Source of the DNA: Mytilus californianus
Taxonomy: Eukaryota
DNA: 64,000 nt
Assembly (NCBI RefSeq): GCF_021869535.1
Contig: NW_026262712.1
Coordinates: 27,404,001 to 27,468,000 of the forward strand
Direction of reading: 5' to 3'
Shown here: piece after piece, positions 1 to 64,000 of the stretch
Layout: every line of letters begins with the position of its first letter
Numbering within the stretch: the first letter of the stretch is position 1
Made by a program: the position numbers and the translations under genes
Notes under the pieces: model-generated
The model's database searches: none
What the model saw: only the letters and a program-made list of their open reading frames with translations
Told to the model about the DNA's origin: nothing

Positions 1-306
1 GTGCAAAGCGAAGATTTTGGTTTAATCAGGGTCACAAAGCATACAATTTTATTTGGCTGGATTTCAGGACATGTTTGGTTTAGACAGGTTCTCGGTTTAT
101 GCAAGATTCGGTTTAGTTTTCTAGGATATTTTAGTTCTTGTTGTAATGGAACGCCTTACATGCACTCCACCTCGAGATATTTTGCATCCGGGTTTACAAT
201 TATTACTTATACATAACAGTGAACTATTTTAGTTAACTTCTAAAAGTCATATAAAAATATCACTGAAAATTAAGGTGCAGGTGGTACATGTATTTTGAGG
301 AACTGA

Positions 307-1620
307 TTTTTAGCTCACCTGACCTGAAAGGTCAAGTGAGCTTTTCTCATCACTTTGCGTCCGTCGTCCGTCGTCCTGCGTCCGTCGTCCGTCGTCCGTA
401 AACTTTTACAAAAATCTTCTCCTCTGAAACTACTGGGCCAAATTTGACCAAACTTGGCCACAATCATCATTGGGGTATCTAGTTTAAAAAATGTGTCCGA
501 TGACCCCGCCAACCAACCAAGATGGCCGCCATGGCTAAAAATAGAACATAGGGGTAAAATGTAGATTTTGGCTTATATCACTGAAACCAAAGAATTTAGA
601 GTAGATCTGACATGGGATAAAATTGTTTATCAGGTCAAGATCTATCTGCCCTGAAATTTTCAGATGAATCGGACAACCCGTTGTTGGGTTGCTGCCCCTG
701 AATTGGTAATTTTAAGGAAATTTTGCCGTTTTTGGTTATTATCTTGAATATTATTATAGATAGAGATAAACTATAAACAGCAATAATGTTCAGCAAAGTA
801 TGATCTACAAATAAGTCAACTTGACCAAAATGGTCAGTTGACCCCTTAAGGAGTTATTGCCCTTTATAGTCAATTTTTAACCATTTTTCGTAAATTTTTG
901 TAATCTTTTACAAAAATCTTCTCCTCTGAAACTACTAAGACAAATTTAACCAAAATTGTCCACAATCATCATTAGGGTATCTAGTTTAAAAAATGTGTCC
1001 GATGACCCTGCCCGCAAACCAAGATGGCCGACATGGCAAAAAAATAATACATAGGGTAAAATGCAGTTTTTGGCTCATATCTCTGAAACCAAAGCATTTA
1101 GAGCAAATCTGATGGTATAAAATTGTTCATTAGGTCAAGATCTATCTGCCCTGAAATTTTCAGACCAATCAGGCAACATGTTGTTGGGTTGCTGCCCCTG
1201 AATTGGTAATTTTAAGAAAATTTTGCAGCGTTTGGTTATTATCTTGAATATTATTATAGATCGAGATAAACTGTAAACAGCAATAATGTACAGCAAAGTT
1301 AGATCTACTAATTAGTCAAGATGACCAAAATTGTCAATTGACCCCTTAAGGAGTTATTGCCCTTTATAGTAAATTTTTTACAATTTTCATAAATTTTGTA
1401 AATTTTTGTAAATTTTTACAAAATATTTTCCACTGTAACTACTGGGCCAAGTTCATTATAGATAGAGATAATAGTAAGGAGCAAGAATGTTCAGTAAAGT
1501 AAGATCTACAAACACATCACCATTACCAAAACACAATTTTGTCATGAATCCATCTGTGTCCATTGTTTAATATGCACATAGACCAAGGTGAGCGACACAG
1601 GCTCTTTAGAGCCTCTAGTT
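307..1620 (+). mobile_element. Non-autonomous Helentron-associated element (HINE / pearl-like) with ~500-bp internal tandem core
   Basis: 5' hairpin AGCTCACCTGACCTGAAAGGTCAAGTGAGCT after a T-run; GTCC/GTC microsatellite (~360-400); core repeat starts at 404, 906 and partially ~1414; 3' subTIR AGGTGAGCG followed by stem-loop AGGCTC-TTTA-GAGCCT and TT at 1619-1620. Related copies at 9289-10344 (-) and 46133-47185 (+). Confidence 0.75.
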
Positions 1621-2605
1621 AATGGTTACCAAGCTCAATAAAACAACTGTCAAACAAGCACAGTAAATTCAAACGTGTTCATTCTTCCCGTGAGAGTGAA
1701 TGGCAAAGCTGACACTTTTGAAAAGTTGGTATTAAATCAGATATTGGACATTTGATGGCATGTCCTTCCAAATGTAGTGTAATTGGTTTACATGCATTTA
1801 ACTAGCCTTGCAAAACCTCAGGAAGGCAAAATTAGGGCCTATGGGTAATTTAATTGTTTAAACTAATATCAATAAAATAAATCGATAACACAATAAAATG
1901 TTATTACATCATCGAGCGAATTTTGACTGTTTCAGATTTTATCAGCCATTCACAACAATTACTTTTCATGTACACTTTTACAAATATTACCCAGAATGCA
2001 TTAAGATTCGGCGAATTGTAACAAGTATTACATTTAAATGCCATAGTTATTTAATATTGGAATTCTCGCAGACAATCAGTATTCATTACAAATTTACAAT
2101 AGAATGTATATTCGATAGAGCATAGACTGAATCAGTAACTTAACTAAGGAAGTTGATGTTTCAGTTAGAAGTGCTACAATATCCCTAGTTAAATAACACA
2201 TAACAAAAGATAACTGAACACGTTTATGGGGAATTTAAGCCATGTATAATCAAGTAAAATTTGAAAGAATTATTTAGCTTGTTTGGTAATTAACAAAGAG
2301 ATGAAGGTGATATGCAGATTTCATAGACTATAATTTGCGGCTGAACGTCAAACAGCCAACCATCACTATCATAACCATCGAAGACTTTATCCATTCATCA
2401 TCACATATTTCTTTATATTTAGCTATCACATTATTATTTATAATATCCATACAGTCTTTATTATAACTATTTAAACTTTTGTTTCAAGTACCATAAATTA
2501 ACCAAAGTATAGAGTTATTAACTCTATCAAGAGAGACATGGAATTGTAAAGTAATCAAGAGTAAAACTCACATGAATGTACTATGTATTAACGCCACACA
2601 TATTG

Positions 2606-2760
2606 TTATGCCCCAGCCGTAGTCAACGGGGGTTGGGGGCATTAAGTGTTACCCTTGACCGTCCGTCAATCCGTCTTGCCGTCTTTTCGGCCGTCCGTCC
2701 GTCCCATTTTCGTTTGTTTGTAGCTTGAATGGGGGCATTTTTGTCCTCGGACACATTCTT
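2606..2760 (+). mobile_element. Short degenerate HINE-type head (second copy ~7483-7637)
   Basis: TTATGCCCC...GGGGCATTAAGTGTTACCCTTG followed by a GTCC-like microsatellite; no clear 3' end. Confidence 0.4.
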
Positions 2761-3689
2761 TTTAATTTTTTATTTTAAAATATTTCTTCCTATGTTTGTG
2801 TCATAACCCAAACCTTTGCAAAATGACGCAAAATTTTGCGAAATAAGACAGACATTTTGATTTTTATTATAATTCATTAAGATTTGTTTATTTTATGACT
2901 TTATTGAATTTACATTTCAAATTTTTTTTTATAATATGAATCGTAGTATTTTGTAAATATTTCATTTGCATGCCAGTGTACCAGTAAAATTTGGTTGTGA
3001 TTTAGTTAATATAAGTACCAAGTCATTATAATTAAGATACTTATAAATAAAGGAATACTTGTGTCGCATTTATTCACAAATAAAGAATAATTGTATATCA
3101 GAAAATTATATAAATTTAACATGAAAATAGATATTTGGTAATGAGCAATTTTCAATGGAACGGACAGGATTTTGAAAATTTTGATTAACGGAATGTGGCA
3201 AAGCAGAGATCCGCAAAACAAAACAAAAAAATAAAAGTCAAATAGACAAAATGATCTTACGGCTTTAAAATGAATTATTTAAAATGACAAATTTTGAATT
3301 TTGATGTAAGAAAGCGTTATTTTGAAATCTCAAAATACGATAAAGATTCTTCGACAGAAAATCAAGGGGTTATACATTTCAGTCTAGTAAAGGATCTTTT
3401 TTCCACGGTAGCAATTTGAATGTAAAATACATAATAGTAATAATAATAAAAATTAAAAAAAACTTTATCTTGTTCATTTATCTCATGAGCATAGCTTGTT
3501 TGGATCTAACTAACCTTACAAAGGCTCAAACGATCGCTTACTTTTGAAGTATATAAAACTCGGCTACATTAACAGGGTAGGGTTTTAATTTACTTCGGTA
3601 CAATTTCAATTGATTTAATTTTCTTTGTAATGTTCTTCTACTCATCATTATTCAAGATTACATCTTTGTCTTTTTTGTTTTTGGGATGT

Positions 3690-4160
3690 ATAAATACCCT
3701 GGAACGTGCGGTCTGTGTTTTTGTTAGATGTTTTTTCTGCTTTGTATCGATCTGATGAGTTGAGCCCTTTTCAACGGATTCTTATAGTTTGTTCTTAGGT
3801 TGTACTGTTACACCACTGCCCCAGGTTAGGGGGGAGGGTTTGGCAAAAGCAAACTAGGTTATCCCCGCCACATTTTGTATGTGTCTGTCGCAAGTCAGGA
3901 GCCTGTAATTCAGTGGTTGTCGTTTGTTGCTGTATATCATATTTGTATATCGTTCATTGTTTTGTACATAAATCAGGCCGTTAGTTTTCTCGTTTCAATT
4001 GTTTTACATTTTTCATTTCGGGGTCTTTTTGTAGCCGACTATGCGGTACGGGTTTTGCTCATTGTTGAAGGTCGTACGGTGATCTATAGTTTTTAACTTC
4101 TATGTCATTTGGCCTCTGGTGGAGAGTTGTCTCATTGGCACTCATATCAAATCTTCTCAT
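3690..4160. repeat. High-copy bivalve (Mytilus-type) interspersed repeat; copy at ~8567-9037, inverted copies at ~20222-20325 and ~48215-48700
   Basis: Shared motif GGAGAGTTGTCTCATTGGCA(A/C)TCATA and GAAGGTCGTACGGTGA(T/C)CTATAGTT found in both orientations within the window; family name not assignable from sequence. Confidence 0.6.
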
Positions 4161-4411
4161 TTTATAAACACTCAAGCATTTCTAACACATGTGCAAACAA
4201 TCTATTTAAATTAAAATGCATATCTATATTTTTAACTCGCGTGCTCGTACATATACGATAACGAAATCAGAGATCTATAGTTTAATCAGATTGAAAGTGC
4301 AAAGAGGGATACAATGTAATACACGAAGCCTCCTCCATTAAAAACAGCTGATTTCCTTGAAACTTAAATAAGAAATAAGATAACACAAATGTTTGCACTA
4401 TAAATACAGAA

Positions 4412-5438
4412 AACTAAAGGCTCTCAAGAGCCTGTGTCGCTCATCTGTATTTACTGATGCTTTAGAAATCATGTAAAATAAGGTTAAAATCATAATTAAT
4501 AGTATTAGATATTAAAAATTATAATGATGTCTAAGATAATAACAAAAAACTGCAAAATGTTTGTAAAATTACTAACTCAGGGGCAGCAACCCAACAACGG
4601 GTTGTCGGATTCGTCTGAAAATTTCAGGGCAGATAAATCTTAATCTGATGAACATTTTTGCCACCTGTCAGATTTGCTCTAAATGCTTTAGTATCAGAGA
4701 TATAAACCAAAAACTGCATTTTACCCCTATGTTCTATTTTTAACCAAATTGGTCATCATGGTTGGAAGGCGGGGTCATTGGACAAATTTTTTAAACTAGA
4801 TACCCTAATAATGATATGGCCAAGTATGGTTAGATTTGTCTCAGTAGTTTCAGAGAAGAAGATTTTTGTAAAAGATTACAAAAATTTACGAAAAATTGTT
4901 AATAATTGACTATTAAGGGCAATAACTCCTAAAGGGTTCGACTGAAAATTTTGGTCATGACAACCTATTTGTAGATCTTACTTTGCTGAACATTATTGCT
5001 GTTAACAGTTTATCTCTATCTATAATAATATTCAAGATAATAACCAAAAACTGCAAAATTTCCTTAAAATTACCAATTCAGGGGCAGCAACCCAACAACA
5101 GGTTGTCAGATTTGTCTTAAAATTTCAGGACAGATAGATCTTGACCTGATAATCAGTTTTACCTAATGTCAGATCTACTCTAAATTCTTTGGTTTCAGAG
5201 ATATAAGCCAAAATCTACATTTTCCCCCTATGTTCTATTTTTAGCCATGGCGGCCATCTTGGTTAGTTGGCGGGGTCATCGGATACATTTGTTAAACTAG
5301 ATACCCTAATGATGATTGTGGCCAAGTTTGGTTAAATTTGGCCCAGTGGTTTCAGAGGAGAAGATTTTTGTAAAAAGCTAACGACGACGGACGACGACGA
5401 CGACGGACGACGGACGCCAAGTGATGAGAAAAGCTCAC
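4412..5438 (-). mobile_element. HINE element, minus strand, cut at its 5' hairpin by the duplication junction
   Basis: Reverse complement of the 46133-47185 element (AACTAAAGGCTCTCAAGAGCCTGTGTCGCTC ... GACG microsatellite ... GAGAAAAGCTCAC). Confidence 0.75.
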
Positions 5439-6497
5439 TAGATTTTGGCTTATATCACTGAAACCAAAGAATTTAAAGTAGATCTGACATGGGATAAAAT
5501 TGTTTATCAGGTCAAGATCTATCTGCCCTGAAATTTTCAGATGAATCGGACAACCCGTTGTTGGGTTGCTGCCCCTGAATTGGTAATTTTAAGGAAATTT
5601 TGCCGTTTTTGGTTATTATCTTGAATATTATTATAGATAGAGATAAACTATAAACAGCAATAATGTTCAGCAAAGTATGATCTACAAATAAGTCAACTTG
5701 ACCAAAATGGTTAGTTGACCCCTTAAGGAGTTATTGCCCTTTATAGTCAATTTTTAACCATTTTTCGTAAATTTTTGTAATCTTTTACAAAAATCTTCTC
5801 CTCTGAAACTACTAAGACAAATTTAACCAAAATTGTCCACAATCATCATTAGGGTATCTAGTTTAAAAAATGTGTCCGATGACCCTGCCCGCAAACCAAG
5901 ATGGCCGACATGGCAAAAAAAAAATACATAGGGTAAAATGCAGTTTTTGGCTCATATCTCTGAAACCAAAGCATTTAGAGCAAATCTGATGGTATAAAAT
6001 TGTTCATTAGGTCAAGATCTATCTGCCCTGAAATTTTCAGACCAATCAGGCAACATGTTGTTGGGTTGCTGCCCCTGAATTGGTAATTTTAAGAAAATTT
6101 TGCAGCGTTTGGTTATTATCTTGAATATTATTATAGATCGAGATAAACTGTAAACAGCAATAATGTACAGCAAAGTTAGATCTACTAATTAGTCAAGATG
6201 ACCAAAATTGTCAATTGACCCCTTAAGGAGTTATTGCCCTTTATAGTCAATTTTTTACAATTTTCATAAATTTTGTAAATTTTTGTAAATTTTTACAAAA
6301 TATTTTCCACTGTAACTACTGGGCCAAGTTCATTATAGATAGAGATAATAGTAAGGAGCAAGAATGTTCAGTAAAGTAAGATCTACTAACACATCACTTT
6401 TACCAAAACACAATTTTGTCATGAATCCATCTGTGTCCATTGTTTAATATGCACATAGACCAAGGTGAGCGACACAGGCTCTTTAGAGCCTCTAGTT
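5439..6497 (+). mobile_element. 5'-truncated duplicate of the 307-1620 HINE
   Basis: Matches 562-1620 at offset 4877. Confidence 0.8.
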
Positions 6498-9288
6498 AAT
6501 GGTTACCAAGCTCAATAAAACAACTGTCAAACAAGCACAGTAAATTCAAACGTGTTCATTCTTCCCGTGAGAGTGAATGGCAAAGCTGACACTTTTGAAA
6601 AGTTGGTATTAAATCAGATATTGGACATTTGATGGCATGTCCTTCCAAATGTAGTGTAATTGGTTTACATGCATTTAACTAGCCTTGCAAAACCTCAGGA
6701 AGGCAAAATTAGGGCCTATGGGTAATTTAATTGTTTAAACTAATATCAATAAAATAAATCGATAACACAATAAAATGTTATTACATCATCGAGCGAATTT
6801 TGACTGTTTCAGATTTTATCAGCCATTCACAACAATTACTTTTCATGTACACTTTTACAAATATTACCCAGAATGCATTAAGATTCCGCGAATTGTAACA
6901 AGTATTACATTTAAATGCCATAGTTATTTAATATTGGAATTCTCGCAGACAATCAGTATTCATTACAAATTTACAATAGAATGTATATTCGATAGAGCAT
7001 AGACTGAATCAGTAACTTAACTAAGGAAGTTGATGTTTCAGTTAGAAGTGCTACAATATCACTAGTTAAATAACACATAACAAAAGATAACTGAACACTT
7101 TTATGGGGAATTTAAGCCATGTATAATCAAGTAAAATTTGAAAGAATTATTGAGCTTGTTTGGTAATTAACAAAGAGATGAAGGTGATATGCAGATTTCA
7201 TAGACTATAATTTGCGGCTGAACGTCAAACAGCCAACCATCACTATCATAACCATCGAAGACTTTATCCATTCATCATCACATATTTCTTTATATTTAGC
7301 TATCACATTATTATTTATAATATCCATACAGTCTTTATTATAACTATTTAAACTTTTGTTTCAAGTACCATAAATTAACCAAAGTATAGAGTTATTAACT
7401 CTATCAAGAGAGACATGGAATTGTAAAGTAATCAAGAGTAAAACTCACATGAATGTACTATGTATTAACGCCACACATATTGTTATGCCCCAGCCGTAGT
7501 CAACGGGGGTTGGGGGCATTAAGTGTTACCCTTGACCGTCCGTCAATCCGTCTTGCCGTCTTTTCGGCCGTCCGTCCGTCCCATTTTCGTTTGTTTGTAG
7601 CTTGAATGGGGGCATTTTTGTCCTCGGACACATTCTTTTTAATTTTTTATTTTAAAATATTTCTTCCTATGTTTGTGTCATAACCCAAACCTTTGCAAAA
7701 TGACGCAAAATTTTGCGAAATAAGACAGACATTTTGATTTTTATTATAATTCATTAAGATTTGTTTATTTTATGACTTTATTGAATTTACATTTCAAAAT
7801 TTTTTTTATAATATGAATCGTAGTATTTTGTAAATATTTCATTTGCATGCCAGTGTACCAGTAAAATTTGGTTGTGATTTAGTTAATATAAGTACCAAGT
7901 CATTATAATTAAGATACTTATAAATAAAGGAATACTTGTGTCGCATTTATTCACAAATAAAGAATAATTGTATATCAGAAAATTATATAAATTTAACATG
8001 AAAATAGATATTTGGTAATGAGCAATTTTCAATGGAACGGACAGGATTTTGAAAATTTTGATTAACGGAATGTGGCAAAGCAGAGATCCGCAAAACAAAA
8101 CAAAAAAATAAAAGTCAAATAGACAAAATGATCTTACGGCTTTAAAATGAATTATTTAAAATGACAAATTTTGAATTTTGATGTAAGAAAGCGTTATTTT
8201 GAAATCTCAAAATACGATAAAGATTCTTCGACAGAAAATCAAGGGGTTATACATTTCAGTCTAGTAAAGGATCTTTTTTCCACGGTAGCAATTTGAATGT
8301 AAAATACATAATAGTAATAATAATAAAAATTAAAAAAAACTTTATCTTGTTCATTTATCTCATGAGCATAGCTTGTTTGGATCTAACTAACCTTACAAAG
8401 GCTCAAACGATCGCTTACTTTTGAAGTATATAAAACTCGGCTACATTAACAGGGTAGGGTTTTAATTTACTTCGGTACAATTTCAATTGATTTAATTTTC
8501 TTTGTAATGTTCTTCTACTCATCATTATTCAAGATTACATCTTTGTCTTTTTTGTTTTTGGGATGTATAAATACCCTGGAACGTGCGGTCTGTGTTTTTG
8601 TTAGATGTTTTTTCTGCTTTGTATCGATCTGATGAGTTGAGCCCTTTTCAACGGATTCTTATAGTTTGTTCTTAGGTTGTACTGTTACACCACTGCCCCA
8701 GGTTAGGGGGGAGGGTTTGGCAAAAGCAAACTAGGTTATCCCCGCCACATTTTGTATGTGTCTGTCGCAAGTCAGGAGCCTGTAATTCAGTGGTTGTCGT
8801 TTGTTGCTGTATATCATATTTGTATATCGTTCATTGTTTTGTACATAAATCAGGCCGTTAGTTTTCTCGTTTCAATTGTTTTACATTTTTCATTTCGGGG
8901 TCTTTTTGTAGCCGACTATGCGGTACGGGTTTTGCTCATTGTTGAAGGTCGTACGGTGATCTATAGTTTTTAACTTCTATGTCATTTGGCCTCTGGTGGA
9001 GAGTTGTCTCATTGGCACTCATATCAAATCTTCTCATTTTATAAACACTCAAGCATTTCTAACACATGTGCAAACAATCTATTTAAATTAAAATGCATAT
9101 CTATATTTTTAACTCGCGTGTTCGTACATATACGATAACGAAATCAGAGATCTATAGTTTAATCAGATTGAAAGTGCAAAGAGGGATACAATGTAATACA
9201 CGAAGCCTCCTCCATTAAAAACAGCTGATTTCCTTGAAACTTAAATAAGAAATAAGATAACACAAATGTTTGCACTATAAATACAGAA

Positions 9289-10344
9289 AACTAAAGGCTC
9301 TCAAGAGCCTGTGTCGCTCATCTGTATTTACTGATGCTTTAGAAATCATGTAAAATAAGGTTAAAATCATAATTAATAGTATTAGATATTAAAAATTATA
9401 ATGATGTCTAAGATAATAACAAAAAACTGCAAAATGTTTGTAAAATTACTAACTCAGGGGCAGCAACCCAACAACGGGTTGTCGGATTCGTCTGAAAATT
9501 TCAGGGCAGATAAATCTTAATCTGATGAACATTTTTGCCACCTGTCAGATTTGCTCTAAATGCTTTAGTATCAGAGATATAAACCAAAAACTGCATTTTA
9601 CCCCTATGTTCTATTTTTAACCAAATTGGTCATCATGGTTGGAAGGCGGGGTCATTGGACAAATTTTTTAAACTAGATACCCTAATAATGATATGGCCAA
9701 GTATGGTTAGATTTGTCTCAGTAGTTTCAGAGAAGAAGATTTTTGTAAAAGATTACAAAAATTTACGAAAAATTGTTAATAATTGACTATTAAGGGCAAT
9801 AACTCCTAAAGGGTTCGACTGAAAATTTTGGTCATGACAACCTATTTGTAGATCTTACTTTGCTGAACATTATTGCTGTTAACAGTTTATCTCTATCTAT
9901 AATAATATTCAAGATAATAACCAAAAACTGCAAAATTTCCTTAAAATTACCAATTCAGGGGCAGCAACCCAACAACAGGTTGTCAGATTTGTCTTAAAAT
10001 TTCAGGACAGATAGATCTTGACCTGATAATCAGTTTTACCTAATGTCAGATCTACTCTAAATTCTTTGGTTTCAGAGATATAAGCCAAAATCTACATTTT
10101 CCCCCTATGTTCTATTTTTAGCCATGGCGGCCATCTTGGTTAGTTGGCGGGGTCATCGGATACATTTGTTAAACTAGATACCCTAATGATGATTGTGGCC
10201 AAGTTTGGTTAAATTTGGCCCAGTGGTTTCAGAGGAGAAGATTTTTGTAAAAAGCTAACGACGACGGACGACGACGACAACGGACGACGGACGCCAAGTG
10301 ATGAGAAAAGCTCACTTGGTCTTTCAAGCCAGGTGAGCTAAAAA
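9289..10344 (-). mobile_element. Complete HINE element, minus strand
   Basis: Full 5' hairpin AGCTCACTTGGTCTTTCAAGCCAGGTGAGCT plus A-run at 10340-10344, GACG microsatellite, 3' stem-loop at ~9296-9312. Confidence 0.8.
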
Positions 10345-10744
10345 GCACAAGGCAACCGATGGGTCTTCAACGCAGCAAGAAAATCCAACACCCGGAAGCG
10401 GGCTTCAGCTGGCCCCTAAACCATAATGTATAAACATAGAAATATAAAATGTTAATAAAAATTAAAAGGTTACCCAAAGCAGTTGCACCTCCATTAATAA
10501 CAATTTGAATATGTGTACACTCTATCTGTCAAGTGTCAAGAATCGGATTAAAAACTGTAGTAGCAGCTGATTAAACAAATTAAATGTAGATAACGTCGTT
10601 TGTAAATTTTGCTAAAAAAAACTAATATGTTCCCAAGTCGAAAAATGACAAATATTCCTCAAACAGTTCCATAACAGCAGTTGCACAATTTCAATATGTG
10701 TGTAATGTATCAACACAGTTTCAAGGATCTGAGTGTAAAGACAA

Positions 10745-12165
10745 AGACAATTAATTAATGAAGGTCGTTCCACTTCTAAAGATTTATTTTGATATGAAAA
10801 TATTAAAATTCGGTTTAAAATGTCATTACAAATGATAGCTTATTGTTTGCTGATTCCAAAAATATATGGTTTCTATACAATTTTGTTTGAAATAACGGAG
10901 GTAATTTGATACTTCCGGTCTGAAAAAATGTCATTTCCGGTATTATTTGATAGTTTATTTGAAACTGCTTTCAAAAATATATTGTTCTATATACTTTTAC
11001 ATGAAATAAGTACAAAAATAGCCACTTCCGGTTTACACAAGGTCGACTTATGTTTTTTTTTCAAAGTCATATGGCTTGTTACCTAATGCACAAAGTTCTA
11101 TGGATTTGTGAAGTAAAAATGTGAATTTAGAGCAAAGGTCAAAATCTAGAACGTCAAATTTACATATGACCTTGACCTCAATTTCAAGGTCATAAACCAA
11201 GGACCTCAAATCAAAAGACACTAGGTCTTTATTATATATGATTAATGAGTTATATCATCATACGCATAATTTTAAATATAATAGGGGATACAACTGCCAT
11301 GTAATGTCAGCGTACTCTTTCAACCGAAATGTATGTGTTACGACATGTCCCAACTAACAATTTAGTTAAAATATGTTGTCGATATCTTATATGGTTTTTG
11401 AAAAGAAGTGAAAATAAGCCAAAATCAAAATTTAGAATATGACCTTGACCTTTGACCTTGACCTAATTTTGTTTTTTTTTCGGACCACGGACCTCAAATA
11501 AAAAACCCTAGGTCTCTATTACTTACGGGTTACCAGTTAGAAATGCATATCACTTATATCAAATGCATAAGGGGAAATAACTCTCATATGGAGTCTCCGG
11601 ATAGCTTCGGCCCAAATGGTCATCCTAATCCTGAAGATGTAACGAGCAATTTGGTAAAATAAATTTGTCGCTTTCTTTTACGGTTACGGAGGAGATCTCG
11701 GAACAATGAAAAGTCAAAATTTTGAACATGACCTTTGACCTTGACCTCAAATTTTTTTTATGAACCCAAGACCTCAAATACACGTACCTTAGGTCTGTAT
11801 TACTTACCATTTATGTGATACATTGACATATCACTTATGTCAAATTCAAAAGGGGAAATAACTGTCATATGTAGTCTACGAATTGATTCGGTTAAAATTT
11901 GACAAATCATCCTGAGGATATATCGAGAAATTCCACAAAGAAAACAGTGTTTGGGGAGATAACTCTTACAATAAAAAATCTTCGACTAAACAGGATCAGT
12001 CTCAAAAGCGCAACAACTGTTGGATATCATAGGCAAAAAATCTAAGAGACATCTTGCGAAACCACAAAACAAGTTTTTGAAATTTGGCGGAAGAAGAAAA
12101 CAAATTATCAGAACAAATACAATAGGTCTTTCCAAAAAATAGTGAAAAGTTCTAATAAATAAATG
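10745..12165 (-). mobile_element. HINE/satellite-like element with ~280-bp tandem core (GACCTTGACC motif)
   Basis: AAATTT..ATATGACCTT(T)GACCT recurs at ~11156, ~11428 and ~11718; imperfect terminal hairpin AATAGGTCTTTCCA...GAAAAGTTCTAATAA at ~12120-12160. Boundaries approximate. Confidence 0.5.
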
Positions 12166-12287
12166 CTCCAAACCCCTTTCCCCGCCTAAATAACATTTAG
12201 ACTTGAAATATACATGACTGTCTTGTGTATGCTTTTAATATATGAAGATATACCTTTTAAATTACACTTTTATCTAAATCTGGTATT

Positions 12288-13967
12288 CTATTTTCTATCT
12301 ATTTTGTACAAAAATGCCTTTTCTTTGCTCTGTGCAACTAACAACATATCTCTTGTTTTGTCATAATGCAAGGCCTGTGCAACAGAAAGTCCGTCGCTAG
12401 AAAATAAAAGTATTCTATGCTGCTTACCACAAGGCGAGATAAGTACAACTGAATTATTTGATAGAACGAACAAAAAATCATCGTCATCTTCCGAGATTCC
12501 TAGGGGACGTTACAAAATATTTTCATCTTTAAAAGTCCATTTAAGGGCACCCTTGTTGTCACAGCATGTTACAGAATCGCCAAAAGTTGAAGTATAATGA
12601 ATATTCTTTCCATTTGTGTCAACATACGAAAACAACAAGTTTGCATTTGTAATGGTGTTAATAGTTTCAGTGTGAAGGTTTAACATCTTCATTTCTTATC
12701 CTGTATAAAATATCACGTGTCCGTTTCGTTCTACTAAACCATAACAGTTGGAATCCAATGGGACGAACTTCTTTATCTTCCTTTCCTGAATGTCGACAAT
12801 ACTGATACCAGTTTTACTGAAACTTGACGATACAATAACCGTGTTTTTTATTGTTCCATTTACAACATCAAATGCACCTGGTAAGTTAATTTCAAAATCT
12901 GTGGAACCGTCGGCTGTTATCAAAATTAACTTATTCCTGTCAATGCAGGTACACGCAATTCTACCATCCGGAAGAATACAGCAACCTCTTAAGTTCGTAG
13001 ATGTCGTATTTATCGTATCCTGCAACAGAGCTGTACTATTTTCAATAGTTTTTGTTCTTATTTTGGGAATAATTATTTGAGCTTGCTTTTTCTTTCTTTC
13101 TCGTTATGCAGCTTTTGTGGGCTTCAATACTACTGCTATTTCCCTAAATTTTTGTACCTTTTTCATGGTGGTTTCAACAGATACATTGATATTTGAAGTG
13201 ATGACTCTTATATTCACTTTGTCTCCGTCAAGGCATGATTGAGTGAACTCTTCTTCTTTAGCTAAATCCTGCTCTATTTGTTTTATTGACATAAATGCCT
13301 GGAGGTCAGAAGCATGCTGCGTGATATTTGCAATTGAATTCTGGTACTTTGTTAAATTATTCTCCTTTTCCTCCAATGTTTTAAGCAGCTGAGAAACTTT
13401 TCTTCTTTCTGTTTCCTCTACTTTTTGTAGTTCATCTTACAACTTCTTTTGTATTTGATTGAGATGGGTATCAATCTTAAAACGAATTTCCTGAATCTGC
13501 TTTTCAATCTGTTTTCTGTTTTCTGAAAGTGTAGTAATATTTCCCCTGAAGAATTTTTGTATTTCTTTAATATTATCTACAACTTCATTTAGTGTTTCCT
13601 CTATTTCTTGGAAAGAGGTGGAAGTCTTAGTTTTCTTGATTATGTCGTCGAGATTGACAACTTCATTGCATCCTTTATGAACTTCAATTGCATACTTACC
13701 ACAACATGGCATTCCGTGGTCTTTGCAGTATAAAAGAAACTTTTCATCATGCTTGGTACATGACTGAGGGATCTGTAAGACATCTTCGGGCAGTTTATGA
13801 TATTCAGTTATTGGTATCGTCTCTAAGTGTCTAGATACCTTTGCTAAGCTGTGATGTTCTCCACAACCAGAACAAAATCCTTCATCACACTCCGGGCACC
13901 AGGCTACGGATGGTTTGGTAATATGACGAAGATCACATATACCACAGACATGTGTTGCTCTAGCCAT
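12288..13967 (-). pseudogene. TRIM-like gene (two B-boxes, coiled coil, NHL-like beta-propeller), single coding exon, four in-frame TAA stops
   Basis: ORF pieces 13437-13967, 13104-13376, 12696-13025, 12510-12692 and 12288-12473 are all in one frame (1680 nt). N-term CGICDLRH..WCPECDEGFCSGCGEHH and CTKHDEKFLLYCKDHGMPCC are B-box-like; C-term LRGCCILPDGRI, RPLGISED and LHYDKTRDMLLV are propeller-like. Splice acceptor TTTTTATTTACAG (AG at 13986-13985) just upstream of the ATG. Confidence 0.85.
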
Positions 13968-16109
13968 TATCTTACTGGTTTATACTGTAAATAAAAAGTA
14001 CATTCGATATGGACATTTCTAAAGAATTAATGTCAGAAAAGAGAACTAAATTCCAAATACTCTCTTTCATATACTAGTTACATAAGATGCAATTCAACAC
14101 TGAAACATCAAAGACGGAAAGGAGTTTAAAGTTCTTTTATGTTGAGGATTTACTACAAGTATCACAATCCCTTATCATTGATCAATGATTTATGAAAATA
14201 AGTTCATGTTCTGATATACCCTTCCAGATGGACATGTTCATCTAACATTGACTATATGCTCAAATTTAATTGAATAATTGACCTATAACTTATAGTACTG
14301 CGATCTTATATTGTCATACAAACTTAACGTTATTTGATAAATTATGGAAATTAAGTCAGGTAAAGTAAAAATAAAAAGTCAGACACACATATACTCCTAC
14401 CATTTTATGGTACCATCAACTTATTAATACCAATATCCTGTTGAGTATTTATCAATGAACCAAATATAAACAATTTATCAATCTTAACACCAGTCTTGAA
14501 AGTATTGAACAAATAAATGCAAGCATATTGGAGTTAGTGCGCCATTGCTTATACATTATTTCAAATCTGACGGGACCGTAACTCTGTAATGACCACAAAA
14601 AAAACCCAATTAAAATAAAGAGGCAACCCTGTCTGTCAATCTAAATTTTACGGGAATTGATTAGAGTAAATAAGATATTTTGTACGAAGAAGTGTTGGAC
14701 ATTTGGACAGTCGGACTACGGTATACCATAATGCATCCTGTCTTAGACTGGTATTTAATACCACACATGATAAACCATACAAAGAAGGAATATAACACCT
14801 TCCACATATTTAAACAACCACATAAATCACATCTTAATTAAAAGTATGGTACTACGAAGCACTCTGAAGCTTTTTGGAAAGCTAAAACTTGTGCAGAATT
14901 GTGTTTCTGAAAACGCTAAAATGTTGTAGAAGAGAGGCAAAAGATACCAATCTCACAATTTGAAAAAAACTGACAACCCAATGTCATAAAAATAGAAAAA
15001 AGACCAAAAGACATAGAAATCATAATAAAGGGAAATAACCGTAGCAATGAAATGTCTGAAAATTTTGGTGGATAGTTTTGTTCTATACTTGATTAAATTT
15101 TAATAATATTACGCAATTATTTTCATTTATCCCTTTGTCGTGTTTCGTTATGTTGGCCTTGCAAGTTAATTGACTTTTATTTATCGTTTTAGTTGTTCGA
15201 ATTAATTTGGTTGTTTCAGGGCGTAATGGCTCGAGTAATGGGTAAATAATGGGTAAAACATAACATGTTAATTTTTAATGTCTAGTTAAGTCTTAATTGT
15301 TTTAATAGGTTCATCGAAAGAGATCTAAGAAAAAATGGCACGCGATCCGGTTCATGATTTTTGATTGATTTTTGATTGATGAAAGTGAAACAACATTCAT
15401 AAGTTTACCTACATGAACGACCGGTTTGCAAATTATTTAATAAATCAGGATAAAAATATGTCATGAGTATATGCACATCACATTTGAACCCCGGTAATAA
15501 CCTGAATCAAGCCGTATTTTAACACAAGCTGCGACACAAAAAGATACAAGACAAATTCTAACAAGGCCAAGGAGGACGAGGCAGAGATATAGACAAGGAA
15601 GGTAAACAGGTAAAAATAGAACTTGATCACGTGATTGTCTAGAAATATGGCTACAATACAAACTTGATTATGTTTAAACGGCGGTTCAATTCAAATTCTT
15701 TATAAAAATGAATATACACAATTACATTAATTAAACGAAAGTGTGCCATAATATTTACATACAGAAAAAAAAAATAACCGGGAAAAGTATAAAATAATGG
15801 AACAGTATACAATAACTGAAAATTGCTGATAAATTACTATACACTTATAATAGTTACAATCACCTACAAGGCCAAGTAAAAATACAAACTATTTCCCCAT
15901 TCTTTTGGTGAAGCAGTTTTATATTTTCTTATTTCGTAAGGCAAAGGATTAAAACTTGAAAGTTATACTAAATTTCGAAAACAGTTTTTTTCAGGGAACA
16001 ACCATTTTCAGGATAAAAACATTTAATTTAAAAAAAAGGAAAGGAGGGGTGGGGGGAGGGGGGTCGTATGTTAAGTGTTATTTGTATTTGTTTGACAATG
16101 TTTTCCATA

Positions 16110-16242
16110 NNNNNNNNNNNNNNNNNNNNNNNNNNNNNNNNNNNNNNNNNNNNNNNNNNNNNNNNNNNNNNNNNNNNNNNNNNNNNNNNNNNNNNNNNNN
16201 NNNNNNNNNNNNNNNNNNNNNNNNNNNNNNNNNNNNNNNNNN
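16110..16242. other. Assembly gap (133 N)
   Basis: Run of N. Confidence 1.
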
Positions 16243-17108
16243 CAAGTTATTGTTTTTTTAACCTGTCGAAATCGAATATTGTTTTTTAATGGTGAAAGTT
16301 AAAGGTGTATTGTGCATTTCAGTGAAATCTCTAGCAGCAAATAAAGCTAGTATAAACTTAAAACTTATATATCTTAAATGTGTGCAGACAGACATTGGGT
16401 ATGTAATTTAAATGGACAATGCTTTAAGCGGTCATTTCAGTACCAGAATCTAAGACAAACGAGACGATTTTGATTTTGAAATTATCAATTCCTCCCACCT
16501 AAAAAGCAATATACCAACTTCACCTGCATATGGGATATACATTTCCCGGCAACTCATTCGGCATACAAGAGCTTGCAGCTGCTACACAGACTTTATAAAA
16601 CGCCACCAGTGTCTGAGCAGAAAGTTGACGAACCAGGGTTATGTCAAAGAACGAACACTGTGCGGGACAAATTTGCCATTCCAGAATTGGCAAATCTGAC
16701 TTTGTCGGTTTACAAGATATCAAAAAAAAAAATTTTGCCCAGCGATAGATTATTAAAAGATTTAAAAAATCCCATATGTCCCAACTTGTCACTGTTGTCA
16801 CTGTTGTCACTGCAGCTGTTTTTAGTACATTTCCCATGGAAAATTTGAGAATTCCCATGGGAACATTTAAAGTTCCCAAGGGAAAAATTACTTTTCCCAT
16901 GGGAAGTTTAGAGTTCCCATGGGAACTACAATTTCCCATGGGAACATAAGTAAATTGTTTGTTCCAATGAGAAAAAAATCGTATAACACACAATTATGTA
17001 TTTCTACAATTTAGATACAAAAATATTTAACCCATGATAACTTAGTCAGTTTTGTGAAATTGCTTCATTCATGCAATGAGAGGAATTTCTTTTTATGTTT
17101 TTTTAATT

Positions 17109-17243
17109 ATTATATCACTTCCCATGGGAAAAATGATCGTTCCCATGGGAAAATATTTTTCCCATGGGAACAATATTTTTTCCCATGGTAACAATAATTT
17201 TTTGCATGGGAACGATCATTTTTCCCATGGGAAGTGATATAAT
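17109..17243. repeat. 135-bp inverted repeat built from TTCCCATGGGAA units
   Basis: Arm ATTATATCACTTCCCATGGGAAAAATGATCGTTCCCATG pairs perfectly with CATGGGAACGATCATTTTTCCCATGGGAAGTGATATAAT. Confidence 0.9.
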
Positions 17244-17321
17244 TACGATTTTTTCTCGGCATGTTTAATCGAAAATTAACCACTATGTCTCAAAGTGCAT
17301 ATTGAGTAATAAAAATTAAAC

Positions 17322-17531
17322 TACTGTAAATTCAGAAATTATTGCCATGTTTTTGTTATTACGAAAATTGTGACAGGGTTATAATCACAATAATTTAAAC
17401 TTGCATCTTGAAATTTTTTATATGAATTAAAAAGGATTTTTCTAAATATCGCAAAAAATAAAATCGCATTTTAGTCTGAAATGACAAAATAGCACTTATA
17501 AATGCAAGCAATTATTTCTGAATTTACAGTA
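17322..17531. mobile_element. TA-flanked MITE (Tc1/mariner-type ends), ~210 bp
   Basis: TACTGTAAATTCAGAAATTATTGC ... GCAATTATTTCTGAATTTACAGTA terminal inverted repeats; same end type as the MITE in the capsid gene. Confidence 0.75.
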
Positions 17532-19519
17532 TATAGTTTTGCATATGTCTTACACACATGGTCAAAGTTTTTCCATTTGAATGTTTTTATGTTTTTTCAT
17601 GCAGACCTTTTATAGCTGATATGTTTTGCTCAATGTTGAAGGCTGAATATCATTTCCAATTAGGCAAACATTACAATTCATATAACAAATAAGGCACTTC
17701 TGTTATAATGTTTAATCTTTCACTGACAATAACACCATCAAGTAAAATGTATGATCACAAAAAACATAAAATAAACATGTAGCAATAAAATATCTAAGGT
17801 CATAAGCAAGTGACAATTAACAGGTCTTGTATAAGAATATAACAAATCTACTTTTCTGAGATGTTTTATAAGGTTTAGAAAATTGGTTATGCCCTACAGC
17901 TTTCCATCCTGCTAAGGCTTAAGTATATTCTCTTTAACTGCAATAATTAAACCTTTATAACCTCTTAGATATATGCCATGTATTGACAGTTATCAGAAAA
18001 ATCTTACTTTAAATAACCTGATATTTTTACAACAAAATAGTATAACAAGAGTTCAAATGAAATAGCATGATGTCATCATAAAGTGAGAAATAGTAACTGT
18101 AAAAACATAAAATTTTATCATATGATTACTCATCAATTTAAGTGATAAAGAAAACTTTAAATTCTTTCATTTTCTTTTGGTTTTTAGTAAGTTCATACAA
18201 CAGCCCTAGTTTAATCTATCCTAGTATACCTAACAAACGTTACTAAATAAACTAACAAAAAACTGTTCTACAGAAGCATGAATTATACATAAAATAATAT
18301 AAAATTATTTATTTCTTAAGCAAAATAATATGAATGAAATGTTATGATCTAAAAAAAACCAGTTACAAATAACAGTATTTTACTGAATATCTATCCTTTA
18401 TCAACTAAATAAACATAAAAGCTTTGTTAGAAAATATTGTTGTTGTTTTCAACAAGGTTAAGATAGTACCGTTCACAACAAAAAAATGATAATCAGTTGT
18501 CTTATGAAAAGATATTTAAATATTTCTTATATAGTTAATGAATATTCAAATCTAGTCTGGAGACTTACACACTTTTTTCTCACTTCCTTGGCTAAATAAG
18601 TCATGTTTATAGGAAAGAAGATATTTTAGGAAACATTTCATACACCTCTTAACTAGATGCAATATTTTCACATGTATGTCATAACACAGATTGATATTTG
18701 GTGAAATTAATAGCTATATACAATTATCCAACATTAAAATAAAAAGGCAAAGAACATAAAACATAATAAAATAAAAGGCTTTGCTGAGCACAGCTTGATA
18801 TGACCGCAGAGGTCAAACCCTGAACAGTTTGGTCAAATTTCAACACTATATTCAAGCTTGAAATTGTCTGAATTCAGATTGTGATTAATTTTTGACATAA
18901 TAAAGGTTTCTGACACAAAATAAATGTGGTCAAAGATCTTAAAAATCTATTTCACAATACTGTGCATTTGAAGATTTTTTCTTGAAACTTTTGAAAATAT
19001 TTAAAATTTGAAAAATTTTGAAAAAAAAAAATAATATGAAACCGCATAAAAAAATCACCCCCCCCCCCCCCAAATCCCAGTCTTCCCTTTGTAGTATGGA
19101 ACCTTGTAGTACAATTTAAAATATATCAATACACTTTACAGGCATTTTGGTTCTCGGACATAAAAAATAGGGAAAAAGAATCTTTCTATAGGAAACGGGC
19201 CTCGTTTGTAGTTGTTGTTCATATCTCTGTATAAACCTTTTTTACTATTTTTCCACTTTATACATGCATCAATAAATAATAATTATCTGATCCATGCAAT
19301 GCAATACCTATGAATACTTATTAAAACTGATGTTTTCAGAAATCTACCAGGTTTTTTTACTTGTCAATTTGAAAACAACAACACGTATTTAGTTATTTTT
19401 GGGTTAAAAAAATGAATGATTCAAATGATATATATTATAGAAAGTAAGTAATCATTTTAATCAATAAAAAAAGGTTAAGATTGACCAACAAATTTAAAAT
19501 TATCTTTATATTTTTATAG

Positions 19520-22500
19520 GAAGGTACGTTTGGAGGGACCTTCAGAGAGAGATTGTACGTAGCCACACTGCCACAGTCGTGTTTTGAGATTGTTAGCGAG
19601 CTAGAAGATAGTATGACCCAAGGGATGGTGAGGTCCTCGTATAAGACAACTCAACTGACAGGAGGCCTGTTCCAGTCATTTGTTGGCTTCAAAGAAGAGC
19701 GACCTGTGCGCTTTGCTCTACAGCAGTTGGTGAACGGCACAACTACAATGAAAGAATACAGGGAGAAAGGCAAGAGTTTAAAGGTAAAGATAAATAGATT
19801 TCAAATAGTGGACACACTGAAAATTTTGTAACAGTTGTCCACTAGCCTTGCTCATTTCCTATATAAGTACCTGATTGAAGTTTCTTTTAATAAATAACCA
19901 CAAAGCCTTTACGTGGTGTCTTGTTCCGTGTTCTTGTTCTGTCGTCTCTTGATAGCGTGCAAATAGAGGTCATAGTTTTGATCCCTGGACAGTTCAAACC
20001 TGTTTAACACTATGATAACTGTCTTGTTTTACAAACATAATTATTTGACTTAGTTTTTTTTTATAAAAAACAAAAGTAAACAGAGATGTTGGTACACATC
20101 TTTGAGGGCCACTAGACAATAAAATAAAGCTGAAAAGAAAGTCAAAATAAATAGCAAAAGTAAACATCTGATGTAATTGATCAGCCATAAGTCATTATCA
20201 AGACTCTGCTGATGTTATAAAAAAGAAGATGTGGTATGATTGCCAATGAGACAACTCTCCACAAGAGACCAATTGACACAGGAATTAACAACTATAGGTC
20301 ACCGTACGGCCTTCAACAATGAGTTTTGTTTATGAATCATTGTATTAATTGGTTGGAGGGGAACAATTATACTCCTTACAATTGACTGTATTTAAAACGT
20401 GTATATTAAAGTTATTTTCCTTCTTTCCAGCAATTTAGTTATTGATTGTCGTAACTCTTGCAGATTTTATTTTCAAATCTTCACCTATATAAGTGTACAC
20501 AATTAATATCAAAATATTAGTTACTTGCTTTTTCTGCATATTAAAACATTTATTTATTTGACAGAATACAAATTGCCTGCAAAATGATACAGAGGAGAGC
20601 AGACAGACTAGAGTATGTTTACTTTTAATTGTATAGTTACATCTAAACAGAAATATTAAACGCAAATAAAAAGAAAAAAACATTATTATTTTTCTAATTT
20701 CTAAGAAAAAACTTCTAAAAAAAAGTTGATAGAGGAGAACATTTATATTAGTTTTTTTTACTTTTGTCTTTCTTAAAAGTTTTGGGGTAATTTTGGAATT
20801 AAATGAAAGTTTAAGGACCTGTGATCACTGTTAATCCTAGCTTATTTTTTTGGTATGATAAAAAGTTGTGTGAAATTGAAATAAAAGGGCATATATTGCC
20901 TGTAGCTCAAATTGGGAGTACCTGCTTTTGTACTTTCTAGCTCATGGGAACCAGTGGGCTTATAAATGTTATTAGATGTATGGTAAAATTTTCTACACAA
21001 ACTACAATAAAAAAACTAATAAATATACAGAATTCTAACTTCTAAGAAAGAAAAGTTATAAAACTTGACATAATGGAACGCTGGAATATATCAACCAACC
21101 TAACGAATGAAAAAATACAACTTCCATATATATTCAAGAATTTGTAGGCACATTTTCTACAGAAAAATGAGGGTTAAACAAGGTTTTATAGCAAGCTTAA
21201 CTTCCTACTTGTACAAATATATTTGAAACATTAAACTTTTACTACAAACACCCAAGACAAAATATCATTGAATGCCTTAAATTGGTGAATTTATATAGTA
21301 AGCAAAGTAGCCATGAACTAGTAGATTGATACCTTAAACAATTAAGCAGATAACAGCAATGTTGTTAAGAATGCAGCAGCAAGGGGAGGAAATCATCTCA
21401 CTGAAAGCAGAAAATGGGATCTTAAAAGCTGAAAATGACAGACTCAAAACTTTATTGAGCGAGGTAAACATTGTCTTTTTTTAGTTAGTCTCTTATATTT
21501 TTTAAAACATTTTTTTAAGAAAAAACAATTTGCGTAACAGTTTAATGCATCCTTGTAAGAGAAATAAAATAAATTAATGTAAATTGAAATAGACTTATAT
21601 GGACAATCTTCTAAACTGTAAAATCAATATATGTAACTTAAAGAAATTATTTCAAGAACTTTCTTATAAACAAATTAATTGTGACCTTTTGTTTTGTGAC
21701 TTTTTTTTGCTTACCACTTTAGAATACCTTCAAAATATTTTACAAATCAGCATGCTACCATGAAATTTAAAGGTCTTAATTGAATTAGAGGTTTACCAAA
21801 AAAAGAAAATTGTCAAAAATATCTTACAAAGATATCTTTTAAACTCATTATTAACATCAAATCAACATAAAAGAACAGCCATTATATTTATTGATCATAT
21901 ATATAATAGGTTTGAACGTTGTTTTTAATTTAAACTTGTGTATATATTTTTTCGTTTGGGTGTATTATATTTGCCTTTCGGGTTTATATGATCCATTCAT
22001 CCTATTTCGACGATTCAAAATTCAAGAGTCTATCCTAAATTGAGGTAAAATATATGGTCTTCCAATTAACGTTTAGATTAGTAACATCACTGAAGAGACA
22101 TTAATTGTCGATATCAAATATATATACAAAAAAAAAGAATTGCAAAACTAAACCCATTTGGTACATGTCTTATCTATTATCGATATCAAATATGTATTTT
22201 ATTATGTTGAGAACTTATGTTTTTTATTTATATTTCAACAGGTAGAGCAGACCAATGCTTCCAATGAAGATGATGATACAGACAGTAACAAGGATGAGGT
22301 AATTGTTTTTTAATTCAACAGTTACAAGTATGAAATTTAACATGATTAGACTTATAGTTGTTGCTTTATCAATTTACAATATTTATGATTGAAAATGCAC
22401 CATTATCACTTACATATGACAATACTGTTTTCAAACAAGCATAGGATATTGTTGTACTTGTATGTTAATTAACAATAATATTAATATATCATATTTGATG

Positions 22501-23321
22501 ACTTTGTAATTGTTTTATAATTGTGAAAGGCAGAAATCTATGGGTTTTGAACTACCAGATACACCATTTCATCTTTTTTGTTTTTTAAATATTTTAAAAG
22601 AGTGAATCTAGTCATTTATTCTGTTTTATCATGCTTTTTAAGCCAGTCTGATAAGAAGTTAATTTTATCCTCTGAGTATGGTCAAAAACAATTGAAAATG
22701 TCTTGAAATTGAATGCCTTGGGTTTTTTTTATAGGATGAACTTGCAGTTGGCACAAAAATGTCTACAAGATGGTCAGATGGCAGTTTTTACAATGCTGTC
22801 ATCATCAGCAAGAGAAAAAATGGTAAGTTTTCATTGACAAAAACAAAACATCAATCAAACACAAAGATAATTTAAAATTTAATTGATGCAAAAGTTGAAC
22901 TTATGTCATTTAAATGGCTGATATGCATTAAGTGAATAAAAGCATAGGTGGTTTATGCATCAATGAGACAACAAAATATGAAAATTAGACATAATAATCC
23001 ATCGTAGCTTTTTCAACTAAATAAAATATTCAGTATGATACGCAAAGCTTCAAATCATCCTAAATCTCTTTACGAAATGAATGAAAACAAAATTTCTCCC
23101 AAGATCTGCCATTAAACATTATAAATAAATTTAAAACAATATTATTGAATATTAGAGAATTTATCAATATTTTAGTTTAAACAGTAACTCTGTTTTCTTT
23201 AACTTAATTCCTTAAATTATTACATATATTATTTGAAGTGTTCTCCTTTTCAGGTTATTATGTAAAGTATTCTGATGGGCGGAAGAAAGTTGTCAGTAGA
23301 CGAGACATCAAGATGTTATAA
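19520..23321 (+). CDS. Spliced transposon cargo gene (5' part missing or decayed): helical domain + coiled coil + acidic linker + C-terminal Tudor domain
   Basis: Exons with AG/GT borders: 19520-19783 (EGTFGG..GKSLK), ~21350-21463 (MLLRMQQQGEEIISLKAENGILKAENDRLKTLLSE), 22242-22298 (VEQTNASNEDDDTDSNKDE), 22735-22822 and 23254-23321, giving DELAVGTKMSTRWSDGSFYNAVIISKRKNGYYVKYSDGRKKVVSRRDIKML*. Phases 0/0/1 are consistent across the last three introns; AATAAA at 23453. Linkage of the 19520 exon to the 21350 exon is uncertain. Confidence 0.75.
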
Positions 23322-26300
23322 AATCCAAGTAGAAATGAAAGTTTTTGAAGACATTTGACTATTTCTATTATTAGTTAGAGAGATGGACAATATAATTTTG
23401 AAAACTAATGTGTAACTATATAATTGTATAACAAATGAATTACATTGTATCTAATAAATTTTGCTACGTAGAAGTATTTGGTTTTGAATTTCTTTTTTTA
23501 TCAACAGAAAGTTGAAAAAGTAGAAAAATATTGTCGGAGCTGTTTCTCATATTGGGTGACAGAAAGATATCATTGTTCCTCAGTATTAACATTTTTCTTT
23601 ATGCAATTATCAAGCCCTCTGCAATCTCTAATTTAAAGAAATAGATCCATAAAATGAACAAGTGATTTATATTGGAATAAAAGACTGTAAAGGTGCAAAC
23701 AAAATAAATATTACACAGGAAATGTTTGTCAATCACAAAACACACACAGACACACAACTTATTTTTTAAACTTACTTCTCATTGCTTCATATTTTACTGG
23801 ATAATAAGAGTTTCTAGAAGGTGCAACTCTCAATAGAACTCGAGTGAGTGTTGTTTAGTCGCAAATATTTCATGCATGTTCAGAATGAGTCCATTCTATA
23901 CAAAACCATACTGAGTTCTTGCAGAGAATCTGCTGATTTTAATAATTTAACCTAAATCCAGTATTTGCAACAAATTGTAATTTTTCTGGAAAGAAAATTC
24001 AAATGAAAATTAATGTTCCTATTGTAATATTATATGTTCCCATGGGAAGAAACAAATTGTTCCCATAGGAAGAAACAAATTGTTCCCATGGGAAGAATAA
24101 ATGTTCCCATGGGAAGAAAAATTGTTCCTATGGGAAGAAAAATTGTTCCCAACGGAAGAAAAATTGTTCCCATGGGAAGAAAAATGGTTCCCATGAGAAG
24201 AAAAATGGTTCCCATGGGAAAAGTTAATTCCCATGGGAACTTTTTATATTCATCTTTTCCCATGGGAACTTTAAATTTCCTATGGGAACTCTAAACTTCC
24301 CATTGGAACAGTCATTTTTCCCTTGGGAACTTTAAATGTTCCCATGGGAAATTATAATATTCCTATGGGAATTCTCAAATTTCCATGGAAAATGTACTTT
24401 TAATCAGCTGCAGTGACAACAGTGACAACAGTGACAAGTTGGGACATATGGGATTTTTAAAATTTTTTAAATATCTATTGCTGGGCAAAATTTTTTTTTG
24501 ATATCTTGTAAACCGACAAAGTCAGATTTGCCAATTCTGGAATGGCAAATTTGTCCTGCACAGTGTTAACGTCTCGTCCTTTTTCTAAAAATGTTGATCA
24601 GAAGATACCAAGACCTTGTTGATAAATATTCCTTTTCGTATCTTTCGCCTCACTTTTAAAGTACACTATTAAACATATTAGTGAAAGTACAGACTGCCAA
24701 GAGTAAGGTCTTGTTTGGCAGATTTAAATATGTTGGAAATCTATATGCTAATTTTAAGCTCAGTGTTGGTTCTTATATTCAGCAAGTTTGCATTTCCTAT
24801 ATGCCTTTGCAGAGGGACAACAAAAACTTCAATTTGACATAATTTATTCAGTTTTGATATTTTATTTTTTTCTATATTCTTTATTAATGCTCCTTTAGCC
24901 ATTGATAAATAAAACTTCTAAAAAAATGTGTTCAATTGTTTGTTTCCTTACGATATGCACGTGTAGTGCATGTATTCTAAAAAAATAATTTATTAATAAT
25001 GGAAAAAATACCATGGAAATGGCAAGGCATTTAAATGTACATTATCTTTTTTAAAGTTTTGTAAGACAATTTATTTCTTGTTGCAAATTGGCGTACCTCA
25101 CAGTTATCACTTGATATTCTCGCTTTATTGTATCCTGTTCCAGAACTATATCATCTACATATCAGTAAAAACAAATTTGGCATTTTACAATGCATATAAA
25201 AATACCACTGACAATTCTCCGCTCATTGTAACTGTAATGATTGAAAAGTGTTTGACATCCCTAATTGATTGACGGTTGTTTTAAAATTGTTATCAATCTC
25301 AGTAAACAACTGTCTAACAAACACAGTCAATACAAAGTGGATCAATCTTCCAGTTAAAATGATTGACAAAACTAACTTACACTTTTTTTCAAAACAAGTT
25401 GATATTCAATTAGATAATGAATAATCGATGGCATTTTCAAATGCAGTATAATTGGTGAACATTCATTTCACAAGTCTTGCAAACCGACAGAAATGCATAA
25501 TAGATGGGAGTTTTTAGCATTTTTTCGGTTCATTTATCTTAAGAACTCACGTGTATTACCTGCATAAATAAAAGGAATGGTTGCTGAGTGCTTGTTATCT
25601 CATATAAATCAAATGTGAAGAATCATAGGAATTATTTTTTCAAACCTCAAAATGGAAATATTTTACGTCATTGTCAGACCGAATTTCGGCTTTTTCAGAT
25701 TTTATCAGCCAATCACAACAGTTAATTTTTATGTACACGCTTAAAAATATTACCCAAAATGCATAAAGATTCTCAAACGGCGAAATGTAACAAGTATTGG
25801 CATTAAAATACCACATTTATTCAATATTATTGGTGTATTATCGACAAACAACCAGTATACATTACAAATTCACAAAATGATATATTTCTGGTATTTTTCC
25901 ATTAATTTGACCCGATTTGTCATAGCTTAAAACAGCTTGGTACTTACGGAATCTGATGTGTAACCAAGGAAATGCTGTAATATCTATTAAGTAAAAGTAG
26001 ATCATACATTACAGAAGATGACTTGAGGACTTGTGAGAACGCACTCGTAGAGCCATGCATAATCTAGTGAAATTTGAAAGTAATATTTAGCTTCAATGAA
26101 GTATTTTCCTAATTTACAATTATTATCTTCAATAAAATTGTTTCCTTATTTACAATATTTGCCTTCTTTGGGGTTGTTTTCTTAATTTTCAGAGGAATGA
26201 TGAAGGTTTTACAATTATATACTTTACACAGTTCATAGACTTGACCCGTTCTGCAACACATATGTCTATATGTATCTACCGATTATTATTTATGATATAC

Positions 26301-27485
26301 ATAAAGACTTTATTATAACTATTTAAACTCTTATTTCAAGTACGATAGCTCAATCAAAGTACACACATAGAGATATTAATCCAATTATGAGAAATTTTGA
26401 ACTTTAAACTTTTAACTGAAATTGTCATTATCCCGCTTACAGGAATTATTGCCATTGAAAGATGATTTTTTATTCATTTTATTTTTTTTTTCAGATATCA
26501 TTATAGTTAGAGAGAAACTATTGAAAGCAAAGACAATAAAATATGTCAACATTACCGAAGTTATCAACCGACTCCTTTTCAATGTATGTGTTTGCACAAA
26601 CTATGACAATAGCTAGTGTGAAACAGTAAAACAGAAAAACTGTTCACCACAATAAGATCTACAAATCAATCAAAGGCTGAAACTAACTGTCGAATCCATG
26701 TAGAAGTTATTTCCCCTGAACGATGACTTTTATCCATCTTTTACATTTTTGTCAAATAATATTGGGAGTAAAATTGAATCTTTAAAAAGCAAAACAATCA
26801 GCAAAACAAGATCTGCATGTAAATCAACTTGGTCAAATAATCAACATAGTTACATGTATTAGAATTGTTGCCTCAATGACTTTTTTTTTTATCTCAAAAA
26901 CTGTTACAGACCATTATAAACTGTAAACGGTCACAATATCATCATAAGAGACCTACAAAAAAGCCGCTAAATAAGATCTATAGAAGAGCAAACATATTAA
27001 ACTGATTGCAATAATTGAAAAAAACAAATTACCAAAATGTCATATTTTTACCCGGTAAGCTATTCAGGATCTTTGGAACCTCTTGTTCTTTTTAAACTCT
27101 GCTGTCTTTATGGTATATGCATGCAAAAAACTTAATATATAATTGAAACTTGTAGAAACAAATAAAAGCATAAAATGGTCCAAAAAATTGTGTTCCCTTC
27201 AAAAAATCCCTGATCCGTCCCTGCAAAAATAAGTCTAAGACTTAAACCTTGATATAGCGTTCCGTGGAAAACTTTTCTTTCTCCACCGCCGCAGTATTGT
27301 CGGCATCAAAGTTCAAGAATCATTTGCTGTTGGAGAAAATTTACAGCAGAGCGATATTTGTTGGGTTGTAAGTGTATAAACATTGTAAGATGTCGAAAAC
27401 TAGGTGGATAAAAATGTCATCTTGAAGAGCCAGCACAAAATCCACCCTATAGTCTTTGGCCTAATCAAATTTGCTCGTGTAAGGT

Positions 27486-27668
27486 GGGTCTCATTGGGAT
27501 CTAAGCATGACCCGGGATTGCCGATTGCTTGTAAGCGTGACACGTGAAAGTCAAATTATTGTGCCGTGAAAACGGGAAATGAAGTCTAGCGGGACATAAT
27601 GTAAGCGGGATACGGGAATCTGACAAAACAGTAAGGGGGATCCAGGATCAGAACCCCCAATGAGACCC
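27486..27668. mobile_element. Small MITE (~183 bp)
   Basis: TIR GGGTCTCATTGGG / CCCAATGAGACCC. Confidence 0.6.
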
Positions 27669-28174
27669 CCTGGAAGGTGTACGGAGAAAGTATAATTATA
27701 ACAATCAAATAATTGTAAAGCGGATTACCGTCATAACTTTTGAAATTATACAACCGTAACGGCTCACGTTTTATATATCTGATTGAAATCGATTTTTCTT
27801 CGTCTTGTTCGATTTTATCAAAATAATGACATATTTAATCTCTCAGCGAAAAGTAGGTTACTTGAATTTTTACAAATTTGACCCAAAGCTTTTGCAATAA
27901 TAACAAAGAGCTTTTACAATGAATTTTACGTAGTCACTATATCAAACACTAAGGGTCAATTTTGTTTGAACAATTGTTGGTCTAGCTATTTAATATATTT
28001 ATACATTTAAAATCACTTTAAAGTATTAAACAAGGTTGATTTTATCATTGTTCTTTTTAAGAATAACCAGAAACGTAAATGAGATGAGATGCGGGGCATA
28101 TATTTATAAATGTCAAAGCAACGACACCCAAAAAAATTCATATTAAGTTATGTAAAAAAATCTTCCTATATCAG

Positions 28175-28520
28175 TGGGTATGGGTTTAATTTACAGAATA
28201 GAGAATAATTGGCAAAAAGTGCAAAATAAATGAAAAAAAGATAGAGAAAAACTGACGAACAAAAAAAAAAGAATAGAGAAAAACAGGCAAAGAAGATAAA
28301 GAATAGAGGAAAACACGCAAAGAAAATAAAGAATAGATAAAAACAGGCAAACAAAATAAAGAAAAGAGAAACTTGAACAGGCAACACTAATCAAAAAGAT
28401 AAATTATAACGGGGTGCATAAATATAAAGAAAAGAGAATAATGGTAGAAATAAATAAAGAATAGAGAAAAATTGTTAAAAAATAAAGAAGGAAGAAATGA
28501 AAGACCCCATCCAGACCCTC
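28175..28520. repeat. Degenerate MITE-like element with A-rich internal repeats
   Basis: Repeated AAAATAAAGAATAGAGAAAA(AC)AGGC units; end AAGACCCCATCCAGACCCTC, left end degenerate. Confidence 0.4.
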
Positions 28521-28900
28521 ATATAATATACTCGTAAGTTTCAGTCATATCAGGAAATATTGCAACTGATCCATTTAAAAAAAACTAGCTGTGATTGACT
28601 ACTACTATTGACGCAACAACACAATTGCGTGCTCACCCCCCCCCCCCCCCCCAAAAAAAAGAAAATGAACAGGGAACAAGAGAGAGGTGGGATAGAAAGT
28701 GCATAAATATCAGTTATAATATTTGTACGAGGCTAATTAACGGGTGACATGCGAACCTGCACGAGCATTTATCTCCTGTTTCGATCTCAGAAGCTATACA
28801 GCTGATTAGGGGACAACCATTTAATTTTTTGGGGCGGAAAAGGGGGGCAGGATTTTGTAAATGAATATCTTGGCCTGATGAGAGCTGAATATTTATATAA

Positions 28901-29036
28901 TAATGTTGTGTTTAACATTGACTATGTGAAAATAGTAGCCAGGGTGAGAGACAATAGTGCACGACCCGAAGGGGAGTGCACTATTCTCTCAAACCCTGGC
29001 TACTATTTTCCATAGTCAATGTTAAACACAACATTA
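28901..29036. repeat. 136-bp near-perfect hairpin with C-GAA-G apex (putative Crypton end)
   Basis: TAATGTTGTGTTTAACATTGACTATG..AAAATAGTAGCCAGGGT..AATAGTGCAC-GACCCGAAGGGGA-GTGCACTATT..ACCCTGGCTACTATTTT..CATAGTCAATGTTAAACACAACATTA. Confidence 0.9.
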
Positions 29037-29713
29037 ATATCATTATTATACTGACTGTTTACTATTTTGAATAGTGACTTTAGTGTATTTCAATGTAAAA
29101 AAATGCCTTTTATGTAACCTTATCAACATATATTTGCTGTCTTAACGAGACTTTGACTTTGTCTTCATAGCTGCTAGAAAGATTAACAAAGGAATTGATT
29201 CAATAGTATGTTTTGAGGTGAAATGATTGATTTTAACTCTGTATCTGAATATAAATCATTATTGACATACAATAGAATACTGGTTGGCCTGGTGCTAGAA
29301 GTTGTGTTAAACTTGCTATAAGGTTCCAGCGGTTTGCTCATTGTTGAAAGCTTAAACTCATGTTCAATTCAAGATGAAGAAGTACAATTAAAGCATTATG
29401 TCCTAGATTTGGTTACCCTGTATTATTTTGGATTTGTCTCAAAAAGGTGTACTCCAAACCTCTTCCATTTCATTTATTAACCTTCTCCACAGTACTCTAT
29501 AACTTAAAAAAAAAAACAAGTAATATTAACAGTAAATTTCATTTATTACAATTTATCTGTAACAAATGACTATTTTGGTTTCAATAGCAGTAAACATATG
29601 TAAACAAATATAAAATAAAGTTTGAACAGAAACTACGGTATTTTAAAGTCTCTTAAATGTCCGCATAATTCAAATAATATCTACTACAATGTATTTTCCA
29701 TTATTGTTCAAAT

Positions 29714-32235
29714 TCAATTATTGTAATAATTGATATTAACAGTACAATTTGAAATATTAATCAATTGCATCATCTTCATTTGCTTTGGGGCACTTATTTG
29801 GTGGTCAGAATTCTCCACTGATTGGCAATAGTCCACCAAAACATCATCAGGTAGTCCCAGAAAGTCAATGATATCTGGATTATATGGTGCAGTTTCAACT
29901 GATATATTTAAACAAAATCAGCTTTTGAGTGTGAACAAAGTACCAATACTATTAGATAACAAATTATTCTAGTTGAATATAAAAAAAAGTTGCATAAATA
30001 GTTTTTGGCCATATTTACACATATAGCGGTACATCATTTGTACTATCAAAAACAAGTAAAAGCGTACTTTCATTTTTAAATGTATTGAAGAATGTTGAGA
30101 CATAAATGTATTTACATGTGTTAAATATGTAATTAATTCACCTGAATGCCATTTTGTTCATGAACTCCATTATATGTAACGGGACATGTAGGAGAGTGAC
30201 TTTAAGGAAGATCTCATTGTTGAAGACTATGTGACAAACATTTTGTCATTTATTTCATGTTGTTGACCCAAAATATATGTTGAATAGTTAATACTATTTC
30301 AATAGTACCTGAATACAAAAATAAAAAGGAGAAAATACCTTGCCTCTTACTATTTCTAACAGCAGAAACAGTCTCTATTACTGGTAGTGGTATTGGCTGT
30401 TCATTCTCATCCGATGTGAAGGTAGAAACAGTCTTTTCCTGGGACAAACTAACTGTAATATAAAGAATTCAGTTTGCTTTTGCACTATCTTGCATGTAAG
30501 GAGAACTATTTATATATTATATACAGACTATATGTACAAAAGGAGCCATATGAACAGTTGTCTTATCTTGAAACAGTACAAACCAAGTTTAGTGGCAAAT
30601 ATTAGAATACAATTATCGATGTGATTTTATTGTGCTATAATATTTGATGGGAGTCAATGCTACAATGTAGTGTGCTATATTTCATGGTACCAACAAAACA
30701 AATAAATACATGCATTTCTCCTAGGTCATTTTTTCTTTGCATTTCTTTGATTATTTTGATAGTTTACATGATTATACTTACTAGTTACACTCCTACTTTC
30801 TGTCTGTTGTAATGTTCCATAGGTACATTTACTTAATGCATCAGACATACTCTTTTTCTGTTTATCTGAAATGTATTTATAAAAAAACAATGAAAACATT
30901 TATATGAGTTCAGAAAATGATTGACAGACAGTAAAATTAATTTATAAACATGCACAATAAAATAAAGAAATGTACAATAGTCATTAGAATAAAGAATATA
31001 TAAATATTGTACTCAGTCATTTCACACATTTAACCCAATACCGTTTTGAGATTTTACATTAAAATTTTGGATAAACTCAATTATGATATTGAAAGCAGAA
31101 ATATTCTTACAATATTGTCGTAATTCAATGTATATTTTTGTTATTATATGTACACATGATGTACTGCGTAAGATATATAGATATATCTTTTAACTGTATT
31201 CAAATTTGAGCAATTGCACAATGAATATTAAATATTTGTGTAGCATTTACCTGAATTATCATAACAATAGCTTGATAAAGATGCCTCATTTCTGTGTCCA
31301 CTGATAGTCTTGATGTGACGGGAAGCCACTATAGTCCAGCATGTTGACCGGATACAGTGGTTGGTGTATTCTCTAGATAGTTTTGCTGACTTTGACAAAT
31401 TCTTCATAAACACTTTTATGGTGTTTTGTCCAATGGGTTCGTTCCTGAACCACATATCATCTTGTTCACTGTATGAATTCTTTGGGTGCAAGAATAATCT
31501 GTTACTTGCATTATTGTGTTTCTTTAGATATTTAACAAAAGACTTAACAGGACATCTATCTGTGCCAGTAGCATACATCATTCCCCCTGTACCCTCCGTC
31601 TCATTTGTAGTACCTTGGTGGTAGTTTGTTAGTTCTGTTGTAAGTTTACGGACATACATCTGCCCTTTTTGATCCGAGTCAACTTTAAATTCATCAACCT
31701 TCAATTGTGAGAGATTTTCTTGACCCCTTCTGCAGAAATATAAGATTGTCTCGAATATAGTTTTATTTAGGAGGCCCTGAGGAGTTGACGTGTTAAAAAC
31801 TAGTGGGTGTTTATAAAGCATTTTCAAATCCTCCAGTGAGATAGCCTCATGGTGGGTGACAGTTCCTTTCCCCTCTTCTCTCGTTTTCCTGAGTAGGGAA
31901 GTAAAATTGTCGTTCGCTCGGGTAAATTCAGGGTCGGTTATTATGTCAAAAAACCTGTCGTTCTCCTTCAGATATCTATTTATGCTCTGTCGTATGGCTA
32001 GAAGAGTGTTTTTCTTGTAATATTCTTGACTTTTATTTCGGATGTTGGCATAAAAATCTTGCAATAAATTTGCGATTTCATCTTTTGTGGCTTCCAAAAT
32101 GTCAATTTCCATACCTCTTTCAACAATGAAATCTGACAAAACTTTAACAGCAAAATTTGTTTGTTGACCAGTTTTCTTGGACTTAAAGTTCTCTTTTCTA
32201 AATTTTGTAGGGTCGTCTTGACCAAACCGCGACAT
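29714..32235 (-). CDS. Crypton tyrosine recombinase (DUF3504/KCTD1-ZMYM-related), 3 exons, ~427 aa, possibly inactivated
   Basis: Exons 31251-32235, 30339-30452, 29714-29898, all phase-1 GT/AG junctions, 1284 nt total. Motifs FCRRGQEN (R), TNHCIR (HxxR), ISGHRNEASLSSY (H, Y) and typical C-terminal NISNCTVNINY. The usual TKNHQG lysine reads TNYHQG and a short in-frame deletion appears after HCIRSTC. Confidence 0.85.
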
Positions 32236-33414
32236 CTTGCTTGTTTTGTTTTTTTGCAGACGACAGTATAGTCATTAAGCGACTTTAATTAGTGGTTTAT
32301 AACATCGTTATTTCAAGCGCACATATGATCAGGCTAATAAGTCCAGCCCACTTCTCTGTTAATGCAACAAAGCTCCGCCTTTTCACGTGAAATCAAACAA
32401 TGATTGACGTTAAAATCAATAGTCCATTGCAACAGCAAGACATACTATTTTCGCATAGTGCAGTTAACGCTATATATTTCTTTTAAAAACTATGCAAAAA
32501 TAGAGTAATTAAACTATAGAAGGACATTCTTACAGGAAGTATAATAATTGTCTATTGTTTATGACCATATGTAGTCCATTTTGGGTAAAACCCTTTTTGC
32601 GTGGCTCAGTATTTATACATCCCGCCATTTTGTTAATGTGCTATGGTCATTTCAACAAAAGAGGTAAGCGCAGTAACTGTTGCTGTACAGTTATATCAAG
32701 AAAATTCACATAGTATCGAATTTTTTTTTATCAACTATGATTTGTTATTGTTGGCCTTATGTGCATGAAACCATTTCAAGGATTACATCTGAAATAAGTT
32801 TAATTTGCTCTTCCTACCAAGTAGATCTTTGATATAACCACATACAGTGTACATCTACAACAGAGATATTATATAAACAAAGTATTAGAATATAAAGTTA
32901 AACAGAGAACGTCTTATGGTGTATAAAACAAATCAAATATCATCATGCACATTTCATTTCAAAATACATAAATATCAAATTGATAACTGTAATGATGATA
33001 ATACTGTATTAATAGTAATACAAGTTTACCCCCTTTTTCCGTAAAGTTCTACCCTCATTCCCAAATAAAATAAATTTACGACCAACTCTAAATTAATAGA
33101 GCCTAGATTGTGAATGAATTTAACAGAATTATTCAGAGGATTAGATGTTTTATGAGCTTCAAAATCCGAAACAGTGGTGCCATATGCTTTTTTTTCTGAA
33201 GAGAGTAAGTAATCAGTCACGTGAACGAATACATTGTATGGAGTTTTGATTTTATTATTTCCTCTGATTTTTTCCATTTCCTTGCAACTTCGTAACCTTT
33301 TTCACAGGTAAAACTGTTCGCATTGCAAAATCAATTGTAATCGCTTCAAAAGAGTTTTAATTTTACTTCTCTGTAACATTTGTACTTGCATGGTTTTATG
33401 GAAATAAACTATCT

Positions 33415-33445
33415 ATCTATCTATCTATCTATATATCTATCTAAC
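33415..33445. repeat. (ATCT)n microsatellite
   Basis: CTCTATCTATCTATCTATCTATATATCTATCTA. Confidence 0.85.
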
Positions 33446-36400
33446 ACTTGTTCTGTTCGAATTCTCAAGGAATAATGAAAAGTCACATGACAAACGAAGC
33501 ATACATTTTGTTTCATTGATGACGCATTAGGAAGCAATATCAACACAGCAGCAAGATGAGCAAAACAGCATATATCATTACGTAACAGTTGTAACTACAC
33601 GAATATTAAATAGATATAGAGGAAAACAGTCATATAAACATAAACCAGGTACGACCTTCTTAATTCTATATATCCGTATGTATCTGGCACTTTGACATTG
33701 TCTCTGAGATGAATTCAAGAGTACTTTCCAATGAATAAACTAAATGCTTCCCTATTTTGGCATTCATCCAATACATTATATCCATACGACATACAAATGC
33801 AGAGACATTTTTTTTTATATCATGAAGTTAACGTTAGCAATGGTTAAAATACGACATAATATAATTTTATGTTCTCATATTTCCCCTCAGTAAATATGTA
33901 GGACTCTAAAGTGCGATGGGAACGCTAAAGTACGATGGTCACGCTAAAGTGCGATGGTCTGCGCTAAAGTGCAATGCCTCCATACGCTAAAGTTCGATGG
34001 TCCGCGAAAGTTTAGACGTAACAAACGTAGTTGGATTATGACGTTAACATTCGTTTATACAAACCAAAAATGTACATGCCGGAAGATAAATTAAGAATAT
34101 TTGAATAAAAAAATTTAAACCAAATGTCCATGACTTTGTTTCAAACTTAACATTGCTTTGTTGGCTGAAGCAAATGTGTTTTTTTTCGGGTGCTGGAAGA
34201 AGGACTTGTGGCCTGCAGCCGACCATTTTACTATATAGATATAAAATAGTATACGCATAGGTATCCTGTATCCTGCTTCTATTGGAAGCGAACGGATACA
34301 TTTAAATCATTGTTTACGTTGCAGTTTACTTTGCAGTTCCGGTTAAAACTTTGTCAATTTTATTGAAAAGTAACGTCGGTAATATAAAGGTAAATGTTTT
34401 TAAGCGTAAATTATAAATTGTCGGCTAAAACATAGATTGTACATTGGAGGAAAATATAACATGTATTTGTACTCGTTACGAAAAAGGAGAAAGCTCGGCT
34501 TCAAGCCTTTTACAAATAAATGTTACTCATTCCGACGACGGTGGAGGGGGAGGGGGGGGGGGATTGGTTAGTTCAGGTTATTGATAGACTGTGTGAGCGG
34601 CAAGCTACACCAATTATCCAAATATTCATTACGTCCGGGTTGTTAAAAATTCATTTAACAGGAAATACAGTATTTTGTGACACCTAAATTACCTTTTAAG
34701 CAATTATTACGTGGTCGGTCTTCTAAATTTAGAAACAATCACTTAAACCTACCGGTAAATTATAAAGCCTATCACATATATATGCATACTACCTATTGCA
34801 AAAAGATTAAATTAATTACTGACTATTTTTTTAAAAATCAATGTATTTTAACGTTTTAATCACTCGAACCTTACCCTATTGGTCCATTGCATTTTAGCGT
34901 GATATGCAATCTAGACTGGTTCCCGATCGCAATATTCAGTATGTTACACATATACCAATATAACGACCGGGACGGACTTTACGTTACCTTGAACTTGTTT
35001 ACAACGTTCTTCAAAATCGGAGGTATTTCTAAACCAAACGCCGTCATTTGGCGAACTATTGAATGATGGCGTCCCTGGAAACGCCCCTTCACAGGATGAA
35101 TTCCGATATCAATCTCTCGGAGATGTGACTGTCATTTAAATATTATAATTTAAAAGATAAACAGGAACAAATAAGAATAAAAAAAAAAATGTTCCAATTA
35201 AAACAATTTTTTGATGCCAAAACTAGGACCTGAACAGAGAAATGAAATATAAAGGCCACACTGCGCAAAACAGTAAATAATCTTCAGATCAATGAAGGAC
35301 TACTGAAAACCTAAAGAAGAAGAAGAAGACATGAAAGGACCTGAGATTCTACGATCATACTTATTCAAAATTAAATCACTGTTTTATTTTTCAATGGATT
35401 TCCTTCAACTCTAGATTTTGTGAAACGAAAAAATTCTATATATAAATAATGTTCAAAAAGAAATTATGAAAAATATTGTTGTCAAAACTCGGACCTTAAC
35501 GGGAAATTAAAATATCTGCTGAATTTTATTTTACTTTTGCTACAACATTTGGTCAGGTTTTGTTCAGAGTTTTCAATCTGGTAAATAATAATTATTCATG
35601 AAAAGTTACTAACAGATGATGGACTTCATGGGGTTTGGAATAGCCCATTCTAGCTTTTGTCAAGGTCCATATTATTATTGATAGTAGTGCTCTGGCAATA
35701 TATTGTCCTTGATCACTTGTAAGAAATTAAGAAATTTTGGCAAAATTCTCAATTTCCTAGCGCAATAACTCTCACAAATTTAATACCAACAGCAAGAGAC
35801 TCAACTTGAAATCTCACTTATAAATATAAGATTACAAACCAAAAATAGAAACATCTCAAACTGAAACTGAAGTGACAAGGATAGACAGATGGACGGACAG
35901 ACCAAAAGAAAACATATAAAGTCATGGTGTTTATAAGAACACTTAACACATAACATAGGTAAAATCTCTTTGTTCTTATTGTGCTACAATCTGGATAATG
36001 CACATCTAAGGTGTGCATTAACTACCTCAGATATACTCACGTGGATATACTGCACAGTTCAAAAGTACTCTTACCTTTAGGGGCGGATCCTGGATTTTGT
36101 AAGGGGTGTAATTCCATAAAATTAAAAAAATATCACCGAGTGTAGCGAGACTAAAAACCAATTTTGATGATTTTAGTGTCAAAATATGAAATAGAAAGTG
36201 TTTCTCATTCCTTAAACTAGGACAAAAAATATTTGATTTTGTGTACAGTGCAAATCTTAAATAAGTGCTTCAAAGTCAAGCCAGATAATAACTATTTTAT
36301 TTATTTCTGCCAAAAAAGAAATGCATTTTTGAATATCCAAATCAATGAAATCTGATTTGGATTACCCGGTAGTTTTTGTGCTCAATGGAATTTATTACGA

Positions 36401-38224
36401 CTTGTTGAATATTTATTCCTATTAAGTGACTATTTCTGGATCGAATTTAAAGAAGATCATGTCCAAGTGTGTTTCAAAACAGGGGCGGCGGATTAGTTGC
36501 AGATTAATCAGACTTCGTTTAGATGGACATGTCTTCAAAAATTGATACAGTAGGAAAAAAAATTGGGGGGACTGGGGAGTTAAAGATTGGAAAGTGAAAC
36601 TTTTTTTCTGTTTATTTAACTTTCTAAATTTAGGTATATCTCTCCTCGGTTCATCTTTCTCTACGCATATTATTGAGGGAAAGAAAAGCAATTAATCAAT
36701 ACTCAATAACCCTTTCAGTTTTGATACACCTATTTGAAAGTACACCAAAACGGAACTAAAACTGTAGGAGATGTAGGTTAATAAGACAGCAATCAAACGA
36801 AAAAAACATCGAAAGACATCTAGCGGGCAACATACAGTTTTCAAAAATAGTTATAGGTGTCTACACAATATGTCAAATTTTTAATCTTTACTAATTCATA
36901 TAATTATTGAGAATAAATCTAACAGAAACGATAAAAAAATCTACCATTAAATCGCAATTCTTCAAATAATGTAACAATTTAGGAAGAAGCCTAAATTTAA
37001 AAAAGTTAATAAATTAAAACTTACCAACCTTTTATTACTACATAATTAAAGGCGTCTTTACCCCGCTACAAGAAACTTTCCTTGGAGCCGTGGATTGCGA
37101 TTTATCGTCCGCATATTTCCAAAATGTACAAGTAAATTGGTGGCGTCATGTGTTAAAACAGTTATTGGCCAATCGAATCGGTATATATTATTTACTATGC
37201 ATGGTTGGGATGACCCTTTAACCCGAACTCCTTTAAAGATACAGAGTGATTGACAGAATGGGCAGTAATTGACATTATAGGAGAAAAGGTGAGATATTTG
37301 CTTTTGCTGCGTTAGTTTAAAAAATAAAGTAGAACATGAAAAGTCGAACATATTATATGGTATGTATTAGAGGAAAAGAAAGGGCTCCAGAGGGGTTCTC
37401 CTAAGATCAAATGGTCACTTTCAGAAATTTCTTCAGTTAACCAGGTCATTTTAGGCAAACTATACAGTTCTAAACTGATCTGATTCTCGGTTTTAAACAT
37501 TTCTAAAGTATCAAACAAAGCAAATTAAAGCAAAACGGGCATAACTCGGGAACGGTTAAAGTGACGCCACCAAAATTCAAACTTGATCTCTGTTTTGTGG
37601 TAATAAGTATTGTGTATATGCTTCATAATATTTGGTTGAGGCAAACTAAAGTTAGAAAATGGAAACCAACTTTGGGACGTAATAACATACAGACTGACAA
37701 GGGTAAAACTTATCCCCCCCCCCCACCCTCATTGCGGCGCGGGCATAAAAAGTGTTTATTTTAGTTATTGCCCTTGTACCTTGGATAGATAGAATATGTG
37801 CAACGCGGGGGACAAATTTGTTCTTTATTTCACGTCATGGGACACTGAAGTCTTGTTTTCATGAACGATTACAGCTTGATGGGACTAGAAAGCATTGACA
37901 ATTACAAAGCAAAATAAGATTGGCATGTACAGAGACTTAATGTCTCTGGTATGTACTGCGCTGTTTCTAGTGTTGCAGTTAGAAATAAGACCATGTTTGT
38001 AATTTGTCTTCGAATTAACTGTTAATCTTGTATTTATGCACACCTTCTCAGCTTAATGGTTTGATTCCAAATCTCGAGATTAATTCACAGTCTTTTATAA
38101 AGGTTACAGAGACGGATACACGTACGGTCCGAGGAAATAGGGGGCGTAATTCATTAAAAGGTTGAAAAATCGTTGAGAGTAGCAAAACGATTTTTTTGAA
38201 GATTCAACCTAAAAAAATGATACA

Positions 38225-38950
38225 TTTTCATACGCCCGTTTACGGAACGTATTATGTATGGTATACCGTTGTACGTCTGTCCGTCCGTCGTCAACATGTC
38301 GGACATTAACTCAAAAACGCTTTAACCAATTTGCATAAAACTTTGGGGAATTGTTTATATCTTTTGACATGAGCTCCCTTTCGTTTTTTATGAATTTAGA
38401 TTTTACGTTTCCGAGTTATGGTATTTTTTTCATTAAAAAAGGGGGATTTTCCAGTTTCGGACAATAACTCAAAAATGCTTTCACCAATTTGCAAGAAATT
38501 TAGGTGAATTGTTTATATTTATTGACATGAGCTCCCTTTCGAAATTTATAAATTTTAGATTTAACGTTTCCAAGTTACGGGGTTTTATTCATTAAAAATG
38601 GGGGACAGTTTTCGGACAAGAACTCAAAAATGCTTTCAGCAGGTCTAATGAAACTTTGGTGAATAGTTTATATCTATTGATGTAAGCCTCATTTCAATTT
38701 TTATAAATTTTAGGTTTTACGTTTCCGAGTTATGGGGTTTTATTCATTAGAAAAGGGGGGATTTTCCAGTATTCGGACAATAACCCAAAAATGCTTTCAG
38801 CAGTTCTCATAAAACTTTGGTGAATTGTTTCTATCTTATGACGTAAGCTCCCTTTCGATTTTTAAAAATTCTGATATGATAAAGAGAAGTAGTTGAACTT
38901 TATTCTTTGAAAATGCGACGGGCGTATCATGCGCTCATGTTCGCTGTTTA
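38225..38950 (+). mobile_element. HINE-type element with four ~158-bp tandem core units
   Basis: subTIRs ATACGCCCGT / ACGGGCGTAT, GTCC microsatellite, units GGACAATAACTCAAAAATGCTTT at ~38300, 38459, 38614 and 38775. Confidence 0.7.
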
Positions 38951-40696
38951 TTACATGTTTACTATCAAAAAGTAGAGGAGGGGGATTTAAGAAGGATTAA
39001 ATTTGTGCTTCAGCTACATTGTAAATCCCCTCCTCCCCGCAAAAAAAGATCTAATGTTACCGGAATCATGAAATTATGAGATATATGTAGTACGGTGCAT
39101 AGATAAGAATGATGCATAATTTATACAATTATTTTGTACAATCACTTTGTTTTGATATATTTTTGCCGTTAATAGCATAATTTTTTACCGGGATTAGCAC
39201 AATTCCAACTTAGCAGATGTATCTATTCGTCTATCTCAATCCAGAAATCCAATTGCGGAATAGTAGTACAACACGAGTTATTAATGATATGTTAATAGCT
39301 ATATATTAACAGAATTCAATTACTGGACTTCTTATATCAACGATCTCCAATTGACTATTCATTTTTTTAAGTCCCCACCGACTTAATATATGTTCAATTG
39401 GTCTGTCCGTCTATCAGTCCGTCCATCACACTTCAGCTTCAGTTTGGAAATGCTTTGACCAAATGATTCTATTTTTTGTTTTTAAGCTTATTATTATGAT
39501 ACAGGTCAAGTTTGTGATTGTTGCTGGTGGGATAACATCTCAGGCTTGTGTGTGCCCTCAGAAATTAAGAATTTTCTTACAAATGGTAAAGGACAATATT
39601 TATCTTGCCTAACTATAAGCCAGGTTGGGTTATTGCAATCCCATGAAGTTCTTCATTTGTTAAACTTTCATAAATTGTTTATCAGATGAAGAACTCTGAA
39701 CAAAATCCGACCAAACGTTGCAGCAATTATCTTTTCAAGGATCTACATGTATGAAAAATTAAAGAATTAAACATACCCTCCCCCTTTTTTTCCCCCAACC
39801 CTCCAACCCTAATGTTACACTATATATTACATTTGTTGAACCTTCTGAAAAAGAACAGACAACACTGTGAGTGAAGCAAAGCATGCAGTCATATTCCAAT
39901 TCGAAAACAAACACCCTCTATATATGTATTTTTTTTACATAAATTTCCATTTATACATCTTTTGAATGGATGTTGCTATGGATTATATTTGTTTCCAGGG
40001 TAACTATTGAGGTCAGTAACACTTACCAATGTTTTTTTTTAGAGTTAACATATGCTTTTATGTATTTTCTAATCGGTTATGAAGCAATTAAGGACATTTT
40101 AGTTCTTAAACTGCAATATTCTTCAAATAATAACTTCATTTCCAAGGGAAAAATGGGTTGCTATGGTGATAAAATTAAAGAGAGTCCCATGCATTTTTCT
40201 ATTCAAATCGGTAAAGAAGTATTCAAACTTAATTACTACAATGCTAACTCTGCTGTACACATTTGCACTTTTCTGAAAAACACACGACAAAATTTGATAA
40301 TTTCATAAAAATCCACAGTTCAGAAAAGTTGAAAATATGCATTTTTTGGTAAATTTTTTAATTTTTTTTACAAATTTGGTTGACATGCAATTTTAACTAA
40401 AATGAAGCTTAAACCAAGTTATATCAATAGTATATATGAAAATTTATGAAAAAAGTTTGATTCTATTCATAATCAGTCTCTGAATTGTAGTGATTTAGCT
40501 GATTTTTGAAAGATTTTACCACGCTTAACTACCAAAAAATAGAGTGTCTGTTACCATGGCAACCACTCATATTTTCCCACTAAAATTTAATTTGTGAGCA
40601 TTATTCATTTATTGCTTCTACCAGGCAATTTATAGAAAAAATCTGAAACCCTCATCTATCACACTCTGCCTGGTTCTTGTAAATAGCTGTACTTAA

Positions 40697-41451
40697 GGAT
40701 GTATTCTTCTGACGTTTCAGTCTCGTTGAAATCTTGTTCTTGAATTATTTCCAAAACATGTGATACAAGTGGAAAATATCAATGAATTTTAAAAATGTTA
40801 TAATTAAACTTAACTCTGTGAAAAAATTGTGTATTTACAATGAGTAGTTTTTGAGTAATCAATTTTTCAAATTTTATGACCAATCAAGTCAGTCTTTTTA
40901 GCCAAAATTTTGAGAAAATGGGTGAGGGGTACAAAAAATGATTTTACCAGAATCATGTACATCCCATATCATTTTTTTCTTTTCAAATTTCTTAGATATG
41001 TATTTTTTCAATCATTTATAACCTAAAAGTTGAAATAATATGCATTTTGTTCTAAAAACTGAAAAAAATCACAAATTTACAAAATTGAAAGCATGGTAAA
41101 TTTGACACAAAAAAGCATCAAAATATGATAAAATTTTCTTATATTAACACCTACCTATAGTTTTTTTTAGTTAAATTTATTCAGATTGGTCCACTTAATC
41201 TTTATTGAAAGTATGAAAAAAAGTTTAATTGTGGAACTGTGATTTTTTTCACGATAATAGCCCAAAAATAGGTAAAAATTGATGAAAAATGGGAAAATCA
41301 TCAAAATTGGGTACTTTCAAAGGGCCGTAGCAAAAGTGCACCACCAGAAATTTTTTCTTCACCAATTATTTTTTTACAGTCATATAAACCCAAAAATCAG
41401 GTTAAGAAAAAGTTTAATTCTAGAAATGTTTGGCTCCTCAGGTGTACATCC
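40697..41451. mobile_element. Non-autonomous Kolobok-type element (TTAA TSD)
   Basis: TTAA|GGATGTA ... TACATCC|TTAA (TTAA at 40693-40696 and 41452-41455). Confidence 0.55.
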
Positions 41452-42030
41452 TTAAGGGTCCATATTGTTTTCTGCTGTAAATAATTTTATTGGTGATTTA
41501 TCTAAATGATGCTTACATTCATTATCTTGTGCCATTTTCATATCAATTTTTCTTCTTTGCAAATGTTTTAAAACAACAACTTCAAGACATTTTTTTAGTT
41601 TAAAACTATGATTACAATCCATCACTTTATTAAATTGTTGATTTTCATGAAGAGGTGGAGGATTTGGGATGTCTTTTTCATTAATATTTAAAAGTTGTAG
41701 CTGTTATTTTAATTTTGTATTGCAAAGTGAAACAATGCTTTCTGTTGGTTAAATTATTTAATCTCTCTAAATTAGTTGGGTATTCATATTGTATCCTGCA
41801 TCTCATATATGTATTTGACCAGCAAGAACATCATACTGATTGTTAATAGAAGAGTTTGAATTTACAGTGAGCATGTTTTGAAATATTGTTAGATCAGGTT
41901 TTTCATTTTCATCTAAGCCAAAGGAACCATACATAGGATTGTTTAGTTGATGATATAAAGATTTTGCTATTCTCTGGGATGCTATTTGAAATATGTGGGG
42001 AGGACACTGTTCAGTAGTATAAATGTATTC

Positions 42031-42440
42031 TTATTTCATGATTATCTTCTGTTTGTGTTTTTTTACAACAATTTCATGTAACTTTTTTTTCTTTTGGTCA
42101 TGAAAATTAATTTGCAGTGGTAAAGTTGGTATAGCCATAGGTGTTGATTTATTTAAAGGGTTGAAATGTGCACCTGATAAAAGTATATCATTGAAAAGGT
42201 TTTGATCAGGTTTAAACTGATGCATAAAATATACAGGGGCCTGTGGGAGCCAAATATTTATATTGCATCCAAATAATGTGGCAGCAGCTTGAATTTCACT
42301 GGATTTAGCCCACATACTTCCAAGTAACATGCCTTGTATATCATGTATATCATGTATATACCTATCAAAAGTCAATTGCATTTACATGGGTTATCATCAT
42401 GATCATAACTTCCTATAGCTGTATATAGAACCTATGGGAA
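42031..42440 (-). pseudogene. OTU-family cysteine protease domain remnant (C-terminal half)
   Basis: GMLLGSMWAKSSEIQAAATLFGCNINIW ... LLSGAHFNPL matches the OTU W-x4-EI-x-A..I and H(Y/F) motifs; frameshifted upstream helix HRFYIQL*EVMIMMI; catalytic Cys segment not found. Confidence 0.6.
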
Positions 42441-42589
42441 TGCAACCCGAGTATAAACCTCACTAACCTAAAATTATACCATAGCTATCTTTGATATATA
42501 TAATTTTCACAGTTATACCATAGTTTTGTTGTCTTCGATAAGAAAAATAGTGAGACCTGGTTGCCTGTTTTTTTTTTACATTGGAACAA

Positions 42590-42700
42590 CAGATTCAGTG
42601 TGGGGCCACTAAGCTAAACTGCCCGCTTTGCACCAGCTGATATAAATGAATGCCTAGGGTGGGAATCGAACCCACGTACACCAACTCTGTTGTCCTATAT
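42590..42700 (-). mobile_element. tRNA-derived SINE fragment
   Basis: B-box GGTTCGATTCC (42672-42662) followed by non-tRNA body; no cloverleaf recoverable. Confidence 0.4.
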
Positions 42701-45700
42701 TTTTAAATGAACAAAAATTTGCTCCTAGAACAAACAACCAAACAAATAAAGTATAAAAAAATATATAAATGTGTTCATTAAGAATTATATTCTTACAAAT
42801 ATACCGTATTTTAGTGGAAAATATAAGTTAATTTTCAGTTATTGAGATGTACAAAAAATGTATATAACTTGGATTGTATTACATAAGCTCAACCGTGCAG
42901 CTACATAAATAGATTTAAATTTGCAGAAGCAGATTTTGTTGTGGGGAGGAGTCATGCCCCTTTTAAGAAGCTCCATATATGGTAAATGCATAGTCTTTCA
43001 TTGTATTACTATAAACAATGATAATTGTTGGTTTGCTAGATCTGGCTTTTACTATCCTGGATCCACACCAGATTTGAAATACACTGCTGACATCTAGACT
43101 TTAACGAGGTTGATTAAGTAATAATTGGGTTGTAAAATTAGAAAGCTTCTGGTTACTCTACATGAAGTTTAATTCTTTGTTTAAATTATCATAGTCAACA
43201 TGTGATTTTAATCGCTAACATTTTGAAATTCATTTTAATTATTAAATGTACGATTAAAGCTTCTGGTACAAATTAAAATGTGGAATGATTTCCTTCAAAC
43301 TCCCAGAAAGATTCTTGTGAAATCAATTTCTTCAGAATTTTAAATCAATATTAAGAAATTAAAACATTTTAATAAAAGAAAAAAAGAAATAACCCTTTGC
43401 AGTTCAATTTTTAATCTGGGATTGTGTCTATATCCAGATACAAGATATTTTATTGTGCGCCAATTACTGAGCAGAATAATCAATGTAATTACAAAACAAA
43501 GTCTACATACAATACAACATAATATTTTAACTAAATAAAATAACAAAATAATTGATTATTAATGATTAGTATGATTGTTATAAAATAAGGTTTTATAAAA
43601 ATTGAATGTAGTAAAATATTATAATCCATGGATAATAATGTAATGATAAAATTGTCAAAATTTTGTAAGTAACACACTTCAACCTAACCCAAATTAGTCA
43701 TGAATCCATGTGTTCTGGATTATAATATTATTATTATTATCATTATATTATTAAATATTATTAATCAGTTCTTGTTTTGTTTTAAATTGTTCTGTAAGCA
43801 GCTGCTGAAGGATCTCAGTGGCAACAGATGACCAGATGAATTTGTTTTCATCATTCAAAATAATTGGGGATCAGATAAAAATAAAATATTAACCGTTCGC
43901 TGCATGTGCATTTAACTCATTTATGAAGACTGCAAATACACTTATCTGGGAACATATAACATGATATAGAGTGGGCCATATCAAATGAAACTCATGTGTT
44001 TGTTTATTTTGTATTCTTCTGCATATTGGGGTAAAAAATGCACATCAAACGTCAAGTTTTTTTTACATTATTTAACCTACCTGATATACAACTTTTTCCT
44101 ATATGGGGCATGTCATGCCTTAAAACTTTCAGTTTCATGTATGCACCAGTTTGTCTACACCCATAGTAAATTTTCAGGTGAACATTTGGACATTAATTTA
44201 TTAATTATACTGGGGCTTTGACCATTTATCTGTGATAAATTCTAAATGATTTGTGCTTGTATTTTCTATGTGTCAACCCTTGGTGTAAACTGGAAGTCTC
44301 GTTATAAAAGGACCCCACTGGAAATAAGTTTTACTAACTTTTGTGGGTCATCCTAAGATATTAGGCTACAGTGTAAAATCTAGTCAAGTTAAATTTCACT
44401 CATTTTTAATCTAGTCTAATCATATTATCAAAATATCATGAAAATTTTCATAATTTTATTTTTTATTTCTTAATTTAAAATTTTTAGTAAACATGTATAT
44501 CATTTTAGTGTCTATAAACTATGTCTAGTGCTGTATCCATGTCTTTGTAATATTTTGTATCTGTCAAATTCATGCCTTTTTATCTTGAATAAATATATAT
44601 ATATATATATATAATTTTGCTTCAAAACTTCAACACTTACATTGTAGCCGTTATACAGTTCTATACTTCGATGATTATGCAAAACAATTTGAATTTGTCC
44701 TGCATTATATCTTGTCCAATACTTATTTATGAAGTCTACAGGCATAATTTGTAGGATAGCGGTTAGCGTTGACAGTTAAACCTAGTCTGGCCCACATAAC
44801 AAGCCCTTTTAAAGGCTTTTTGTAAGACAAGTTGGATGTGCTTGGATTAAATCGTTTGCACATTTTTCGTCTGTGTCCCAATTTGAATCATTAATACCTT
44901 AAATTAAAGGAAATACTTTTTTGCAGAAATGTGCAAAGTCATTTTTTATTTTCTGTCTTCTAAGTCCAAAATTTAGAGCTTTTGTTTACCTGAGGCGAAC
45001 TTCCAGATGTCGACTTCCGGTCCATTTTGAAATTTTAAAAATAACCCCGTACCGGGACCTCGTGACAACGTATGGTTTTTAGCTAATACCTGGAACGTAG
45101 TACCGGGAACCAGGATATATGCAATCGTACTTTAGCAAACAAACAACCATCGCACTTTAGCGTGAGACACCATCGTACTTTAGCGTAGACCATCGCACTG
45201 TAGCGTGACCATCGCACATAGCGTACCATCGCACTATAGAGGCCTACAAATATATAAAAACTACACCATAAAAATTTATAAACATGTTATTTTAAACAGA
45301 TTGGTTGTGATTAATATAAGGTGTGGATTGTTGAAAGTTGTTGCATTAGTTGTATTTCAGGACCTCTACAAATATTATCGATTAACATTGCTTTATTTCA
45401 GGTCATTAATTGTCGAATTATGGAGGTCCTGAATTATTTCAAGATACCCTGAAATGGAGTATAGAGGTCATAAGGGTCTTGAAACATTTCAAGATGTCAA
45501 TTACATGTAGGCATATGTAATTATGGATATAATATAATATAAGTATTGGGCTCCTGAATACAATAACATTAATTATATCCTCGCCTCACAGATTAATTTT
45601 GAAAAAAAAAATATTATGCCACAGATTTCTTTTTATTTTTTATAGAAGATTACATAATAATTATTTTACAAATTTAAGCTTCCAGACTGTATGTTCATTT

Positions 45701-46132
45701 TTTATCAACGTAATTAAATTTACATTCTCTTATCTTATTTTGAAATGAACCGCCATTTAAACATCACAGTTGAACTGTTTGTTTACCAGTTTACATTGTT
45801 GTCGTGTTTACGTTCTATTTTTACCTGTTTACCTTCCTTGTGGGTCGCTGTTTAGATCAAAACTCCAAGCTTAATTAAGGTAAATATCGGCCTTAAATTT
45901 GGTAAAGTGATCTGTTACTTGTAATACTTTTCCTATGATCGTTAACCTTGCAATCATATCATTTTAAAGTAGTGTTTTGTATTGAAAGGCTGGTTAATTT
46001 TTATCATTTATGATCACCTAGCACATCGATTATTTTAGATCACCTGGTCCAAAGGGCAATATTCGTTAACGACTGTCGTTTTCCACCTTCCGTTGACAGG
46101 ACTTTGTTACAGTTATTTTCCTTTTGTAACCA

Positions 46133-47185
46133 TTTTTAGCTCACCTGGCCCGAAGGGCCAAGTGAGCTTTTCTCATCACTTGGCGTCCGTCATCGTCGTC
46201 CGTCGTCGTTAGCTTTTTACAAAAATCTTCTCCTCTGAAACCACTGGGCCAAATTTAACCAAACTTGGCCACAATCATCATTAGGGTATCTAGTTTTAAA
46301 AATGGGTCCGATGACCCCGCCAACCAACCAAGATGGCCGCCATGGCTAAAAATAGAACATAGGGGTAAAATGTAGATTTTGGCTTATATCTCTGAAACCA
46401 AAGCATTTAGAGTAAATCTGACAGGGTCAATGCGACATTGATTATGAGGTCAAGATCTATCTGCCCTGAAATTTTCAGACAAATCTGACAACCTATTGTT
46501 GGGTTGCTGCCCCTGAATTGGTAATTTTAAGGAAATTTTGCAGTTTTTGGTTATTATCTTTAATATTATTATATATAGAGATAAACTGTAAACAGCAATA
46601 ATGTTCAGCAAAGTAAGATCTACCAATAAGTTGTATGACCAAATTGTCAGTCGACCCCTTTAGGAGTTATTGCCCTCAATAGTCAATTTTTAACAATTTT
46701 TTCGTAAATTTTTGTTATCTTTTACAAAAATCTTCTTCTCTGAAACTACTGAGACAAATTTAACCATACTTGACCATAATCAATATTAGGGTATCTAGTT
46801 TAAAAAAATTGTCCGATGACCCCGCCTTCCAACCATCATGGCCGACTTGGTTAAAAATAGAACATAGGGGTAAAATGCAGTTTTTGGTTTATATCTCTGA
46901 AACTAAAGCATTTAGAGCAAATCTGACAGGTGGCAAAATTGTTCATTAGATTTAGATATATCTGCCCTGAAATTTTCAGACGAATCCGACAACCAGTTGT
47001 TGGGTTGCAGCCCCTGAGTTAGTAATTTAAAAAAAAAAAAAATGCAGTTTTTTGTTATTATCTTAGATATCATTATGATATCTAATATCTAATACTATTA
47101 ATTATGATTTTAACCTTATTTTACATGATTTCCAAAGCATCAGTAAATACAGGTGAGCGACACAGGCTCTTGAGAGCCTCTAGTT
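46133..47185 (+). mobile_element. Complete HINE element (same subfamily as 9289-10344)
   Basis: TTTTTAGCTCACCTGGCCCGAAGGGCCAAGTGAGCT head, GTC microsatellite, tail AGGTGAGCGACACAGGCTCTTGAGAGCCTCTAGTT. Confidence 0.8.
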
Positions 47186-48848
47186 ATGTTCTCTTAGCGT
47201 TTACAGATCGCCTGGTCGAAAAGTGTGATCTCTTGCATAGTCAAATAACACTTTATAAACTTAATGCGTCACAAGATCTTGTCAAAACCATATTATGTAA
47301 AGACAAAATATCATCAAGTAATAATAAAACAACAAACGTAATATGAGAGTACCACATAAGACAGCTGTGGCGTTCCATACTTTATAGACTTGATTCGTCA
47401 CAAGAGCTTGTCTGGATTTAACTTTACCGGGAACACTCAAACCCAGATCTTTGAAAGCCGGGGATGTATAAGTACTTTGAAACGTCAGGAGCCTACTGAT
47501 AAATTATGTAAAAAGAAACCTGAACAGAATAAAAAATCTATCTAAGGTAAACTGTGCCGAAGGAAGTTTGAAACATAATTTCAACAGGTAATTTTTAATA
47601 CCGGACAATCAGAATTATAAAAAATTGCCTGTTGAAATAGAACCAGACGCACGATTATTTTAAATGTGAAGAACTGGATGATGGCAACTACTCTCTAATC
47701 TCTATACATGTATTAACATTGAGCAGAGGGCAAACATGGCGACTAGAGCTAAATATATCGCCTTATTGGTCGCTAGCTTTTATTCGAACGGCCGTTACTG
47801 TCTTTTACAATTTTTGGTGTTAAGATATATCGTCTGATTGTTCGCTGGCTTATTGTTCGCTAGCTTCAGCCTTGTCAATGGAACTAGAAGCACAATTATT
47901 TGAAACTCGAAGAAATGGATGATTGCAGTGATCTGTAAACCCTATTTAACGTTGATCAACGGGCAAACATGGCGACACTAGCTGGATATATATATATACA
48001 ACTTATATTACTCTGCTTCTTGTTTAAAACTGCGTTGTCAATACAAATTTAAGTTCACAGGACACTGATATTGGTGCCACATACCCCAATGAAAATATGT
48101 TAAATCCTATTTTCATCTTCGTGTTTGGAACAACTTGGTGGAAACTAAAAATAAGATATTTGATGGTCCAACTTAATGACCCTTGGTAGGTAAATTTTCG
48201 TTAAGTATAAATATACGAAGAAGTGGTATGATTTTCAAGAGACAACTCTCGAGAAGAGACCAAATGACGTAGAAGCTAAGCAACTATAGTTCACCGTATG
48301 GCCATCAGCAATGAGCAAATTCCATACTGCATAGTAAACTTAAAAGGACCCGAAATAACAAAATGTAAAACAATTCAAACGAGAAAGCAAACAGGTTGAT
48401 TTATTAAAAGAAAAATAATACACGAAAAACAAATATGTTAAACAGCAACAACACACGACAACCACTGAACAACATGCTCCTGACTTGGGACAGATACAAA
48501 CACAAATGGCAGGGTTCAAGAAATAGTTGCGGACGCACCTACCCTCCCCAAACCTGGGGCAGTGATGTAACAGCACAAGATAAGAACAAACTATACAATC
48601 AGTTGTAAAGGGCTTAACTTAACAGATCAATACAAAGCACAGAAAAACAACAAAATCACAATAGACACACAGAACAGATCTTAGAGTACTCGAAGTTACT
48701 GATAGCAGTAGTGTCAAAAAGCCGATTCTGCGGCACTTGCCATTTTAAGCACAAATTCAGCATAGGAACCCCAACCCCAAACATAAAATGCAAACGCAAT
48801 ACGTTTCAATTAGCCTAAGGGTAAAAACAAGAATGTCTTTCAGTTTAG

Positions 48849-49036
48849 CACAAAACCCAAACACCTTAGAAGGATGTAATCCTAGGGTAAATACAAATAT
48901 GTCTTTTACACAAAACCCAAACACCTTAGAAGGATGTAATCCTAGGGTAAATACCAATATGTTTTTTACACAAAACCCAAACACCTTAGAAGGATGTAAT
49001 CCTAGGGTAAATACCAATATGTCTTTTACACAAAAC
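48849..49036 (+). repeat. 60-bp tandem repeat x3.1 in the left subterminal region
   Basis: CACAAAACCCAAACACCTTAGAAGGATGTAATCCTAGGGTAAATAC(A/C)AATATGT(C/T)TTTTA at an exact 60-bp period; a single diverged counterpart lies in the right end (~62880-62945). Confidence 0.95.
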
Positions 49037-49102
49037 GTCAGAGATACCCCAGCCTCAAATACCTTAGAAGGAAGCATTCCCCAAATTGATATACATGAAG
49101 GG

Positions 49103-52100
49103 ATGGCATCCAATATTGTTGATATAGATATGGATCAGTATAAAAAATTCTTTCTGGAAATGGAAGAAATGGAAGATATTACCCCAACTCCCCAAAAGCA
49201 GCAGTGTTGTAGCAACCCTAAAATGGAAGATATGGACGAAAGGACCAACATTTTTCAGCACTGTGGTACGAAGGTGCCTCAAAATATTGAGAATGATACT
49301 GCCGAAGAACCAAAAACTTGCGGCGCTTCGCTGAAGAGGAAGATAGGACAATTCTGCAAGAGCAAACCGTGGAAAGATGGGCTCTGCTGGAGACACAGTA
49401 AAGAACCACGCCAGCAGGAGGATACCCCAGTTGTAGGGAATATTGTGGTGAAAACCACCATGAAAGAACTTCGAAAAATCGCAAAGAAGGAGGGTCTTAA
49501 GGGATATAGTAGGAAACCCAAGGGGGAATTGGTTAAGTTAATTGAGACCAATACTGCCCACAAATTTACTCGCGAAGAGGTTTTTACCAAAAAGGAACTG
49601 AAGACTATTGCTAAAAGACGGGGAATTACCAACTATTCCCGACTAGGGAGAGCTGACCTGACCGAACTGGTGAAAAAGAACATTGAAAATGCCCCCGTTG
49701 AAGAGGAAATCAAAATTGTTAACCGACGCGATGCATTGAAAGGTGTATTTGGCACAATCACCATTGAACCCTTGAAACAGCATGATATGCTAACGTTTTT
49801 TAATGTAAGTCAAAGCACTATCGCCAGCACAATTTCAGATGCACTCACCAAAAAGAAGGCCCTAAAAGTGCAATTAGTACTACAGGTGGAGATGGTAAAA
49901 ACAAACCCAGCGACCGGAGAAAATATCTACGTCATTCCCCACTTTAGATCAACCCTTACCACCATCACCGAATCCACAGACCTTGAGTTGGAAATAGCAT
50001 TTATGGTCGAGAAGGCCAAAGAAAATATGGCTAAATACATGCGTGAAGGTAGTGGGTGGACATTTGGTCATATTGAAAAGCTAGAAATCCACTTAAACAA
50101 GTTTAAACCTCTCAAGGGCAGTTCCTACATAGCATTGCCAAAACCGCTCGCTCAAAAGAAAGCTATCATCAATGTGCAGAATACTGATCAGGAATGCTTA
50201 CGCTGGGCCATTCTTTCAGCCCTACATCATGAGGAAGTTGACAAACACTGTACCAAACGGGTGGGTCAGTACAAAAAGTGGGCTGATGAATTCAATTTTG
50301 ATGGCATTGAGTTTCCAGTCTCGCTAAAGGCCATTGACAAATTCGAGAGGCAGAACACCGACCTAAACATTAAATTCTTTGGCTTTGACGGTGTAAAGAA
50401 GGGTGAAGATGAAGAAGAGGACCTCCAAATATATCCCCTCAGAATATCTAAGAATACAGGTTCGAGACATGTGGATCTTCTGTTCCTGACCAATGAGAGC
50501 AAGCAGCACTATTGCTGGATTAAGAGCCTATCTCGATTTTTGAGCTGTCAAATCTCAGAGCATGGTCATGAACTGTTCTTTTGCCGCAGGTGTTTGTCTC
50601 ACTTCTCAAGACAGGATATCCTGGACGAGAATATGGAGTATTGCAGTCAGAAGGATGCAGTAAGGATCGAGATGCCAGAGGAAGGAACCCACATAGTCTT
50701 CCATAACCACAAAAAGTTGATGAGGGTTCCATTCGTCATTTATGCGGATTTCGAGTGTTTTACGGAGAAGGTCGACACTTACCAGCCAGATCCATCACAG
50801 GCCTACACAAAGGCATATCAACAACATCAACCATCAGGTTTTTGCTTTGGGTGAAATATGCTCACGGTGGTTACAAAGACTCAGTCATCTACTGTGGAGA
50901 GGATGCAGCTAAAAAGTTTGTACAGTGCATGGAGCAGGAAGTTAGGGAGATTGCTAAGCTTTACAAGGAAAACAAACCTATAGAGATGACCAACGCTGAT
51001 AAGGAGATTTTTGAAGCAACTACAAACTGTCACATTTGCGGTGGTGAATTAGCTGGTGACAAGGTTCGCGATCACGATCACCTCACAGGTAAGTATCGCG
51101 GCGCAGCACACAACCAGTGCAACTTGGACTTCCAACTTCCAAGACATGTACCCATTGTTTTCCACAACTTGAGTGGATACGACGCCCATCTTTTTGTGAG
51201 CGAATTAGGAGTTGGGGAAGGTAAGATAAACTGCATCCCTAACACCGATGAGAAATACATCAGCTTCTCGAAAGAAGATTCATAGATTCATAGATTCATA
51301 CAGGTTTCTACCGAACTCCCTGGAAACCTTGGCAGGGAATCTTACAAAGGAACAATTCGGGGCAATAAAGAAGTGCTTTGGCGATCGATATGAACGTATG
51401 ATCAGGAAGGGAGTATATCCCTATGATTACATGGATGGACCTTCCAAGCTAGAGGAAACACAACTACCACCCAAGGAGGAATTCGTCAGCAAACTCCATG
51501 GCACACACATCAGCGACGAGGACTATGCACATGCTTAGCAGATGTTTAAGGAATTTAGGTGTAAGACTTTGCGGGACTACCACAATCTATACCTGGAAAG
51601 TGATGTAGCCATATTGGAGGATATTTTTGAGGACTTCAGGAATATATGTATGGCTAACTATAAACTCGACCCTGCACACTATTTCACATCTCCAGGACTA
51701 TCCTACGATGCAATGCTAAAATGTACAGGAGTGAGACTAGAACTCCTCTCGGACCCTGATATGCTGATGATGTTTGAGAATGCAACCAGAGGAGGTGTCG
51801 CCATGATCTCTCATCGACATGGCAAGGCTAACAATCCCTACATGAAGAATTTTGATAGCTCCCAGCCAACTAAGTATTTGACCTATCTTGACGCCAACAA
51901 CCTCTACGGATGGGCGATGGTACAATCTCTGCTCACGGGAGACTTTGAGTGGGTAGAGCCAGAGGAGATTGAGGAGATCCTAGAGTACCCCGATGACCAT
52001 GAATATGGTGCCATGGTGGAGTGTGATTTGGAGTACCCCGAAAAGCTTCATGATGCTCACAATGACTATCCACTAGCTCCAGAGAATGTGGAGATAAATA

Positions 52101-53095
52101 AAGCTAGTGCCTCACCTAGGTAAGCGCGAAAAGTATACTCTCCACTACGAAAATTTCAAAATGTACATGACGATGGGCATGGAACTCACCAAAACACGTC
52201 GGATTATCAGGTTTAGACAATCCCCATGGCTCAAACACTACATCGATCTTAACACCGCTCTCCGCACCAAAGCTAAGACCGATTCTGAGAAAGACTTTTT
52301 CAAACTTATGAATGTCTCAGTTTTTGGAAAGACCATGGAGAACATCCGCAAGAGGGTGGACGTCAGACTGGTCAATAGTGAGAAGCAGGCACTTAAGCTT
52401 GTGGCCAAACCCAACTTCGATCGTCGGGTCGTCTTCACCAACAACTTAGCAGCCGTCCACATGAAAAAGACCAAGCTTAAGTTTGATAAGCCTGTGTATT
52501 TGGGAGCCTGTATTCTGGACATTTCAAAGATCCTGACGTATGACGTTCACTACGGTTTCATCAGGAAGATGTACGGTGACAACGCCCAGCTGCTCTTTAC
52601 CGACACTGACATCTTGGCCTATGAGAATAAGACCGAGGACTTTTACAAGGACATATTACACCACACATCCAAGAAAAATTCGATACCTCCAGCTACCCTA
52701 CCGAGCATCCTTCAGGCATTCCCACCGGTGTAAACAAAAAGGTGGTTGGAATGTTTAAGGACGAGTGTGGTGGTAAAGTGATGACAAAGTTTGTAGGTCT
52801 CCGGGCAAAGTTATACTCCTACAAGATGAACGACCACACTACCACCAAGAGAGCAAAAGGAGTAACAAAGTCTGTCATCAAACAAAACATCACCTTTGAT
52901 GAGTACAAACAATGCCTAGACACTCAGCTGGAAATATGTAAGCCGATGAACATCATCCGCAGCCGCCTTCACCAGATCTACACCGAGGAAATCAACAAAA
53001 TAGCACTCTCGGCCAAGGATGACAAGCGACATATTCTGGAGGATGGGATCAGTACTCTTGTCCATGGACATTACAAAATCGAAAAGGAAATCTAA
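49103..53095 (+). pseudogene. polB: Protein-primed family B DNA polymerase (pPolB) with N-terminal extension and Endonuclease VII-like insert; ~4 frameshifts and 1 stop
   Basis: EGSGW..YIALP..KAIIN, ExoI FVIYADFEC, CHICG..KVRDHDHLTGKYRGAAHNQCNL, ExoII HNLSGYDAH, RKGVYPYDY, motif A YLDANNLYGWAM, motif B KLMNVSVFGK, motif C FTDTDI (altered). Frameshifts near 50850, 51290, 52105 and 52660; TAG at 51536-51538. The frame is open upstream to 48788. Confidence 0.95.
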
Positions 53096-53125
53096 AGGCC
53101 ACTTTTGATTCGTATAAATAAAGTA

Positions 53126-53376
53126 ATGGGTAAAAGTAAACGCAACAATTATACAAAATTCACCAGGTATGCTGGTTGGGTCAAGAATGTATTAATGAAT
53201 ATCGCCAGAAGATGGAACTCTATAAAAAACAAGATAAACTCAGAGACCGTTTGGAGAAGAGAAAGGCTGAAGAGATTAAAGAACAAGAAGCTGAAAAGAT
53301 CTTAGCGATGAGGGAATTTACCAAAAATTATTACAGGATTTTACAACACCTCAGCAAGCTAGGATTAAATAAATGA
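53126..53376 (+). CDS. Small basic/coiled-coil hypothetical protein, probably frameshifted
   Basis: TATAAATAAAGTAATG start at 53126 (MGKSKRNNYTKF..); overlapping helical frame 53176-53376 (INEYRQKMELYKKQ..). Confidence 0.5.
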
Positions 53377-53791
53377 GCAGCATACGTGTGCACAACATAA
53401 CCCTCCCCAATAAACCTCTTTCGAATGTAGACCTCGTGAAAGCCACCAGGGACCTAGGAATCCTATGTTTCAGAGGGGTTTTCATGCGAGATACCCTACC
53501 ACCCAGCCCGCGCCGCATCGAATGTGGAATCTTGAATCACGATAGCTGGGAAGGTCCTGGAACGCATTGGACCTGCTGGTATAAACGTGGGCCGGTAAAG
53601 TATTACTTGACTCCTATGGATTGCCACCGCTTGACGAGATGGTGAACTACTTACAGCCTGAAATTCGATATAGCACCGATGATTTACAGCAGCGAGGCTC
53701 GGTGGTGTGTGGTCACTTTTGTTTGTACGTGTTAAATATGCTGTCGGCGGGGAAGTCGCTAGAGGACGCGGTCTTCTCATTCTATAAATAA
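53373..53791 (+). pseudogene. Adenain-like (adenoviral-type) cysteine maturation protease, one frameshift
   Basis: GPGTHWTCW (His), (F)DSYGLPP (Asp) after a frameshift at ~53607, LQQRGSVVCGHFCL (Gln, Cys); stop 53789-53791. Confidence 0.9.
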
Positions 53792-54339
53792 ATGGATAAG
53801 TTTGGATCTCATGCAAGAAAGCGCGCATCCCTTTGGCGAATGCTGCAGGATTTGGATATGAACGACAATCGTATTAATACAATAGCCTAGGACATCCCCA
53901 GGACAGCTCGGATGCTGTGACAAAACGGTGGGTAACCCAACAAATGAAAGATGGTATAAAAGACATCAATGACCTGGAGGCTGCGCTTGAAGCAATTTCA
54001 AAAGAGCTCGAGGCGATGAAAAAACACCTGAACGGTCTCGTGAAAGATGTGGTGAAGTGTTTGCCTATGGCCGGCGGTATGATGAGTGGTGCCCTGGATA
54101 TGCAGGGATACTCGATCGTCAATCTTCCAGAGGGGGTGGCGGCACATGAACCGGTAACCAAAGGATGGTATGCGAAGAACTATGTAGATCTAAGCATGGC
54201 GATTCAAAAGAAAATAAACACCATCGAACAGAAGGTGAAATCTTATCACACGACGGACAGTAGCTGGCGCGAATTGGATTCCATATCTGAGGAGGACCAG
54301 CGCATCGACAGAATCAAGGCGAAACTTATGAAATTATAA
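53792..54339 (+). pseudogene. Putative fibre/spike-like protein with two LDM-x4-I-x-(N/S)L...(A/P)VTK repeats and a coiled coil, one frameshift
   Basis: LDMNDNRI..SLGHPQDSSDAVTKRWV (frameshift ~53878) and LDMQGYSIVNLPEGVAAHEPVTKGWY separated by a heptad segment. Confidence 0.55.
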
Positions 54340-54395
54340 GGTAACACAGCAGAGTTTTCCTGTCCTATGAATTAGGACAAGAAAACTTGACTAGT

Positions 54396-55807
54396 CTATT
54401 GCACATCTGCAGCTTTGACCCAAGAGTTGAATTCCGTGGGATACCCCCTCCACTTGACGTAGAGCTCTTTTATCCCTCCCCGGGTTCTCCGGCGCAAGAC
54501 CTTCTCGATGCGGTAGATGTTTTGATCAGTCTTTTGAAGTTCGGGCTCATAGAAGGATCCCTGAATTTCCTCGCCACTAAAACCTTGAAGCGATAGGTGG
54601 GCGGCTGAGTGTTCAACACTAGGGAAATGGTAAATACTTCCTCAGTCCAGCTGGGTGTGTATCCCTTCTCGAATGTACCTTTCTTCTACGTGATTCGGAC
54701 TTTATCGCCAGCACGAAATCGTGGTGGTTTCATGGGAGGTATGCTTCCATAAAGGTTTCAATACACCTTATTTTCATGCTCCTTGTGACTTGCGGCGACA
54801 GGGGTCATTTTGATGGATCGGTGCTTGGTGGTATTGTACTGGCGAACAAGATTATTCAAAACATTGATGTAGGTGCGTGTAGAGTTGGCCGAGAAATATT
54901 TGAACATTTTCTCTTTCATGGTGCGATTCCAGCGCTCAACCACACTCGACTTCTCCTCATTTTCGGTGGAGTAGAGCTCAATATCATGCTTTTGAAGCAG
55001 CTGATTTACATCCTTGTTGTAAAACTCAGTGCCTTTGTCTGTCCAAAGCTTCTTGGGCATACGCTCCTTGAACACCGCTTGAAAGGCATCTCGCACCGTC
55101 ACCCCCTTCTTGTTTTTAAGTGGTATCAACCAGCCATATTTGGAGAAGACATCGATGATGCTCAGGATGAACTTATTTCCCTTGTTGTCTCTAGAAAAGG
55201 CACTCATCAACAATTCGGCCGCCCAGGTCTTATCCACACCACCCACTACCACACGGCATTTTTGAAACTTACGTCGAACTGGTTTGTGCAACTCCGCAGC
55301 TAAATCATCGGTCCAGCGAACTTTTTTTTTAACACCCAGACCGAATCGAGCTTTGGTACCGATGATGGGTCCGACGATGCTGCGGTCCATGCGTTCGCGT
55401 GTGGTAGGGTTGGGAATGGTGTTAAGCGAGGCTAGCATAGCTTTGTCACAGATGGAGTTGCGTGCGGTTGTATCCTTGTGCTGGGCATAACAAAGATCGT
55501 GAGGATATGCAGCCTGGTCCACTCGATTAATGGGTTTGGACCAAGCCTTCGGGGTGCCATCGGGGAGTAGTCGCTTGCTAAGTTTAGTCCCTGGCCCGGT
55601 GAAGTTGTGTCCGGGGAGATGCATTTCCATGGGTAATCGGTTGATTAGTTTGTTCATGAACCCTGCACCGGTTGTAGCAGCAAACTGAGACTTCTTGGTT
55701 CCGCACACCTTGCAGTTGCCAAACTTCCTCCGTCGCCCGTTGCTGGTAATTGTTTCACCAGGGTTAACTGTGTCCGTCTTCCTACGGCATTTTACGCAGA
55801 AGATCAT
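54396..55807 (-). pseudogene. Fusion protein: zinc ribbon (DUF5679-like) + parvoviral-type phospholipase A2 + retroviral-type DDE integrase + chromodomain
   Basis: ATG at 55807; MIFCVKCRRKT..CKVCGTKK; HNFTGPGT..DQAAYPHDLCY; TWAAEL (first D altered), WTDKGTEF, VVERWNRT; after stops (54758-54760, ~54690) and a frameshift: GDKVRI..FEKGYTPSW..YRIEKVLRRR..LYVKWRGYPTEFNSWV, stop 54396-54398. Confidence 0.9.
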
Positions 55808-55826
55808 CGTTATTTTATTTAAATAA

Positions 55827-56588
55827 ATGAACGTCGAAGACATTTCCTACAGTGCCAACGCCCCCAAGAGGAGCAATCACTACCTCCTACCGCAGCGGTC
55901 GATCAGAGGGTTGATCATTGGGAAGTCGGACTGTGGTAAGACAACGCTGTTGAACAACCTACTCCTGTGCGATGGATGGCTCGACTACGATCGATTGTAC
56001 GTCTTCGGAAAATCACTTCACCAGCCCATCTACCAGCTGTTGCAGCAAGCGCTGGGAAAAGGCTTCCCTAAGGAAGATATTCGAGACCTCCTACAGTGTA
56101 AGAGCAATTAACCCTACTCGTTGATCGATGTGGTCGACGCCTTACTACCACCACGACACCCGAGTGGTATTGACACTTTTTTCTTCGAGCAAGGGATCGA
56201 TGTACCAGACCCCCGGGAACTCGATCCCAGCCGCAAAAACCTCATGGTGTTCGACGATTTGATGCTGAGCAAACAGAACACGTGTGAAGACTACTACGTG
56301 CGCGGTCGTCACAACAACGTCGATTGTTTTTACCTGTGTCAGAACTACTTCAAACTACCCCGACAAACGATCCGAGAAAACGCAAACTTTATCTATCTCT
56401 TCCAGCAAGATGCTAAGAGTCTCGATCATATTCGGCGCGATCACTGCAACGATCTTACCAAGGAACAATTTGACGCTCTGTGTAAGCATTGCTGGTCCCA
56501 ACCCTATGGATTTGTAACCATCGATCTCACAAGCCCCAAGGCAAATGGAAAATATCGATGCAAATTAGAAGAGTTCTATGTAAACTAA
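55827..56588 (+). pseudogene. A32/FtsK-like DNA packaging ATPase, in-frame stop at 56109-56111
   Basis: Walker A GKSDCGKT (G>D), Walker B MVFDDLM, RGRHNN..QNYFKLPRQTIRENAN; both ORF halves in the same frame. Confidence 0.9.
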
Positions 56589-56601
56589 TTATAATAAAGG
56601 G

Positions 56602-57087
56602 ATGGCATCCAATATTGTTGATATAGATATGGATCAGTATGAAAAATTCTTTCTGGAGTGGGAGAGTGAGGAGTCGGAGAATGAGATAGAACTGGAGCTG
56701 GAGTTTGGTCCTATGGATCCTATTAAGCCAAAGAGTATTTGGTCATGCAAATGTAAATTTGAGTGGAACCCAGTAGATATGATAAGCATGTGTTTGAAAT
56801 GCGGTCGCATAATCACCCGCACGATCGATAGCAGTGGAGGTGATTTCGACGCGTGGAACTCTGGCCGTCTGTATGGTAAGGTGGAGCGCTTTTCTCAACC
56901 CCAATGCCCTACCAAGACGATTCGAGGCCATCAGTGCACACACCCATGCCGCCCTGGTAAAGACCTATGCGGCAGACACTTTAATCTTGCAAAGAAAAAG
57001 GGAACCGTAGTGGATACGGTCGATACCCCTAGCGATTGGGAAAGGCGTCTGAACCTTCCCCCAGGCGCTTGGGAGCGTTTCTCCTAA
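56602..57087 (+). CDS. Hypothetical 161-aa protein, acidic N-terminus and Cys/His zinc-binding motifs, open frame
   Basis: CKCK..CLKCG and CPTKTIRGHQCTHPCRPGKDLCGRH; first 61 nt near-identical to 49098-49158. Confidence 0.7.
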   Translation: MASNIVDIDMDQYEKFFLEWESEESENEIELELEFGPMDPIKPKSIWSCKCKFEWNPVDMISMCLKCGRIITRTIDSSGGDFDAWNSGRLYGKVERFSQPQCPTKTIRGHQCTHPCRPGKDLCGRHFNLAKKKGTVVDTVDTPSDWERRLNLPPGAWERFS

Positions 57088-57200
57088 CGCTTAAGGGCGT
57101 CCACACCAACGCTTAAAGGCGTTCGATCCAACGCTTAGGGGTGCTCAAACCAACGCTATGGGGCGTTCACACCAACGCTTAGGGGCGTTCGACAGCGTTC
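57085..57200. repeat. Intergenic array of ~22-bp palindromic units (AACGC-N6-GCGTT), ~5 copies
   Basis: AACGCTTAAGGGCGTC, AACGCTTAAAGGCGTT, AACGCTTAGGGGTGCT, AACGCTATGGGGCGTT, AACGCTTAGGGGCGTT separated by 5-7 nt linkers. Confidence 0.85.
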
Positions 57201-57214
57201 GATCTTATAAATAA

Positions 57215-58086
57215 ATGACGTTTATCAAGATTACCGACCCTAAGCAGCGTGAGGCACTTGCCAGGGAGTTGCAAGACACCAAGCGGAAGATTCAAGCCAG
57301 TAATATGCAGCATCGTCTCGACAAGATTGGACTTTCCAGGGTGTTCAAGCCTGTTGTTGAGGCTCAGCGGGAAGCAGCTTCAAAAATCACCAAAATAATC
57401 GAAGATTTACCTGCAGCAGTGCCAGCCTTCCCTCCTCCACCGCCCGAGTTTGCTGATCCACTACCCATCGCACCACCTACAAACACCGTCCTCGGACCAC
57501 GAGCACAGCAGTATTTGCAGCTCAGTATGACTCCTTCCGCCGACCACACCTGATCTGAAAACGATGGTATCTTCATCGGAAGCTCACCAGTTACTTTTGA
57601 CGATGATGATATTTTCGTAGATGGTGTGAGGTACAAAGGAACCCTTGGCCTCTGGGAACTCATGGTAAAAAAGAATCCAGAATCGTTCGAGCCCGAAGAC
57701 CTAGAGGACTATGCACAGATCCTAAAAGTTCCGGTGCCATGTATCAAGGCAATTCCACCCTCTCGAGAACCCCGAAGGCGAATAAGGGTTACAAGTGGAA
57801 GGAAATCGTGTCCCACATCTACAAGAAGGATAAGTTTGGTAGTGGGCTGCAAACCATATTTCTTCCTTCCAACTTTAAACAGCTTCTCGATCGCTTGGAA
57901 CTCTGTGCTGCAGCATACCAAGCAGGAAATAATGGTATGCGCAACGAAATTGTGTCGATTATCGATGCTATGAAAAGGGGTAGACATATTAGCATCGATG
58001 AATATAAGGCGCTTCATCGTAGTATCCTAAAAATTAATGTTGCAAATCAAGAAAGGTTATGCTCGAAAGTACGCCTACGGTGGTAA
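57215..58086 (+). pseudogene. Conserved Polinton/Maverick hypothetical protein, one stop and one frameshift
   Basis: FKPVVE, Pro-rich linker, YKGTLGLWELM, KANKGYKW, LPSNFKQLLDRLELCAAAYQAGNN..NEI; TGA at 57551-57553 in frame, frameshift ~57730. Confidence 0.7.
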
Positions 58087-58384
58087 AGGACTGTTTGACA
58101 CAATCGCCAGTTTGGCTGGACGCATGTTTACTTCCTCTGCCGCCCAAACCCTAGGAAGTAAGGCCGTGAGTGCTGCCACCAATGCGGCCTTGAAAGGTGT
58201 TGAGAAAGGGGCTTCCAAAGCCGTCGACCATGTGGTTGATAAAGTGACCCGCCCCAGGAAACGTATTAAAACCCCTCAACAGCCTAGTGTTCAACGCAAG
58301 AAGCCAGAGCAAGTTCGGTTAAACAATCTAATCTCCGGCTCTGGTATCAAAACCATCCACGACTTCGTCCAACGCTATAAATAA
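58037..58384 (+). CDS. Small basic virion core / membrane-active protein with amphipathic helix after GGKG, open frame
   Basis: YAYGGKG-LFDTIASLAGRMF amphipathic segment, Ala-rich helix, basic RPRKRIK; located directly upstream of the MCP. Confidence 0.65.
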   Translation: MLQIKKGYARKYAYGGKGLFDTIASLAGRMFTSSAAQTLGSKAVSAATNAALKGVEKGASKAVDHVVDKVTRPRKRIKTPQQPSVQRKKPEQVRLNNLISGSGIKTIHDFVQRYK

Positions 58385-58391
58385 ATACATT

Positions 58392-60392
58392 ATGTCTGAC
58401 ATCCTTACAATCACCGAAGGGTTGACCTTCGACGAAAGTCTCCAGGAATGTCGGTTCGAGAATACGAACCACAAGCCGGTGCCCAGCTGAACAATCCCGG
58501 TGCTGAAATCCGAATCAACATCGAAACCCAGGATTTGTTCCTACACCCCGCCGAAAGTTATCTCGTGGTGGAAGGTCGACTTCTCAAGAATGATGACACA
58601 GCATATGCCGATGGCGATCTTGTGTCGCTCACCCATAATGCTATCATGTATCTCTTCAAGAGCATCAGTTACAGGCTTTCCGGTCAGCAGATCGAACATA
58701 TTAACGACCCCGGCATCGCCACCACTATGCTTGGAATGTTAACCTACCCCGACGACTTCTCCAAATCGCAGGGTCTCAACCAACTGTGGTATAAGGATTC
58801 TTCCGCCGATGCTGAGGCTGAGAACACTGGATTTGCAGCCCGCCATATATACATTATCACCAAGCCCAACAACAAAGGATCGTTTTCGTTTGCCATCCCC
58901 CTAAAACATATTTTTGGATTCGCAGATGATTACAACAAAATAGTGTACGGGTTCAGACACGAACTCTCACTCGTTCGCGATTCAAATACTGTAAACAGGG
59001 AAATTTTCGCTATTTTCGCGGTAAGAATTGAAACGCGAAAATAAAACGACCGCGAAAATTTCAAGGATATTTTTTTCATAAGATGAAGACCATCCATGTA
59101 CGTATATAACAAGGATATGTACAGGACCACTGTATAACATCGATTTTTACAGACGACAGATCTATTCCTCAAATCATAACTGTATTTCTAAATGAAAAGC
59201 AATGTTATAAATCATGACTTTAACTCAAGTTAATATTCTTAACATGGAAGACATCTTAAGCAAGCGGACATTACGGGATATTGTTAGGTAAACAACGCTC
59301 GTTACAAATATGTAAATGACACCTGCCAATCAATTTAAAAAGTATTGCCTCATTGAATCTGCTTCACAGATTAATCAGATAAAAAGATCGGTTAATTGGC
59401 ATTAATCCTAACAACATTTAATTTACCCTAAATTATGTTTCTTTTCTGTTTATTTTGTATGTGTTTTTACAAGCAAACATGACACAACTTTTAATCCTAA
59501 ACATTAATGAACCGAAAACAAAAGATTTCTGATTGATTTTATTACTTGATTTACGGTACATGTGCAGCTGCTCACATTCTAAATCATTTATGAAAATATT
59601 TATATAGACCACTGGGATATCGCGAATTCATAACGGCGCGAATTTAGATTGTGTTAATAAATCGCGAAATAAAGACGGCGCGAAAATTTCCCGGTTTACA
59701 GTACTAATGCCATTTTGAGAGCAGCTGCCGTCAACGATCCGGCAAAGATCGTCCTGAGTAAACCATCGTGGTTCGTCCCTCACATCAACCCCTCAGACGA
59801 AAATAAGATGCAACTGTACAAAACCATCCAAAGTAAATCCAAAATCCACTGTGGATTTCGCATGAGACAGTGTGATTCCATAGCCGTTCCCAAAGCCTCA
59901 CAGTTTAACTGGCGTCTAGCTGCCAAGAGTGGTCGCGAAAAGCCTAGATATATCATCGTTGCCTTCCAAACTAACAGAAGTGGTGATCAAACCCATAATG
60001 CTGCCGAGTTCGATCACTGTCGATTGCGAAATATCCATGTCACCCTCAACGCTGAACGGTATTCAGCAGTCGATTATAATGCAGTTTTCAACGAAAATAG
60101 GATCGCCAGAGTGTTCAAAGAGGCCTCTGACTTCAGAAAGAAATTCCACAACATGGAAAGTCTCCTCAGTAATGGTGGTATTAATCCCTCCGATTACATC
60201 GACTTGTACCCCTTGTTTGTAATCGATGTGAGTCATCAGTCTGAGCGTCTCAAAGAATCTACTGTAGACATTCAGATCCGGGCCGAATTCGCCCGCAATG
60301 TTCCAGCCAACACCGAGGCGTTTGCACTTGTCATTTCCGACAGAATCCTACAGTTTGAATCCGATGGTCAAAAGATGAACGTTGTGTACTAA
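58392..60392 (+). pseudogene. Double jelly-roll major capsid protein (hexon-like), interrupted by a MITE (58989-59701) and frameshifted at ~58445
   Basis: EYEPQAGAQLNN..IRINIE..LHPAESYLVVEGRL, FAIPLKHIFGFADDYNK..HELSLVR; C-half KIVLSK.SWFVPHI, KPRYIIVAFQT, FDHCRLRNI..LNAERY, PLFVIDVSHQ. Removing the MITE and one TA restores ..DSNTNAILRAA.. in frame. Confidence 0.9.
58989..59701. mobile_element. 713-bp MITE with TA target duplication inserted in the capsid gene
   Basis: TA|CTGTAAACAGGGAAATTTTCGC ... GCGAAAATTTCCCGGTTTACAG|TA; AT-rich interior contrasting with the viral coding DNA. Confidence 0.9.
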
Positions 60393-60398
60393 AAGTAA

Positions 60399-64000: not shown

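Follow-up and report, generated by a model that had tools for sequence, protein, structure and literature searches.

A coiled-coil and Tudor-domain gene in a probable family of mussel and oyster cut-and-paste DNA transposons, and its truncated remnant in Mytilus californianus

The CACTA element En/Spm of maize encodes both a transposase (TnpD) and an accessory protein (TnpA) that binds the sub-terminal repeats of the element. The bivalve family described here appears to share this general plan, as a probable two-gene cut-and-paste element with long ends packed with short motifs in both orientations and a spliced accessory gene that does not encode the transposase. The two systems differ in their termini (AACAC(T/A)G in bivalves), in the duplication at the target site (a candidate 4 bp versus 3 bp) and in the transposase (a DUF7869 candidate versus Transposase_21/24). 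In addition, the bivalve accessory protein contains a Tudor domain and shows no relationship to TnpA, and its binding to the repeats is a prediction. Readers of methylated histones are found on other mobile elements, such as the chromodomain integrases of chromoviruses and MAGGY, where they are thought to steer integration, whereas the bivalve reader is placed on a protein separate from the enzyme. The fusions between transposons and chromatin readers that have been surveyed involve mainly Chromo and PHD domains, with Tudor unnamed among them in the part of the survey cited here (bioRxiv 10.1101/2021.11.30.470311). Gypsy-10_Ec32 of Ectocarpus was described in 2025 as the first reported Tudor-carrying transposable element; it is a brown-algal LTR retrotransposon in which the Tudor is fused to the integrase, and ParB-like accessory proteins have also been reported in algal transposons (PMC12477816). 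While both Gypsy-10_Ec32 and the bivalve element encode their own Tudor-type chromatin reader, the latter is a DNA transposon with inverted ends and carries its Tudor on a separate accessory protein. Our literature search found no description of a DNA transposon that carries an accessory gene for a Tudor protein; as far as that search reaches, an accessory protein with a Tudor reader is new for a DNA transposon, although two-gene DNA transposons were already known. If the reading proposed below is true, the family would parallel, among DNA transposons, the chromodomain integrases and viral episome tethers, and chromatin reading could let a cut-and-paste element choose or protect its insertion sites.

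The window, a 64-kb stretch of Mytilus californianus DNA, contains a 7.9-kb element (16654-24567) with inverted ends of approximately 590 bp (Table 1), and the DNA transposon with inverted ends proposed in the original prediction is supported. Both ends start with AACACTGTGC, contain TCCCATGGGA palindromes at 19-21 bp spacing and have AACG immediately outside, and the outer 170 bp of the two arms are 94-99% identical. The left arm consists of the terminus AACACTGTGC, three copies of a 9-bp TTGTCACTG repeat and two TCCCATGGGA palindrome arrays. Readings as a RAG/Transib-type element (CACAGTG heptamer, 5-bp duplication) or as a CACTA element (3-bp duplication) do not agree with the flanks of the window element; the 4-bp reading is the only one that does. 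As anticipated, no transposase was found in the window, and tblastn searches with DUF7869 pieces detected no remnants of that family in the window or in three related loci (L002, L007 and L008).

Table 1. Positions of element and gene features in the window.
Feature	Position	Strand	Remarks
Candidate 4-bp target-site duplication AACG, left	16650..16653	.	Same bases follow the right end (24568-24571)
Left terminal inverted repeat	16654..17243	+	Inverted-repeat pairs I1-I6; arm-to-arm alignment; tandem arrays of 21-bp period
Sub-terminal region peculiar to left end	17244..17844	+	Recurs with terminus only in M. edulis L005 (26169-27902); no coding signal found in this region
Unrelated high-copy repeat	18600..19135	.	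Read and contig depth very high in every run; at breakpoint of similarity to full-length copies
E1	19520-19783	+	88 codons; most of conserved helical N-domain; residues 131-218 of orthologue P0030
107-bp high-copy repeat	20217..20323	.	Intron 1 insertion unique to this copy; huge depth; missing at matching position in L001, L002, L007 and L008; copies in L003-L005
E2	20565-20612	+	16 codons; matches P0002 exon (L002 13009-13056)
63-bp deletion site	21366..21370	+	Four-way alignment with L002, L008 and L007
E3, remaining part	21371..21463	+	Start of long coiled coil; weak leucine-zipper and bZIP-type Pfam matches
E4	22242..22298	+	Acidic linker; matches L002 14772-14843, which has 15 nt extra
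E5	22735..22822	+	First half of Tudor; aligns to strands 1-2 of P0030 barrel
E6	23254..23321	+	Second half of Tudor and stop TAA; junction as in P0030
Right terminal inverted repeat	24020..24567	-	Palindrome arrays and terminus; alignments to left arm and to relatives
Candidate target-site duplication AACG, right	24568..24571	.	Matches left side

The exons between these ends are the rear two-thirds of the coiled-coil and Tudor gene of a mussel/oyster family of cut-and-paste DNA transposons, in agreement with the earlier proposal that the transposon carries a spliced gene of this kind. Six exons, all in phase 0 and with AG/GT borders, can be read directly from the window sequence; the predicted junctions 21463/22242, 22298/22735 and 22822/23254 recur in P0030 and in paralogues by alignment, and the peptide originally quoted is correct. 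E1 is 97% identical to M. coruscus P0002 and belongs to no Pfam family. A gene start at 19520, however, is contradicted by the relatives, whose first approximately 130 codons are missing from the window: searches across all 64 kb with P0002, P0030 and P0032 (tblastn) and with a DNA pattern from the start of L001 did not find the N-terminal exons. Similarity of the window to L002 and L008 begins at 19135, and that to L007 begins at 19223. Lost with the 63-bp deletion are the native polypyrimidine tract and AG acceptor as well as 6 nt at the start of E3, and in intact copies the ATG at 21359 lies within the intron. With the transposase, the promoter region, the first approximately 130 codons and the native exon-3 acceptor all deleted, the window gene is a decaying remnant rather than a working gene, and the element that contains it is a truncated and apparently silent one. 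Compared to its sister copy, the window gene has a neutral-looking dN/dS of about 1.4 (16 differences), and the youth of the window copy is probably the sole reason that its last exons have stayed open.

RNA data agree with splicing of the gene in other copies. One RNA contig from run X13 (record 9, 512 nt) joins E1 to E3, with 56 nt between them that fit E2 plus 6 nt, and appears to continue into E4, with an insertion after 22268 at equal depth (6.23). The full-length copies L002 and L008 characteristically carry this 15-nt insertion, and the contig therefore derives from an intact-type copy and not from the window copy. The expectation of spliced reads was thus realized for the intact-type copy (E1 to E3 and apparently E4) but not for the window copy, which had zero reads; in run X21 of the same study, of which about 6% was sampled, window-copy reads were zero for every exon. 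Runs X1 and X2 behave like DNA, since their contigs pass through introns.

Annotated full-length relatives match the window exons, including the 342-aa M. edulis protein P0030, mislabelled 'PHF20'. The family is small, with 13 hits that all came from bivalves, and has a conserved architecture. A word-based protein search with E1 returned a single 87-aa fragment, and a profile search with the full family alignment gave 7 matches and was swamped by low-complexity words. In intact relatives the accessory gene has 9-11 exons and lies just inside one element end. The protein has a conserved helical N-domain, a coiled coil of approximately 65 residues and a single C-terminal Tudor of the PHF20/PHF1 type; in the model of P0030, the E3 region falls inside a 67-residue helix. 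The M. edulis and M. coruscus copies show purifying selection (dN/dS 0.17 over 867 nt).

The comparison covered nine related loci, drawn from one oyster and four Mytilus species. The family terminus occurs 0.5-1.7 kb after the stop codon in all nine, a palindrome array precedes it in eight, and similarity among copies ceases exactly at the terminus. The general form of the terminus is AACAC(T/A)G, and its first 20-24 bases are conserved between oyster and mussel; the palindromes are 10-12 bp long, have the core TCCCATGGGA and show a spacing of about two helical turns. Divergence of the gene from one subfamily to another is accompanied by divergence of its palindromes and termini. Members of the first subfamily (the window, L002, L008 and L007) are alike from the gene to an identical last base, 24567 in the window, beyond which their flanks are unrelated. 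The second subfamily (L003, L009 and L010) terminates throughout at AACAC(T/A)GGACAC, while the third (L004 and L005) has its own palindrome, of the TTTCCTCAGAGGAAA type, and its own terminus. Flanks differ at five ends of the window's subfamily and at three of another, and orthology of the copies was rejected because the right flanks are unrelated in every pair. A second complete derivative, L010 of M. edulis, is 9.3 kb long with inverted ends of approximately 900 bp (6749-7629 and about 15100-16052) and AAAA on both flanks, and its interior contains DUF7869 fragments beside the 3' half of the accessory gene. The candidate target duplications thus come from two complete elements, AACG in the window and AAAA, in AT-rich DNA, in L010. 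On the original question of whether homologues always lie between the inverted ends, the terminus is present on the downstream side in 9/9 loci, but the left end of the long copies was not found within 10 kb upstream of L002, L007, L008, L003, L006 or L009. None of these loci yielded a complete element that has an intact transposase as well as both ends.

In the oyster (Saccostrea) locus L006, an opposite-strand DUF7869 gene is followed by the family gene, the palindrome array and the terminus AACACTGTGCCGGA. Three exon pieces of this DUF7869 gene match the Pfam family with E values of 7.7e-29 to 7.2e-13, the upstream opposite-strand gene of L003 also matches DUF7869, and at both the oyster and the M. 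galloprovincialis loci the family gene has such a gene upstream of it. DUF7869 contains three conserved acidic motifs, which we take to be of the DDE type, making it a candidate DDE transposase on sequence grounds. It had no match among solved structures, and our literature search found no paper mentioning it; this uncharacterised Pfam family gains a candidate role as a transposase. A large upstream ORF in L007 that was considered as a transposase proved to be a nested LINE.

The Tudor assignment made from the window exons was confirmed with the orthologue P0030, the model of which stood in for the joined exons of the window (81% identity for E5 and 61% for E6 by tblastn). Its C-terminus folds as a five-strand Tudor barrel of approximately 50 residues (strands at 299-341) that superimposes on PHF20 Tudor2 (3qii) with a Foldseek probability of 1.00 and an rmsd of 1.0 Å over 51 residues at 37% identity. 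The same barrel is shared with the Tudor2 of PHF20 and PHF20L1 and with PHF1, PHF19 and MTF2 (rmsd 0.9-1.0 Å over about 50 residues, 30-37% identity), while the bivalve protein differs from this group in having one Tudor, no PHD finger, AT-hook or zinc finger, and an unrelated remainder. VIA Z scores to TDRD3, MTF2, PHF19 and LBR were 9.4-8.5. None of the Pfam Tudor-clan models exceeded its gathering threshold with the window exon, P0030 or P0024: E5 alone matched Tudor_2 with E = 4.8e-4 (20.3 bits versus a cut-off of 31.4) and Tudor-knot at 0.014, also sub-threshold, P0030 reached 22.0 versus 31.4 for Tudor_2, and P0024 scored exactly at the gathering score for LBR_tudor (22.0 versus 22). Throughout the family, and in the window exons, the aromatic positions W (or Y), Y and the aromatic of V-K-Y/F are retained along with the D of the DG turn; the aromatic positions align to PHF20L1 in the HMMER alignment and presumably correspond to the cage residues of PHF20, in line with the earlier statement that the cage is retained. 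A single canonical Tudor with nearest relatives in PHF20, PHF1 and PHF19 points to methyl-lysine as the probable ligand, and, from its model, the domain does not resemble the extended, PIWI-binding type of Tudor. Methyl-arginine is also a possible ligand, since the fold matches to TDRD3 and SMN are just as good.

The N-domain was modelled with a pLDDT of 86.7. Ten of the 12 matches at Z >= 2 in a second-look fold search were ParB, Noc or Spo0J DNA-binding domains (Z 5.5-3.1). These matches are weak (Noc 5.5, ParB 5.2 and KorB 4.5, over about 100 residues at an rmsd of about 4 Å), and Pfam and PDB profiles detected neither sequence similarity to ParB nor a ParB/Srx N-terminal domain. The modelled resemblance to the helix-turn-helix DNA-binding domain of ParB and KorB is thus weak and unproven. 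The genomic arrangement is similar to that of ParB, KorB and SopB with their parS or sopC arrays, in that a gene for a predicted dimeric protein lies directly upstream of an array of short palindromes; however, with Z of 3-5.5 only and no sequence similarity, the N-domain is not a member of that group on present evidence.

We consider it likely that the window element is an internally deleted, non-autonomous copy of a two-gene bivalve cut-and-paste transposon with a Tudor accessory protein that is predicted to bind the ends and to dock on chromatin. The two genes of the intact relatives would be that for the DUF7869-type candidate DDE transposase and the accessory gene. The accessory protein would dimerise via its coiled coil and bind the palindromic arrays at the element ends, in a manner that may resemble TnpA of En/Spm or ParB on parS sites, and through the Tudor the complex could attach to methylated histone tails, which would bias the landing site or the packaging of the element. 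It is possible, though doubtful, that this mussel and oyster lineage has its own tethering module, in which a dimeric ParB-like palindrome binder, a coiled coil and a Tudor methyl-lysine reader tether either the excised element or the transposition complex to a given histone mark. The constant position of the gene beside an end, the co-divergence of palindromes and termini, and the conservation between mussel and oyster provide a testable case for chromatin reading by a cut-and-paste element.

There are several alternative explanations for these observations. It is very unlikely that the gene is a host fragment acquired in a single event, by Pack-type transduplication into a non-autonomous element with inverted ends, or merely lies between two unrelated insertions of a small inverted-repeat element. 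Every full-length relative, in Mytilus and oyster alike, has the same terminus at a similar distance just beyond the gene, with similarity lost exactly there, the diverged paralogues show co-diverged termini and palindromes, and no parental gene without ends was found among the nine homologous loci; these findings outweigh the lack of a transposase in the window fragment and of a left end in the 10 kb upstream of the long copies, which speak for a capture. A domesticated host gene family of old transposon origin, in which arrays and termini are fossil or regulatory and copies arose by segmental duplication, is quite unlikely. Copy boundaries coincide with the terminus to the base in at least seven loci with unrelated flanks, including a 96.6%-identical M. 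edulis and M. galloprovincialis pair, and in two derivatives both inverted ends are present, flanked by 4-bp repeats. Domestication could account for the small annotated family (13 representatives), the RefSeq models with isoforms, the conserved intron-rich structure, the strong purifying selection and the damage to both M. coruscus copies, but the conservation of the first 20-24 bases of the terminus between oyster and mussel is as expected if a transposase still uses the site.

A different function for a transposon-borne protein must also be weighed. Anti-silencing accessory genes exist in transposons, as in the VANC genes of VANDAL elements, and the single Tudors of TDRD3 and SMN bind methyl-arginine. 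The bivalve protein could likewise counter host silencing, either in a VANC-like way or as a decoy for PIWI methyl-arginine marks, instead of binding ends and targeting insertion, and the high rank of TDRD3 and SMN in the fold search (Z 9.4 and 8.2) is consistent with this; we regard it as unlikely. The Tudor sequence is nearest to methyl-lysine readers (37% identity to PHF20 Tudor2 and 30% to PHF1), and its model comprises the 50-residue barrel only, without the extended Tudor/SN-like flank of PIWI-binding Tudors. Furthermore, palindrome arrays adjoin the gene in 8/9 loci, and together with a dimerising coiled coil they fit the binding of DNA ends better.

Some paralogues, such as LOC143062814 of M. 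galloprovincialis, could be domesticated genes, and the annotated copy number looks low. For the protein annotated as 'PHF20 [Mytilus edulis]', true orthology to PHF20 was considered and rejected: Pfam gives one weak Tudor and nothing else, and the model consists of a helical domain, a coiled coil and one Tudor, without the two Tudors, AT-hook, C2H2 zinc finger and PHD finger of PHF20. The label reflects the Tudor match only. Public annotation can be corrected accordingly for the family proteins, which carry host-protein labels such as 'PHF20' or 'Tudor domain-containing'.

The region is AT-rich animal DNA (G+C 28-30%) whose closest public sequences are from Mytilus. Direct reading of the sequence confirms six short open exons (E1-E6), and the C-terminal peptide proposed in the original prediction matches exactly. 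Window exons were searched singly, with natural database proteins used in place of the window's joined peptide. Among 1.84 billion representative proteins, E1 alone retrieved 13 matches, and the named sources were all bivalve. The best full-length family member is P0030, a 342-aa M. edulis protein annotated 'PHF20', which uses exactly the splice junctions predicted for the window and consists of ~130 N-terminal residues, E1, E2, a coiled coil, an acidic linker and a Tudor end, in that order. More distant members (29-45% identity) keep this architecture and an exon-rich gene structure; these are M. galloprovincialis LOC143062814 (P0019), M. edulis P0014 and P0024, Saccostrea P0007 and the transcript-derived P0004.

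Features of the window's element and its gene copy (positions within the window)
Feature	Position	Remarks
Inverted arm	16654-17243	exons lie between the arms
E1	19520-19783	phase 0, AG/GT borders, open
E2	20565-20612	phase 0, AG/GT borders, open
E3	end at 21463	phase 0, AG/GT borders, open
E4	22242-22298	phase 0, AG/GT borders, open
E5	22735-22822	phase 0, AG/GT borders, open
E6	23254-23321	phase 0, AG/GT borders, open; stop TAA
Inverted arm	24020-24567	exons lie between the arms

The reading of the C-terminal end as a Tudor domain holds. Pfam Tudor_2 matched E5 alone at E = 4.8e-4, below the cut-off; family members gave weak Pfam matches to LBR_tudor, Tudor_2, Tudor_3 and Agenet, and the family profile retrieved the Tudor structures of PHF20L1, PHF20, SMN and LBR (E 0.01-0.6). 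The P0030 model has five strands at residues 299-341 (pLDDT about 75-85), preceded by an unbroken 67-residue helix at 207-273 that constitutes the coiled coil. Tudor domains made up all 20 of the top Foldseek matches to this model, with PHF20 Tudor2 aligning at an rmsd of 1.0 Å (51 columns, 37% identity) and PHF1 and PHF19 at 0.9-1.8 Å, and an independent aligner gave Z 9.4-8.5 for TDRD3, MTF2, PHF19, ARID4B and LBR. The aromatic positions, also expected to be retained, are kept in the alignment both across the family and in the window exons. The annotation of P0030 as PHF20 itself can be ruled out, since the protein has a single Tudor domain and none of the other PHF20 domains. Folded alone with ten relatives, the N-terminal domain is confidently modeled as helical (pLDDT 86.7, pTM 0.81). 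Three structure searches with this model gave no strong match; the best were almost all ParB-family DNA-binding domains (Noc, Z 5.5; ParB, 5.2; KorB, 4.5; Spo0J-parS, 4.3; SopB, 3.6), each with ~100 residues aligned at an rmsd of about 4 Å. Sequence searches returned no support for this likeness, and a ParB-like nature of the modeled domain is offered as a lead only.

Both arms of the 7.9-kb window element begin with AACACTGTGC. In each, TTGTCACTG occurs three times, and the palindrome TCCCATGGGA, repeated every 19-21 bp, forms two arrays. A candidate 4-bp duplication is seen in two elements, as AACG on both flanks of the window element and as AAAA in M. edulis L010; an assembly gap lies in the window near 16110-16240. 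Three other copies belong to the same subfamily, two from M. coruscus (L002 and L008, 89-94% identical) and one from M. edulis (L007, about 80%), and their similarity to the window begins at about 19135-19223 and ends at the base equivalent to 24567. Past this terminus, the right flanks of all four copies are unrelated over 5-10 kb, which rules out alleles or orthologues; the shared boundary therefore marks independent insertions. M. edulis L005 holds a fifth such end, which includes the left-specific sub-terminal sequence and again has a different flank. At L005:26149-27902, the right terminus of a P0014-type element directly adjoins, with base precision, the broken inner side of a left-end fragment from the window's subfamily, apparently through insertion of one member of the family into the other. 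The loci examined yielded no full-length autonomous element.

The Tudor gene is integral to this element lineage rather than a one-off capture. The alternative raised with the original prediction, a gene captured once, is contradicted by further subfamilies that possess both the gene and a terminus of their own, with gene, palindrome and terminus co-diverging in each. The P0019 subfamily (L003 from M. galloprovincialis, L009 from M. californianus and L010) shares the window's palindrome core at a spacing of 19-20 bp and ends in AACAC(T/A)GGACAC about 1 kb past the stop codon; its copies diverge exactly at this terminus, even in a 96.6%-identical pair. The P0003/P0014 subfamily (L004, L005) differs, its palindrome being of the TTTCCTCAGAGGAAA type and its terminus AACAGT(A/C)TCCGGGAC. 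In the oyster locus L006, the region 1.2-1.7 kb beyond the stop codon holds a TCC-N4-GGA palindrome array and the terminus AACACTGTGCCGGA.

The uncharacterised Pfam family DUF7869 is a candidate transposase because of its position and its motifs. In oyster L006, a DUF7869 gene (three exon pieces, Pfam E 7.7e-29 to 7.2e-13) lies upstream of the family gene on the opposite strand, as it does in L003, and the block common to L003 and L009 reaches into the neighboring DUF7869 gene. L010, a second complete derivative (9.3 kb, inverted ends of about 900 bp), has the 3' half of the Tudor gene joined directly to DUF7869 gene fragments. In addition, DUF7869 contains three conserved acidic motifs, read as a DDE-type catalytic set. 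No paper naming the family was found, and no solved structure matched it. Tandem units of ~52 bp make up a satellite at M. galloprovincialis L001:14029-16485, with a fragment of a copy of the window's gene 5 kb away. Every unit translates to the DUF7869 motif …GHTHEDIDQMFSR, and the satellite seems to derive from a transposase exon.

The window copy itself is decayed. No counterpart of the first ~130 codons exists anywhere in the 64-kb window, and the alignment with full-length copies breaks off at 19135, beside an unrelated high-copy repeat (18600-19200) on which X21 RNA reads are strongly strand-biased (186 vs 7 in the peak bin). Exon 3 has lost its native acceptor and its six initial bases to a 63-bp deletion, the ATG at 21359 corresponds to intronic DNA in copies that are intact, and two small repeats have been inserted in introns. 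A 107-bp repeat at 20217-20323 is present at that site only in the window copy and is found again in L003-L005. In all four runs, RNA and DNA contigs cover it at enormous depth and show many 'goes back' joints; it is probably a SINE- or MITE-like element of very high abundance. The M. coruscus copies are also broken: exon 1 of L002 contains a stop codon and its E3 has lost 1 nt, and L008 has a duplication and is split by a 6.5-kb insertion. This insertion (L008:22108-28657) is 73-86% similar to window 35571-40697 and represents another shared mobile element.

The proposed dN/dS comparison among copies gave a divided answer. M. edulis and M. coruscus copies differ by dS 0.25 and dN 0.044 (dN/dS 0.17 over 867 nt), and the protein has therefore been under purifying selection across the lineage, while the 16 differences in 600 exon positions between the window and its sister L002 (dN/dS about 1.4) show no constraint at these small counts. 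The expected spliced reads were likewise found for an intact-type copy but not for the window. An X13 RNA-seq contig extends from 27 nt upstream of E1 through E1, 56 nt fitting E2 plus 6 nt, and E3, apparently continuing into E4; it has the 15-nt E4 insertion by which L002 and L008, both full-length copies, are recognised, so the spliced copy is of the intact type and not the window's. None of the reads fell on a window exon in a 6% sample of the same study's sole raw RNA run.

Accessory genes are established in several DNA transposons, including En/Spm (TnpA), Harbinger (a Myb-like protein), MuDR (mudrB) and VANDAL (VANC). The protein described here would combine two known jobs: that of En/Spm TnpA, which binds sub-terminal repeats and brings the ends together, and that of the integrase chromodomain, which chooses chromatin. 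The coiled coil would dimerise the protein, and the N-terminal domains of the dimer would bind the palindromes, which, at two helical turns apart, all face the same side of the double helix; methylated histone tails would be contacted by the Tudor domain. Alternatively, the protein may act in anti-silencing, or in a methyl-arginine/PIWI role. No published description of this element type was found in the literature. Chromatin readers on mobile elements are known chiefly as chromodomains and PHD fingers (bioRxiv 10.1101/2021.11.30.470311). According to a 2025 study, a Gypsy element of Ectocarpus is the first transposable element reported to carry a Tudor domain; that study also mentions that algal transposons have ParB-like accessory proteins (PMC12477816). 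A bivalve transposon survey covers Sola, Academ, Kolobok and other superfamilies with no mention of Tudor (PMC10294476).

An intact-looking LINE, with a 1182-aa endonuclease/reverse-transcriptase ORF and an upstream ORF, is nested at L007:2281-6414, ahead of the full-length gene in M. edulis. ORFs on the minus strand of the window (12696-13967) encode a B-box-like arrangement of cysteines and histidines, then a coiled coil and NHL-like repeats, as is typical of the expanded TRIM-like genes in bivalves. Outside the block shared with L008, two short ORFs at L002:3265-4359, one with a SAP-like start and the other with a hAT/TTF-type zinc-finger-like motif, are probably remnants of other elements.
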